The notes beneath the pieces are model-generated. The model had not been told where the DNA came from, did not search any database, and saw nothing but the letters and a program-made list of their open reading frames with translations. Positions 1 to 64,000 of a stretch of 64,000 nt of DNA are shown here, piece after piece (the stretch's first letter is position 1; every line of letters starts with the position of its first letter). The position numbers and the translations under genes were made by a program. The DNA is taken from assembly GCA_965208575.1 (NCBI GenBank), contig CBDBOV010000002.1:96001-160000 (forward strand), given 5' to 3'. Source of the stretch: Spirochaetia bacterium (GTDB taxonomy: Bacteria; Spirochaetota; Spirochaetia; SZUA-6; Bin103).

Positions 1-696
1 CAGCAGGCCGGCGGAACCCGCCCAAACCAGCCTGCGGTCCCCGCGAGCGAAACCTCCTGCCGCCGCCGCAAGCGCATTCAGGTCGCGCTCGCCGGCGGCA
101 TCGGCCACGATCAGATCGACCGGTCCGTGCGCGGCGGCGGCAACCTGCCGGCGGCACGGGCGCGCGGGCAGGTGCGCGGCGCGACACCGCGGCCATTGGC
201 GGCGCACGATGTCGATCACCGCCGAGCCGGCGGCAGCGCCGTGCGCGGCCGGAATCTCGTCGCGGTACGCGGTTGCCATGGCCGGCTCGCCGGCCACCAG
301 CAGCACGCCCTCCCGCACGGTGCGCTCCTGTTCCGGCAGCGCCGGCGTGCACACGATCACGCAGGGGGCGAGCGCGTCGTGCAGGGCCGCCAACTCGGCG
401 CCGACGTTGCCGCGCATCGTCGAGTCGATCTTCTTGAACCACACCGTGCGGCCCGCGGCGGACAGTTCGCGGCATGCGGCGCGTACGCGTGCGGACGCCT
501 CGTCCGGCGGCACGCCGCGCGAGACGGTGTTGATCACCGGCAGCGGGCCTGATGGGACAGCGCCGCCGGCCCTCACCAGCACCTCCACGGCGGTGCGCGG
601 CAGGAGCTGCACGCCGCCGTCCATGGCGCCGGTGAGATCGTCGGCCAGCACCGCGACTGCACCCGTCCGCGGCCAGCCAACAGCATCGATCTTCAT
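1..696 (-). CDS. Four-carbon acid sugar kinase family protein (DUF1537/DtnK-like), runs off window start
   Basis: Not in ORF track. Manual translation from ATG 696 gives MKIDAVGWPRTGAVAVLADDLTGAMDGG...FKKIDSTMRGN, with the family motifs ADDLTGAxD and KKIDSTxRGN. Confidence 0.85.
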   Translation of the reverse strand, partial: MKIDAVGWPRTGAVAVLADDLTGAMDGGVQLLPRTAVEVLVRAGGAVPSGPLPVINTVSRGVPPDEASARVRAACRELSAAGRTVWFKKIDSTMRGNVGAELAALHDALAPCVIVCTPALPEQERTVREGVLLVAGEPAMATAYRDEIPAAHGAAAGSAVIDIVRRQWPRCRAAHLPARPCRRQVAAAAHGPVDLIVADAAGERDLNALAAAAGGFARGDRRLVWAGSAGLL

Positions 697-824
697 GGTT
701 CACGGCTCCTGCAGCTCATCGGCCGGCTCGACGCTCCGGTTTGGACGGCCTGAACGGCGGCGTTGTTGCCGGCCGGCGCCGGTCCCGGGCATACTAACAG
801 AGTCCCGATATCAAGGAGACCATT

Positions 825-1406
825 GTGGCTTTTACCCTCGAACTGGGCGCCAAGGCGCCCGACTTCAGCCTGCCGGGAGTGGACGGCAACGACTACTCGC
901 TGGCCAGCTTCGCCGACGCGGAGGCGCTCATCGTCGTGTTCGCCTGCAACCACTGCCCGTTCGTGATCGGCTCGGAAGACCGCTTCAACGACCTGTACGC
1001 CGACTACAAGGACAAGGGCGTGGCGCTGGTCTCGATCAACTCCAACGAGACCGACGGCCATCCCACCGACTCCTTCGATCACATGCAGGAACGCGCCGCC
1101 GAGAAGGGCTTTCAGTTCCCGTACGTGCGCGACGACAGCCAGGAGGTGGCGCTCGCCTACGGCGCGCTGCGCACGCCCCACTTCTACCTGTTCGACCGCG
1201 ACGGCAAGCTGCGCTACACCGGGCGCATGGACGACGATCCGCGCGACCCCGCCGGCGCCTCCACCCGCGAGTTGCGCGACGCGCTCGACGCCGTGCTCGC
1301 CGGCGACGAGGTGGCGGTGCCGCTGACCAACCCGATCGGCTGCAACGTGAAGTGGAAGAACCAGGACGCCCACTGGATGCCCGCGGAGGCCTGCGACCTG
1401 GTCTGA
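825..1406 (+). CDS. Thioredoxin-fold AhpC/TSA (redoxin) family protein
   Basis: APDFSLPGVDG, CNHCPFV (CxxC-like), IGCNVKW; AAGGAG RBS before GTG. Confidence 0.9.
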   Translation: MAFTLELGAKAPDFSLPGVDGNDYSLASFADAEALIVVFACNHCPFVIGSEDRFNDLYADYKDKGVALVSINSNETDGHPTDSFDHMQERAAEKGFQFPYVRDDSQEVALAYGALRTPHFYLFDRDGKLRYTGRMDDDPRDPAGASTRELRDALDAVLAGDEVAVPLTNPIGCNVKWKNQDAHWMPAEACDLV

Positions 1407-1486
1407 CGGTGACGGCACGATCACGCCGCGGCCCGGCAGACCGCGTCGGAACGGTCGGCGGCGGCCCGCGCCGTGACACGGAGCCG

Positions 1487-3460
1487 ATGAACACCGGCGC
1501 GCCGCCGTCCGCACGCCCCGTGCCCGCGCGCTGCGGGCAGGAACTCCTGGACCTGGTCGACGCCGACAACACGGTGATCGGCACCGTCGACCGCTCCCGC
1601 GTGCATGGCGCGCCGTCGCTGCGCCACCGCGCCGTCCACGTGCTGGTGTACGACGCCCGCGGCCGCCTGCTGTTGCAGAAGCGCTCGGCCGGCAAGGAGA
1701 TTCAGCCCGGCAAGTGGGACACCTCGGTCGGAGGCCACCTGGAGTCCGGCGAGAGCTACCCGGCCGCCGCCGTCCGCGAGACCGCCGAGGAGCTCGGCCT
1801 GGCCATCGACGTCGACGCCCTGGTGCCGGTGCACGGGTTCGTGTGGCGTTCGCCGGTGGAAACCGAGCACGTCACCTCCTACCGGATCCGATGCGACGGC
1901 CCGTTCCGCCCGCACCCGGAGGAGATAGACGAACTGCGCTTCTGGTCCGCGGAGCAATTGCGCGCCGCCGCCGGCACCGGTGCGCTGACCCCGATGCTGG
2001 AGCACGAGCTGGCGCTGCTCGGCGTGCTCGTCGGCGGCGCCGCCGGCGCCGGCGCCGGCGCCGGCACGGGCGCGGCGTTGGATCCGGCCTACCTCGATCC
2101 CGGCGGCGGCGCCACGCTGCCCGCCGAGCCGCCGCCGCGCGCCGCCATGAACGCGGCCACGCGCTCGCTGCACGACGCCATCGACGCCACCATGCGCCGC
2201 CTCGGGCAGCCCTACCTGCATCCGGACGGCGAAACGCTGCAGCTCGACCTGTTCGGCAGCGCGCCAATGGTGCGCTGGCAGGAACGCAAGGCGGCCGCGG
2301 TATTCCTGGCCGCCGAGGCGTGGTCCGACCTGCCGCAAACCTACGGGCGCTACGGCACCGAGAGCGGGCGCCTGCTGCTCGCCGAGGTATGCCGGATGGA
2401 ACGGGCGGCCGGCGCGCTGCTGACCGACGGCGGCATGCAGGCGTTCGCGCTCGCCTGCGACGTGCTGTTCGCCCCCGGCAGCCACGCCGTGGTCACGCGC
2501 AGCGTGTACAACAAGACCAAGAGCTACCTGCAGCGCCTCGCCGGGCGCCAGGACGGCGAGGTGACGTTGGTGGACGACGGCGACCTCGGCGCCGTCGAGC
2601 GCGCGCTGCGCGCCGACACGAGCATGCTGTTTACCGAGACCTACACCAATCCCCACACCCGCGCGGTCGATCCGCCCGCCCTCGCGGCCGTGGCCGCGCG
2701 CGCCCGCGCCGCCGGCTGCACGCGCTTGCGGGTGGTGGTGGACAACACCGTCGCCACTCCGTGGGGTCTGCGCGAGCCGCTGCTGTCGGTGCCCGGCATC
2801 GACGTGGTGGTGGCCAGCGGCACCAAGGCGCTCGCCGGCCAGGACCGCGACATGTGGGGCTACGTGGCGAGCAACCACGTCGACCTGCTCAACGAGGCGA
2901 TGGACCTGCAGGCGATGCGCGGCGGCATCCTGGACTGGCGGCGCGCACGCGCCATACTGGCCGGCCTGGAAGGGGCGCGTGCGCGCTTCGAGCGGCGCTG
3001 CGCCACGGCCGCCGCGGTGGCGCGCTTCCTGGCCGGGCACCCGCGGGTGGCGCAGGCGCTGCACCCGTCGCTGCCCGACCATCCCGACGCCGACGTAATC
3101 GCCCGCCACTACCGGCTGCCGGGATCGATGGTCAGCTTTCGCCTGCGCGACGCCGACGACGAGGCCACGCGCCATTTCTGCGACGTGCTCGCGATGACCG
3201 GCGTGCCGCGCTACGCGCTCAGCTTCGACGGCCTGGCGACCAAGATCAACCACCACCGCTCGGTGTCCGAGTATTTCGCGGCCGACGCCGAGGTGCGCCG
3301 CATCGGCGTCGATCGGCTGGTAAGGCTCGGCATCGGCGTCGAGGACCAACGCGACCTGGCCGCGTGCCTCAACTGGGCGCTGTGGCGCGCGCCGGAGGTG
3401 CCGGCAGACGCCGTTGCCCAGTGGCAGGCGCACCGGCGCCGCGCGCTCGGCATTTCTTAA
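1487..3460 (+). CDS. Fusion of NUDIX hydrolase (YfcD/IDI-like) and Cys/Met-metabolism PLP-dependent enzyme
   Basis: Nudix box GGHLESGESYPAAAVRETAEELG, Gly/Ala linker, then DNTVATP and the SGTKALAG PLP-lysine motif; no intervening stop; start moved to ATG 1487. Confidence 0.8.
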   Translation: MNTGAPPSARPVPARCGQELLDLVDADNTVIGTVDRSRVHGAPSLRHRAVHVLVYDARGRLLLQKRSAGKEIQPGKWDTSVGGHLESGESYPAAAVRETAEELGLAIDVDALVPVHGFVWRSPVETEHVTSYRIRCDGPFRPHPEEIDELRFWSAEQLRAAAGTGALTPMLEHELALLGVLVGGAAGAGAGAGTGAALDPAYLDPGGGATLPAEPPPRAAMNAATRSLHDAIDATMRRLGQPYLHPDGETLQLDLFGSAPMVRWQERKAAAVFLAAEAWSDLPQTYGRYGTESGRLLLAEVCRMERAAGALLTDGGMQAFALACDVLFAPGSHAVVTRSVYNKTKSYLQRLAGRQDGEVTLVDDGDLGAVERALRADTSMLFTETYTNPHTRAVDPPALAAVAARARAAGCTRLRVVVDNTVATPWGLREPLLSVPGIDVVVASGTKALAGQDRDMWGYVASNHVDLLNEAMDLQAMRGGILDWRRARAILAGLEGARARFERRCATAAAVARFLAGHPRVAQALHPSLPDHPDADVIARHYRLPGSMVSFRLRDADDEATRHFCDVLAMTGVPRYALSFDGLATKINHHRSVSEYFAADAEVRRIGVDRLVRLGIGVEDQRDLAACLNWALWRAPEVPADAVAQWQAHRRRALGIS

Positions 3461-3504
3461 GACGACACGCTAGTAAAGCCGCCAAACGGCCGATAACAGT
3501 AGTG

Positions 3505-4509
3505 ATGGCTGCGAAGCGATCGCCATTGCACGGCCCGTTTACGGTCGTCGGCATCGGTGAACTGCTGTGGGACATATTCCCCGACGGCCGCCGCGAACTC
3601 GGCGGGGCGGTGGCGAATCTCGCCTACCACGCGTCGCTGCTCGGCGACCGCGGCGTCCTGGCGAGCCGCGTCGGCCGCGACGCCGGCGGCGACGACCTGG
3701 TCGCGCGCCTGCGCGCGCTCGGTGTGGACGGCCGCTACCTGCAGCGCGATGCCGACCACCCCACCGGGACCGTCGACGTGGCTCTGAACGACGGCCTGCC
3801 GAGCTACACCATCCACGAGCCGGTCGCGTTCGACCATCCGCGGCTCGACCGCGGCTGGCGGGAGCTGGCCGCGCGCACCGACGCGGTCACCTTCGGCACC
3901 CTGGCGCAACGCACCACCGGCGCGGCCGCGGTGATCGGCGCATTCATCGCCGCCTGCCCGCCGCGCTGCGTGCGCCTGTTCGACGTCAACCTGCGCCAGC
4001 GGTTCTGGTCCGCGGCGGTGCTCGACGCTTCGCTCGACGCCGCCACCGCGGTGAAGCTGAACGACCAGGAACTGCCGCTGGTAGCAGGCGCACTCGGCAT
4101 GCCCGCCGGCGACGAGCCCGCCATGCTCGCCGCTCTGCTCGAGCGTTACCGGCTCCGGGTGGCGTGCCTGACCCGCGGCGCGCGCGGCTGCCTGTTGGTC
4201 GGCGCGCCTGACCATGGCGCCGGCGCCGGCGCGCCGGGCGCGGCCTGCGCCGCGGGCGGCCCGGCACACAACGTCGCTTCCGAAGCCGTGTGCCGCGCGG
4301 AACAACCCGGAATCCACGTCCCGGTGGCCGACACGGTCGGCGCCGGCGACGCGTTCGCCGCCGCGCTCCTCTACCACGTGCTGCGCGGCGGCGACCTGCG
4401 ACGCACCGCAGCGGCGGCAAACAGGTACGCCGCCTTCGTGGCGACCCGGCGCGGCGCCACCCCCGCGGTTCCCGAGCCGGTACTGCACGAGGCACGGACG
4501 GCGGCGTGA
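3505..4509 (+). CDS. PfkB family carbohydrate kinase (fructokinase-like)
   Basis: GIGELLWD, GGAVANLA, DTVGAGDAF signature. Confidence 0.9.
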   Translation: MAAKRSPLHGPFTVVGIGELLWDIFPDGRRELGGAVANLAYHASLLGDRGVLASRVGRDAGGDDLVARLRALGVDGRYLQRDADHPTGTVDVALNDGLPSYTIHEPVAFDHPRLDRGWRELAARTDAVTFGTLAQRTTGAAAVIGAFIAACPPRCVRLFDVNLRQRFWSAAVLDASLDAATAVKLNDQELPLVAGALGMPAGDEPAMLAALLERYRLRVACLTRGARGCLLVGAPDHGAGAGAPGAACAAGGPAHNVASEAVCRAEQPGIHVPVADTVGAGDAFAAALLYHVLRGGDLRRTAAAANRYAAFVATRRGATPAVPEPVLHEARTAA

Positions 4510-5312
4510 GCGGCTACGTCGACACCCACTGCCACCTGGACGACAAGCGTTTCGCCGACGACCGCGACGCAGTGGTGGCGCGCGCCGGCGCCGCCGGCGT
4601 CACCGGCGTGTTGATCCCGGCCACCGGACTGGCGAGCGCGCGCGCCGCCCTCGACCTTGCCCCACGCTACGCCGGCATCGGCGTGGCCGTGGGCGTGCAT
4701 CCACTGTGGTGCGCACAGGCGGGCCGGCTGGACGACGCGATACCCGCACTCCACGCACTCACCGCCAATCCCGCGGTGGTCGCCGTCGGCGAGATCGGCC
4801 TCGACTTCTTCCGCGGGCCCGACCCGGCGCTGCAGGAACAGTGGCTCGATGCCCAGCTCGACCTGGCCGCCGCCGCCGGCCTGCCGGTGATCCTGCACAA
4901 CCGCGACGCCACCGGCAAGCTGCTGGAACGGTTGCGCGCCTGGGGCGAACGCGCGGCGCTGCCGCGGCCGCCCGGCGTGCTGCACGCGTTCAGCGCCGGA
5001 GGAGCCGCCGCCGACTTCGCGCTCGGCGCCGGGTTCTACCTGGGCATCGGCGGCATGCTCACCTTCCGCCGCGCCGACGAACTGCGTGCGGTGGCCGCGG
5101 CCGCCCCCGCGGACCGCCTGGTGCTGGAGACCGACGCTCCCTACCTGGCTCCGGAACCGCTGCGCGGGCGCCGCAACGAACCGGCCCTGCTGCGCCACGT
5201 CGCCACGCGCCTGGCTGCGGTGCGCGCCACCGATACCGAGCAGATTGCGCTGCAAACCACCGCCAACGCGGGACGCCTGTTCCCGCGGCTGAACCCGGAA
5301 GGAGTACGATGA
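4506..5312 (+). CDS. tatD: TatD family hydrolase
   Basis: DTHCHLD, GVHP, VGEIGLD, LETDAPYLAP; GTGA overlap with upstream gene. Confidence 0.92.
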   Translation: MSGYVDTHCHLDDKRFADDRDAVVARAGAAGVTGVLIPATGLASARAALDLAPRYAGIGVAVGVHPLWCAQAGRLDDAIPALHALTANPAVVAVGEIGLDFFRGPDPALQEQWLDAQLDLAAAAGLPVILHNRDATGKLLERLRAWGERAALPRPPGVLHAFSAGGAAADFALGAGFYLGIGGMLTFRRADELRAVAAAAPADRLVLETDAPYLAPEPLRGRRNEPALLRHVATRLAAVRATDTEQIALQTTANAGRLFPRLNPEGVR

Positions 5313-6370
5313 CGGTACGCGCTCTTGTTGCCGCACACCGACCCGAACAAGCTGACCGGCGGTCGGCGGCGGAGCATCGGTGTTCACGGTCATCGGCATC
5401 ACCGAGAGCCGGTGCCGGCGCCCACGCCGCGATGCGCGCAGCGCGGCGCCGCTGCGCCGTCCGGCTGCTCGCCGCGCTCGGCTGCATTGCCGCCGTCCTG
5501 GCCGGCTGTTCGCTCGACCGCCTCGCCACGCGCACCGTGACCGACCTGGTCAGCGGCCAGGGCGGCGACGACGTATTCGCCAGCGAACAGGACCCGCGGC
5601 TGGTCGGCGATGCGCTGCCGTTCGCCCTCAAGCTGTACGAGCTGCTGCTGTCGCGGGCCCCGGACGACCCGGGGCTGCAACTCGCCACCGGGCGCAGCTT
5701 CGTGGCCTACGCCAACGCGTTCGTGCAGCGCCCGGCGGAGCAGATGCCGGTTACCGAGATCGACCTGCGCATCAGCGAGTTGCAGCGCGCCAAGCTGCAC
5801 TATCTGCGCGGCCACGACTATCTGCTGGCCGGTCTCGAGTTGCGCCATCCGGGGTTCGCCACCCTGTTCGCATCGCCCGACACCATGGACGAAGCGCTCG
5901 CGATGGTGGACGCGGGGAGCATCGACTACCTGTACTGGATGGCGGCGGCATGCCTCGGCGCCCTGTCCACCGATCCGTTCGACATGGAACTGCTGGTCGC
6001 CGCGCCGTACGCGGCCAAGATGCTGCACATGGTGATCGACTGGGACGAGCGTTACCAGGGCGGAGCCGCGCACGACATCCTTATCCGCTATTATGCGGGC
6101 ACCGCGGCGGTGCTCGGCGGCGACATGGGACGCGCGCGCGAGCACTTCGAGCGCGCCGTGGCCGCGTCCGGGGACAAGCGCACCGGGCCCTACCTGGCGA
6201 TGGCCGGCGTGGCCATAGGCCAGCAGGATCCGGTGCTGTTCCGCAGGCTGCTCGGCGACGCGCTGGCCATCGAGTTGGACGTGGCGCAGTATCGGCTACA
6301 GAATACGCTTGATCAGCAATACGCCGCCTGGCTGCTCGATCACATGGAGGACCTGTTTGTTGAGCTATAA
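5309..6370 (+). CDS. TRAP transporter TatT component (TPAT-type lipoprotein)
   Basis: Lipobox LAGC, E(Q)DPxLVGDALPFALKLYE motif, helical TPR-like C-terminus, precedes dctP; start may instead be ATG 5432. Confidence 0.85.
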   Translation: MTVRALVAAHRPEQADRRSAAEHRCSRSSASPRAGAGAHAAMRAARRRCAVRLLAALGCIAAVLAGCSLDRLATRTVTDLVSGQGGDDVFASEQDPRLVGDALPFALKLYELLLSRAPDDPGLQLATGRSFVAYANAFVQRPAEQMPVTEIDLRISELQRAKLHYLRGHDYLLAGLELRHPGFATLFASPDTMDEALAMVDAGSIDYLYWMAAACLGALSTDPFDMELLVAAPYAAKMLHMVIDWDERYQGGAAHDILIRYYAGTAAVLGGDMGRAREHFERAVAASGDKRTGPYLAMAGVAIGQQDPVLFRRLLGDALAIELDVAQYRLQNTLDQQYAAWLLDHMEDLFVEL

Positions 6371-7400
6371 CGAAGCACATCCGCACCGCACCGGCCGGTG
6401 GTGGCGGCGCGTCCTGCCGGCCATGATCCTGGCGCTGTGTTGCACCACCGGAGCCACCGCGCTCACCATCAAGCTCGGCAGCGTGGCGCCGGCCAATACG
6501 CCGTGGGACCTGGCGCTGCGCGGCCTGGCGGCCGACTGGGCGCGCATCTCCGACGGCGAGATCGACGTGAAGATCTTCCCCGGCGGCATCGCCGGCAACG
6601 AGCTGGACATGATTCGCAAGATGCGCATCGGCCAGCTTCAAGCCGCCGCCATGACCGCGATCAGCTTCAACAACATCTATCCCGGCGTGCTGGCGATCGC
6701 CCAGCCGATGCTGGTGCGCACCGACGACGAGATGCGCAACATCCTGGAGGAGATGACACCGTTCTTCAACGAGCGGCTCGAAGAGCGCGGTTTCGTGCCG
6801 CTGATGTGGGCGCCGATCGGCTGGGTGAAGTTCTTTGCGCGCGAGCCGGTGCACACCGCCGACGACCTGCGCCGCCACAAGCTGTGGGTCGGGTCGGCCA
6901 GTCCCGCCGTGCTGCGCGCCTGGCAGCACGCCGGGTTCAACCCGGTGGCGCTGCCGGTGTCGGAGGTCACCACGGCGCTGCAGAGCGGCATGATCGACGC
7001 GGTGGCCTCCAGCCCGTCCGGCGCGGCATCGTTCCAGTGGTTCGGAATCGTGCCGCACATGACCGACCTGCGCTTTACGCCGTTGTTCGGGGCGGTGATG
7101 ATCAGCAAGCGCGCGTGGCAGCGCATCCCCGCCGACCTGCGCCCGCGGCTGATGCGCGCGGCGGAGATGGCGGCACAGCGGGTGAGCGAGGGCGCTTACG
7201 AGATGGACGACCTGGCGGTGCACGTGATGGTCGCGCACGGCCTGCAGGTGCACGCGGCGACCGACGCCCTGGAGCAGGAGTTCCAGGACATCATCGCGCG
7301 CAACTTCGGCGACCTGATCGGCGACGAGATCGATCCGGAAGCCTACGACCTGGTCCTCCAGAAGGTGGCCGCCTACCGCGCCCGCGGGGGCGGCAACTGA
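6357..7400 (+). CDS. dctP: TRAP transporter substrate-binding protein DctP (TatP-type)
   Basis: IKLGSVAPANTPW, FPGGIAGNE, TALQSGMID; GGAGG before TTG; start approximate. Confidence 0.9.
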   Translation: MLSYNEAHPHRTGRWWRRVLPAMILALCCTTGATALTIKLGSVAPANTPWDLALRGLAADWARISDGEIDVKIFPGGIAGNELDMIRKMRIGQLQAAAMTAISFNNIYPGVLAIAQPMLVRTDDEMRNILEEMTPFFNERLEERGFVPLMWAPIGWVKFFAREPVHTADDLRRHKLWVGSASPAVLRAWQHAGFNPVALPVSEVTTALQSGMIDAVASSPSGAASFQWFGIVPHMTDLRFTPLFGAVMISKRAWQRIPADLRPRLMRAAEMAAQRVSEGAYEMDDLAVHVMVAHGLQVHAATDALEQEFQDIIARNFGDLIGDEIDPEAYDLVLQKVAAYRARGGGN

Positions 7401-7596
7401 GGACGGCACCGTCACCGGACGCGGCGGCTCCGCAGCCGCGCGCAGCCCGGGGTGGACGCCGGCGTCGCACCGCGAGCGCCGCTCGCATGCAGGCGCTGTT
7501 CCGCCGCGGGCTGCCGGGCCACGGGTTGCCGGGCAGCCGCAGGGACGCGCGGGCACGCGGGCATCCGCAGGGCGCGATCCGCGCGCAGGGCGGCCG

Positions 7597-9639
7597 GTGA
7601 CCGGTGCTCCGGGGGCGCCGGGGGGGCCGGCGGATCCGCGAGGGCCCGCCCCAACCGGGGCCGACAACGATCCGCCGGTACCGGAGGCGCACGCGGCGCC
7701 CGGCGACCAGCAGCGCCCGCCCGCCGCGCATGCGGCGGGCGGCGAGCCGTCCGCACCGCGTTCCGCGCTGGCGCGCCTCGAAAACGGCACCGTCACCGCG
7801 GCGCTGGTGCTGCTGGCGGCGCTGCCCACCGCCGCCGCCGTGCTGCGCCTGTTGTTCGGTGGCGGGCTCGCCGCCAGCGGCGAGTACGTCCGCCACCTCA
7901 CGCTGTGGGTGGCGCTGATCGGAGGCGTCGTCACCACCCGCCGGGGCTCCCATCTCGCGCTGTCCAGCGGCCTCCACCAACTGCCGGATCCCTGGGGCGA
8001 ACGGGTCCGCGCAGCCGCCGGCGCGATTTCGGTGGTGGTCACCACCGCCCTCGCGGTCAGCGCGCTGTCGCTGGTGCTGATCGCCTTCGACCCCAGCCAG
8101 GACGTCGGCGGGGTTCCGATCAGGCTCGCCGTGGCCGTATTGCCGCTGGGGTTCGCCGGCATGGCCGCGCACTTCGTGGCGCACGGGGTTCGGCAACCGG
8201 CGGCGCGTGCCGCGGTGCTGCTGGCCGTTCCCGCCGGCCTCCTGATCGGCATCGGCCCGCTGGTCAACGCGCTGCAGGTGGTCGCACCCGGCTACTTTCC
8301 CAGCTACGCCCTGGTCGATGCGGTGGCCGCGGCGGCGGCCGCGGCGCGCCTGCCGCTGGTGCTGGTCCTGGTAGGCTCGGCGTTCATCGGTACGCCCATA
8401 TTCGTGATCCTGAGCGGGTTCACGCTGCTGCAGTTCCTGGGGTCGGGCGGCGCCCTGGAGGTGGTGCCGGACGAGGCGTACGCCATGCTCTCGCAACCGC
8501 TGGTGCCGGCGCTGCCGCTGTTCACGGTCGCCGGCTTCATCCTCTCGGAGAGCAGGGCGGGAGAACGGCTCATCACGCTGTTCCAGGCCTGGTTCAACTG
8601 GTTCCGCGGCGGCCTGGCGGTGATGGCGGTGCTGCTGTGCGCCTTCTTCACCACCTTCACCGGCGCTTCCGGGGTCACCATTCTCGCCCTCGGCGGACTG
8701 CTGCTGTACATGCTGCAGCGCAACGGCTACCGCGAACGGTTCAGCATCGGGCTGCTGACGGCCGCCGGCAGCATCGGACTGCTGTTCCCGCCCGCGCTGC
8801 CGATCATCATGTACGGCGTCATCGCCCAGATCGACATCCGCCAGCTGTTTGTCGGCGGCTTCCTGCCGGGCGTGCTGATGGTGCTCGCCCTGGCCGCGCT
8901 CGGCATCTTCCAGGCGCTCCGGCGGCGTACCGAGACCGCCCCCGGCACCGGCGGCGAGCGGCCCCGCTTCCATCTGCGCACCGCCCTGCAAGCGGCACGC
9001 GGGGCGGCCTGGGAGCTGGCGCTGCCGGTGGTGGTGGTGGCGCTCTACTTCGGCGGCATCACCTCGCTGGTGGAAACGGCGGCCGCCGCCACCATCTACG
9101 TGCTGCTGGTGGAAACGGTGGTGCACCGCGACATACCGCTGCGCACACTGCCGCGCGTGCTCGCCAAGTGTACGCCGATCATCGGCGGCGTGATGATCAT
9201 TCTCGCCCTCGCCAAGGGCCTGTCCTACTTCATGGTGGACGCCGAGGTGCCCACCAGCCTGGCCGCGTGGGTAAACGGCGCCATAAGTTCCCGCCTGCTG
9301 TTCCTGATCCTGCTCAACCTCACCCTGCTGGTCGCCGGCGCGCTGATGGACATCTTCTCCGCAATCGTCGTGCTCGCTCCGCTGCTGATCCCGCTCGGTG
9401 TCTCCTACGGCATCCACCCGGTGCATCTCGGCATCATCTTCCTGGCCAACCTGGAACTGGGATACCTGACGCCGCCGGTGGGCATCAACCTGTTCCTGGC
9501 CTCCTACCGCTTCGACAAGGACCTGGTGAGCGTGTATCGCACGGTGGTGCCGTTCCTGCTGGTCCTGCTGGTGGTCGTACTGGTCATCACCTATGCACCG
9601 TTCCTGACCACCGGCCTGCTCTCGGTCGTCCAGTTTTGA
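7597..9639 (+). CDS. dctM: Fused TRAP permease DctQ-DctM
   Basis: N-terminal 4-TM DctQ-like part (HLAL), then FTGASGVTI, GLLFPP, ELGYLTPPVGINLF. Confidence 0.9.
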   Translation: MTGAPGAPGGPADPRGPAPTGADNDPPVPEAHAAPGDQQRPPAAHAAGGEPSAPRSALARLENGTVTAALVLLAALPTAAAVLRLLFGGGLAASGEYVRHLTLWVALIGGVVTTRRGSHLALSSGLHQLPDPWGERVRAAAGAISVVVTTALAVSALSLVLIAFDPSQDVGGVPIRLAVAVLPLGFAGMAAHFVAHGVRQPAARAAVLLAVPAGLLIGIGPLVNALQVVAPGYFPSYALVDAVAAAAAAARLPLVLVLVGSAFIGTPIFVILSGFTLLQFLGSGGALEVVPDEAYAMLSQPLVPALPLFTVAGFILSESRAGERLITLFQAWFNWFRGGLAVMAVLLCAFFTTFTGASGVTILALGGLLLYMLQRNGYRERFSIGLLTAAGSIGLLFPPALPIIMYGVIAQIDIRQLFVGGFLPGVLMVLALAALGIFQALRRRTETAPGTGGERPRFHLRTALQAARGAAWELALPVVVVALYFGGITSLVETAAAATIYVLLVETVVHRDIPLRTLPRVLAKCTPIIGGVMIILALAKGLSYFMVDAEVPTSLAAWVNGAISSRLLFLILLNLTLLVAGALMDIFSAIVVLAPLLIPLGVSYGIHPVHLGIIFLANLELGYLTPPVGINLFLASYRFDKDLVSVYRTVVPFLLVLLVVVLVITYAPFLTTGLLSVVQF

Positions 9640-9735
9640 CCGCGCGCCGGCGGCGGTGGCGGACCGACGGCGATCGCAGTACCTTGCAGTGAGGATGCCG
9701 GCACGTACCGACGAGGAGCGCAGGCACCCCGCGAT

Positions 9736-10275
9736 TTGGACAACGATGACAACCCGATGCACAGGCATGCCGTGCCGGCCGGCACGCTCGGATCAGGACT
9801 CGCGGCAGTGAGACAGGCTACCGTTTCCGACCGGCGCACTGCCCACCGCGAGCGATACCCCCCGACCGTGACCGCCCACCGCGCCTACTGGCGGCGCTGG
9901 CGGCTGGCGACCTGGCTGCTGTCGGTGAGCGTGCTGGCCTCGCTGGCAATCGGCGCCGGCATCGGCTGGGAGGGCAAGAGCACCGCGATCCGGATCCAGG
10001 ACATCGTCATCGCCATCGTGTCCGCGGTCGTCACGTTCGTGCTGATGCGCTGGTGCGCGGTCGGCATGCGCTCGTTCAGCGACCGCTACCTGATGACCGC
10101 GCAGAAGGCCACCGACCTGGTCGACGAGGCCCTGGCCAAGGGACTGTTGTCGAACGAATACGTGCGCTCCCCGGAGCGCGACCGCCGGGTGGCCAAGACC
10201 ATCAGCTACGACCGCAAGCTTGGTTTCAGCGAAGCCGAGATCGAGAAGGACCTGGAAGCATTCCTGCCCGACTGA
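9736..10275 (+). CDS. Hypothetical membrane protein with two predicted TM helices
   Basis: GC3-biased coding 3' part with two hydrophobic segments; start uncertain. Confidence 0.6.
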   Translation: MDNDDNPMHRHAVPAGTLGSGLAAVRQATVSDRRTAHRERYPPTVTAHRAYWRRWRLATWLLSVSVLASLAIGAGIGWEGKSTAIRIQDIVIAIVSAVVTFVLMRWCAVGMRSFSDRYLMTAQKATDLVDEALAKGLLSNEYVRSPERDRRVAKTISYDRKLGFSEAEIEKDLEAFLPD

Positions 10276-10361
10276 TCCCGCCGCACCGCCCGCACCGCCC
10301 GCACCGCCGCCGCGTGCTTGATTCGGCGCCGCTGCGGGGGTAGGCTGTTGGTTCAGCGGAG

Positions 10362-11207
10362 ATGAACGACGTGGGCGACACCCGTGGACAGGTTCCCTAC
10401 CTGCTGCAACTGCTCGATGATGACGCCGCGGGGGTACGCCGGCGGGTGATGCACGCCCTCGAGAAGCTGGGCCCCGACCTCGAACTGCTGGCCGAACCGC
10501 ATCTGCAGCGCCTGAACGCCGGGCAGCACGAGGCCCTGCGGCGCGTTCTGGCCCGGCAGCGCAAGGCCTGGCTGCGCGAGCGATGGCCGAGCTGGGCGGC
10601 GGTCGAGGGCCGGCGCCCGCGCATCGAGGCCGCGCTCAGCCTGCTTGCCCGCTTCCAGCTCGGCGTGGAGTTTCCGCTCTCCGTCGGCGACATGCTCGAC
10701 GATCTTGCCGACGACTTTCGCGGCTCCGGCCATCCCCCGGACGCGTTCGGCCTGAGCGGGTTTCTGTTCAAGGAGGTGGGGCTGAGCGGCAATCGCGACG
10801 ACTTCTACAACCCGCTCAACAGCAACCTGGTCTCGGTCATCCTCTCCAAGCGCGGCATCCCGATCAGCCTGGTGGCGGTCTACATGCTGGTCGGCCGCCG
10901 TCTCGGCCTGGATATCCAGGGGTGCAACGTGCCGAACCACTTCCTGGCGCGCGTCATCCACGACAAGCGCATCGTGCTCGTGGACTGCTTCGACCGCGGC
11001 CGCGTGGTGGAGGCGGAGAAGCTGCTCGCGCGCACGCCCGCCAACCTGCGCCAATTGCAGATGCTGCGCAACGGCGCCGACCCGGTGCGTATCGTGCAGC
11101 GCATCCTGCACAACCTCAATCACGCCTACCGCCGGGCCGGGGACCACGACCTGAGCGCGTTCATGATCGAGCTGCTCGGCATCACCGCCCGGCGCAAGGC
11201 GAACTAG
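10362..11207 (+). CDS. SirB1/YchA-like transglutaminase-like (Transglut_core2) protein
   Basis: FYNPLNSNLVSVILSKRGIPISL and PNHFL motifs. Confidence 0.85.
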   Translation: MNDVGDTRGQVPYLLQLLDDDAAGVRRRVMHALEKLGPDLELLAEPHLQRLNAGQHEALRRVLARQRKAWLRERWPSWAAVEGRRPRIEAALSLLARFQLGVEFPLSVGDMLDDLADDFRGSGHPPDAFGLSGFLFKEVGLSGNRDDFYNPLNSNLVSVILSKRGIPISLVAVYMLVGRRLGLDIQGCNVPNHFLARVIHDKRIVLVDCFDRGRVVEAEKLLARTPANLRQLQMLRNGADPVRIVQRILHNLNHAYRRAGDHDLSAFMIELLGITARRKAN

Positions 11208-11315
11208 GAGCTGCCGGATTGCGACAGCCTCCTGGTGCAACGGACGGGATGGGCCAAAGGCACCGCCGGCAGGCGGTGGTTTTGGGGCGTTAGCCGGGGC
11301 GCCGCCGCCCGCGCC

Positions 11316-13559
11316 GTGCCGCGACCCGACTCCGGCAACAACCCGCGCGCGACTCTGGAGGGGAGCGTCAACCGGGTGGTGTACGAACAGGAAGAGAGCG
11401 GCTTCGCGGTACTGGTTCTGCAGCAGCCGGAGGACGGCGGCGAGGCGGTCGCGGTCGGCAACCTGCTCGGCATCAAGCCCGGCGAGGCGGTCCGCCTGGC
11501 CGGCGGCTGGGTGGATCATCCCCGCTATGGGCGCCGATTCGAAGCGCAGTCCTACGCCACCGTCGCACCGCGCACGGTAGCCGGCCTGGAGCAGTACCTC
11601 GGTTCCGGGATGGTGCCCGGCATCGGGCCGGGCTTCGCGCGCCGCATCGTCGGCCACTTCGGGTTGGAAACCCTGCGGGTGCTCGATCAGGCGAGCGCAC
11701 GGCTGCGCGAGGTGCCCGGTATCGGCGCCGCCCGAGCCGGGCAGGTGGCGCGCGCCTGGCAAGAGCAGCGCGCGCAGCGCGGCACCATGCTGTTCCTGCA
11801 GTCGTACGGCATTTCCGCCGCGCACGCGCGGCGCATCTGGCGGCAATTCGGCGCCCGCGCCAGGGCCGTGCTGCAGGACGACCCCTACCGGCTGGCGAGC
11901 CACGTGCCCGGCATGGGTTTCCACACCGCCGACCGCATCGCCGCACAGCTCGGCATCGCACCCGACTCGGCGCAGCGCATCCAGGCGGCGGCGCTGCACC
12001 AGCTCGCCGCGGCCGCCGCGGAGGGCGACGTATTCCTGCCGGAGCCCGCGCTGCGCCAGCGCACAGCCGACCTCACCGCGCTGTCCGACCAGCGCAAGGT
12101 GCAGACCGCGCTCGCCTCCCTGTGCCGGGAGGGACGCATGGTGTGCGCCGATCGCGCCGACGCCGGGCAGCCGGGCACCGTCGCCGCGCGCTATCTCCCC
12201 CACCTGGCGGCCGCCGAGACGCGCGCCGCCGCGCGCCTCGCCGCGCTGCTGGCCGCGCCCGCCCGCGGCCCGGAGGCGGCCGTCGCCGCGCTCGCCGGCG
12301 ACACCGGAATCGAACTGTCGGCCGCGCAGCAGGCGGCCGCCGCGCGCCTGCTGCGCAGCAAGGTGGGCGTGCTCACCGGCGGCCCCGGCACCGGCAAGAC
12401 CACGCTGGTACGCTGGATAGCGGCCAGCTTCCGCCGCATCGGGGCACGCGTGGCGCTGGCCGCCCCTACCGGGCGCGCCGCCAAGCGGCTGGAGGAGTCG
12501 ACCGGCATGGCGGCCGCCACCATCCACCGCCTGCTGGAGTTCAGCCCGCGCGACGGCACCTTTACCCGTACCCGCGAACACCCGCTGGCCATCGACCTGG
12601 TCGTGGTGGACGAGGCGTCGATGGTCGACATCGTGCTGCTGGCCGCGCTGCTCGACGCGGTGCCCGACCGCAGCCGGGTGCTGTTCGTGGGCGACGCCGA
12701 TCAGCTCCCGTCGGTCGGCGCCGGCGCGGTGCTGGCCGACCTGGCGCAGGTGGCGGCGATCCCGACCGTGCGGCTCGCCGAAGTGTTCCGCCAGTCGGCG
12801 GCCAGCCAGATCGTGCGCGCGGCGCACGCCATCAACCGCGGCGAGTTCGATCCCGGCACTCCGTCCGACGCCGGCGGCGACTTCTACTTCATCGCGCGGC
12901 GCGAGCCGGAGCAGGTGGCCGACACGCTCGAACACGTGGTCACCAGCCGCATTCCGCGCCGCTTCGACCTCGACCCGCGCTCCGACATCCAGGTGCTGTC
13001 GCCGATGAACCGCGGCCCGCTCGGCACCGCGCAACTGAACGCGCGCCTGCGCGAACGCCTCAACCCCGCCCCCGATGCCGCGCCCGCCTCGGCGGCCGGC
13101 TCCGCGGCCGGCTCGGGAGCGGGTAGCGGCGCCGGCGCCCGGCTGCGCACCGGCGACCGCGTGCTGCAGACCCGCAACAACTATCAGCTCGAAGTGTTCA
13201 ACGGCGACATCGGCCGGGTGATCGACGTGGACGCCGACGCCGGAGCGGTGCGGGTCGACTTCGCCGGCCGCCACGTCCAGTACGGCGGGGCCGACCGCGA
13301 CGACCTGGTGCTCGCCTATGCGATTTCGATCCACCGCTCACAGGGCAGCGAGTTCCCGGCCGTGGTGATCCCGGTGCACACCCAGCACTTCATCATGCTG
13401 CGCCGCAACCTGCTGTACACCGCGGTGACCCGCGGCAAGCGCCTGGTGGTGCTGGTCGGCAGCGAGATGGCGGTCTCCATCGCGGTGCGCCGCGGCGCGG
13501 ACCGGACCCGCCACACGGCTCTCGCCGAGCGCATCGCAACCGCCGGCGGCGGACGATGA
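11316..13559 (+). CDS. recD2: RecD2 (RecD/TraA family) SF1B helicase
   Basis: HPRYGRRF, HhH motifs, GGPGTGKT, VVDEASM, GDADQLPSV, HRSQGSEF, LLYTAVTRGK; start approximate. Confidence 0.93.
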   Translation: MPRPDSGNNPRATLEGSVNRVVYEQEESGFAVLVLQQPEDGGEAVAVGNLLGIKPGEAVRLAGGWVDHPRYGRRFEAQSYATVAPRTVAGLEQYLGSGMVPGIGPGFARRIVGHFGLETLRVLDQASARLREVPGIGAARAGQVARAWQEQRAQRGTMLFLQSYGISAAHARRIWRQFGARARAVLQDDPYRLASHVPGMGFHTADRIAAQLGIAPDSAQRIQAAALHQLAAAAAEGDVFLPEPALRQRTADLTALSDQRKVQTALASLCREGRMVCADRADAGQPGTVAARYLPHLAAAETRAAARLAALLAAPARGPEAAVAALAGDTGIELSAAQQAAAARLLRSKVGVLTGGPGTGKTTLVRWIAASFRRIGARVALAAPTGRAAKRLEESTGMAAATIHRLLEFSPRDGTFTRTREHPLAIDLVVVDEASMVDIVLLAALLDAVPDRSRVLFVGDADQLPSVGAGAVLADLAQVAAIPTVRLAEVFRQSAASQIVRAAHAINRGEFDPGTPSDAGGDFYFIARREPEQVADTLEHVVTSRIPRRFDLDPRSDIQVLSPMNRGPLGTAQLNARLRERLNPAPDAAPASAAGSAAGSGAGSGAGARLRTGDRVLQTRNNYQLEVFNGDIGRVIDVDADAGAVRVDFAGRHVQYGGADRDDLVLAYAISIHRSQGSEFPAVVIPVHTQHFIMLRRNLLYTAVTRGKRLVVLVGSEMAVSIAVRRGADRTRHTALAERIATAGGGR

Positions 13560-14551
13560 CAGCGGTGGCGAGTGACATTGCCTCCTGGTCGCCGATCGGC
13601 CTTGGCACCTGGGCGATGGGCGGCACCGGCTGGCGCTACTCCTGGGGGCGCCAGGACGATGCCCGGTCCGAGGCCACCATCGTGCGCGCCGTGGAGCTGG
13701 GCATCGACTGGATCGACACCGCGCCCGTGTACGGAGTCGGCCACGCCGAGGAGGTCGTCGGGCGCACGCTGGCGGCCCACGGCCTGCGGCCGCACGTGCG
13801 GGTGGCGAGCAAGTGCGGCTTTCTGTGGCAGCCCGGCAGCCGGCGGCCCTATCCGCGCCTGACCGAGGCCAGCGTGTTCGACGAAGTCGAGGCCAGCCTG
13901 CGCCGCCTGCGCACCGACCGCATCGACCTGTACCAGATCCACTGGCCCGGCCCCGACTGCGACGTCGACGCCGCGTGGGAATCGATCGGGCGCCTCATCG
14001 AGCAGGGCAAGGTGGTCGCCGGCGGCGTGTGCAACCTGGCCGCCGGCGACCTGCAGCGCCTGCATGGCTCGCGCCCGGTGGCCACGCTGCAGCTTCCCTA
14101 CCACCTGCTCGACCGCGCCGCCGAGACCGACCTGCTGCCGCGCTGCGCGGCGCTCGGGGTGGCGGCGCTCGCCTACAGCCCGCTCGCCTCCGGCATCCTC
14201 ACCGAGACGTTCGACGCCCGCCGCCGGCGCCGCCTGCCCGGCAACGACTGGCGCTCGCGCGCCGCCGCCTTCAACGAACCGCTCCTCGCCCGCCACCTGC
14301 GCGCCGCCGCCGCGCTGCGCGCGCTGGCCGCCGAGCGCGGCGTGCGCGCCGAACAGCTCGCCATCGCCTGGGCGGCCGGCCACCGGGCCGTGCGCGGCGT
14401 GATCGTGGGCGCCCGCACGCCGCGCCAGGCCGCGCAGGCCGCGGCCGCCGCCGGCCTGCGCATCGACGGCGAAGCGCGCCGCCTGCTCGCCGCCGCGCTG
14501 CACCGCGCCGCGCGCGCACCTGGCGGCCACGGTGCTCTCCAGGCGCAGTGA
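13556..14551 (+). CDS. Aldo/keto reductase
   Basis: GLGTWAMGG, DTAPVYG, IDLYQIHW, AYSPLASG. Confidence 0.92.
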   Translation: MTAVASDIASWSPIGLGTWAMGGTGWRYSWGRQDDARSEATIVRAVELGIDWIDTAPVYGVGHAEEVVGRTLAAHGLRPHVRVASKCGFLWQPGSRRPYPRLTEASVFDEVEASLRRLRTDRIDLYQIHWPGPDCDVDAAWESIGRLIEQGKVVAGGVCNLAAGDLQRLHGSRPVATLQLPYHLLDRAAETDLLPRCAALGVAALAYSPLASGILTETFDARRRRRLPGNDWRSRAAAFNEPLLARHLRAAAALRALAAERGVRAEQLAIAWAAGHRAVRGVIVGARTPRQAAQAAAAAGLRIDGEARRLLAAALHRAARAPGGHGALQAQ

Positions 14552-14760
14552 GGGCGGCGGGAGAGCGGTGGATCAGCGTCACCGGGGCGCCGGCGCGCTG
14601 CAGGTCGAGGGCGGTCTCCACGGCCGGGTTGCCGCCTCCCACGACCGCCACCCGCCGGCCATAATGGGGGTGCCCGTCATGGAAGTTGTGCGAACGCCTG
14701 GGCAGATCCTCGCCCGGACTGCCGAGCCGCACCGGCGTGTCGAAGCATGGTCCGACTGAG
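14550..14760 (-). pseudogene. Internal relic of a YpdA/thioredoxin-reductase-like flavoprotein
   Basis: GPCFDTPVRLGSPGEDLP...HYGRRVAVVGGGNPAVETALDLQRAGAPVTLIHR (NADPH-binding fold), with no recognisable N- or C-terminal domains. Confidence 0.65.
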
Positions 14761-14849
14761 CATTCTCCAACTGCCCCTGGTCGACGTGTACAACCATGTC
14801 GCGCGGTGACCGCGCCGACTCAACCTGCCGCTCGCCGGCTGCCGCGAGC

Positions 14850-15704
14850 ATGCGGCCCACCGGCGCGGTGGCGCTCGGCGACGCCGCGGTCGCACGGTTC
14901 CGGCGCCGCGTGTGCTGGCACGGACGGCGCCACTACCGCGTTCTGCCGTGGCGCGAGACGAGCGACCCGTACGCCATCCTGGTGTCGGAGGTGATGCTGC
15001 AGCAGACCCAGGTGACGCGCGCGCTCGACCACTACGCGCGCTTCCTGGCGCGCTTCCCGGACCCGGCCGCCCTGGCCGCGGCGCCGCTGTCCGCGGTGCT
15101 GGAACGCTGGCGAGGCCTCGGCTACAACCGCCGGGCGCTGGCGCTGCAGCACGCCGCCGGCGCCGTGGTGCGCGAACACGGCGGCCTGTTGCCGGCCGAC
15201 CGCGACGCGCTGCTGCGCCTGCCGGGGGTGGGCCCGGCCACCGCCGGCGCCGTGCTCGCGTTCGCCTTCGCGCAGCCGGCGGTGTTCATCGAAACCAACA
15301 TCCGGCGCCTGTTCCTGCACCAGTTCTTCCCCGCCGCCGACAACGTACCGGACGCCGCCCTGCTGCCGCTGGTGGCGCGCACCCTCGACCGCCGGCGCCC
15401 GCGGCGCTGGTACTACGCGCTGATGGACTGGGGGGCGGCGCTCGGGCGGCGCCCCGGCAACCCGAACCGGCGCAGCGCCCATTACAGCCGCCAGAAACCG
15501 TTCGCCGGGTCGCGGCGCGAGCTGCGCGGACGCGTGCTGCGCCTGCTCACCGAACGCCGCTGCCTGCCGCTCGCCGAACTGCAGGAACGCTGCGCCGACC
15601 AACGGCTCGCCGCGGTGGTGGCAGACCTGGCCGCCGAGCAGTTCCTGACCCGCTCCGGCAACGTGGTCTGCATCGCCGGCCACCGCGTGCCGCCGCCCAC
15701 CTGA
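14850..15704 (+). CDS. mutY: A/G-specific adenine glycosylase, short form lacking the Fe-S motif
   Basis: LPWR, VSEVMLQQTQV, WRGLGYNRRA, LPGVGPATA; no CX6CX2CX5C. Confidence 0.85.
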   Translation: MRPTGAVALGDAAVARFRRRVCWHGRRHYRVLPWRETSDPYAILVSEVMLQQTQVTRALDHYARFLARFPDPAALAAAPLSAVLERWRGLGYNRRALALQHAAGAVVREHGGLLPADRDALLRLPGVGPATAGAVLAFAFAQPAVFIETNIRRLFLHQFFPAADNVPDAALLPLVARTLDRRRPRRWYYALMDWGAALGRRPGNPNRRSAHYSRQKPFAGSRRELRGRVLRLLTERRCLPLAELQERCADQRLAAVVADLAAEQFLTRSGNVVCIAGHRVPPPT

Positions 15705-15847
15705 CAATCTATTTCTCTACCATGAGTTACGCCGCATTCACTCAGATCGGTGGCGGGCGCCGGCGGGGTCAGGAAGGTGCGCCGCCGCGGGGCGCGCCGG
15801 CAGCGGGGCGCGATCCTTTTTCTGCGTCATCAATGGAACGAATCGGG

Positions 15848-15904
15848 TTGACTGCCGATAATACAAGTGATACGGTTGATACCCTGTCGCATCAGGTGCT
15901 GATG
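15848..15904 (+). promoter_or_regulatory. Putative promoter/operator of the RHH-nrdAB operon
   Basis: TTGACT-17-TACGGT with TG extension; TGATAC at 15868 and 15877; palindrome CATCAG-gtg-CTGATG at 15890-15904. Confidence 0.5.
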
Positions 15905-15934
15905 TTCCCGGCAACCGTGGCAGGAAGGAGCAAG

Positions 15935-16201
15935 ATGCGCGCCTACGGGGCCATAAACCTCAGGCAGGTGCCAATACGGCTGCGCGACCAGTTTCATGCA
16001 GTCTGCGCGCTGCGCGGCACCTCAATGACTCGACGGCTCATTCAGCTCATCGAGGCTGACGTGGAGCGCGCCATCGACGAGGGTACCTACCTGCCGGTGC
16101 CCGTGCGCGGCCCGGACGCGGCAACCGCGCAGTCGGGCGCGGACGCCGCCGCCGTGCAGCGGGAGCTCTTTCCGGAGCACGCGACGCCGGAACAGCAGTA
16201 A
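15935..16201 (+). CDS. Small ribbon-helix-helix-like (Arc/ParG-type) protein, 88 aa
   Basis: AAGGAG RBS; AINLRQVP (beta) IRLRDQFHAVCALRG (helix) TSMTRRLIQLIE (helix). Confidence 0.7.
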   Translation: MRAYGAINLRQVPIRLRDQFHAVCALRGTSMTRRLIQLIEADVERAIDEGTYLPVPVRGPDAATAQSGADAAAVQRELFPEHATPEQQ

Positions 16202-16259
16202 GGGGACCCTGCAAGTAAGGGACCATGCAGCAACGACGAACAATACCACGGAGGGGCAC

Positions 16260-19208
<2,949 letters not shown>

Positions 19209-19211
19209 GCC

Positions 19212-20225
19212 ATGCCGATCATCGGCGCTTCCGCCACCGACCCGAACAAGATCCTCCCGCTCACCTACCCGTGGGCGCGCGAGTTCTACAAGAACGGCGT
19301 GGCCAACAACTGGGTGCCGGAAGAAGTGTCGATGCAGAAGGACGTGGAGCAGTGGAAGGCGCCGGACGTGCTGAGCGGCACCGAGCGGCGCCTGATCCTG
19401 TGGAACCTCGGCTTCTTCTCCACCGCCGAGTCGCTGACCGCCAACAACATCGTGCTCGCGGTGTACCGCCACGTCACCAACCCGGAATGCCGCCAGTACC
19501 TGCTGCGGCAGGCGTTCGAGGAGGCGATTCACACCGACACCTTCATCTACTGCAGCGATTCGCTCGGCCTCGATCCCGACCACATCTACACGATGTACCA
19601 CACCATCCCGAGCATCCGCGAGAAGGACCAGTTCGTGATCGAGATCACGAAGTCGATCTTCGATCCGTCGTTCGACCTGGTCTCGCCCGCCGCCGCCGAT
19701 CGCACCGCCAACGTGCAGCGCTTCCTGCGTGACCTGATCGGCTACTACGTGATCATGGAGGGCGTCTTCTTCTACGCCGGGTTCGCCATGATGCTCGCGC
19801 TCAAACGGCAGGGCAAGATGGTCGGCATCGGGGAGCAGTTCGAATTCATCATGCGCGACGAGAGCGTACACCTGGCGTTTGGCTGCGAGCTGATCAACAC
19901 CATCAAGCAGGAGTATCCGGCCGCCTGGTCCGCCGAGCTGCAGGCGGAGGTCGTGGGCCTGGTGCGGCGCGGCGTGGAATTCGAGCAGGCGTACGCCCAC
20001 GACGCCTGCCCCGATGGTCTGCTCGGCATCAACGCCGTGCAGTTCGCCCGCTACGTCGAGTACGTCGCCGACCGCAGGCTCGAGCGTATTGGCCTGCAGC
20101 GCCAGTACGAGACCGAGAACCCGTTCCCGTGGATGGGGCACACCATGGACCTGAACAAGGAAAAGAACTTCTTCGAAACCCGGGTGACCGAGTACCAGCC
20201 CGCCGGCGCCCTCGACTGGGACTAG
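19212..20225 (+). CDS. nrdB: Ribonucleotide reductase beta subunit, class Ic (Mn/Fe)-type residues
   Basis: FFSTAESL, EEAIHTDTF, MEGVFFY, RDESVH, NFFETRVTEY. Confidence 0.95.
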   Translation: MPIIGASATDPNKILPLTYPWAREFYKNGVANNWVPEEVSMQKDVEQWKAPDVLSGTERRLILWNLGFFSTAESLTANNIVLAVYRHVTNPECRQYLLRQAFEEAIHTDTFIYCSDSLGLDPDHIYTMYHTIPSIREKDQFVIEITKSIFDPSFDLVSPAAADRTANVQRFLRDLIGYYVIMEGVFFYAGFAMMLALKRQGKMVGIGEQFEFIMRDESVHLAFGCELINTIKQEYPAAWSAELQAEVVGLVRRGVEFEQAYAHDACPDGLLGINAVQFARYVEYVADRRLERIGLQRQYETENPFPWMGHTMDLNKEKNFFETRVTEYQPAGALDWD

Positions 20226-20228
20226 CCG

Positions 20229-21191
20229 ATGCGAGCGATACAAGTAACCACGCCCGGAGGACCCGAGGTTCTCCGCATCACCGACCTACCCGTACCCGAA
20301 CCGGGCGCGCACGAAGTCCGCGTCAGAATCGAAGCGGCGGGTGTCAACTTCATCGACATCTACCAGCGCACCGGTCTCTACCCCGTCGCCCCGCCTTTCA
20401 CTCCCGGCATGGAGGGTGCCGGGGTGATCGATGCGGTCGGCAGCGGCGTCACCGCCGTGTCCCCCGGCACGCGCGTGGCGTACGCCATGACCGTGGGAGC
20501 CTACGCCGAATTCGCGCTCGTACCGGCGCGGGCGGTAGTGGCGCTGCCCGACGCTCTGTCCACCAGGCTGGCGGCGGCGGTGTTCCTGCAGGGTCTGACC
20601 GTGCACTACCTGGTAACCGACACGGCGCCGCTCGCCGGCGGTTCCACGGTGCTGGTGCACGCGGCCGCCGGCGGCGTCGGGCGCCTCCTGGTGCAGGCCG
20701 CGCGGCGCCGCGGCGCCACCGTCCTGGCAACCTGCTCCACGCCCGAGAAGGCTGCCATGGTGCGCGCGCTCGGCGCCCACCACGTGCTCGATTACGGCGA
20801 CGTTCCCGAGCAAGCGCGCCGCCTCACCGGCGGCGCCGGCGTCGACGTGGTGTACGACTCGGTGGGGCAGGCCACCTTTGCCGGCTCGCTGGCGGCGCTG
20901 CGCCGGCGCGGCGTGCTGGTGAGCTACGGCCAGTCGAGCGGACCGGTGACCGGCTTCGAGCCGGCGATGCTGTCGCAGGGCGGCTCGCTCTATCTCACCC
21001 GTCCGACGCTGGCCGACTACATCGCCGAGCGAAGCGAGCTGGCGGCGCGCAGCGCCGAACTGTTCTCCTGGGTTGCCACCGGCGAGCTGGACGTGCTGAT
21101 CCACCGCGAGTATCCGCTCGCCGAGGCGGCCGCCGCGCACACCGCGCTGGCCGGCCGCTCCACCACCGGCAAGCTGCTGCTCATTCCTTGA
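20229..21191 (+). CDS. qor: NADPH:quinone oxidoreductase (zeta-crystallin family)
   Basis: GVNFIDIYQRTG, AAAGGVG, VYDSVG, GSLYLTRPTL. Confidence 0.9.
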   Translation: MRAIQVTTPGGPEVLRITDLPVPEPGAHEVRVRIEAAGVNFIDIYQRTGLYPVAPPFTPGMEGAGVIDAVGSGVTAVSPGTRVAYAMTVGAYAEFALVPARAVVALPDALSTRLAAAVFLQGLTVHYLVTDTAPLAGGSTVLVHAAAGGVGRLLVQAARRRGATVLATCSTPEKAAMVRALGAHHVLDYGDVPEQARRLTGGAGVDVVYDSVGQATFAGSLAALRRRGVLVSYGQSSGPVTGFEPAMLSQGGSLYLTRPTLADYIAERSELAARSAELFSWVATGELDVLIHREYPLAEAAAAHTALAGRSTTGKLLLIP

Positions 21192-21334
21192 CCGTGGCAC
21201 CGGGGCCGGAGTGGCGCCCCGGGCCGGACAGGCAGGGCCGGACAAGCAGGGCCGGGGCCGAACAGGCGGGCGGTCAGGAGGAGTCGGCGAGGGCGCCGGC
21301 GAGGCCGGGTGGAATCCCCGGACCTGACCCGGTT

Positions 21335-21419
21335 TGCTGCGGAAAGGACTTGAACCTTCACGGGCTAAACGCCCACTAGCCCCTCAAGCTAGCGTGTCTA
21401 CCAATTCCACCACCGCAGC
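21335..21419 (-). tRNA. tRNA-Leu(GAG), no encoded CCA
   Basis: GCTGCGG acceptor stem, CTAGC-TTGAGGG-GCTAG anticodon arm, long variable arm, GGTTCAAGTCC. Confidence 0.95.
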
Positions 21420-21563
21420 GGACGGGGCAAGTTGCCCCATTGCGCTCCCATCTGTCAACAACGATCCGCGCATGCAATTGGCTGCAATTGGCGCACGCCC
21501 CTTGCGAAGCGGCGGTGCATCCGGTACGGTCCTGCCTCTATTTCGCACCCCGCGGAGCCGATC

Positions 21564-22538
21564 ATGGACGATACCGACCACCTGCACGGACGCTCGCTGC
21601 TCACGCTGAGCGACTTTCCTCCGGACGACGTTCGCCTGCTGCTCGCCCTCGCCCGGCGCGCCAAGGCGGATCGGCGCGCCGGCGCAGTACGCCGCCGATT
21701 CGCCGGCATGAGCCTGGCGCTGCTGTACGAGAAGCCCTCCACCCGCACCCGCTGCGCGTTCGACACCGCGTTCGGCGAAGAGGGCGGCCATACCGTGTTC
21801 CTTGGCGCCGACGACATCCACCTCGGCGTCAAGGAGTCGCTCGAGGACACCGCGCGCATCCTCGGGCGCATGTTCGACGCCATCCAGTTCCGCGGCTACG
21901 GGCAGGCGACGGTGGAGGCGCTCGCCCGGCTGTCCGGCGTGCCGGTGTACAACGGCCTCACCGATACGCGCCACCCCACCCAGGTGCTCGCCGACCTGAT
22001 GACCCTGGAAGAGCACTTCGGCCGCCTCGCCGGCCTCAGGCTCGCGTACGTCGGCGACTGCCGCAACAACATCGCAAGCTCGCTGATGATCGGCTGCAGC
22101 CTGACCGGCGTGCACTTCGCCGCCGTCGGTCCCGCCGAGCTGGCGCCGCCCGAAGCCCTGCGCCGCGAGTGCGCGCCGTTCGCCGAGGCCAGCGGCGCGC
22201 GCATCGAGTGCGGTCCCGGCACCGCGCTGGTGGCCGGCGCCGACGCCGTGTACACCGACGTGTGGGTGTCGATGGGAGAGGAGGAACAGTCCGCTGAACG
22301 GCGCGCGCTGCTGGCCCCCTACCAGGTGAACGCCGATCTGCTCGCCCGCACCGGCAACCCCGGCTGCGTGTTCATGCACGATCTGCCGGCGGTGAAGGGC
22401 AACGAGGTCACCGAGGAGGTGTTCGAAGGCCCGGCCTCGGTGGTGTGGGAGCAGGCAGAGAATCGCAAGCACACCGCGCGGGCGCTCCTGCTGGCCACGC
22501 TGGCGCGCGCCGGCGGGCGCGGCTCCACCGACCGGTAG
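21564..22538 (+). CDS. argF: Ornithine carbamoyltransferase
   Basis: STRTR, HPTQ, DVWVSMG, HDLP, AENRKH. Confidence 0.9.
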   Translation: MDDTDHLHGRSLLTLSDFPPDDVRLLLALARRAKADRRAGAVRRRFAGMSLALLYEKPSTRTRCAFDTAFGEEGGHTVFLGADDIHLGVKESLEDTARILGRMFDAIQFRGYGQATVEALARLSGVPVYNGLTDTRHPTQVLADLMTLEEHFGRLAGLRLAYVGDCRNNIASSLMIGCSLTGVHFAAVGPAELAPPEALRRECAPFAEASGARIECGPGTALVAGADAVYTDVWVSMGEEEQSAERRALLAPYQVNADLLARTGNPGCVFMHDLPAVKGNEVTEEVFEGPASVVWEQAENRKHTARALLLATLARAGGRGSTDR

Positions 22539-22621
22539 CCCGTGGTGGAACCGGACGGCGCCCCGGCGGCGGCGAGCGCGCCCCGCTGACAAGGCGCGAC
22601 CAACGCGCATATCGTGTAGCG

Positions 22622-23794
22622 GTGAGCGAGGACCATCTTGGACGCGTGGCGCCCGCGCTGCGCGCCGCCGGCATCGACGGCTGGCTGTTCTACAACGTCT
22701 ATCACCGCGACCACGTCGCCGACGCGATACTCGGGGTGCCCGCCAACGCCATGAACACCCGCCCCTGGGCCGCGCTGGTCGCCGCCGACGGCACCGTGTC
22801 GCGCATCGTGCACGCCATCGAGGCGGGCGTGCTCGGCCACCTGCGGGGACCGGTGGCCACCTACGCGTCGCGCGATGAGTTCGTGGCCTGCCTGCGCACC
22901 GCCTGTGCGCGCCGCACCCCGGTGGCGGTCAACTACTCGGCCACCATTCCCGCCCTGTCCCTGGTCGACCACGGCCTGGTGGCCCTGCTGCGCCAACTCG
23001 CCATCCCCACGCTGCCGGCGGAGACGCTGATTCAGCGTGTGCTCGGCGTGCTCACCGCGGCCGGCCGCGCCAGCCACGATCGCGCGGCGGTGCTGGTGCG
23101 CGGCGTGCTCGACGACGCCTGGCGACGCCTGGCCGAACGGATACGCGGGCGCGCGGCGGTCAGCGAGGGCGAGGTGCGCGACTGGATCGCCGCGGCGTTC
23201 GCGCGCCACGGGCTGATCACCGAGGAGGCGCCGCTGGTGGCGGCCGGCACGCACAGCAACGACCCGCACTACCAGCCGGCCGGCGCCGGTGCGGCGATCG
23301 CGCCCGACCAGGTGGTGCAGTTCGACCTGTGGGCCCGCGAACCGGACGCCGCCGGCGTATACGCCGACATTTCGTGGGTGGCCTACACCGGGCACGCGGT
23401 GCCGGAGCCGGTGGCGCGCACCTTCGCCGCGCTGTGCGCCGCCCGCGACGGCGCCGTGGCGTTCATTCGCGAACGTCTCGCCGCCACGCAGCCGGTCAGC
23501 GGCGCCGCGGTGGACCGCCACACGCGCGCCATTCTCGACCGCCACCGCCTGCTGCCGTGGGTGCGCCACCGCACCGGCCACGCCATCGACACCCGCCTGC
23601 ACGGCATCGGCGTCAATCTCGACACCGTCGAGTTCCCCGACCCGCGCCCGCTGCTGCACGGCTCCTGCTTCTCGATCGAGCCCGGCGTGTACCAGGCGGA
23701 GTTCGGGCTGCGCACCGAGATCAACGCCTACGTACACGGGCGCGAGCTGGTGGTGTCCGGAGGCGCGCCGCAGCAGGAGGTGCTGCACCTGTGA
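22622..23794 (+). CDS. M24 family (Xaa-Pro) peptidase
   Basis: DPHY, FDLWA, YADISW, HRTGH, FSIEPGVY, GLRTE. Confidence 0.9.
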   Translation: MSEDHLGRVAPALRAAGIDGWLFYNVYHRDHVADAILGVPANAMNTRPWAALVAADGTVSRIVHAIEAGVLGHLRGPVATYASRDEFVACLRTACARRTPVAVNYSATIPALSLVDHGLVALLRQLAIPTLPAETLIQRVLGVLTAAGRASHDRAAVLVRGVLDDAWRRLAERIRGRAAVSEGEVRDWIAAAFARHGLITEEAPLVAAGTHSNDPHYQPAGAGAAIAPDQVVQFDLWAREPDAAGVYADISWVAYTGHAVPEPVARTFAALCAARDGAVAFIRERLAATQPVSGAAVDRHTRAILDRHRLLPWVRHRTGHAIDTRLHGIGVNLDTVEFPDPRPLLHGSCFSIEPGVYQAEFGLRTEINAYVHGRELVVSGGAPQQEVLHL

Positions 23795-24786
23795 CCAACG
23801 CCACCCCGCGGCAAGTGCTGGATGCACTGCGTGCCGCCGAGTCGCTGGTGGTGCTGGGCCACGAAGAGCCGGATGGCGACTGCGTTGCCTCGCAGCTCGC
23901 ACTGGCCGAGTTCCTGAGCAGCCTCGGCAAGCGTGTCGGCGTCTACTCGGCCGGGCCGTTCAACCGGTACGAAATCCGTTCTTACGCGGCGCGCTTCCGC
24001 CCGGCCATCGAGGCGGAGACGTTGCGCCGCAACCCGCTCGCGGTGCTGCTCGACTGCGCCTCGCCCGAGCGCACCGGTTCCCTGGCCGGGCAGCTCGGCG
24101 GGTTGCGCACGGTGGTGATCGACCACCACCCGCCCGGCCCGCCGGGCAGCCCCGACGCCGCTTTCGGCGACCTGCGCCTGGTCGATCCGACGGCGCCCGC
24201 CACCGCCTGTCTCGTGCAGCTCATCCTGGAGTCGAGCGGCACCGCGGTGCGCACCGATCTCGCCGAGCTGCTGCTGCTCGGCCTGTGCACGGATACCGGC
24301 TTCTTCTGCCACGTCGCGGCCGGCAACACCACCGCGTTCGAGGCCGCCGCCCGCCTGGTGGCCAGTGGCGCGAGCCCGCGCGCCACCCACCAGAGCATCT
24401 ACGGCGGGCGCAGCTTCGCCCACCGCCGCCTGCTCGGCACCCTGCTGCTGCGTACCGAACGGTTCCACGGCGGCCGGGTGCTGTTTACCTATCAGTCGCT
24501 CGCCGATCTGCGCGAACTCGGGGAGGGTCCGGCCGGACAGGACGAGCTCTACCAGTTGTTGCGTACGGTGGACGGCAGCGACGTGCTCGCGTTCGTCCGC
24601 GAGCGGCGCGAGGGGGAGTGCTCGGTGAGTCTGCGCTCCGCGCCGAGCGTGGATGTCGCGGCGGTGGCACGCCGCTTCGGCGGCGGCGGACACCGGCAGG
24701 CGGCCGGGTTCACCTGGGCCGGCAACGTGCACACGTTGCGCCCCCTGCTGATCAGCCGCCTCGCTCCGCAGAGTAAATCAGGGTAA
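23791..24786 (+). CDS. nrnA: DHH/DHHA1 phosphoesterase (NrnA-like)
   Basis: HEEPDGD, IDHH, TDTG, GGGGHRQAAG. Confidence 0.9.
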   Translation: MTNATPRQVLDALRAAESLVVLGHEEPDGDCVASQLALAEFLSSLGKRVGVYSAGPFNRYEIRSYAARFRPAIEAETLRRNPLAVLLDCASPERTGSLAGQLGGLRTVVIDHHPPGPPGSPDAAFGDLRLVDPTAPATACLVQLILESSGTAVRTDLAELLLLGLCTDTGFFCHVAAGNTTAFEAAARLVASGASPRATHQSIYGGRSFAHRRLLGTLLLRTERFHGGRVLFTYQSLADLRELGEGPAGQDELYQLLRTVDGSDVLAFVRERREGECSVSLRSAPSVDVAAVARRFGGGGHRQAAGFTWAGNVHTLRPLLISRLAPQSKSG

Positions 24787-24875
24787 ATCAGCCAGCCGTT
24801 CGAGCCCCTCCGCGCGCCGGATCGTATCGCGTTCTGGCATGACGCTTGCTTCCAGGCGGGAACGGAGGTATCGAC

Positions 24876-25850
24876 ATGCTGGAGTTTCCGGCCGGGTTTT
24901 GCAACGAACGGGTATTCGCCGCCCAGCGGTCGCGCCGGCTGCGGCACGCCATGGTCGACAAGTTGGCCGCTTACGCCTATCAGTTCCCGCACAGCACGGT
25001 GGCGTGCCTGGACGAGGATGTACCGGGCGACTTCTTCCTGTACTGCTACGACAAGCTGGAACTGATAATCGACCGCTTCGAGGACCGCGGCATTCCGTTC
25101 GAACACTACTGCAATTCGGTGCTGCGCTGGCAACTGCGCAGCTATCTCAGAGACCGCAAGCATCTCGATCAGCGGTGGCGGGTCGCACTGTACAACCTGG
25201 CGTGGGACAGCAAGGAGTCCATTGCCCGCTGGCAACGCTCGTTCGATCCCGCCCGCGCCGCGGCACGTACGGAACCGCCGCGGCCGCCCATCGCTGCCGG
25301 CCGCGAGTCGCCGGCGCGCGCGCCGGCGCTGCGGCTGGCCGATCCGGCCGGCACGTTCCGCGCGGGCGCCACGCAACGGCCGCGGCGACTCCGGACGCGC
25401 CGCTTCAGGTTGCCGGAGGATCCCTTCCAGCGGCGCATGTTGTACGTACTGTTGAAAACGGCCGACCTGCTCGACGACCGGCAGTTCGCCGCCCTGGTCG
25501 ATGCCACCGGCTGCCATCCCGACAGCCTGCACCCGCTGTTCAGCCGGCTGGGCCGGTTCCGGGAGTCGGCGTACCGGCGCCGGCAAATGCTGCGCGACCG
25601 CCGCAACCGGGCATTCGCGGCGCTGCACGTCTGCGTCGTGCGGGCGAAAGCGGAACCCGACCCGCGCCTCCGCCGGCGGCTGCTCGGGCGTGCAGCGCGC
25701 TGCCGACGCACGGTCGCGGTGGCCCAGTTCGAGCTGTCACGGGTGCGCATGGCGCCGAGCAATCGCCACATCGCCGCCGTGCTCGGCATACCCAAGGGCA
25801 CGGTCGATACCGGGTTGCACCTGTTGCAGCACAACAATGGGTCACAGTAA
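24876..25850 (+). CDS. Hypothetical protein with sigma-70 region 2-like N-terminus and region 4-like HTH
   Basis: GGAGG RBS; DRFEDRGIPFEHY; PSNRHIAAVLGIPKGTVDTGL. Confidence 0.6.
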   Translation: MLEFPAGFCNERVFAAQRSRRLRHAMVDKLAAYAYQFPHSTVACLDEDVPGDFFLYCYDKLELIIDRFEDRGIPFEHYCNSVLRWQLRSYLRDRKHLDQRWRVALYNLAWDSKESIARWQRSFDPARAAARTEPPRPPIAAGRESPARAPALRLADPAGTFRAGATQRPRRLRTRRFRLPEDPFQRRMLYVLLKTADLLDDRQFAALVDATGCHPDSLHPLFSRLGRFRESAYRRRQMLRDRRNRAFAALHVCVVRAKAEPDPRLRRRLLGRAARCRRTVAVAQFELSRVRMAPSNRHIAAVLGIPKGTVDTGLHLLQHNNGSQ

Positions 25851-25860
25851 CCTTGCCGCG

Positions 25861-26478
25861 ATGGAGTTGGTCCTGGCCAGCAACAATCCGCACAAGGTCA
25901 CCGAAGTGCGCCGCATCCTGGTCGGAGCCGCCGTGCGCACCCCAGCCGAACTCGGCGTATCGTTCTCCTTCGAGGAGACCGGCTCCACCTACGAGCAGAA
26001 CGCCCTCGGCAAGGCGCGCCACCTGCACGGCCTGATCGGCATGCCGACGCTGGCCGACGATTCCGGACTTGCCGTGGCGGCACTCGGCGGCGCGCCCGGC
26101 GTTCGTTCGGCCCGCTTCGGACCGCCGGGCGCGGCACTGGACGACGCCGGACGCTGCGCGTACCTGCTGTCCCTGCTGCACGGCGCCGCCGACCGCTCGG
26201 CGGCATTCATCTGCTGCATAGCGGTGGTACTCGATGCACGGCGCCTGGTGCTGGTGCAGGAGGCGGTGGCGGGACGGATCGCGCCGCGGCCGCGCGGCGC
26301 GCACGGGTTCGGCTACGACCCGGTGTTCCTGGTCGACGACGACGACGGCGGCGGCGGCGGCGGCGAGCGCACCATGGCGGAGCTGACCGCCGCCGGCAAG
26401 GACCGCCTCTCGCACCGTGGGCGAGCGCTGCGCCGTATCGCCGCGCTGCTCACCTGCCCGCCGCCGCCGCCCTCCTGA
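25861..26478 (+). CDS. rdgB: Non-canonical purine NTP pyrophosphatase (RdgB/HAM1)
   Basis: ASNNPHK, ADDSGL, GFGYDPVF, SHRGRA. Confidence 0.93.
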   Translation: MELVLASNNPHKVTEVRRILVGAAVRTPAELGVSFSFEETGSTYEQNALGKARHLHGLIGMPTLADDSGLAVAALGGAPGVRSARFGPPGAALDDAGRCAYLLSLLHGAADRSAAFICCIAVVLDARRLVLVQEAVAGRIAPRPRGAHGFGYDPVFLVDDDDGGGGGGERTMAELTAAGKDRLSHRGRALRRIAALLTCPPPPPS

Positions 26479-26494
26479 AACCGGGGCCGCACGC

Positions 26495-27700
26495 TCATCC
26501 GCCGCGCAACAGGCTGGTCAGAAACGACAGGCCCACGAAGGTACCGATCGCGCTGCCGACGCTCGACATGAAGAACACCGCCAGTATGTGGGTGACCCGG
26601 TTGCGCAGAATGCCGCGCACGCTGCCCACGTCCTGTGACAGGTTCTCGAAGTCGACCACCCTCGGCTTGCGCACCATCGCCTGGATCAGCCCGGCCACGA
26701 TACCCACGCCGATGGTGGGGTTCACGGAAGTGATCGGCGCCGCCGCAAACGAGGAAATGATGGTGAGGGGGTGCGCCAGCGCCGCGAGCGCGCCCAGCGC
26801 GGCGAGCGTGCCGTTCACCAGCACCCATTGGGCCAGCTTCTCGATGGTCACCTCGGCGCCGGCACGCAGGAAACCGTACCCCACCAGCGCCACGAACAGC
26901 GCCGGGATGGTCCACGGCAGCAGCCGCGGCAGGCGGCCGGGAGGCGGCACGTGATCCAACTCGTCCAGTTCCTCGATGCGCGGCGGGCGGCGCCGATACA
27001 CGGACAGCCAGCGCTCGATGCCCGGCACGTGGCCGGCGCCGACGACCGCCAACACGCGCTCGCCGCCGGCCTCGAAGATGCGCTGCGCCAGGTACCGGTC
27101 GCGCTCGTCGATCAGCACCTCCTTGACCTGGGGCAGGTAGTCTGCGAGTTCGTCGAGCATGCCCTGCAGCGCGCCGCGCTCCTTGAGCGCCTCGACCTGC
27201 TCGCCGTCCAGCTTCTCGTTCGAGAATCCCGCCGCCAGCAGCGCCGCGAGCAGCTTGAGGCGGCCCCACCAGCCGGTCTTGCGCCACGCACGCCGCAGCG
27301 TCACCTGGATCTCCCGGTCGCACAGCACGAAGGGGATCCCGTCCGCCTCCGCCTCCGCCACCGCCGCGGCCATCTCCGCGCCGGGCTGCACGCCGAGGTC
27401 CATGCCCAGGCGCCGCTGAAACGAGTGCAGCACGATGTTGGTGAGCATCAGGAAACCCTTGCGCTGCTTGAGCACACGCCGGATGTCCAGTTCCATCCAG
27501 CGCCGTTCGCTGCTCATGGTCGCATAGCGACTGGCATCGAGTTCCACGCACACGCAGTCCGGCTGCTCGCGGGCGACGGCGTCGCGCACTTCGGCAACGC
27601 TGCGCTGCGAGATGTGCGCGGTGCCGATCAGGACAACCGAGCGCTCACCAAGTGGTACCGTGACGGGCGCCGAAGCGGGCGAATCAGGTGAATCAGGCAT
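26495..27700 (-). CDS. TraB/GumN (pheromone shutdown TraB-like) membrane protein
   Basis: GTAHIS, VCVELD, LIDERD, VVGAGH, C-terminal TM helices. Confidence 0.9.
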   Translation of the reverse strand: MPDSPDSPASAPVTVPLGERSVVLIGTAHISQRSVAEVRDAVAREQPDCVCVELDASRYATMSSERRWMELDIRRVLKQRKGFLMLTNIVLHSFQRRLGMDLGVQPGAEMAAAVAEAEADGIPFVLCDREIQVTLRRAWRKTGWWGRLKLLAALLAAGFSNEKLDGEQVEALKERGALQGMLDELADYLPQVKEVLIDERDRYLAQRIFEAGGERVLAVVGAGHVPGIERWLSVYRRRPPRIEELDELDHVPPPGRLPRLLPWTIPALFVALVGYGFLRAGAEVTIEKLAQWVLVNGTLAALGALAALAHPLTIISSFAAAPITSVNPTIGVGIVAGLIQAMVRKPRVVDFENLSQDVGSVRGILRNRVTHILAVFFMSSVGSAIGTFVGLSFLTSLLRGG

Positions 27701-27779
27701 TTGTGTTCCGCGCTCAGATTATCGTGTACCGTGACTTGCCGCTACGGTCTCCGGATGATACTATCGACTACTTGGGTGA

Positions 27780-28030
27780 CGGTCTGTGAATAACTTGTGG
27801 ACATCCAACAGCTTCCCAGGACACAAGCAATTGCAGCGTTCCACAGACCTGCTCAGGAATCGCAAGTAACTCGGCATGAAATCATCTTGCTTGGCACAAA
27901 TTATTTCTATACAAGAACTTACAAGTTATTCTGATGCCCTTTCAGGTTCCGTAATGTCACAAAATGTGACACGGCAGGGCTCGCGACTCCTTTCAACTGC
28001 TTGTGAATAACTTGTGCACGAAATGGTTCG
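27780..28030. promoter_or_regulatory. DnaA-box cluster and AT-rich tract upstream of dnaA (oriC part / dnaA autoregulation)
   Basis: TGTGAATAAcTTGTG at 27785 and 28002; AT-rich about 27895-27935; palindrome TGTCACaaaatGTGACA near 27955-27971. Confidence 0.75.
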
Positions 28031-28091
28031 ATAACCGCTTATCAGCGGTTTTTCCGGGTGCAATTGGCTCCACGTGGACAGGAGGCGAATA

Positions 28092-29462
28092 GTGGCTGAT
28101 CATTGGGACTACGAGGCGTTCTGGAACGAGGCGCGCGAGCGGATCAGGGACACCATCACCAGACAGGAATTCGATACCTGGTTCGCCAACATGACCTACC
28201 ATGGTTCGCAGCAAGGAGTCATCGAACTCGGCGTGCCTTCCACGTTCTACCGCGACCAGGTAGCCCAGCGATTCCAGCCCGCTATCGAGCGGGCGCTGTT
28301 TGAGCTGTCGGCACTCCACCTCAAGCTTGCCTACGTGATTCGCGGCGTGAGTCAGTCACAGCCGGCCGCCCCGGCCGCCGCCCCGGCCGCCCCGGTGGCG
28401 TCGCTGCTGGTCGAGGCGCCGCGCCGGCACCGTCAGCTCAACCCCGACTACACGTTCGATCGACTGGTGGAAGGCGAAAGCAACACCTTCGCCCTCAACG
28501 CGGCCGTGGCCATCGCCAAGAACCCGGGCCGCGCCTACAACCCATGCCTGGTATACGGCGGTGTCGGTCTCGGCAAGACCCATCTCCTGCAGGCGATCGG
28601 CAACTGGGCACACGCTTCTCTGCCCGACCTCAAGGTGGTCTACGTCACCGTGGAGACCTTCACCAACGAGTTCATCCAGTCGATCAAGGAGAAGACCGGG
28701 CACCGCTTCAAGAACCGCTACCGATCCGCGGACGTGCTGCTGATCGACGACATCCAGTTCCTGCAGGGCAAGGTGGAGACCCAGCAGGAACTGTTCCACA
28801 CCTTCAACGCCCTGTACGACGCCAACAAGCAGATGGTGTTCAGCAGCGACCGCCCGGTGTCGGAACTGATGAACCTGCCGGACCGCCTGATCAACCGATT
28901 CGAGCGCGGCCTCAACGTCGACCTGCAGCCGCCTACCTACGAGACCCGCATCGCCATCGTCGCCCGCAAGATCGAAGAGCGCGGATTGTCCCTCGAGCAC
29001 GGCATCGTCGAACTGATCTGCCGCAACATCCGCTCCAACGTCCGCGACCTGGAGAAGGCGCTCACCAAGCTCGCGGCCTACACCGAGCTGATGCAGCGCA
29101 CCATCACGCCGCCGATCGCGCAGCGCGAACTGCAGGAGTTCTTCGCCAAGCCCGAGCACCTGAGCATCACCATCGACGGTATCCAGCGCGCCGTGGCGGA
29201 CTACTTCTCGCTCACGCCGGCCGACCTGAAGGGCAAGAAGCGCACCAAGGCGATCGCCTTTCCGCGCCAGGTGGCGATGTACGTATCGCGGTCGCTTACC
29301 AACTTCTCCACCACCGAGGTCGGCCTCGAGTTCGGCGGCCGCGACCACACCACCGTCATGCACGCGTGCCAGCGCATCACCGACCGGCTCAAGACCGACG
29401 CCACCCTCGAGCCCACCCTGCAGCGGATCATCAACACCTTGCGCCAGAAGAGCGTGGCCTGA
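28092..29462 (+). CDS. dnaA: Chromosomal replication initiator DnaA
   Basis: YGGVGLGKTHLL, LIDDIQF, RQVAMY, GGRDHTTV. Confidence 0.98.
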   Translation: MADHWDYEAFWNEARERIRDTITRQEFDTWFANMTYHGSQQGVIELGVPSTFYRDQVAQRFQPAIERALFELSALHLKLAYVIRGVSQSQPAAPAAAPAAPVASLLVEAPRRHRQLNPDYTFDRLVEGESNTFALNAAVAIAKNPGRAYNPCLVYGGVGLGKTHLLQAIGNWAHASLPDLKVVYVTVETFTNEFIQSIKEKTGHRFKNRYRSADVLLIDDIQFLQGKVETQQELFHTFNALYDANKQMVFSSDRPVSELMNLPDRLINRFERGLNVDLQPPTYETRIAIVARKIEERGLSLEHGIVELICRNIRSNVRDLEKALTKLAAYTELMQRTITPPIAQRELQEFFAKPEHLSITIDGIQRAVADYFSLTPADLKGKKRTKAIAFPRQVAMYVSRSLTNFSTTEVGLEFGGRDHTTVMHACQRITDRLKTDATLEPTLQRIINTLRQKSVA

Positions 29463-29499
29463 CCTCCCGGCGCGGCCCCGGCGCGGGTACAGGCACGGG

Positions 29500-29680
29500 A
29501 CAACCTGTGCACGAACTCTGCATCGCGCGTGGGCAAACCGGGCCGGCCGCACTCGACCTGGGTATAATGTGGATAGCCCCGCGCCATCACCAACCACCCC
29601 GGTGGACGGTTAAAATGAAACACTACAAAAGGTTACACTGTTTTTGCACATATCCTCGGCAACTACTACCATAACCCCCA
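29500..29680. promoter_or_regulatory. oriC unwinding element between dnaA and dnaN (DnaA boxes plus DnaA-trio-like repeats)
   Basis: TGTGGATAG at 29568; TTTTGCACA-TATCCTCGG-CAA-CTACTACCATAAC at 29642-29675. Confidence 0.7.
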
Positions 29681-29707
29681 ATCAACTAGGAAGAAGGGAA
29701 TGACACG

Positions 29708-30814
29708 ATGAAGTTCACCTGCGAGCGCGAGTCCATCCTGCACGAGATCGCCAACGCCTACGAAATCATCTCGGTACGCAACTCGTTGTCGATTCTGTCC
29801 AACGTGCTGCTCGACGTCACGGGGCGAAAACTGACCATTCGCGCCACCGATCTGAAGGTCAACTACGAGTCGACGATACCGGTGGAGGTCAAGCAGCCGG
29901 GCAGCGTGACGGTGTTCTGCGACAAACTGCACAGTATTCTCCGTTCGCTGCCCGACGGCGAGGTGGAGCTCGAATTGTCGGACGACACCGTGCTGCGCAT
30001 CAGTCCGGTGTTCAAGAACATCCGCTTCCAGCTCAAGGGCATAGCGGCCGACAAGTACCCGCCGTTCCAGGGCGATGCCGAGGAGCAGGCGTTCACGTTC
30101 GGGAAGCAGGATCTGATCGAGATGATTTCCCACACCCTGTTCGCGGTGTCCGACGACGAGACCAGGTACTTCATGAACGGTGTGTTCCTGGAGAAGCAGG
30201 GCGACCAGATCATCATGGTGGCGACCGATGGGCGGCGGTTGGCCTACGCGTCGAAGGAGGTGGATGCCGCGGTTGCCGACTTCAAGGGGGTGATCATTCC
30301 TCCCAAGGTGCTGAGCGTGGTACGCCGGCAGGCGCCGCGCGAGGGCGAGCTGCGCATGACGGTGAGCGAGCGCGGCTTCCACGTGTCGTTCGATACCCAG
30401 CACCTGTCGTCCAACCTGATCGAGGCGCAGTTTCCCAACTACCAGCGGGTAATCCCCGAGCGCCAGGAGCAGCGCCTGCTGATCGAGCGCAGCGCGTTCG
30501 AGGAAGCACTGCGCCGGGTGTCGCTGCTGGTGGAGCAGAAGTCGCGCCGCATCTACCTGGAGAGCCGGCCCGACAACCTGGTGATCCGGTCGAGCGAAGG
30601 GGAGATCGGCGCCGCGCGCGAGGAGGTTCCGTGCCAATACGACGGACCGGAGATCGTGCTGGCGTTCAACTTCGAGTATCTGCTCGAGCCGCTGCGCGAG
30701 ATGTCCGGCGACCAGGTGGCACTGGAGTTCACCGACAGCGGCAAGGCGCTGTCGCTGCGCCCGGAACCGGAAGGCGACTTCTTCCACATTGTCATGCCGA
30801 TGCAAAGCAGTTGA
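29708..30814 (+). CDS. dnaN: DNA polymerase III beta clamp
   Basis: ATDL, DETRYFMNG, VATDGRRL, FPNYQRVIP, VMPM. Confidence 0.97.
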   Translation: MKFTCERESILHEIANAYEIISVRNSLSILSNVLLDVTGRKLTIRATDLKVNYESTIPVEVKQPGSVTVFCDKLHSILRSLPDGEVELELSDDTVLRISPVFKNIRFQLKGIAADKYPPFQGDAEEQAFTFGKQDLIEMISHTLFAVSDDETRYFMNGVFLEKQGDQIIMVATDGRRLAYASKEVDAAVADFKGVIIPPKVLSVVRRQAPREGELRMTVSERGFHVSFDTQHLSSNLIEAQFPNYQRVIPERQEQRLLIERSAFEEALRRVSLLVEQKSRRIYLESRPDNLVIRSSEGEIGAAREEVPCQYDGPEIVLAFNFEYLLEPLREMSGDQVALEFTDSGKALSLRPEPEGDFFHIVMPMQSS

Positions 30815-30827
30815 AGCAGCGCTCGCG

Positions 30828-31925
30828 TTGGCTCTGCTGGCGGTGCGGCTCACCGATTTTCGCAACATCGCATCGCTGCGCATCGACATCGACGGCCGCG
30901 ACGTGTTCCTGATTGGTGACAACGGGCAGGGCAAGACCAATTTCCTGGAAGCGGTCTATCTGCTGTGCTACGGCGCCTCGTTCCGCACCCGCAACGACCG
31001 CGACCTGATAGCCAATGGCAGCCGCGAGGCAGCCGTGTGGGGCCGGCTGGCCGCCGGCGACGAGCAGCGCGGCGTCGGCATCGGCCTGGAGCGAAGCGCC
31101 GGCAAGCGGATCGCGGTAGACGGCAAGCGCATTCGCGACCGTGCGGCACTGATCGAGTTCGCCCCGGCGATTGCCTTTACCCACGAGGACCTGCGCTTCA
31201 TCGACGGAGATCCGGAGCGGCGCCGGAGTCTGTTCGATCACACGCTGTCGCTGTTCAACCCGTCGTTCATCGACGTGCTGCGGCGCTACCGGCGCGCGCT
31301 GCGGGCGCGCAATGCGCTGCTGCGCACCGGCGACGGCCGGCACGTCGACGTATACGAGCCGGTGCTCGCGACGGCGGGTTGGGAAATCCGCACCCGGCGC
31401 GGCGAACTGTGCGCCGAGTTTGCCTCCGTGTTCGCGGATCTGTGCGATCGAATCGGCGGCATGCGGGACGCCAACATCGAGTATCGTCCGTCCTGGCGGC
31501 GGGCGGCGTGCGCCGACGACGCCGAGTCCGAGTTGCGCGCGCGCCTGGAGCGCGACCTTGCCGCCGGTACCACGACCAGCGGTCCGCACCGTGACGACTT
31601 CCTGATTACGCTCGGAGAGGCGCGCTTCGCGGCGCAGGGATCGACCGGCCAGAAGCGGCTGGCGTCGCTGGTGCTGCGCGTTGCCCAGGCGGAGTTCTTC
31701 GAGCGCACCACCGGGAGGCGGCCGATCCTGCTGCTCGACGACGTGCTGCTGGAGCTGGACGCCGGCAAGCGGGAGCGGTTTCTGCGTCACCTGCCGGCGT
31801 ACGAGCAGGCGTTCTTTACCTTTCTTCCCGACGAACCGTACCAGCGCTACGGGCGCGCCGGAACCATCAGGGTTGCCGTGTCCGGGGGAGCGTTCACACC
31901 ATGTACCGAGCCGGCGACCTGCTGA
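30828..31925 (+). CDS. recF: DNA replication/repair protein RecF
   Basis: FRN, GDNGQGKTN, GPHRDD, STGQ, LLLDDV. Confidence 0.95.
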   Translation: MALLAVRLTDFRNIASLRIDIDGRDVFLIGDNGQGKTNFLEAVYLLCYGASFRTRNDRDLIANGSREAAVWGRLAAGDEQRGVGIGLERSAGKRIAVDGKRIRDRAALIEFAPAIAFTHEDLRFIDGDPERRRSLFDHTLSLFNPSFIDVLRRYRRALRARNALLRTGDGRHVDVYEPVLATAGWEIRTRRGELCAEFASVFADLCDRIGGMRDANIEYRPSWRRAACADDAESELRARLERDLAAGTTTSGPHRDDFLITLGEARFAAQGSTGQKRLASLVLRVAQAEFFERTTGRRPILLLDDVLLELDAGKRERFLRHLPAYEQAFFTFLPDEPYQRYGRAGTIRVAVSGGAFTPCTEPATC

Positions 31926-32290
31926 AGGAGGTGCTCGCGCGCGCCGGGTTCGACGCGCAGGCGCCGGAGGCACGCATCTACCGCGTGTGGGACGACATCC
32001 TCGGGCGCGACCTGTCCGGCCGCGCGCGCCTGCGCGACATCGACCGCGGACGCCTGCTGGTGGAGGTGGATCACCCGGCGTGGATGCAGTTGGTGCAGAT
32101 GCGGCAGCGCCAGATTCTGCGTCGCGTGGCTCGCCGGTTTCCGGCGCTCGGCATTACCCGCCTGCACCTGGTGGTGCGGCCGGCCGCGCCGCCCGCTTCG
32201 GAGCGCCGTCCGGGCGGTGCGGGCGCCGCTGCCGGGCCGCCTCGGCCCCCCGGGCCGGATCCGGACCTATTGCCTCACGTAAAAATCTAA
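31901..32290 (+). CDS. dciA: DUF721/DciA family protein; last 7 aa and stop supplied by the transposon end
   Basis: Position after recF; WDDILG, VEVDHPAWMQ; without the element the gene ends ...CCG GAT TGA. Confidence 0.8.
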   Translation: MYRAGDLLKEVLARAGFDAQAPEARIYRVWDDILGRDLSGRARLRDIDRGRLLVEVDHPAWMQLVQMRQRQILRRVARRFPALGITRLHLVVRPAAPPASERRPGGAGAAAGPPRPPGPDPDLLPHVKI

Positions 32291-32563
32291 CCTTACGGTG
32301 AGCGTGCCTCACGTAAGAATCTAACCGAAAGGGAGGCGGAGAACGAGGGGGGAGCGCGAGGGGGGAGACTCATAAATTGTGGATAAGTGGATAGGCTGCT
32401 GGGCGACCGGCCGGGTTGATTCAAGCACACCAACGCGACCGGGGGCGTATCTGGTTGGTCGGCGCGGATGAGGAGGCGTCAACGGCAGGGAGGTGGTCGG
32501 TGCCGTGTCGTGTCGCTGACCGAAGAGGGGGCGGACGGGTCTGGAGGCGACTTCGGTGCTGGT

Positions 32564-34599
32564 GACACGGGGATGTCCAGACACCACCTCGTGTCGCGGA
32601 GAGGCCTTACAGCGCGGCTGAGGCGACATTTCTTGACGCCGACCGTCTGGCTCACGGATATACGGGCGTCAGAGACGCTCAGAAGTCATTTGCCGAGCCG
32701 GGTGATGCCGCCCACGCCGCGAGCGGCGCGCAGGTTGCTGCGGAGCGCACGGAGCGAGGCGCCCCGGACAACTGCACCGAGGTGCGTTGCCCGGGGCAGG
32801 GTCATGACAATTCCCCACCGCCGGGACGGGGTAGGCGACGAGGTTGCGACACCGGAGCCGTCGGGATCGAACGGGGCGGAGGAGATGCTGTACCCCGCTG
32901 ACGGACGGAGGGCGTAGCCCGACCGGAGTCAGCCGGCGCGGTGCCGTGGAGGCCACCGTGGACGACGCCGAGATGGCGGACCAGGCAGCCAAGCTGCTCG
33001 CTTCCGGGATGAGCGGCTCAGCCTGCGCTCGCGAACTCGGCATCCCGGTGAGCACCTTCAACGAGAACCGCCGCGCCGGCGTCATCACAGATCCCACCCG
33101 GGAGCCCGCCGCCAGCGCCGAGGTTGCGCCGGCGGCCACCACCACTGATCACCCGGTCAGCACCGCCGCCGCGGTCAGCGACCCGGCGGTCGCCACTGAG
33201 CGCGCCAGCCGCGACGCCCGCGACAAGCACGCGCCCATGGGCCGCGCGGCGCGCGACGTGGAACGCCGCACGCTCGCCAGAGCCGGCCTGCTGACCGAGG
33301 CCACACCAGCGTTCGTCGAGCCCGCCCACGCGGTCGCTGGCGGCGGCGTGCTGGCCGCACTGGCGATGCTGCTGCGCGAGGGCCTGCTCACCGCCGCCAA
33401 CCGCCTGTTCCGCCTGCCGGCCGGATTCTACGGCCTGACCACCATCCTCCTGTTCGTCGCCTGCATGACCCTGGCCCGGGTGCGCAACCCCGAGAGCCTG
33501 CGCTACCAGGCACCCGGCGAGTGGGGCGCCATCCTCGGCCTCGACCGCTGTCCGGAGACCAAGACGCTGCGCCGCAAGATCAGGCTGCTGGCCAGCGCCG
33601 AGCACACCGTGCGCGATTGGCAATCGGTACTGGCGCGTACCTGGGCCAGCGAGCACGACGACGACTGGACGACGCTGGCCGTGGATGGCCACGTGAAGGT
33701 GTACACCGGGCGCAACGGGCGGTTGCCGAAACACTTCGTCGCACGCCAGAAGCTGTGTCTGCCGGCGTCGGTGAGCTACTGGATCAACGCCCTCGGCGGC
33801 GCACCGCTGCTGTGCCTGCACAAGGCGCTGGACCCGAAGCCGGTGAATGCGATCAAGCACGACGTGGTGCCGCAGTTGCAGCACCTGGGGGTGGTGACCG
33901 AAGCGGCCCCCGACCTGACCGGAGCACCGGCCGGTACCCCGCAGCTGACCCTGGTGTTCGACCGCGAGGGCTGGAGCCCGGACCTGTTCAAGCGCCTGGC
34001 CCGGCGTGGCATCGCCTGCATCACCTGGCACAAGAACTTCAACGGCGCGGACTGGCTGCCGGAAGACTTCCACACCTTCGAGGTACCGATCCATGGTCCC
34101 GCCGGCACCAGCACGACTGCGGTTGATCTGGCCGAGCAGCCGATCATGCTGCGCAACGGGCTGGTGGTGCGCCAGATCCGGCGGCGTCTGGCCAACGGTC
34201 GTCAGGTGGCGGTGATCACCACGCACCCGCAGATGCCGTTGGCGCAGGTCGCCGGCGCCATGTTCTCGCGCTGGTCGCAGGAGAACTTCTTCAAGTACCT
34301 GCGCGAGCAGTTCAACCTTGACGCGCTGCCGAGCCATGACCTTGCGCCGCCGGAGCCCGACGCACGGGTCGTGAACCGGTGCGCCGGGCCCTGGAAAAGA
34401 GCATCAGGCGGGTACGCAGCCGGCTGGCAGCGGTCCGCAATCGCCTCGCCGAGGCACTGCAGGGACGGCACCGGGACTCCGCCACCCGGCTTACGGTCGC
34501 GGATAAAGTTGCACTGAATTGCATGGTTATGCATAGACACGGGGGTATCCAGACACCACCTCGTGTCGTGGAGGGGCCTTACAGCGCGGCTGAGGCGAC
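32564..34599. repeat. 64-bp internal direct repeats (32564-32627 and 34536-34599) bracketing the cargo
   Basis: GACACGGGG..TCCAGACACCACCTCGTGTCG..GCCTTACAGCGCGGCTGAGGCGAC, 60/64 identical by eye. Confidence 0.85.
32946..34517 (+). pseudogene. Truncated, frameshifted second transposase carried as cargo
   Basis: HTH (SACARELGIPVST), GLDRCPE, VDGH, VFDREG, RWSQENFFK; frame changes at VVN (~34377) into RRALEKSIRR; boundaries approximate. Confidence 0.75.
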
Positions 34600-34659
34600 G
34601 TTTTCTCATCGCTGACCGCCCATTCTCCGATTATCGACCGTCAGACCCGCCTGAGAGGG

Positions 34660-35934
34660 TCATTTTGCCGTGCGACCGCTGCCACCACGCTCCTCGCTCG
34701 GTGTTTGCACCGTGCTTGGTGCGGCCTTGGCGGTCTTGCTGACGTTCAGCTGCAGCAGATCCTCGGTCAACCTGGTCAGCTCGCGCTTGAGGGCGACCGG
34801 ATTCAACGTCGCGTACTGCTGCTTGAGGCGGTTCTTCACCTTCTCGCTCACCGACTCGGAGGCCAGCATGCGGTGATACGGCGTCTGCGGGTCGTCATAG
34901 ATGCGGCGCACCTTGCTGCCGGTGCGGGTTTTCTTCACCAGCTTCACCGAGGGATAGAAGAAGTTCACCAGCAGGCACAGCGGGCGGTATATCGCGTTGA
35001 GGGCAGCCAGTTCCCGGTCGGTGTCGTAACGCAGGTGGCCGACCGCCCGTCGCACCACGTGGCCATTCTTCTGCTCGACGTAGCAGGTGTCGTTCTTGCG
35101 ATGCGGGCGACCCCGAGTGAACGTGATGCCGTGCGCTTCGCAATAGCGCAGCAAATGATGATTGATGAACTCGCTGCCGTTGTCGGTGTCGATCCCCCGC
35201 ATCACGATCGGCAGGCTCTGCCGGGCAGCGTCGATCGCCTCGTGGGTCCAGCGCTGCGCCTTGTTCTGCACGCCGTACAGGTCGACCCAGCCGGTGTCAA
35301 CGTCGGTGATGGTGAGCGTGTGGCAGAAGTCGCCTGACGCGTTGCCGCCTTCATGGCCCACCAAGTCGATCTCGAAGAAGCCCGGCTCCTGCTCGTCCCA
35401 GTCAGCGAAGGTTCGGATCGCGATCTGATCCTTCAGGAGGGTGCCCGGCTTGGTGTGCGTGCGACCCTTCAGGCGCAGCCGTGCGCGCTCCTGCTGCAGC
35501 AGCCGGTCGATGGTCGCGGCGCTGATGGTCTGCAGCTTGCCGCGCACCGCTGCGGTCAGCTCGATCTCGCCGAACGACTCCAGCGTCGGCAGCATGGTGC
35601 GCAGCACGACCACCAGGCGCTTGCCGCACATGCAGTCGAACACGTACCAGATCAGCTTCAGAGCGACCAGCACCTCCTGGTCGTAGCGCCGCGGTCGCAC
35701 GCGGCGCTGGGCAGGCCGCGGACGCCCGACCACCAGCTTCACCAGTGTGCCGTCGACTCGCACCATGCGGGTCCGTCCCCACCAGGTCAACAGATGGATC
35801 GCGTACTTGCGCTGGTACCCGGTCGACTCGACGAACTCGTCGAGTATGCGCCCCTTCTCCTTCTTGCCCGCCCGACGATACCGCTGCGCGTGCTGCTCGG
35901 TGAGCTCTCGCCTTGAACTCATCTTCAACCCCAT
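34660..35934 (-). CDS. DDE (rve/integrase-core) transposase, 424 aa, possibly ISNCY-group
   Basis: EIDLVGH, DTDNGSEF, CYVEQKN catalytic segments; GGAGGAG RBS. Confidence 0.9.
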   Translation of the reverse strand: MGLKMSSRRELTEQHAQRYRRAGKKEKGRILDEFVESTGYQRKYAIHLLTWWGRTRMVRVDGTLVKLVVGRPRPAQRRVRPRRYDQEVLVALKLIWYVFDCMCGKRLVVVLRTMLPTLESFGEIELTAAVRGKLQTISAATIDRLLQQERARLRLKGRTHTKPGTLLKDQIAIRTFADWDEQEPGFFEIDLVGHEGGNASGDFCHTLTITDVDTGWVDLYGVQNKAQRWTHEAIDAARQSLPIVMRGIDTDNGSEFINHHLLRYCEAHGITFTRGRPHRKNDTCYVEQKNGHVVRRAVGHLRYDTDRELAALNAIYRPLCLLVNFFYPSVKLVKKTRTGSKVRRIYDDPQTPYHRMLASESVSEKVKNRLKQQYATLNPVALKRELTRLTEDLLQLNVSKTAKAAPSTVQTPSEERGGSGRTAK

Positions 35935-36065
35935 CTCCTCCGGAACCTCCTCACGTCCCTCGGAGAGGCTCCAACCGGACCCGGAAGGTCCAGCCCGTTC
36001 GGTTAGATTTTTAGATGAGGCATGCTTTCGCTACGGTTAGATTTTCGATGAGTCAATGCGCCGGA

Positions 36066-36095
36066 TTGACAGGAGCGCGGCGGCGCCCGTATACT
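36066..36095 (+). promoter_or_regulatory. Sigma70 promoter of the rpmH operon
   Basis: TTGACA-18-TATACT. Confidence 0.85.
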
Positions 36096-36142
36096 CGCAC
36101 GACTGAACTCGCGACCGGCGCCAGCCGGATTCCAAGGATCTC

Positions 36143-36298
36143 ATGAAACGTACCTACCAACCAAGCCGTACACGCCGCCGCCGGCGATTCGGGTTCCGGG
36201 AACGCATGAGTACGCGTTCCGGGCGCAACATTCTCAAACGCCGGCGACGGAAGGGGCGCACCAAGCTCTCGGTGTCGGATGAAAAGAAGCCTTACTAA
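36143..36298 (+). CDS. rpmH: 50S ribosomal protein L34
   Basis: Not in ORF track; [51 protein letters not shown]. Confidence 0.97.
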
Positions 36299-36671
36299 GC
36301 ACGAACGGGTTACCGACCGGCGCCGCGTGCGCAAGCTGTTCCGCGCCCGCTCCACGCCCCGCCGCAGCGGTCTGCGGGTGTACTATGCCGCCAATCATGC
36401 GGACCTGAGCCGGGTAGTGGTATGTCCGGCGCGTGGCTTCGCCCATGCGCCGGCGCGCAACCGGCAGCGCCGCCTGGTGCGTGAGGCGTACCGTCTTCTG
36501 AAACACCGCGTGGCGCCGGGCTACGACCTGCTGCTGCAGGTGCGGCCGCGGCGCCGTGAACTGGGCGTACGGGCGGCCGGCGAGATCCTTGCCGGGTTGC
36601 TCGACGGCGCCGGCCTGCTGCGCCCGCCGGTACACGACGGCGCGGGCGCGGGCCGGGGTCAAGCGCGATGA
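36279..36671 (+). CDS. rnpA: Ribonuclease P protein component
   Basis: Synteny; [14 protein letters not shown] motif. Confidence 0.9.
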
Positions 36672-36919
36672 GCCGGGTGCAGGCGGCCGGCGCGGGGCGG
36701 CGGATGCTCACGGCCGCGATCCGGTGCTATCAACTGTTGCTGTCGCCGCTGCTGCCGGCGAGCTGCCGCTTCCACCCGACCTGTTCCCACTACATGGCCG
36801 AGGCGGTCGCCACCCATGGCGTGGTGCGCGGGACGGGTCTCGGTCTGCGGCGCATTCTGCGCTGCCATCCGTTCCACCGAGGCGGCTACGACCCGGTTCC
36901 GCCGGCACCGCGGCGTTAG
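36668..36919 (+). CDS. yidD: Membrane protein insertion efficiency factor
   Basis: [25 protein letters not shown]. Confidence 0.93.
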
Positions 36920-36925
36920 ACTCCC

Positions 36926-38698
36926 ATGGATCGCAGAACCCTGATCGCCGTCGGCCTTTCGGTCGTCGTCATCGTCGGCAGCCTGCTGGTGCAGACGTTC
37001 CTGTTTCCGACGCCGGACGGCGCCCTCGGGTTGGGTGCGCCCACGGCCGCGAGGGTACCCGCCGCCGACCAGGACGCCGCGGCGGCGGGTGTTCGTCCCG
37101 ACGTGTTCGCGCCGGTTGCCAGCACGGTGGCCGCGGCCGGCGAAGACTCGGCGGTCGGGCCGCGCCTGATCGTCAAGGAGACCGACCTGTTTTCGCTGGC
37201 GTTTACTACCGCCGGCGGCGATCTCACTTCGATCAGGCTGAAGCAGCATCACGACGTGGACGGTACCGAGGTGGAACTGGTGCTGCGGCCCGAGCAACAT
37301 CGCCTGTTTACCGTGGCGTTCGGCGGCTTTCGCACCGAGCCGGTGGACGCCACCTTTTCGTTCCAGGAAGTGGACCAGTATACGTGGCGCTTCACGCGCC
37401 AGTTCACGGCCGAGGACGGCGTCCCGTTTACGCTCGCCAAGACGTACACGTTTCCGCCCAATTCGTACCTGTTCGAGCTCGAGATCGACATCGAAAACTC
37501 GGCCAACGCGCTGCCCGCGCTCAACTTCCAGGGCAGCTCCTACACGCTCGGCATCGGTCCGCAGATCGGCCCCGAGTACGAGAACCTGGACGGGCGCAAC
37601 GAGTTCCGCAACTTTCGCAACTACGTGGACGGCAAGGCGCGCAACCAGCGGATGCGGCGGGAAGCGGTGCTCGCCGAGACCAAGCGCGTCAACTGGACCG
37701 CGATCGCGGGCAAGTACTTCGCCATCATCGCGGTGCCCGACGCCACCCTGTACACGATCACCTACGACAAGCGCAAGGATCCGGAGCTGGGCGAACGCAC
37801 CGCCCTGTTCTTCAGCCGTCCGCAGATTACCAGTTCCCGCAACAGCGACACGTTCCGGTTCTACGCCGGTCCGCTGAAGCGGGAGATTCTGAACCGCTAC
37901 AACAACGCGGCGGCCGATCCGTTCGCGATCGGCAACTATCACTTCGAGGAGGCGGCGCGCACCAATCCGATCATCGGCTGGCTGGCCAACATACTGCGCT
38001 TCTTCCTGGACTTCTTCTACCGCCTCATTCCCAACTACGGCGTGGCCATCATCCTGCTCACCGTACTGATCAAGATTCTGTTCTTTCCGCTTACCCAGAA
38101 GAGCTTCGAGTCGACCAGCAAGATGAGCATGCTCGGTCCGAAAATCGAAGAGATCAAGAAGAAGTACCAGGGCAAGCCGGAGAAACTGAACCAGGAGATG
38201 ATGGCGCTGTACCGCAAGGAAGGCGTGAACCCGGTTGGCGGCTGTCTCCCGCTGCTGCTGCAGATGCCGATATTCTTCGCCCTGTTCGAACTGCTCAACA
38301 ATGCGTTCGACCTGCGCGGGGCGCCGTTCATCTCGCCCTGGATCGGCGACCTGTCGGCGCCGGAGAGCTTCTTGCCGTTCGGGTTCACGCTGCCGCTGCT
38401 GAACTGGGACGAGTTGCGCATTCTGCCGTTCGTCATGCTCGGAACCACGCTGCTGCAGTCGCGCATCTCGCAGAATCCGAGCGCCATGCAGCCGCAGATG
38501 AAGATGATGATGTACGCGATGCCGATATTCTTCTTCTTCATCCTGTACAGCATGCCGTCCGGGTTGGTGATCTACTGGACGATGCAGAACGTGCTGTCGA
38601 TTGCGCAGCAGCTTTACATCAATGACCGCCGCCGGCGCGCCGGACCGGACGCCGGCACGCCGGGCAAGGGCCGCGGTCCGCGCGGCAAGTCGCGTTAG
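36926..38698 (+). CDS. yidC: Membrane protein insertase YidC
   Basis: NYGVAIILLT, GGCLPLLLQMPIF, PSGLVIYW. Confidence 0.97.
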   Translation: MDRRTLIAVGLSVVVIVGSLLVQTFLFPTPDGALGLGAPTAARVPAADQDAAAAGVRPDVFAPVASTVAAAGEDSAVGPRLIVKETDLFSLAFTTAGGDLTSIRLKQHHDVDGTEVELVLRPEQHRLFTVAFGGFRTEPVDATFSFQEVDQYTWRFTRQFTAEDGVPFTLAKTYTFPPNSYLFELEIDIENSANALPALNFQGSSYTLGIGPQIGPEYENLDGRNEFRNFRNYVDGKARNQRMRREAVLAETKRVNWTAIAGKYFAIIAVPDATLYTITYDKRKDPELGERTALFFSRPQITSSRNSDTFRFYAGPLKREILNRYNNAAADPFAIGNYHFEEAARTNPIIGWLANILRFFLDFFYRLIPNYGVAIILLTVLIKILFFPLTQKSFESTSKMSMLGPKIEEIKKKYQGKPEKLNQEMMALYRKEGVNPVGGCLPLLLQMPIFFALFELLNNAFDLRGAPFISPWIGDLSAPESFLPFGFTLPLLNWDELRILPFVMLGTTLLQSRISQNPSAMQPQMKMMMYAMPIFFFFILYSMPSGLVIYWTMQNVLSIAQQLYINDRRRRAGPDAGTPGKGRGPRGKSR

Positions 38699-38721
38699 CT
38701 CATGAGATAGGAGAGGTCCGT

Positions 38722-39375
38722 ATGGCGGAACGGGAATTCGAGGGACGCACCGAAGAGGAGGCGATCGACAAGGCGATCGAAGCGCTCGGTCTTGCCGAGG
38801 ACGAGATCGACGTCGAAGTGGTCGACGAGCAGCGCCCCGGTTTCCTCAAGGGTGGCAGGGTTCGCATTCGTGTGCACCTCGCCGATGACGAGCCGGACGG
38901 CGCCGACTTGCAACCGGAGAACCCGTTCGAGGAGAGGGTCGTGGCGTTCGTCGCCGAGTTGCTCGAGCGGGCCAACCTGCCGGCTGACGTGCGCATCGAC
39001 CAGCGCGAGCAAGGGCGCCTGACGCTCGATATTCTGGCCGACGACCCGGCCATCGTGATCGGCAAACACGGCGCCACCCTGGAAGCCCTGCAACTGATCA
39101 GCAACATCCATGCCGGGCGCATAAACGACGGCGCCCCGGTGCGCGTCATCCTGGACACCGAGGACTATCGCTATCGCCGCGAACAGAGCCTGCTGCGCAT
39201 GGCGAACCGCGTTGCCCACGAGGTGCGCCGCACCGGCAGAGCGCGCCTGCTGGCGCCGCTGAACCCGTTCGAACGGCGCCTCATTCACACCGCCCTCGGC
39301 GAGATGAGCGGGGTCGCCACCGAGAGCGAAGGCGACGGCCTGTACAAGCAGATTCGGGTATCTTCCGTCGACTGA
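38722..39375 (+). CDS. jag: Jag/EloR (KhpB) RNA-binding protein
   Basis: EGRTEEEAI, IGKHGATLEALQ (KH), ERRLIH (R3H). Confidence 0.93.
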   Translation: MAEREFEGRTEEEAIDKAIEALGLAEDEIDVEVVDEQRPGFLKGGRVRIRVHLADDEPDGADLQPENPFEERVVAFVAELLERANLPADVRIDQREQGRLTLDILADDPAIVIGKHGATLEALQLISNIHAGRINDGAPVRVILDTEDYRYRREQSLLRMANRVAHEVRRTGRARLLAPLNPFERRLIHTALGEMSGVATESEGDGLYKQIRVSSVD

Positions 39376-39495
39376 AAGTGGCTGCCGGCGACACCTCGAA
39401 AGAACCGGCGTGGGGGTCTGCAAAGCAACGCCATAGCGGTACTTCTAGCCTTTACTTCGAGCCCGGTTACTGTTACAATTGAATCCGTCTTTTAG

Positions 39496-41466
<1,971 letters not shown>

Positions 41467-41523
41467 TGCGGCGCGGCACGGCGGTCCTGCGCGCAGATTC
41501 TCGCACGGTATTGGAGGGAGCGC

Positions 41524-43974
<2,451 letters not shown>

Positions 43975-44056
43975 CGCGCGCCCTGCGCGGCCATTTCGGC
44001 GCAGGCAGGAACGTCCGTACCGTTCGCAACGAGCGAGCGGCGCCGGTGCGAAGCAG

Positions 44057-44090
44057 GAGCGTTTCACGGGAAACCCGACGGTGAAACAAC
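44057..44090. promoter_or_regulatory. parS-like site in 34-bp repeat, copy 1
   Basis: GAGC GTTTCACGGGAAAC CCGACG GTGAAACAAC; core is 13/14 to GTTTCACGTGAAAC. Confidence 0.7.
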
Positions 44091-44434
44091 AGAGCACGGC
44101 GCCCGGTAATGGTCGCGGTGTCGCCGAGGGCATCCTCGTTGGCGTGCTGATCGGCGAAGGCCACTTCGGAGGCGACGGCCGGCAGCCGCAGGTCACGCTG
44201 CGGATGCACGTGGATCGCGAGGCGTTGTTCCGTTGGATCGTGGCGCGCTTCGGCGGCCGCCTGTACGGGCCCTACCACCATGGCGGGCGTCACTACTACC
44301 AGTGGATGGCCCGTGGCGAGGTTCTGCGTGAGCGGATCGTCCCGCTGCTCGACGCCTGCCTGAGCCCGGAACTGGATCGGCGCAGCTACGATCGCTACAC
44401 GGCGATGAAGGAGCGCTACCGCATCGGTGGCTGA
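44081..44434 (+). CDS. Free-standing single-motif LAGLIDADG-like protein (~117 aa)
   Basis: ILVGVLIGEGHF motif, then QVTLRM...FGGRLY...YYQW...IVPLL; start uncertain. Confidence 0.7.
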   Translation: MKQQSTAPGNGRGVAEGILVGVLIGEGHFGGDGRQPQVTLRMHVDREALFRWIVARFGGRLYGPYHHGGRHYYQWMARGEVLRERIVPLLDACLSPELDRRSYDRYTAMKERYRIGG

Positions 44435-44640
44435 CGGAATGGCGGGAGTGGGCCTGCGGGCAGCAAGCCTCGTCAGTGCAGAGCAGTGCAGAGCAACGTG
44501 CGCCCCGCACCCACGCAGACGCCGGGCGGCACTTGGGCACGGCTGCTTCCACGGAGGAGCCGGCGCAGCTTGCCCGCGCGACGCATGCGTGCCGCGCCGC
44601 CCGGCGTGGGACATCGATGGGGGCAGGTCGCTCACCCGCC

Positions 44641-44674
44641 GAGCGTTTCACGGGAAACCTGACGGTGAAACAAC
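44641..44674. promoter_or_regulatory. parS-like site in 34-bp repeat, copy 2
   Basis: 33/34 identical to 44057-44090; 60 bp upstream of parA. Confidence 0.7.
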
Positions 44675-44734
44675 TCCGGCGGACCGTCATGGTTTGCCAT
44701 CGACCGGCAACATGGCTATCGTTGAGCCGCGTTG

Positions 44735-45496
44735 ATGGCTCGGGCACGACGAATCGTTTTTGCGAATCAGAAGGGCGGCGTAGGAAAAACGACAACCGCC
44801 GTGAATCTCGGCGCCGCGCTGGCGGTGGCGGGGAAACGGGTGTTGCTGGTGGACTTCGATCCGCAGGCCAATTCGTCGACCAGCCTCGGCTGCGACGGCG
44901 AACTGGGTGGCGTCTACGAAATGATCACCGGCGAGCTTGCACCGGAGGAGGTGATCCGGCGCACCGCGGTACCGGGTTACGAGGTGGTGCCATCGAGCAT
45001 CAACCTGGCGGGAGCCGCGGTCGAGCTCGTCAACCTGGAGCGGCGCGAATTCTACCTGAGTGACGCGCTCGACGCCGTCGACAGCGCATACGACTTCCTG
45101 TTCATCGACTGTCCGCCGTCGCTCGGGATCCTGACGATCAATGGCCTCACCGCGGCGTCGCAGGTCATCATTCCGCTGCAATGCGAATATTTTGCGCTGG
45201 AGGGGCTGAGCGAACTGTTGAAGACGATCAAGCGGGTGCAGGGAACCCTGAACCCGGCGCTCACCGTGGGGGGGATTCTGTTCACCATGTTTGACGTCCG
45301 GACCCGGCTGTCGCAGGAGGTGGTGCGGGAGGTGACCGGGTTCTTCCGCCACCAGGTGTTCCGGACCATCATTCCGCGCAACGTCCGCCTCGGAGAGGCG
45401 CCATCCTATTCGCAGCCGATCCAGCTCTACGATCCGAAGTGCATCGGCGCGCGCAGTTACAACGAACTCGCCCGCGAGGTGGCGCAGCATGTCTAA
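44735..45496 (+). CDS. parA: ParA/Soj ATPase
   Basis: NQKGGVGKTTT, DFDPQAN, IDCPPSLG, IPRNVRLGEAPS. Confidence 0.96.
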   Translation: MARARRIVFANQKGGVGKTTTAVNLGAALAVAGKRVLLVDFDPQANSSTSLGCDGELGGVYEMITGELAPEEVIRRTAVPGYEVVPSSINLAGAAVELVNLERREFYLSDALDAVDSAYDFLFIDCPPSLGILTINGLTAASQVIIPLQCEYFALEGLSELLKTIKRVQGTLNPALTVGGILFTMFDVRTRLSQEVVREVTGFFRHQVFRTIIPRNVRLGEAPSYSQPIQLYDPKCIGARSYNELAREVAQHV

Positions 45497-46415
45497 GAGC
45501 CCATCCCGTCCGCGCCGCTCGGCTGCGAAGCGTGGTCTTGGGCGCGGCCTCGGTGCCTTGATGGGCGACCAGGCCGACCTCCCATTGGCCGGCGGCGTTG
45601 CCGAGATCGCCCTCGACGAGATCGACACCAGCGGCGATCAGCCGCGGGTCAGATTCGAGGAGGTCCCGCTCGCGGAGTTGACCCGGTCGATCGCCGCGCA
45701 CGGCGTGCTGCAGCCGATCGTGGTGGAACGGGTGGGCCGGCGCTACCGCGTGATCGCCGGAGAGCGGCGGCTTCGTGCCGCCCAGCGCGCCGGCCTGCAA
45801 AGGATACCGGCAGCGATACGTGCATCCGACGAAGACGACCGGCTTGTCCTGGCGCTGATCGAGAACATCCAGCGCGAGGACCTTACGCCCCTCGAGGAGG
45901 CGAACGCCTACCGTCGCATCATCGACGCGACCGGCGTCAGCCACGAGGAACTCGCCGTGCGCGTGGGCAAGCACCGCTCCACCATCGCCAACAGCCTGCG
46001 GCTGCTCGCGCTCCCGGAGGAGATGCGCAACGCGCTCTCGGAGGGCGCGATGACCGCCGGCCACGCGCGCGCGGTACTGATGATCCCCGATCCGGCGGAG
46101 CGCCAGCGGCTGTTCAAGCGCATCGCGCAGTATTCGGTACGCGAAGCCGAGGCGTACGCGGCGCGCGTGCGGGAGCGGCTCGAGTCCGGCGCGGCACGTC
46201 GCGCCGCGGACCAGTCCGGAGGCCGGCCCGGCGCTCGCCCGGCGCAGGGCACCGACCCGTATCTGCGCGACCTTGAACAACGCCTGATTGACGCCCTCGG
46301 CACGCGCGTGAAGGTGACCGGTACCGTGCGGCACGGCAAGATCGAGGTCACGTTCTTCAACATGGACGACCTCGAGCGCATCGACCGCCACATTACCGGC
46401 CGCTCGCCGAGCTGA
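45489..46415 (+). CDS. parB: ParB/Spo0J
   Basis: GLGRGLGAL, AGERRLRA, ENIQREDL, HTH, GHARA. Confidence 0.96.
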   Translation: MSKSPSRPRRSAAKRGLGRGLGALMGDQADLPLAGGVAEIALDEIDTSGDQPRVRFEEVPLAELTRSIAAHGVLQPIVVERVGRRYRVIAGERRLRAAQRAGLQRIPAAIRASDEDDRLVLALIENIQREDLTPLEEANAYRRIIDATGVSHEELAVRVGKHRSTIANSLRLLALPEEMRNALSEGAMTAGHARAVLMIPDPAERQRLFKRIAQYSVREAEAYAARVRERLESGAARRAADQSGGRPGARPAQGTDPYLRDLEQRLIDALGTRVKVTGTVRHGKIEVTFFNMDDLERIDRHITGRSPS

Positions 46416-46447
46416 TCGTTTCTGACCCGCGTCCGCCGCGCGCCGGA

Positions 46448-47404
46448 TCAGTCGCGCCGGGAGGCCTGCTCGTCGGTCTCGGTAGTCCTGCGCCGCCTGG
46501 CGCGGACCCATGCCTTCGGCACGGCCGCTCGCACCTCGGCCAGGTAATTCCTCCCGACCCGCACTTCGTGGTCGCCCGTCAGGAGCAGCAACGTCCGTCC
46601 GTCGCGGCGTACCGCGCGCTTGACGTGGCCATAGGCCGCCCAGTAGGAGCGGTGCACGCGCATGCCCAGGTCGCCGAGTTCGGCAACCGCATCGGAGAAG
46701 CGCAACAGGATGGAGGCGCTGCCGGCGGCGGTGATCACGTCCACGTAGTGCGCAGCCGCGGCGAGATAGATGATGTCGCGGCCCAACTCGTCCGGCAGGC
46801 GATCGAAGAATCTCGATTCCTTCGCTCCCGCGCGCCGGCGCGTATCGTCCAACGCCGTCGCCCGCACCTCCGCGGTGGCGGAGGGACGTGCGGAGTGTGC
46901 AGCCGTGGTCCCGCGCGGCGCGTCGTGGGGCACTTCCGCGCCGCGCGCCCCGGCCGCTTCCTCAGCCTCGGCGCGGCGATTGAGCCGTACCCACAGCACG
47001 TAGTACACGAGGGAGGTTGCCGAGAACAGGTAGAAAACGCAGGCTCCGTATATCCTGTCCAGCCGCAGGTCCCGTATCGGGGCGCCCGGAACCGCTTCGA
47101 ACACCGCCAGCACGATAGCCGTGCACGTTGCCCCGAGGACCAACACCATTGCCAGCAAGGCACATGCCATTACCACCGGCCGCTGATCGCGCACGACGTA
47201 GAACGTGAGCACGCAGCATGCATAGCTGATCGGGGATTGCAGCAACGCTACCAGACCGCTGTAACCGAGCCGCTGCGCCCACCCCATGCCGGCGTCGGCG
47301 TAGGTGGAACCGGACACCGCATTCTGCAACAGGAAGTAGCCGATCATTCCGACCACCAGCCAAGCGACCTGCGGCTTGAGCATTTCACGATGCGCAAACC
47401 GCAT
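46448..47404 (-). CDS. Membrane-anchored LytTR-domain protein
   Basis: About 4 N-terminal TMs; C-terminal HYVDV...RFSDAVAEL..GMRVHRSYW. Confidence 0.85.
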   Translation of the reverse strand: MRFAHREMLKPQVAWLVVGMIGYFLLQNAVSGSTYADAGMGWAQRLGYSGLVALLQSPISYACCVLTFYVVRDQRPVVMACALLAMVLVLGATCTAIVLAVFEAVPGAPIRDLRLDRIYGACVFYLFSATSLVYYVLWVRLNRRAEAEEAAGARGAEVPHDAPRGTTAAHSARPSATAEVRATALDDTRRRAGAKESRFFDRLPDELGRDIIYLAAAAHYVDVITAAGSASILLRFSDAVAELGDLGMRVHRSYWAAYGHVKRAVRRDGRTLLLLTGDHEVRVGRNYLAEVRAAVPKAWVRARRRRTTETDEQASRRD

Positions 47405-47567
47405 GCCGCCGACTGCCTCCCTGCTATTCAAGCCCCAGCACCTGCGCCGAATGCGCTATCGTCAACCGCGACGCTCAATCAAAGCCTCCATGTCCACGAG
47501 TATCCGCGCCCGCTCGCTCGGCCGCTGGCAACGAGAACCTCTCCCCAACAACCGTAAATTCTGTAAT

Positions 47568-47596
47568 AGTATAGCAATCTGCGGGTCGTCCTGCAA
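47568..47596 (-). promoter_or_regulatory. Putative sigma70 promoter of the LytTR gene
   Basis: Minus strand TTGCAG-17-TATACT with TGn extended -10. Confidence 0.7.
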
Positions 47597-47727
47597 CCTG
47601 TCGCATTGACTCATCGAAAATCTAACCGTAGCGAAAGCATGCCTCATCTAAAAATCTAACCGAACGGGCTGGACCTTCCGGGTCCGGTTGGAGCCTCTCC
47701 GAGGGACGTGAGGAGGTTCCGGAGGAG

Positions 47728-49002
47728 ATGGGGTTGAAGATGAGTTCAAGGCGAGAGCTCACCGAGCAGCACGCGCAGCGGTATCGTCGGGCGGGCAAGA
47801 AGGAGAAGGGGCGCATACTCGACGAGTTCGTCGAGTCGACCGGGTACCAGCGCAAGTACGCGATCCATCTGTTGACCTGGTGGGGACGGACCCGCATGGT
47901 GCGAGTCGACGGCACACTGGTGAAGCTGGTGGTCGGGCGTCCGCGGCCTGCCCAGCGCCGCGTGCGACCGCGGCGCTACGACCAGGAGGTGCTGGTCGCT
48001 CTGAAGCTGATCTGGTACGTGTTCGACTGCATGTGCGGCAAGCGCCTGGTGGTCGTGCTGCGCACCATGCTGCCGACGCTGGAGTCGTTCGGCGAGATCG
48101 AGCTGACCGCAGCGGTGCGCGGCAAGCTGCAGACCATCAGCGCCGCGACCATCGACCGGCTGCTGCAGCAGGAGCGCGCACGGCTGCGCCTGAAGGGTCG
48201 CACGCACACCAAGCCGGGCACCCTCCTGAAGGATCAGATCGCGATCCGAACCTTCGCTGACTGGGACGAGCAGGAGCCGGGCTTCTTCGAGATCGACTTG
48301 GTGGGCCATGAAGGCGGCAACGCGTCAGGCGACTTCTGCCACACGCTCACCATCACCGACGTTGACACCGGCTGGGTCGACCTGTACGGCGTGCAGAACA
48401 AGGCGCAGCGCTGGACCCACGAGGCGATCGACGCTGCCCGGCAGAGCCTGCCGATCGTGATGCGGGGGATCGACACCGACAACGGCAGCGAGTTCATCAA
48501 TCATCATTTGCTGCGCTATTGCGAAGCGCACGGCATCACGTTCACTCGGGGTCGCCCGCATCGCAAGAACGACACCTGCTACGTCGAGCAGAAGAATGGC
48601 CACGTGGTGCGACGGGCGGTCGGCCACCTGCGTTACGACACCGACCGGGAACTGGCTGCCCTCAACGCGATATACCGCCCGCTGTGCCTGCTGGTGAACT
48701 TCTTCTATCCCTCGGTGAAGCTGGTGAAGAAAACCCGCACCGGCAGCAAGGTGCGCCGCATCTATGACGACCCGCAGACGCCGTATCACCGCATGCTGGC
48801 CTCCGAGTCGGTGAGCGAGAAGGTGAAGAACCGCCTCAAGCAGCAGTACGCGACGTTGAATCCGGTCGCCCTCAAGCGCGAGCTGACCAGGTTGACCGAG
48901 GATCTGCTGCAGCTGAACGTCAGCAAGACCGCCAAGGCCGCACCAAGCACGGTGCAAACACCGAGCGAGGAGCGTGGTGGCAGCGGTCGCACGGCAAAAT
49001 GA
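47728..49002 (+). CDS. DDE (rve) transposase, same protein as 34660-35934
   Basis: Identical translation in ORF track. Confidence 0.9.
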   Translation: MGLKMSSRRELTEQHAQRYRRAGKKEKGRILDEFVESTGYQRKYAIHLLTWWGRTRMVRVDGTLVKLVVGRPRPAQRRVRPRRYDQEVLVALKLIWYVFDCMCGKRLVVVLRTMLPTLESFGEIELTAAVRGKLQTISAATIDRLLQQERARLRLKGRTHTKPGTLLKDQIAIRTFADWDEQEPGFFEIDLVGHEGGNASGDFCHTLTITDVDTGWVDLYGVQNKAQRWTHEAIDAARQSLPIVMRGIDTDNGSEFINHHLLRYCEAHGITFTRGRPHRKNDTCYVEQKNGHVVRRAVGHLRYDTDRELAALNAIYRPLCLLVNFFYPSVKLVKKTRTGSKVRRIYDDPQTPYHRMLASESVSEKVKNRLKQQYATLNPVALKRELTRLTEDLLQLNVSKTAKAAPSTVQTPSEERGGSGRTAK

Positions 49003-49144
49003 CCCTCTCAGGCGGGTCTGACGGTCGATAATCGGAGAATGGGCGGTCAGCGATGAGAAAACGTCGCCTCAGCCGCGCTGTAAGGCCCCTCCACGACACG
49101 AGGTGGTGTCTGGATACCCCCGTGTCTATGCATAACCATGCAAT

Positions 49145-50716
49145 TCAGTGCAACTTTATCCGCGACCGTAAGCCGGGTGGCGGAGTCCCGGTGCCGTCCC
49201 TGCAGTGCCTCGGCGAGGCGATTGCGGACCGCTGCCAGCCGGCTGCGTACCCGCCTGATGCTCTTTTCCAGGGCCCGGCGCACCGGTTCACGACCCGTGC
49301 GTCGGGCTCCGGCGGCGCAAGGTCATGGCTCGGCAGCGCGTCAAGGTTGAACTGCTCGCGCAGGTACTTGAAGAAGTTCTCCTGCGACCAGCGCGAGAAC
49401 ATGGCGCCGGCGACCTGCGCCAACGGCATCTGCGGGTGCGTGGTGATCACCGCCACCTGACGACCGTTGGCCAGACGCCGCCGGATCTGGCGCACCACCA
49501 GCCCGTTGCGCAGCATGATCGGCTGCTCGGCCAGATCAACCGCAGTCGTGCTGGTGCCGGCGGGACCATGGATCGGTACCTCGAAGGTGTGGAAGTCTTC
49601 CGGCAGCCAGTCCGCGCCGTTGAAGTTCTTGTGCCAGGTGATGCAGGCGATGCCACGCCGGGCCAGGCGCTTGAACAGGTCCGGGCTCCAGCCCTCGCGG
49701 TCGAACACCAGGGTCAGCTGCGGGGTACCGGCCGGTGCTCCGGTCAGGTCGGGGGCCGCTTCGGTCACCACCCCCAGGTGCTGCAACTGCGGCACCACGT
49801 CGTGCTTGATCGCATTCACCGGCTTCGGGTCCAGCGCCTTGTGCAGGCACAGCAGCGGTGCGCCGCCGAGGGCGTTGATCCAGTAGCTCACCGACGCCGG
49901 CAGACACAGCTTCTGGCGTGCGACGAAGTGTTTCGGCAACCGCCCGTTGCGCCCGGTGTACACCTTCACGTGGCCATCCACGGCCAGCGTCGTCCAGTCG
50001 TCGTCGTGCTCGCTGGCCCAGGTACGCGCCAGTACCGATTGCCAATCGCGCACGGTGTGCTCGGCGCTGGCCAGCAGCCTGATCTTGCGGCGCAGCGTCT
50101 TGGTCTCCGGACAGCGGTCGAGGCCGAGGATGGCGCCCCACTCGCCGGGTGCCTGGTAGCGCAGGCTCTCGGGGTTGCGCACCCGGGCCAGGGTCATGCA
50201 GGCGACGAACAGGAGGATGGTGGTCAGGCCGTAGAATCCGGCCGGCAGGCGGAACAGGCGGTTGGCGGCGGTGAGCAGGCCCTCGCGCAGCAGCATCGCC
50301 AGTGCGGCCAGCACGCCGCCGCCAGCGACCGCGTGGGCGGGCTCGACGAACGCTGGTGTGGCCTCGGTCAGCAGGCCGGCTCTGGCGAGCGTGCGGCGTT
50401 CCACGTCGCGCGCCGCGCGGCCCATGGGCGCGTGCTTGTCGCGGGCGTCGCGGCTGGCGCGCTCAGTGGCGACCGCCGGGTCGCTGACCGCGGCGGCGGT
50501 GCTGACCGGGTGATCAGTGGTGGTGGCCGCCGGCGCAACCTCGGCGCTGGCGGCGGGCTCCCGGGTGGGATCTGTGATGACGCCGGCGCGGCGGTTCTCG
50601 TTGAAGGTGCTCACCGGGATGCCGAGTTCGCGAGCGCAGGCTGAGCCGCTCATCCCGGAAGCGAGCAGCTTGGCTGCCTGGTCCGCCATCTCGGCGTCGT
50701 CCACGGTGGCCTCCAC
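49145..50716 (-). pseudogene. Cargo truncated/frameshifted transposase, copy 2
   Basis: Identical translation to copy 1, same frameshift. Confidence 0.75.
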
Positions 50717-51951
50717 GGCACCGCGCCGGCTGACTCCGGTCGGGCTACGCCCTCCGTCCGTCAGCGGGGTACAGCATCTCCTCCGCCCCGTTCGATCCCG
50801 ACGGCTCCGGTGTCGCAACCTCGTCGCCTACCCCGTCCCGGCGGTGGGGAATTGTCATGACCCTGCCCCGGGCAACGCACCTCGGTGCAGTTGTCCGGGG
50901 CGCCTCGCTCCGTGCGCTCCGCAGCAACCTGCGCGCCGATCGCGGCGTGGGCGGCATCACCCGGCTCGGCAAATGACTTCTGAGCGTCTCTGACGCCCGT
51001 ATATCCGTGAGCCAGACGGTCGGCGTCAAGAAATGTCGCCTCAGCCGCGCTGTAAGGCCTCTCCGCGACACGAGGTGGTGTCTGGACATCCCCGTGTCAC
51101 CAGCACCGAAGTCGCCTCCAGACCCGTCCGCCCCCTCTTCGGTCAGCGACACGACACGGCACCGACCACCTCCCTGCCGTTGACGCCTCCTCATCCGCGC
51201 CGACCAACCAGATACGCCCCCGGTCGCGTTGGTGTGCTTGAATCAACCCGGCCGGTCGCCCAGCAGCCTATCCACTTATCCACAATTTATGAGTCTCCCC
51301 CCTCGCGCTCCCCCCTCGTTCTCCGCCTCCCTTTCGGTTAGATTCTTACGTGAGGCACGCTCACCGTAAGGTTAGATTTTTACGTGAGGCAATAGGCCTG
51401 TCGAGCACGCATTGCGGGTGCGGGCGTAAAGCATGGAGGTGTCGCAGTTTGCACCGGTTCTGCACCCGTCGCGGCACAGGTTGCGTTACCTGGGATGCAC
51501 GGTGCGCGAATGGTCGGCGGAACTTTCGAGTTGCGTGGATTGGTTTGTCGGTGAGTGGGCTCGCCAGCCAACCGAGTGGGAGCCGGGATCTCGCGGGCCA
51601 GGGTCTCGCGGAGGGGCGGTCGTCGAGGCGCAATGCAGTGCCGGCCCCGGCGCCCATCTCACGTGTCGCGAATTGTCGGCACGAGCTGAAAACGGAGTGC
51701 GCGAAACGCCGCCCGTGATTCGGGCACGATGTGGGTCCTTGGTGAGCACCGAAGCGCGGAGGTGCTGCGTGGGTACACGGTCGTGGACCGCCGGCGCCGA
51801 ATCGCCGGGTCGTCGCGCTTGCCACGGAAGGTGCGGCGGCTTCCCGGACGAGAGGGCGCCCGGCGAGCGCCCGGGGGCGCGGGTAGAGCGGCCCGGGGCG
51901 AGCGGCGGTCAAAGGTGTACACCGCGTGCACGAATGTCGATGGGGGGAGAA

Positions 51952-51980
51952 TTGACAGCCCCGGTGCGGGCACATATATT
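51952..51980 (+). promoter_or_regulatory. Sigma70 promoter of the tRNA cluster
   Basis: TTGACA-17-TATATT. Confidence 0.8.
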
Positions 51981-52009
51981 CTGGCACTCGGGTAGCGTGT
52001 TTGAGCCTC

Positions 52010-52094
52010 GGAGAGGTGTCCGAGAGGTCGAAGGAGGCGGTCTTGAAAACCGTTGAGCCAACGTGCTCCGGGGGTTCGAATCCCTCCCTCTCCG
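52010..52094 (+). tRNA. tRNA-Ser(TGA)
   Basis: GCGGT-CTTGAAA-ACCGT, long variable arm, G73. Confidence 0.95.
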
Positions 52095-52122
52095 CAACCA
52101 CCGCTTCGGGCGTGCGCCACCG

Positions 52123-52209
<87 letters not shown>

Positions 52210-52242
52210 AACGGTGCGGCGGCCAGCCGTCGCGCCATGCTC

Positions 52243-52317
52243 GTGCCCATAGCTCAGTCCGGATAGAGCGTTAGATTGCGGATCTAGAGGTCAGAGGTTC
52301 GAGTCCTCTTGGGCACG
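52243..52317 (+). tRNA. tRNA-Arg(GCG)
   Basis: TTAGA-TTGCGGA-TCTAG; GTGCCCA/TGGGCAC acceptor. Confidence 0.93.
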
Positions 52318-52378
52318 CAGATGCGAGCGCAGCCTTGTTCCCGCCTTCGGGTGCGCGGGACGTGGTTGCGTTGTGCAC

Positions 52379-52468
52379 GGAGAGATGCGAGAGCGGTTGA
52401 ATCGGGCGGACTCGAAATCCGTTGAGCCGCGTATGCTGGCTCCGTGGGTTCGAATCCCACTCTCTCCG
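52379..52468 (+). tRNA. tRNA-Ser(CGA)
   Basis: GCGGA-CTCGAAA-TCCGT. Confidence 0.95.
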
Positions 52469-52527
52469 CCTCCGGCGGCCGCGCAGCACCCCGGGTCGGC
52501 CGAGGGTGTTGCGTGCGCCGTCGCCGA

Positions 52528-52615
52528 GGAGAGATGACCGAGAGGCCGAAGGTGCACGCTTGGAAAGCGTGTGTACTCAAACCGGGTACCGTGGGTTCGA
52601 ATCCCACTCTCTCCG
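52528..52615 (+). tRNA. tRNA-Ser(GGA)
   Basis: CACGC-TTGGAAA-GCGTG. Confidence 0.95.
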
Positions 52616-52619
52616 AAAA

Positions 52620-52740
52620 GCCCATCTGGTTCGTCTCCGATCTACGCTGTGCTCGTCCGCCCAACCCCGTCAGGACCGGAAGGTAGCAGCGGTAAGCGAT
52701 GCGAGCAGGAGCCGTAATCAATCGGCGGCGGCCAGAGGGC
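52620..52740 (+). ncRNA. ffs: Signal recognition particle RNA (small type)
   Basis: GTCAGGACCGGAAGGTAGCAGC domain IV motif in a long hairpin, followed by a T-tract; upstream of dnaX; ends approximate. Confidence 0.9.
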
Positions 52741-52763
52741 CTTTTTCTTTTGGGTGAGGGACG

Positions 52764-54617
52764 ATGGCCTACGAAGTAACCGCGACGCGCAAGCGTCCGC
52801 GCTCGTTCGACCAGATCGTGGGCCAGGAATTCGTGGTCGCCACTCTGCGCGGCGCCATCGAACGGCAGCAGATCGCGCACGCGTTCCTCTTTTCGGGGCC
52901 GCGCGGGGTGGGCAAGACCTCGGCCGCGCGGGTGCTCGCGCGCGCCCTGAACTGTGCGGCCGGGCCGACCGTGTCGCCGTGCGACGACTGCAACCAGTGC
53001 CGGGAGGTCAGCGCGGGCGCATCGCTCGACGTGATCGAAATCGACGGCGCCTCCAACACCGGCGTGGACGATGTGCGCGCGATCAAGGACGAGGTGCTGT
53101 TCCCGCCGGCGTCGGCACGCTACAAGGTGTACATCATTGACGAAGTGCACATGCTCTCCACGAGCGCCTTCAATGCGTTGCTGAAAACCGTCGAGGAACC
53201 GCCCCCCTACGTGGTGTTCATCTTCGCCACCACCGAAATCCACAAGGTGCCGGCCACCATCCGCTCGCGGTGCCAGCAGTTCACCTTCCGGCTGTTCTCC
53301 ACCGACGAAATCCGCGACCGGCTCGCCGAGGTGGCGGCCGAACTGAACCTCGAAGCGGACGACGAGGCGCTGATCTGGGTTGCCAAGGAGGCGGACGGCT
53401 CGCTGCGTGACGCCTACACCACGTTCGACCAGATCGCCTCGTTCGCCGGCGGGCGGCGGATCAGCATCGACGCCATCCGCGACACCATCGGGGCGCTGAG
53501 CATGGACGAACTCAACCGGGTAGGCACGCTGATCGGCAGCGATGACGCCGCCGCCATGCTCGCCCTGGCCGACGAAATACTCGAGCGCGGCGTGTCGGTG
53601 GAACGGTTCGTGATCGCCCTCGCCGACTACCTGCGCTCGCTGCTCCTGTTGCGCCACGGCGTCACGCGGCCTGGCATCCTGGGATATCCGGAAGCCAGCT
53701 TCAGCGCCGACGTGCGGTCCCGCATCTCGGTGAGCCGGCTGGAGCTGGCCGGGGAGTTGCTCCTGGAAGTGCACCGCAACCTGAAACAGTCGGTGAGCCC
53801 GCGCTTCGAGCTGGAGCTGCTGCTGAGCAGGCTGGCGCGGGTCACCGGAATGGTGACCCCGGACGAGTTGCTGGCGGAGGTGCACACCATCAAGGGCCAG
53901 TTTACCGGCGGCGACGGCACCGGCACCGGCGGCGGCGACGGCGGTGTCCCCGCCCGGCCGCCCGAGGCGGCACCCGGTGGGGCCATGCCTGCGCCCGGCG
54001 GCGTTGCAGTGTCCGGGGCCGGCACGGCCGCGCCGGCACGGGCGCACCCGCCGCGCCCGGCCCCGCGCCCGGTGCCGCGGCCGGATGGCGCGGTCGCCGG
54101 TGGCGGCCGACCCGACACCGCCGCGCCCGCGCCTTCGTTGCGGGCCAGCGGGCACGTTGCGCAGGCGGCGCCGGCGGCCGCTGCCGCAGACGGAGTGGCG
54201 GTCGATGCCGGCGACGGAACGGCGGCCACCGGCGCTGCGGGAAAGCCGGCCGCGTCCGAAGGGGCGCCGGAATTGCTGCACGAGATCGGGGCCAGTGTGC
54301 GTGCCCAGAACCAGATGTCGCTGGCGGCGTCGGTGGAGCGCGCGGAGGCGGTCGTGGTGACCGACGAGCGCGTGACGATGACGTTCGCGGCCGGTGACCG
54401 GTACCATGGCGGGCAGGTGGCGAGCGCGCAGCAGACGGTGGCGTCGGCGGCGAGCGAGATCCTGGGCCGGCCGGTGAGCGTCGGGGTAGACTATCGGCGT
54501 GACCCGGAGCCGGCCGGGCCGGCCGCGCGCGCGGCCGGCCCGGAACACGCGGATGTCGGGCGTTTTTGCAAGATATTCCGCGGCGAAGTGGTGAAGGAGA
54601 TAGCACATGGCATCTAA
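52764..54617 (+). CDS. dnaX: DNA polymerase III gamma/tau
   Basis: GPRGVGKTS, EIDGASN, IIDEVHML, SRCQ. Confidence 0.96.
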   Translation: MAYEVTATRKRPRSFDQIVGQEFVVATLRGAIERQQIAHAFLFSGPRGVGKTSAARVLARALNCAAGPTVSPCDDCNQCREVSAGASLDVIEIDGASNTGVDDVRAIKDEVLFPPASARYKVYIIDEVHMLSTSAFNALLKTVEEPPPYVVFIFATTEIHKVPATIRSRCQQFTFRLFSTDEIRDRLAEVAAELNLEADDEALIWVAKEADGSLRDAYTTFDQIASFAGGRRISIDAIRDTIGALSMDELNRVGTLIGSDDAAAMLALADEILERGVSVERFVIALADYLRSLLLLRHGVTRPGILGYPEASFSADVRSRISVSRLELAGELLLEVHRNLKQSVSPRFELELLLSRLARVTGMVTPDELLAEVHTIKGQFTGGDGTGTGGGDGGVPARPPEAAPGGAMPAPGGVAVSGAGTAAPARAHPPRPAPRPVPRPDGAVAGGGRPDTAAPAPSLRASGHVAQAAPAAAAADGVAVDAGDGTAATGAAGKPAASEGAPELLHEIGASVRAQNQMSLAASVERAEAVVVTDERVTMTFAAGDRYHGGQVASAQQTVASAASEILGRPVSVGVDYRRDPEPAGPAARAAGPEHADVGRFCKIFRGEVVKEIAHGI

Positions 54618-54930
54618 CCCGCTCGATTTTCTGAAGGCGATTCAGGGTCTGCAGCGCAACATGGGCGACATGGAGGAGAAGCTGCGCGGGGTGCAGGTGA
54701 CCGGCAGCGCGGGCGGCGACATGGTCGAGGTGGTACTCAACGGGCACCTGGACGTGGTCGCGCTGCGCATCGCGCCCGAGGCGATCGATCGCGAGGAGCG
54801 GGAGATGCTGGAGGACCTGGTGCGCGCCGCGTTCACGGACGCCGTCGGCAAGGTAAAGGAGCACCTGCGCGGCGAGTTCAGCTCCGTGCTCGGCGGCATG
54901 CCGCTGCCGCCGGGGCTGTTCGGAGGCTGA
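54607..54930 (+). CDS. ybaB: YbaB/EbfC nucleoid-associated protein
   Basis: GSAGGDMVEV, EMLEDLVRAA; synteny. Confidence 0.93.
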   Translation: MASNPLDFLKAIQGLQRNMGDMEEKLRGVQVTGSAGGDMVEVVLNGHLDVVALRIAPEAIDREEREMLEDLVRAAFTDAVGKVKEHLRGEFSSVLGGMPLPPGLFGG

Positions 54931-54947
54931 CCGACAACGGTCTGTCC

Positions 54948-55541
54948 ATGACCAGCCTCGACCGGGTCATCACCGCGTTGGCCAAGCTGCCCGGCCTGGG
55001 CCGCAAGAGTGCGGCGCGGCTCGCCTACTACCTGTTGCGGGCCGACCCCTCCTACGTGCGTTCGCTGGCCGCTGACCTGACCGCGTTGCGTGAACGGATC
55101 CGCCCGTGTCGGACCTGCGGTGCATATACGGAGGCGGAGCGCTGCGACATCTGTGCGGATCCGTCGCGCGACCCGGATCGGGTGTGCGTCGTGGAGCAGC
55201 CGCAGGACGTTGCCACCATCGAGGCGACCGGCGAGTTCCGGGGCCGCTACCACGTGCTGATGGGCGTGTTGTCGCCGCTCGACGGCATCGGCCCGGAGGA
55301 TCTGCGCATCGACCTGCTGCTGAGGCGCGTGCGCGAGGAAGGGGTCCGGGAGGTGATCGTCGCCACCAACCCTACCGTGGAAGGCGAGGCGACGGCGCTG
55401 CTGCTGGCCAAGCAGCTCCGGGATCTGGGCGTGGTGACCTCGCAACTGGCCCACGGCCTGCCGGTGGGAAGCGACCTGGAATACTCCGACCGGCTGACCG
55501 TGAGCCGGGCACTGCGCGGACGCGTACGCCTGGACCAGTAG
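54948..55541 (+). CDS. recR: Recombination mediator RecR
   Basis: LPGLGRKSA, Cys4 finger, ATNPTVEGEAT. Confidence 0.96.
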   Translation: MTSLDRVITALAKLPGLGRKSAARLAYYLLRADPSYVRSLAADLTALRERIRPCRTCGAYTEAERCDICADPSRDPDRVCVVEQPQDVATIEATGEFRGRYHVLMGVLSPLDGIGPEDLRIDLLLRRVREEGVREVIVATNPTVEGEATALLLAKQLRDLGVVTSQLAHGLPVGSDLEYSDRLTVSRALRGRVRLDQ

Positions 55542-55571
55542 CGCTTCCGGCCGGCGTCCGCGGCCCCCGGC

Positions 55572-57020
55572 CTATATCTTGTCGATCAGAATGGAGCACT
55601 TCCCGGAGGGAATCGGCAGGGTCTTGCGCCGGCCTTCGCGCAACACGTTGATGGTCAGGTAGTACAGCTTCTCCGACTCCAGCCGTATCTCCCAGCCGCG
55701 CGAGCTCTTGGCGCTCACGATGGAGATCAGGTTGCGTTTCAACTGCAGGTTTTCGATGCCCATGATCTCCATGATCGGAATGCGCCAGTCGACGGTTTTG
55801 CGCGGCAGGGAGATAAACAGGCCGACGACGTTTTCGATCATCAGGGCCACGGTGCTGAGCGCGCAGTAGGCCATCAGGAGCCGGCGCGGAAAACCGTTCT
55901 CGGCCGGGCCCCTCGCCGGCCCCTCCTGTTGCGGCGCGTAGGCCTCGTACAGGGAGCCGGTCACATTCTCCTCCGGATGTAACCCGTCGAGCACGTAGTA
56001 CAGGTGGCGCAGGGCGAACTCGCGCGCCTCTTCGTATTTCCCGTAACGCTCGAGCCCCTTGATTACCATGTAGTTGAACGGCGGCAGCACGGCGCTGCGG
56101 TATCCGGAGCCGTCGCGCGAGTAGCCTTCGTGGGCGGCGGACAGGGTCGGGAAGGGGTGCTCGACGCCGAACTCGTCGGGCTTGTTCAGGTAGGAGATGA
56201 GTCGTTCGCTCTTGTCCTCGTTGGGGATTGCCGCGAGCAGCGTCCAGAATGCCCCGACCGTGCGCAACGGCAGGCGCCGCCCGTCGCGGTCGAGGTCGTA
56301 GTAGAAGCCGGTGTCGTTGTCCCACATCTGCTGGCTGATGCGGGTTTTCAGCGAGAAGTACGCGCGCTTGTACTTGAAGCTGGTGTCCTTGTCGTTCAGC
56401 ACGTCGCCGATCGCCGAGAGGAACAGCGCGTTCAGCGCCTGCTGCGCGTTGAAGTCGATCGCGTAGTGACATCCTTCGCGCGGACAATGGCCCATCATGG
56501 TGGCGGCCGCGGGAACCGCGTAGAGGCCGTTTTCCTGCCGGTGGGTGGCCTCGAGCCAGGCGAAATGGCGCTCAAGCACGGGCAGAATCTCACGCAGCCG
56601 CTTCTTGGTGCCGAGCTTGTGGTACAGGTTGTACTCGGCCCACGCGAACAATGGCGGCGCCACCCCGGTCGGGTTGTCGTCGGCGAGCACCGGCGAGCCG
56701 TCTTCGACCAGGTACTCGCCGCGGATGGCGCCGTTCTCCTCCTGTTTGCGGTAGAAGGTGTCGAGCTGTTCGGTTACCGGAAAGGTGCGATTGCTGTAGA
56801 CCAGGAAGAAGGTGGCGAAGCAGGTCTCGAACTGGTTGATGCGGTCCGCGGCGGGATAGCGAAAGTAGTGCGGCGCGAAGCCGTTGGCCTCGGTCCCGCG
56901 ATGCCACTGCTCGCTGATCCAGTGCCACGAACGCTGATAGAGGTTGACGAGATCCTGGTCGTAGAAGTTGATCTCGGGGAAGTCGGTTCTGACGGCGAGT
57001 TGCCGTATCGCATCACTCAT
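55572..57020 (-). CDS. MGH1-like/trehalase-type (alpha/alpha)6 glycoside hydrolase domain protein
   Basis: PPLFAWAE, MWDNDTGFYYD, PFPTLS, NYMVIKGLERYG, LYEAY. Confidence 0.8.
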   Translation of the reverse strand: MSDAIRQLAVRTDFPEINFYDQDLVNLYQRSWHWISEQWHRGTEANGFAPHYFRYPAADRINQFETCFATFFLVYSNRTFPVTEQLDTFYRKQEENGAIRGEYLVEDGSPVLADDNPTGVAPPLFAWAEYNLYHKLGTKKRLREILPVLERHFAWLEATHRQENGLYAVPAAATMMGHCPREGCHYAIDFNAQQALNALFLSAIGDVLNDKDTSFKYKRAYFSLKTRISQQMWDNDTGFYYDLDRDGRRLPLRTVGAFWTLLAAIPNEDKSERLISYLNKPDEFGVEHPFPTLSAAHEGYSRDGSGYRSAVLPPFNYMVIKGLERYGKYEEAREFALRHLYYVLDGLHPEENVTGSLYEAYAPQQEGPARGPAENGFPRRLLMAYCALSTVALMIENVVGLFISLPRKTVDWRIPIMEIMGIENLQLKRNLISIVSAKSSRGWEIRLESEKLYYLTINVLREGRRKTLPIPSGKCSILIDKI

Positions 57021-57127
57021 GGCAGCGGGCACCGCGAGTGGCTGCGCGGAGCCGTTGGTCGGTGCAATCCTTACAGACTATACGGTTGCGGCACCGCGTG
57101 GTCAAATTGGGCGGCGTGCTCGGCGTG

Positions 57128-58426
57128 CTACAGGTCGGTCAGCAGCACGCGCGAGTTGCGGGAGCGGTCGTAGGTGCGCCCGCCGGGCAGGATGTCCGGG
57201 GTGGTTTCGGCGAACCCCTGTTCCATGAAGAAGTCGGCGGACTGGGTGGTGAGCGCCACCACGCGCCGCGCGCCGCGGCGGCGCGCCTCGCCGAGCAGGA
57301 AGGAAACCAGCCGCGCCCCGGTGCCGCCGCCGCGGTAGCTCTTGCTTACCACCAGGCTCTCGATCTCCGCGGTGACGCCGTCGAGCAGGCGCAGCGCCGC
57401 GCACCCCTGTACGGTGTCGTCGACCTGGTAGACGTAGTAGTCGCCGAGCCGTTCGGCGACCTCGGCGACGGTGCGCGCCAGCAGCAGCCCGGCGTCCACC
57501 TGCGGCTGCAGCAGGCGCATGATCTCCGGCACGTGTGCGGCCGCGGCCGCTACCACGTGGATGTATTGATCGCCGTAGAACATGGTGCCGGCGCCGTCGG
57601 CGGAGAAAATCTCGTCGATGAGGACGCCGTCGCGGCGCCCGTCCACCACGTGAACCCGGTCCACGCCGCCCGCGCAGGCGCTGACCGCCGCGCCCACGAG
57701 CGCCGCCTGGTCGCCGTCGAAGCGGTCGTGGAATCGCTCGAGCAGGCGCTCGCCGGCGCGGTAGTCGATGCTGGAGTAGAAGCCGTCGGCGCGAGTGGCG
57801 AGTTCCTCCCCGGTGCCGGGCACCGCCGCGACTCCGGCCGCGGTGCCGACCAGGAACAGCTTGGCCGCCTGCAGGGCCTGCGCCACCGCCACCGCCAGCT
57901 CCAGGCTGGAGATGTTGTACGACTTGCCGACCGCGTTCCAGCCGATGTTGGAGATGATCGGGATGGCGCCGGTCTCCAGCAGGGCGGTGAGCAGCTTGGC
58001 GTCGACGCGCTCGACGCGGCCGGTGCGCTGGTAGTCGACGCCGTCGACGACGCCCACGGTGCGGGCGCGCACCCAGTTGCCGGCCACCGCGCGGGCGCCG
58101 CTCTCGGTGAGCAGCGCGAGGATCTCGTTCGCCACCCGGGTGGAAGCGGACACTACCGTGTCCATGTCCGCTTCGGTGGTGACCCGCCGCTCGCCGATGC
58201 CGGTGCGGTGCGCAACATCACCGAGTGCCGCGTCGATCGCGTGCCTCGCCCCCGGCACCAGCACGGCGTGAATGCCCATGCGCTGCAGGAGCACGATGTC
58301 CTTGATCAGCATCGAGAACAGCGGTGCGCCGAGCAGGTCGTCAGCGATGCGCAGCACGAACAGGCGCCCGCGGTAGTGGCTCAGGTAGCTGAGCACGTCG
58401 CGGGTTTCGGCGACGGAAGGGGCCAT
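57128..58426 (-). CDS. argA: Amino-acid N-acetyltransferase (N-acetylglutamate synthase; AAK + GNAT)
   Basis: YRGRLFV, GVDYQRTGRV, EIFSADGAGTM, GCAAL, RNSRVL. Confidence 0.88.
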   Translation of the reverse strand: MAPSVAETRDVLSYLSHYRGRLFVLRIADDLLGAPLFSMLIKDIVLLQRMGIHAVLVPGARHAIDAALGDVAHRTGIGERRVTTEADMDTVVSASTRVANEILALLTESGARAVAGNWVRARTVGVVDGVDYQRTGRVERVDAKLLTALLETGAIPIISNIGWNAVGKSYNISSLELAVAVAQALQAAKLFLVGTAAGVAAVPGTGEELATRADGFYSSIDYRAGERLLERFHDRFDGDQAALVGAAVSACAGGVDRVHVVDGRRDGVLIDEIFSADGAGTMFYGDQYIHVVAAAAAHVPEIMRLLQPQVDAGLLLARTVAEVAERLGDYYVYQVDDTVQGCAALRLLDGVTAEIESLVVSKSYRGGGTGARLVSFLLGEARRRGARRVVALTTQSADFFMEQGFAETTPDILPGGRTYDRSRNSRVLLTDL

Positions 58427-58641
58427 ACGCACCCGCCTATTTTCGCCGCGAGGTGGATTCCGCTCAAGAGCCCGAACGGCAAACGACGGGAGCGGCGGCC
58501 CGGCGGCGTTGCCGCGGCCGGTCGGTGCACGGGTGCCGCGGAGGGACCGGGGGGCGGTACACTGTCTTACCGAGATGAAGGCTGCTGCACGGTTCGCTTC
58601 GGAAGCGGCGCCCGAGCACCGGGCGCGGAACCGCGAGTCCG

Positions 58642-59490
58642 GTGCGCCGCAACGGGACGCGCGTGCCCGCGTGGCCGCGGCGTAGCCGGTTGGTGACGGT
58701 CGCCGTCGCCGCGTTGCTGGCGGCGGCGCTGTACTTCGGCGCCGTGCTCGGGCTGCAGCGGCCGGTGACCTATCCGCGCCCGCCGCGCCCGCCGGCCCCG
58801 CCGGAGCTGCCGGCCGGCGCCCAGCAGGTGTGGCTCGGCCCGAACCGGGACTGGGAAGCGTGGCTGCTGCAGCCGGCCGCCGGCGCGCGGCCGCTCCCGG
58901 AGGGCGCAGGCGCGGCTCCGCTGATCATCTACGCGCATGGCAACGGGGAGTTGATCGACCACTGGGCGGCGCCGTTCGCCGCCATGACCGATGCCGGGGT
59001 TGCCGTGCTGCTGGTCGAGTATCCCGGCTATGGGCGCTCGGGCGGGCGGCCCACCCGCGACTCGATCGGCGCGGCAATCATCGCGGCGTTCGACTTCGCG
59101 AGCGGGCGCCCGGACATCGACGGGCGGCGCATCGTGGCCTACGGCCGTTCGCTCGGCGGCGCGGCCGCCTGCGAGCTGGCCGCCGCGCGACCGGTCGCGG
59201 CGCTGATCCTGGAGTCCACGTTCACCCGCATGGCCGACCTGATGCCGTGGTTCGTGCCGCGGGCGCTGGTGCTCGATCCGTTCGACAGCGTGGCCGTGGT
59301 CGCGGCCGGCGCACCGCCCGCGCTGGTGCTGCACGGCGTTCGCGACCGGGTCATTCCCTACGCCCACGGCGAGACGCTGGCCCGCGCCGCCGGTACGGAG
59401 CCGGTTCCGCTCCCCTGCGGGCACAACGGCTGCCCGCGGCAGTGGCCGCTGATCCTCGACTTCCTGCGCCGCCACGCGCTGATCGATTAG
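58642..59490 (+). CDS. Alpha/beta hydrolase (ABHD13/17-like)
   Basis: HGNGE, EYPGYG, GRSLGG, HGVRDRVIP; start uncertain. Confidence 0.88.
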   Translation: MRRNGTRVPAWPRRSRLVTVAVAALLAAALYFGAVLGLQRPVTYPRPPRPPAPPELPAGAQQVWLGPNRDWEAWLLQPAAGARPLPEGAGAAPLIIYAHGNGELIDHWAAPFAAMTDAGVAVLLVEYPGYGRSGGRPTRDSIGAAIIAAFDFASGRPDIDGRRIVAYGRSLGGAAACELAAARPVAALILESTFTRMADLMPWFVPRALVLDPFDSVAVVAAGAPPALVLHGVRDRVIPYAHGETLARAAGTEPVPLPCGHNGCPRQWPLILDFLRRHALID

Positions 59491-59550
59491 CGGCAGGATG
59501 AAGCGGCGCGGACCGCGTTCCGTTTGATGATGTATAGTGAGGAGGCCGAA

Positions 59551-60483
59551 GTGGCAGATCCAATGAACCTGAGGGACGAAGACGTCGGTCGCATAGCAGA
59601 GTACGTCAAGCCGTGGCTGCGCGAGATCATGCAGGAGATGGTTGCCCGCGTGGAGCCCGGCGGCGTGGGTGGGCAGTTCCTTGAGCGGATGGTCCGCATC
59701 GAGGAAGAGCTGAAAGCGCAGCGTGCGTTGATGGACGAGCGGTTCAACTTCATGGCGCAGTGCTTCGAGGCGGTCGACAGGCGCTTCGAGGAGACCGGCG
59801 CCCGCGCGGATGCGCGCGTCGAGGAGATGGGTGCGCGCATGGATACCCGCTTTGACGCGGTCGACAGGCGCTTCGAGGAGACCGGCGCCCGCACCGATGC
59901 GCGCTTCGAGGAGATGGGCGCAAGCACGAGTGTTCGCTTCGACGCCGTCGACAGGCGCTTCGAGGAGATGGGTGCGCGCACGGATGCGCGCTTCGAGGAG
60001 ATGGGTGCGCGCATGGATGCGCGCTTTGACGCGGTCGATACACGTTTCGAGGAGACCGGCGCCCGCACGGATGCGCGCTTCGAGGAGATGGGTGCGCGTA
60101 TGGATGCGCGCTTCGACGCGGTCGATACACGCTTCGAGGAGACCGGCGCCCGCGCCGATGCGCGCTTCGAGGAGATGGGCGCAAGCACGAGTGTTCGCTT
60201 CGACGCCGTCGACAGGCGCTTCGAGGAGATGGGTGCGCGCACGGATGCGCGCTTCGAGGAGATGGGTGCGCGCATGGATGCGCGCTTTGACGCGGTCGAT
60301 ACACGCTTCGAGGAGACCGGCGCCCGCACGGATGCGCGCTTTGACGCGGTCGATACACGCTTCGATGCCATCGACAAGCGCTTTGCAGACATGAATGCCC
60401 GCTTTACGACGTTGACCTGGATGATCGGCGTCGGGTTTGTGGTCATCACGTCGCTGACTACGGTGTTCGCGCTGCTCGCCTGA
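59551..60483 (+). CDS. Tandem-repeat coiled-coil protein with C-terminal TM anchor (Bdr/DUF1640-like architecture)
   Basis: GGAGG RBS before GTG; RFEEMGARxDA / RFDAVDR repeats; WMIGVGFVVITSLTTVFALLA tail. Confidence 0.8.
   Translation: MADPMNLRDEDVGRIAEYVKPWLREIMQEMVARVEPGGVGGQFLERMVRIEEELKAQRALMDERFNFMAQCFEAVDRRFEETGARADARVEEMGARMDTRFDAVDRRFEETGARTDARFEEMGASTSVRFDAVDRRFEEMGARTDARFEEMGARMDARFDAVDTRFEETGARTDARFEEMGARMDARFDAVDTRFEETGARADARFEEMGASTSVRFDAVDRRFEEMGARTDARFEEMGARMDARFDAVDTRFEETGARTDARFDAVDTRFDAIDKRFADMNARFTTLTWMIGVGFVVITSLTTVFALLA
59761..60400 (+). repeat. Coding tandem repeat: 87-bp unit (21+33+33) x about 6, with a 261-bp higher-order period
   Basis: Read directly from sequence and translation. 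Confidence 0.9.
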
Positions 60484-60507
60484 GCCGGATTGCCGCCGGC
60501 GGCAGGT

Positions 60508-61878
60508 TCAGGTGGACGCGAGCAGGCGGGGCAGGAACAGGGACAGCGACGGCAGGTAGGTGATCAGCACCAGCGCGGCGATCAGCACCAGGGCGAACGG
60601 CAGGGCTGCGCGGTAGATGGCGGTGAGCGGCCGGGCGAACCGGAAGCGCGCCACGAACAGGTTGATGCCGACCGGCGGCGTGAGGTAGCCCACCTCCAGG
60701 TTGACCAGGAACACCACGCCGAGGTGCAGCGGGTCGATCTGCAGTGCCGCGGCCACCGGCACGATCAGCGGCACCAGCACCACGATGGCGGAGAAGATAT
60801 CCACCAGCATGCCGGCGATCAGCAGCACGCCGTTGAGCGCCAGCAGGAACAGCAGCGGATGCTCGATATGCTCGGTGACCGCGGCCAGCAGCCGTTGCGG
60901 CGCCTGCGCGTCGACCAGCACGTTGGTCAGCGCCAGGGCGGCGCCGACCACCAGCAGGATCGCTCCCACCAGGGCGCCGGTGTTGCGCACGATGGCGGGC
61001 AGGTCGCGGCGCAGGTCGACCTCGCGGCGGATCAGCACCTCGACCGCCAGCACGTAGGCGGCGGTGAGGGTGGCCGCCTCGGTGACGGTGATGGCGCCCA
61101 GGTAGATGCCGCCCACCACCGCCGCGGGCAGCGGCAGCTCCCAGCCGCACAGCCACACGGCGCGGGCGGCGCGGCGTACCGTGGCTCGATTGCCGCGCGC
61201 GGCCGGTCCGGCAGCGGCGGTCGGGCGCGGTGCCGCCGGCCCCGGCTCGGCGCTGCCGGAGGCGGCCCGGCGGCGGGCGACGGCGGCGTACAGGGTGAGG
61301 CAGGCCACCAGCAGCAGCGCCGGCACGGTGGTGGCCTGAAACAACCGGTCGACGCTGACCTGCGCGGTGATCGCGTAGACGATCACCGCCAGACTCGGCG
61401 GCAGCAGCAGTCCCGGCACGCCGCCGGCCGCGATGAGGCCGATGGCGTGGCGCTCGGGGTGGCGGCGGCCCTGCGCGTGCGCGGCCGCCAGCATGGCCGG
61501 CAACAACAGGCCGCCGAGCGCGATGATGGTGACGCCGGAGGCGCCGGTGAACGCGGTAAAGGCGGCGGAGACCACCACCGCTGCCACCGCCATGCCGCCG
61601 GGGCGCCGCCCGAACAGGGTGCGCGCCATCAGCAGGAAACGGCGCGGCGCACGGCTCTCGGCCAGCACCAGCCCCGCGAACGCGAACAGCGGCAGCGCGG
61701 TGAGCGTCGGCAGCGCGCCGAGGCGGTTGAACTCCAGCGCCGCCACGGCGGGATCGATGCCGGCCAGCGCCAGTCCGGCCAGGGCGGCGCCGGCAATCAG
61801 CGCGAACAGCGGCACGCCGCCGAGTGCGGCGGCAAGCAGCAGCGCGCCGCCGGCAATGCCCAGGACCGCGGTCGTCAG
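60508..61878 (-). CDS. dctM: TRAP large permease DctM
   Basis: FTGASGVTII, GLLLPPS, EVGYLTPPVGINLF; likely start at CTG overlapping the dctQ stop. Confidence 0.88.
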   Translation of the reverse strand: MTTAVLGIAGGALLLAAALGGVPLFALIAGAALAGLALAGIDPAVAALEFNRLGALPTLTALPLFAFAGLVLAESRAPRRFLLMARTLFGRRPGGMAVAAVVVSAAFTAFTGASGVTIIALGGLLLPAMLAAAHAQGRRHPERHAIGLIAAGGVPGLLLPPSLAVIVYAITAQVSVDRLFQATTVPALLLVACLTLYAAVARRRAASGSAEPGPAAPRPTAAAGPAARGNRATVRRAARAVWLCGWELPLPAAVVGGIYLGAITVTEAATLTAAYVLAVEVLIRREVDLRRDLPAIVRNTGALVGAILLVVGAALALTNVLVDAQAPQRLLAAVTEHIEHPLLFLLALNGVLLIAGMLVDIFSAIVVLVPLIVPVAAALQIDPLHLGVVFLVNLEVGYLTPPVGINLFVARFRFARPLTAIYRAALPFALVLIAALVLITYLPSLSLFLPRLLAST

Positions 61879-62552
61879 AGTCTCCCGGTTGGCCGGCCGC
61901 GCCTGCAGAGCCGGCGCCGGGCGGCGCCGGGAACGGTGCCGCCGGCGGGCGGGGAAGCGATGCCTCGTGCCGCGCCGCGCCGGAACCGCGCGCGCGAGCC
62001 CGGTTCGCCGGCGGGCCGTCGGTCGGCCGGCGGCCCGCCATCGGAGCCGGCGAGGCGCCGCGCGGCGCCGAGCAGGAAGCGCAGCGCAATCACGGCGAAC
62101 CCGACCGGCATGACGGCGGCCGCGGCGGCAGCGCCAGGTCCGGCGAATGCGAGTTCGGCGACCACGAAACGCGCCGCCGAGACGGTCAGCAGGCCGGTCA
62201 CCGCGGCCGCGACAAGGCAGGCAGCGGCGTTCACCAGGCGGTTGGCGCGCGCCGGCAGCACCTGCTCGGCCACGTCGACCGCCAAGTGGGTGCCGCGAAA
62301 GGCGGCCAGCGAGGCGCCGATGAACGCGATCCACAACACCGCGCGGCGGACCGCGGTGTCAGTCTCCGGCAGTGCCGGAAGGCCGAGGTTGCGCAACGCG
62401 ATCTGTACCAGCGAAGCGGCCAGCGAGCCGAGGATCAGGATCGCCAACAGCACGGTCTCCGCACCCGCCAATGCCTCGTCGCAGCGCGCACAGCGGCGCA
62501 GGAACGCGCCGGACGGCCGCTGCCGCGCATGGCCGGCGGCCCCCGCGGTCAT
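61875..62552 (-). CDS. dctQ: TRAP small permease DctQ
   Basis: QIALRN, LWIAFIGASLA, HLAVD, MPVGF; ATGA overlap with dctP. Confidence 0.85.
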   Translation of the reverse strand: MTAGAAGHARQRPSGAFLRRCARCDEALAGAETVLLAILILGSLAASLVQIALRNLGLPALPETDTAVRRAVLWIAFIGASLAAFRGTHLAVDVAEQVLPARANRLVNAAACLVAAAVTGLLTVSAARFVVAELAFAGPGAAAAAAVMPVGFAVIALRFLLGAARRLAGSDGGPPADRRPAGEPGSRARFRRGAARGIASPPAGGTVPGAARRRLCRRGRPTGRL

Positions 62553-63688
62553 GACGCGGCGGCGGAGCGTTGCGCCGAACGATGCGCCGCCAGGGCGGCT
62601 TCGACGCGGTCGAGCAGCGCTTCCGGGTACAGCTCGGGAGCCAGCGCGCGCCGCGCGACGGCGCCCTGCGCGCGCAGCAGGTCGGCCGCGCCGGGGCCGG
62701 GCGCAACCGGCTGCACCCCGCGCCGCGCCAGCGCCGCCAGCGCCGCCTCGTTGTCCGCGCGGCTGCGTTGCTGCAACTCGGCCATGAAGCGGCGTCCGTT
62801 GTCGACCAGAATCTCCCGCAGGTCGGACGCCAGGCGCAAAAATGTGCGCCGGTTCATGAGCAGCGCCCCCGAGGCGTGGCCGAGCGGCAGGTCGAGGCGG
62901 TATTCGACCCGGCTGAACCACTGCAGCGCCAGCAGCGCGAGCGGCGACGCGTACACGCCGTCGATGACGCCGGTCTGCAGCGCGGTCAGGACATCGGCAA
63001 CGTGCAGCGGCACCGGGTCGGCGCCGAATGCGGCGAAGATCGCGGCCGCGAGCGGGTCGTCCTCCAGCATCCACCAGCGCAGCCGGCGCAACTCCTCCAC
63101 CGACGCCACCGGGCTGGTGCTGAACAGGTAGATCGGGCCCACCTCCGCCCAGCCCAGCACCACGTAGCCGCGCTGTTCGAACGTTCGCTCCAGTTCGGGG
63201 GTGAACTGCCGGTACACGGCGTCGATTTCCGCGTCGTTCCGGAACAGCAGCGCGCCGTCGAGGACGCGCTCTTCCGGTACCACCAGGCCCAGGCCGGCGC
63301 CGGTCAGGGCGACCGCGTCGAGCTGCCCGAAGCGCAACTTGCGCAGCATGTCCGCCTCGCTGCCCGACACGCCGCCGGGGAAGATGCGGAACTGCAGCCG
63401 GTCGCCGCTCGCTTCCTCGACCGTTGCCTGGTAGGCGCGCAGCACTGTCATCCACGTGCTGCCCTCCGGCGCGAGGGTGGCGATCTTGACGATCTGCTGC
63501 GCCGCGGCCGCTGCCGGCGCGAGGGCGATGAGCGCGGCAACGAGCGCCCCGGTGAGTCTGTACGGCCGCGCCGCGGCACGGAGGAGGTTGAATGCCGATG
63601 CCCAACCACCGCCGGAAGACCGGCACTTTCGGATCTGGCGCCGGCGGATGCATGGCCGGGTGCACATGGCTGCCATCATCGCCGTCAT
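62549..63688 (-). CDS. dctP: TRAP substrate-binding DctP (TatP-type)
   Basis: KIATLAPEGSTW, FPGGVSGSE, TALQTGVID. Confidence 0.9.
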   Translation of the reverse strand: MTAMMAAMCTRPCIRRRQIRKCRSSGGGWASAFNLLRAAARPYRLTGALVAALIALAPAAAAAQQIVKIATLAPEGSTWMTVLRAYQATVEEASGDRLQFRIFPGGVSGSEADMLRKLRFGQLDAVALTGAGLGLVVPEERVLDGALLFRNDAEIDAVYRQFTPELERTFEQRGYVVLGWAEVGPIYLFSTSPVASVEELRRLRWWMLEDDPLAAAIFAAFGADPVPLHVADVLTALQTGVIDGVYASPLALLALQWFSRVEYRLDLPLGHASGALLMNRRTFLRLASDLREILVDNGRRFMAELQQRSRADNEAALAALARRGVQPVAPGPGAADLLRAQGAVARRALAPELYPEALLDRVEAALAAHRSAQRSAAAS

Positions 63689-64000
63689 TGGAACAGTTCG
63701 TCGACCGAGCGCGCCAGCCGGCCGGCGCGTTGCCGTGCGACCGCGTTGGCCAGACGGCGTTCGGGCAGCAGGTCGAGGTCGGCGCCGCGCACCTCGTCGA
63801 GCAGGCGTTCGAACAGCGCGCGGTCCTGTACCTGCACGGCGTAGGTGGCGGCGTACAGGACGTGGGTCATCAGAAAGCGCCGGCCGGTGAGGCTCAGCGC
63901 CGCCTCGAAGTGGCCGCGCGCCGCCGGCGCGCCGCCGAGGATCGCCGGCATCGAGCCGGACAGGGCGCCGAGCAGGACGTGGGCGCCGGCGTAGCCGAAG
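63685..64000 (-). CDS. TRAP TatT component, 3' part (start beyond window)
   Basis: PAILGG..ARGHFEAAL...QDRALFERLL...LANAVA...ELF, similar to the 5309-6370 C-terminus. Confidence 0.85.
   Translation of the reverse strand, partial: FGYAGAHVLLGALSGSMPAILGGAPAARGHFEAALSLTGRRFLMTHVLYAATYAVQVQDRALFERLLDEVRGADLDLLPERRLANAVARQRAGRLARSVDELFQ

Follow-up and report, generated by a model that had tools for sequence, protein, structure and literature searches.

An insertion sequence with an integrase-type transposase that abuts the -35 box of predicted sigma70-type promoters

Analysis of a 64,000-nucleotide stretch of the genome of a Spirochaetia bacterium (the window) reveals two copies of an insertion sequence (IS), each of which lies directly against the -35 box of a predicted promoter. 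Comparison of junctions in this genome and in relatives shows that the transposase cuts its target with a 5-bp stagger, the promoter-side cut falling at the upstream edge of a predicted sigma70-type -35 hexamer. The same comparison shows that the transposase-proximal end of the element (...CAATGCG) always faces the putative promoter; therefore the insertion leaves the core promoter undamaged, with the transposase gene divergent from it. The best overall explanation, to which we assign a probability of about 0.6, is an IS moved by a retroviral-integrase-type (rve) enzyme, which cuts at promoter edges and captures its target via promoter-bound RNA polymerase. The features of the two window copies and their surroundings are as follows.

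31901-32290, plus strand: dciA-like gene, whose frame enters the IS by 25 bp, gaining 7 residues
32261-32265, no strand: target site duplication (TSD) CCGGA of copy 1, distal side; the empty site of sister genome L141 lacks one CCGGA
32266-36060, plus strand: IS copy 1, 3795 bp, beginning CCTATTGCCTCA... distally and ending ...TGAGTCAATGCG on the promoter side
32272-32326, plus strand: distal end with two direct copies (32272-32292 and 32306-32326) of the presumed transposase-binding motif GCCTCACGTAA(A/G)AATCTAACC
32564-32631, plus strand: 68-bp direct repeat flanking the passenger gene, 93% identical to 34536-34603
32844-34517, plus strand: passenger ORF, IS4-like Transposase_29 (PF21804), 557 aa, start uncertain
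34536-34603, plus strand: second copy of the 68-bp direct repeat, between the convergent ORFs
34660-35934, minus strand: rve DDE transposase, 424 aa, read away from the target promoter
36001-36060, plus strand: promoter-side end with two inverted copies of the presumed binding motif (36001-36021 and 36035-36054) and the tip ...CAATGCG
36061-36065, no strand: TSD CCGGA of copy 1, promoter side
36066-36095, plus strand: predicted rpmH promoter (TTGACA, 18-bp spacer, TATACT), kept in 8 relatives
36143-36298, plus strand: rpmH (ribosomal protein L34), followed by rnpA
46448-47431, minus strand: LytTR-domain gene downstream of the promoter targeted by copy 2
47568-47596, minus strand: predicted promoter targeted by copy 2 (TTGCAG at 47596-47591, 17-bp spacer, TATACT at 47573-47568)
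47597-47601, no strand: TSD of copy 2, promoter side (ACAGG on the minus strand)
47602-51396, minus strand: IS copy 2, 3795 bp, with its rve gene at 47728-49002 (plus strand)
51397-51401, no strand: TSD of copy 2, distal side (ACAGG on the minus strand)

The copies lie in opposite orientations, and their alignment (3803 nt, 3 mismatches) runs past the element into the TSD and the TTG. Because identical 5-mers recur at the other end of each copy, CCGGA in one case and ACAGG in the other, both TSDs are real and different. The tips of the window element read CCTATTG... and ...CAATGCG. Family-wide, tips follow the form C-N-N-N-TTG, in its longer version C-N-N-N-TTG(A/C)CTCA, and in all members both tips carry TTG(A/C)CT four bases in. 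The presumed transposase-binding motif is also seen in the ends of relatives.

At its promoter side copy 1 reads ...GAGTCAATGCG (to 36060), CCGGA (36061-36065), TTGACA (36066-36071), an 18-bp spacer and TATACT (36090-36095), with rpmH starting at 36143. Copy 2, read on the minus strand, gives ...GAGTCAATGCG (to 47602), ACAGG (47601-47597), TTGCAG (47596-47591), a 17-bp spacer and TATACT (47573-47568), followed by the LytTR gene at 47431-46448. These are exact read-outs of the junctions reported in a first-pass annotation of this DNA. Promoters throughout this work are sequence predictions, and the available RNA data consist of contigs only. The predicted target promoters are judged to be genuine and older than the insertions, because the rpmH promoter is conserved in eight relatives and its site is unoccupied in L141 and in contigs of three other samples. 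In those three samples the IS ends join yet further flanks of 5 nt plus TTGnnn. At the empty site the stop codon of the dciA-like gene falls within the rpmH -35 box.

The whole genome contains 29 copies, which are at least 99.9% identical and therefore recent. Promoter-side flanks are readable for 28 of them and all 28 differ, so that the independence of the insertions, proposed earlier from the two unlike TSDs, holds well beyond two events. Every one of these flanks shows the same element end and 5 nt, followed without a gap by the T-n-G of a -35 hexamer. Among the 26 copies with both ends intact, T at position +6 and G at position +8 are invariant (26/26 each), while position +7 is T in 19, G in 6 and A in 1. 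A -10 element of the form TAnnnT stands at a spacer of 16-18 bp in 21 of these 26 and in 23 of the 28 readable flanks; four of the five flanks that do not have it read nAnnnT. As background, TAnnnT stands at this spacing from 0.9% of T[TG]G sites genome-wide and from 5.6% of the 7839 TTGAC sites (binomial P for 21/26 of 6e-39 and 2e-22, respectively). This background rises to 8.8% under a crude non-coding mask, the coding mask covering only 60% of the genome. At p=0.088 a result of at least 23/28 has a probability of 3e-20; even if p is assumed to be 0.35, the value is 4e-7. As a control, the flank of the opposite element end has TTG in 0/26 and TAnnnT in 0/26 copies. No copy in this genome lies at the ~94% of TTGAC sites that have no -10. 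The downstream genes, with Pfam matches in 16/20, are functionally unrelated (PhyH, PIN, SBP, DEAD, Amt and others), and the only trait common to them is the promoter.

The same arrangement is present in relatives. In genome contigs from Spirochaetia, Pirellulales and Actinomycetota MAGs (44-85% transposase identity), 16 distinct sites show TnG in 15 and TAnnnT in 14. Among 53 metagenome sites (42-57% identity) TTG is found in 44 and TAnnnT in 46, against a TAnnnT background of ~0.9% per position farther out in those flanks; L094 and L087 are among the few poor sites. Eight of the nine metagenome sites that do not have TTG keep a correctly spaced -10, which in one case is a TGn extended -10. 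The accepted -35 hexamers are as loose as sigma70 tolerates (TGGCCA, TAGATC, GTCTAC), and hosts of targeted sites range from AT-rich to 67% GC. A plasmid copy in Mycobacterium riyadhense reads GGTAG directly followed by TTGCAT, a 16-bp spacer and TAAGCT. A promoter-like flank was not found for a more distant relative on Mesorhizobium pMLa (504 aa, 40% identity). Pooled with this genome, 83 of 97 sites have TAnnnT at spacer 16-18. The first-pass annotation had named other copies or homologues without -35/-10 enrichment, or with TTG but no -10, as outcomes that would speak against its reading; the 97 sites as a set display neither. The -10 varies between 16, 17 and 18 bp (5, 42 and 20 sites) while the cut keeps a constant distance to the -35, as in sigma70 promoters, which counts for recognition of the promoter. 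These flanks show that promoter-edge insertion, at promoters as predicted, is shared by the entire transposase family in different phyla.

The rve gene is transcribed away from the promoter, as had been noted, its start lying 126 bp in from the promoter-side end. Its product matches Pfam rve (PF00665) above the gathering score (36.9 versus 32.6 bits, residues 182-279), the catalytic triad D190, D251 and E287 is unchanged across 21 homologues, and N-terminal helix-turn-helix (HTH) domains are present. The predicted fold is of integrase type: the top Foldseek matches of the AF2 model (mean pLDDT 79.9) are the PFV and HIV intasome integrases, IstA and TnsB. An NCBIfam scan (E<=0.01) gave weak IS481, IS30 and IS3 matches and nothing else, with no match to the ISLre2 or ISKra4 models, in agreement with the earlier view of an rve-type rather than Mutator-like enzyme. 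NCBI labels rhizobial plasmid relatives (39-42% identity) 'ISNCY family transposase' and closer relatives 'DDE-type integrase/transposase/recombinase'. The earlier picture needs amending in one respect, as the element has two transposase-like ORFs. The 557-aa Transposase_29 ORF occurs in 29/29 copies and has a strong Pfam match (5e-69), which might suggest that this IS4-like protein moves the 3.8-kb unit and picks the target. We regard this as very improbable. The match is partial (positions 6-360 of the 562-position profile), the ORF sits between the internal 68-bp repeats, away from the element ends, and a free-standing copy was not found in this genome. Moreover, the ORF is missing from relatives L001-L009 (IS of 1.6-2.15 kb, same ends), which share tips, sub-terminal repeats, 5-bp TSDs and promoter abutment; L001 keeps both 68-bp repeats though the passenger is missing there. 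Because L002-L009 (1.6-1.9 kb) retain the ends and 5-bp TSDs without the passenger, sequence comparison indicates that the rve protein is the sole mobilising enzyme and the Transposase_29 ORF an acquired passenger in this genome.

How the target is chosen is a separate matter. On balance we lean towards capture via promoter-bound RNA polymerase holoenzyme or sigma, rather than a reading of TTGACA alone. The holoenzyme would sit on the promoter and the transposase would capture its target through it; the simplest partner for a contact would be region 4 of sigma on the -35 box, or else the bent DNA at the upstream edge of the box. The asymmetry of the tips (CGC... versus CCT...) may set the orientation of insertion. 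The pay-off would be a harmless landing place just outside genes, present in every host. Alternatively, the transposase HTH could read a TTGACA-like hexamer directly, with non-promoter insertions, mostly intragenic, being lost by selection. This is a possibility to be taken seriously, though an unlikely one. T(+6) and G(+8) are unchanged in 28/28 sites of this genome, all sites are survivors filtered by selection and not fresh events, and the TTG(A/C)CT in both IS tips makes a domain that reads a TTG-type motif directly plausible. However, direct reading would have to turn a -10 frequency of 5.6% (8.8% with the crude mask) into 23/28, and even the assumed 35% leaves this improbable. Copies so nearly identical have had hardly any time to be purged, and many genes can be lost without harm. 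Recent copies skip those TTGAC sites, ~94% of the total, that have no -10, and 8/9 non-TTG metagenome sites keep a right-spaced -10, which argues for recognition of a promoter rather than a sequence; the degeneracy of the hexamers and the floating of the -10 over 16-18 bp, like a sigma70 spacer, also stand against the direct reading.

It could also be that the transposase prefers DNA that is sharply bent or under-wound, as at the upstream edge of any RNA polymerase-promoter complex, or intrinsic promoter curvature, without binding sigma or RNA polymerase. The cut lies at the edge of the -35 box, which is the seat of class II activators and alpha-CTD. According to the available text of PMC10045372, integrase-fold enzymes strongly bend their targets, and the modelled transposase has the fold of such enzymes. 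We nevertheless hold guidance by DNA structure to be improbable, as DNA shape alone would hardly yield base-pair precision and strict orientation at 97 sites in hosts that range between AT-rich and 67% GC, and the invariant T and G suggest that the -35 box, or a protein on it, is read by position. Intergenic spots upstream of promoters usually tolerate insertions, and random or weakly biased insertion followed by tolerance at such spots might be imagined as well. Its probability is negligible: an insertion anywhere in the upstream spacer would do as little harm, whereas zero-gap abutment and a single orientation are seen at all 28 sites of this genome and at the great majority of the 69 elsewhere, and the opposite-end flank shows nothing (0/26). 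Positional precision thus rules out the reading by tolerance alone.

Integrases of Ty3 and other LTR retroelements are eukaryotic and use Pol III or Pol II promoters, to which they are tethered via TFIIIB, AC40, BET or Sap1. As in the present element, an integrase-fold enzyme is set with near base-pair precision beside a transcription initiation complex; the element described here differs in being a bacterial DNA transposon with a putative tether. IS481 elements share the rve catalytic core, the N-terminal HTH domains and the single ORF. Model NF033577 of that family is the best-scoring named transposase model, at 47.1 bits under a cut-off of 224, so the window transposase is IS481-like but below the family threshold. 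The available text on IS481 (PMC10045372) gives mostly 6-bp TSDs, against 5 bp here, and makes no mention of promoter targeting.

The ISAjo2/ISAba32 group of IS1202 inserts, in the portions of the sources at hand, in one orientation exactly 5 bp from the XerC arm of dif/pdif sites, and Harmer, Pong & Hall 2023 and the preprint of Siguier et al. propose contact of the transposase with a bound host protein (PMC10132070; 10.1101/2022.12.17.520857). As far as those portions describe it, the likeness includes a single-gene IS, an integrase-fold transposase, a 5-bp TSD and insertion at a distance of exactly one TSD length (5 bp) from where a host DNA-binding protein sits. The 5-6-bp TSD with the inner IR duplicated internally near each end, given there as a group trait, is also found here, with two GCCTCAnnnAAnAATCTAACC per end. 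By the same descriptions the landmark is the XerC arm there and the -35 box here, the tips are TGT...ACA there and CCT.../...GCG here, and the diagnostic Q at E+7 is V294 here (E287-QKNGHV-V294, then invariant R295 and R296). The window element is set apart from the IS1202 family by these described features (tips, E+7 residue) and not by transposase identity, for which the family criterion is given as 25-60% to TnpAjo2.

A literature search for promoter-targeting elements found only Mutator-like ones, inserting 15-17 bp upstream; promoter-seeking insertion at this precision has so far been reported only for that unrelated transposon class. These are the TnGBS/ISLre2 and ISKra4 group (Guerillot et al. 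2014, PMC3942029). With them the present element shares insertion in a fixed orientation upstream of sigmaA-type promoters (28/28 sites here; 83/97 overall with a -10). In contrast, the available part of that account describes a Mutator-like (p-MULT) transposase, a distance of 15-17 bp and a TSD of 8-9 bp, while the superfamily here is the unrelated rve/integrase fold and the TSD, of 5 bp, abuts the hexamer.

Two ISKra4-family IS are resident in this genome, with a 9- or 8-9-bp TSD and mostly 7 nt before TTGnnn-17-TAnnnT, which fits a 15-16-bp upstream pattern. One ISKra4-like copy, at C3:670901, is inserted within the terminal 9 bp of an rve-IS copy and 16 bp away from the shared -35 box, so that both kinds of element are stacked at one promoter, each at its own distance. 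Promoter-anchored tandem arrays of 9-10-bp units were also observed genome-wide.

The window carries two identical copies of a 3795-bp insertion sequence (IS) in inverted orientation, here called the rve IS. The end and flank sequences reported for both copies in the first-pass annotation, which had proposed a transposon that targets promoters, agree with our re-reading of the window. Each copy is framed by a target-site duplication (TSD) that is 5 bp long, and on the promoter-side (proximal) end the duplication runs directly into a predicted -35/-10 pair.

Copies of the rve IS in the window (hexamers are joined by the spacer length in bp)
32266-36060, plus strand: copy 1; TSD CCGGA at both ends, then directly TTGACA-18-TATACT on the ...GAGTCAATGCG side; rpmH-rnpA downstream of the motif, a dciA-like gene as upstream neighbour
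47602-51396, minus strand: copy 2; TSD ACAGG at both ends, then directly TTGCAG-17-TATACT on the ...GAGTCAATGCG side; LytTR-domain gene downstream of the motif

The tips of the element read CCTATTG... (distal) and ...CAATGCG (proximal), and a motif of about 21 bp, GCCTCAnnnAAnAATCTAACC, is present twice at each end, one copy being terminal and the other lying about 35 bp inward. The distal tip here reads CCTA-TTGCCT-18-TACGGT, and the idea that the tips hold inward promoters was dropped, because TAnnnT follows the tip hexamer in 0/53 proximal and 0/41 distal tips of the family.

ORF prediction with Pfam and NCBIfam scans reveals two convergent ORFs. The rve ORF (424 aa, PF00665) starts 126 bp from the promoter-side tip and is transcribed away from it, while the second (557 aa, Transposase_29, PF21804, IS4-like) is bracketed by a pair of 68-bp direct repeats inside the element. 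In elements of 1.6-2.15 kb that encode rve proteins 73-85% identical to this one, the tips, sub-terminal motifs and 5-bp duplications are the same and the second ORF is absent. Since these same-ended relatives have the rve ORF alone, the rve protein is taken as the transposase and the other ORF as cargo, and the Transposase_29 passenger was rejected as the driver of transposition. The 68-bp repeats (32564-32631 and 34536-34603, each with a short hairpin) were not made by insertion of the passenger, because both are already present in a passenger-free relative, L001 (5303-5401 and 5570-5710).

In the AlphaFold model of the transposase (pLDDT 79.9), the N-terminal part consists of two HTH-like helical modules, and an RNase H core, a small beta domain and helices at the C-terminus follow; the model's structural matches are retroviral intasome integrases, IstA and TnsB. 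Residues D190, D251 and E287 are invariant across 21 homologues. The best named model for the protein is IS481, with a score far below its cut-off, and relatives at 40% identity are labelled 'ISNCY' by NCBI.

The host genome, a MAG-like assembly of 6.5 Mb (67% GC, six contigs, C1-C6, estimated contamination 5.75%), contains 29 copies of the rve IS at an identity of at least 99.9%. Both ends are intact in 26 of them, and 25 of these 26 have matching 5-bp duplications, whose sequences are all distinct apart from two recurring 5-mers. Counting from the end of the IS, T at +6 and G at +8 are present in 26/26 intact copies, +9 is A or C, and +10 is C in 16. TAnnnT follows at a spacer of 16-18 bp in 21/26, and the -35/-10 enrichment which the first-pass annotation proposed to look for at further copies does recur across the genome; all promoters counted here and below are predicted from sequence, and all insertions are survivors. 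TAnnnT at the same spacing has a frequency of 0.9% among T[TG]G sites and of 5.6% among the 7839 TTGAC sites in the genome; the non-coding background of 8.8% is a crude bound, as its coding mask is too strict and covers only 60% of the genome. The association with a -10 has P values from 6e-39 to 3e-18 across these backgrounds and still 4e-7 at an assumed 35%. The flank of the distal end, used as a control, gave no promoter signal (0/26 in the host genome). Two further copies are broken near the tip by other ISs, and their true flanks are GGTGC followed by TGGAGT-17-TACGAT and CGAAC followed by TTGCGC-18-TATACT; the 29th extends past a contig edge. Several downstream ORFs begin at +43 to +46, as expected if their predicted transcripts are leaderless. 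Pfam matches were obtained for 16/20 downstream ORFs scanned, and their functions are unrelated.

Three copies (C3:676227-672435, C5:316140-312345 and C6:3744-1) have unequal flanking 5-mers, which pair between copies (CGTGC..CGAAC, CGAAC..ATGAC and ATGAC..contig end). This cross-pairing suggests either that copies have recombined with one another or that the assembly was joined across the 3.8-kb repeat.

In the sister genome L141, whose rpmH flank matches at 98% identity over its first 340 bp, the rpmH site is unbroken (...GGCCGGATCCGGATTGACAGG...) and lacks one of the two CCGGA copies. Eight relatives conserve the rpmH promoter. The empty rpmH site is also found on contigs of three other samples, in which the IS ends adjoin other flanks of 5 nt plus TTGnnn. 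A search of 21 related genomes found the transposase in 8, the closest genome not being among them, which fits a recent burst in the host genome. At the empty site the stop codon TGA of the dciA-like gene falls within the rpmH -35 box (aTTGAca); the insertion (window 32255-32290 and 36061-36071) removes this stop, and the frame enters the IS and gains seven residues (LLPHVKI).

The same placement is seen in relatives. Among 16 distinct sites on genome contigs, of elements at 44-85% identity in Spirochaetia MAGs, a Pirellulales MAG, an Actinomycetota MAG and others, TnG is present in 15 and TAnnnT in 14. A metagenome scan with a 21-sequence alignment had 560 confirmed loci, of which 80 were analysed; from these, 5 whose match lacked the N-terminus, 12 in which no tip could be recognised and 10 with under 40 bp of flank were excluded, and a T[TG]G hexamer start is visible in 5 of the 10 short-flank loci. 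Of the remaining 53 sites, 44 have TTG, 47 have TnG and 46 have TAnnnT, whether the host is AT-rich or GC-rich. The pattern also fits the promoter-abutting flank of a copy carried by a Mycobacterium riyadhense plasmid, and it does not fit that of a Mesorhizobium pMLa copy (504 aa, 40% identity). With all sites pooled, a -10 is present in 83/97, so the enrichment that the first-pass annotation had sought in the flanks of homologues holds. Distal and proximal TSDs match in only 5/41 metagenome loci, probably because the distal-tip pattern often caught the inner repeat, and short metagenome contigs ending in repeats may be chimeric. As this matching is unreliable, evidence on TSDs is taken from the host genome and from L002-L009, relatives with shorter elements and the same ends, where TSDs match in 7/8 (the flanks of L008 differ). 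Among the candidates that were scored, the family has no fewer than 7969 homologues. One of them, P0079 (51% identical), carries the source label of a Candidatus Methanolliviera (archaeal) MAG; archaeal hosts have no sigma70 promoters.

The geometry shown is a 5-bp stagger in which one cut meets the edge of the -35 hexamer, and the orientation is fixed. We favour a mechanism in which the target would be captured through promoter-bound RNA polymerase holoenzyme. It is favoured because the -10 is kept at 8/9 sites where the -35 is unrecognisable, because the -35 keeps a constant position relative to the cut and the spacer to the -10 varies from 16 to 18 bp, because the accepted hexamers are as degenerate as sigma70 allows, and because recent copies avoid the 94% of TTGAC sites without a -10. 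Direct reading of the -35 hexamer by the transposase, helped by selection, stays a serious rival, since T and G of the hexamer are invariant at the host-genome sites and the family's own tips contain TTG(A/C)CT, four bases in. The primary sigma factor of the host genome has a canonical region 4.2.

In bacteria, transposition aimed at promoters has until now been linked to a single superfamily, the Mutator-like TnGBS, ISLre2 and ISKra4 elements, which insert 15-17 bp upstream of sigmaA -35 boxes (PMC3942029). The rve IS differs from these in having an unrelated integrase-fold enzyme and in cutting at the very edge of the -35 box. Because enzyme and geometry are different and the hosts belong to several phyla, promoter targeting has evolved at least twice. 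The IS1202/ISAjo2 group shares its architecture with the rve IS and inserts at a distance of one TSD (5 bp) from the XerC arm of dif sites, but has different tips and differs in one diagnostic residue (PMC10132070; bioRxiv preprint). No description of an rve-type IS abutting -35 boxes was found in the full-text literature outside subscription journals.

The host genome also has two ISKra4-family ISs.

ISKra4-family ISs of the host genome
IS 1: 1534 bp, 478-aa transposase, 10 copies, e.g. C3:670901-672434
IS 2: 1438 bp, 435-aa transposase, about 10 copies
Further example copies: C5:596899-598432 and C3:50315-51752; about 19 or so copies beyond C3:670901

Most of their flanks read TSD (8-9 bp), 7 nt and TTGnnn-17-TAnnnT, which puts the IS 15-16 bp upstream of the predicted -35 and is the published behaviour. 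One copy (C3:670901) has inserted into the final 9 bp of an rve-IS copy and lies 16 bp from the promoter that this rve IS already occupied. This stack is a natural side-by-side of the two geometries, each at its characteristic distance.

Tandem direct repeats are present at 91/745 promoter-like sites of the host genome, about 12% of its predicted promoters. Most have a period of 9-10 bp; the unit is repeated 2-9 times and changes from promoter to promoter. The arrays have a sharply defined proximal end, which lies 8-9 nt before the T of the -35 in 36/91, and TTGMM sites that lack a -10 give a flat distribution by this measure, with no end-point peak.

Examples of promoter-anchored tandem arrays
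C6:878343-878393: array
C1 near 363820, minus strand: array
C4:1171123-1171153: array
C1:412839: array upstream of an IS-occupied site
C1:244383: array upstream of an IS-occupied site

One orthologous promoter has three different arrays at the same offset in three species (the host genome G000, G046 and G041); a second array (L178) was left out of this comparison, as its orthologue search matched a multi-copy family. The arrays may be scars left where a promoter-anchored element that makes 9-10-bp duplications inserted and excised again and again. The resident ISKra4-like ISs fit only partially as their makers, because the TSD mostly ends 7 nt before the -35 and the arrays 8-9 nt before it, an end-point 1-2 bp off. 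A literature search found no paper on promoter-anchored tandem arrays.

Taken jointly, these observations could describe a very large, cross-phylum family of single-protein, integrase-fold ISs that RNA polymerase holoenzyme or sigma70 region 4 tethers at the -35 box, on its upstream edge. Such a family would be a bacterial counterpart of Ty3-type integrase tethering that arose independently of the Mutator-like promoter hunters and that, together with the ISKra4-like ISs, keeps rewriting promoter-upstream DNA, with the tandem arrays as scars. We give this joint reading a probability of about 0.4. If it is true, every insertion would be a base-pair-exact, experiment-free promoter marker in uncultured organisms. 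Since each insertion points to a -35/-10 pair, the family offers free promoter annotation for uncultured bacteria. It also provides a compact single-protein system for studying how a transposase reads a transcription complex, and suggests a route towards promoter-directed DNA insertion tools. Because insertion separates UP elements and activator sites from the core promoter, it bears on the evolution of promoter-upstream regions, and the arrays 8-9 nt upstream of the -35 would, should they be scars of transposition, represent a mutational signature new to bacterial promoters.

ISs are very abundant in the host genome, which has ten or more repeat families of 1.3-3.6 kb. One of its ISs, of 2.0 kb and 32 copies (e.g. 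C1:213641-215637), is flanked by short YTAR-type duplications (CTAA, CTAG, TTAG), and one copy interrupts an rve-IS copy at C3:292741. At C6:1112211-1117271, a 40-bp piece of the rnpA region has eight weak matches at even intervals (about 714-726 bp), which suggests a long-period tandem repeat. Within the window, a tandem array with an 87-bp period at 59664-60446 comprises seven overlapping 261-nt copies of 64-92% identity.
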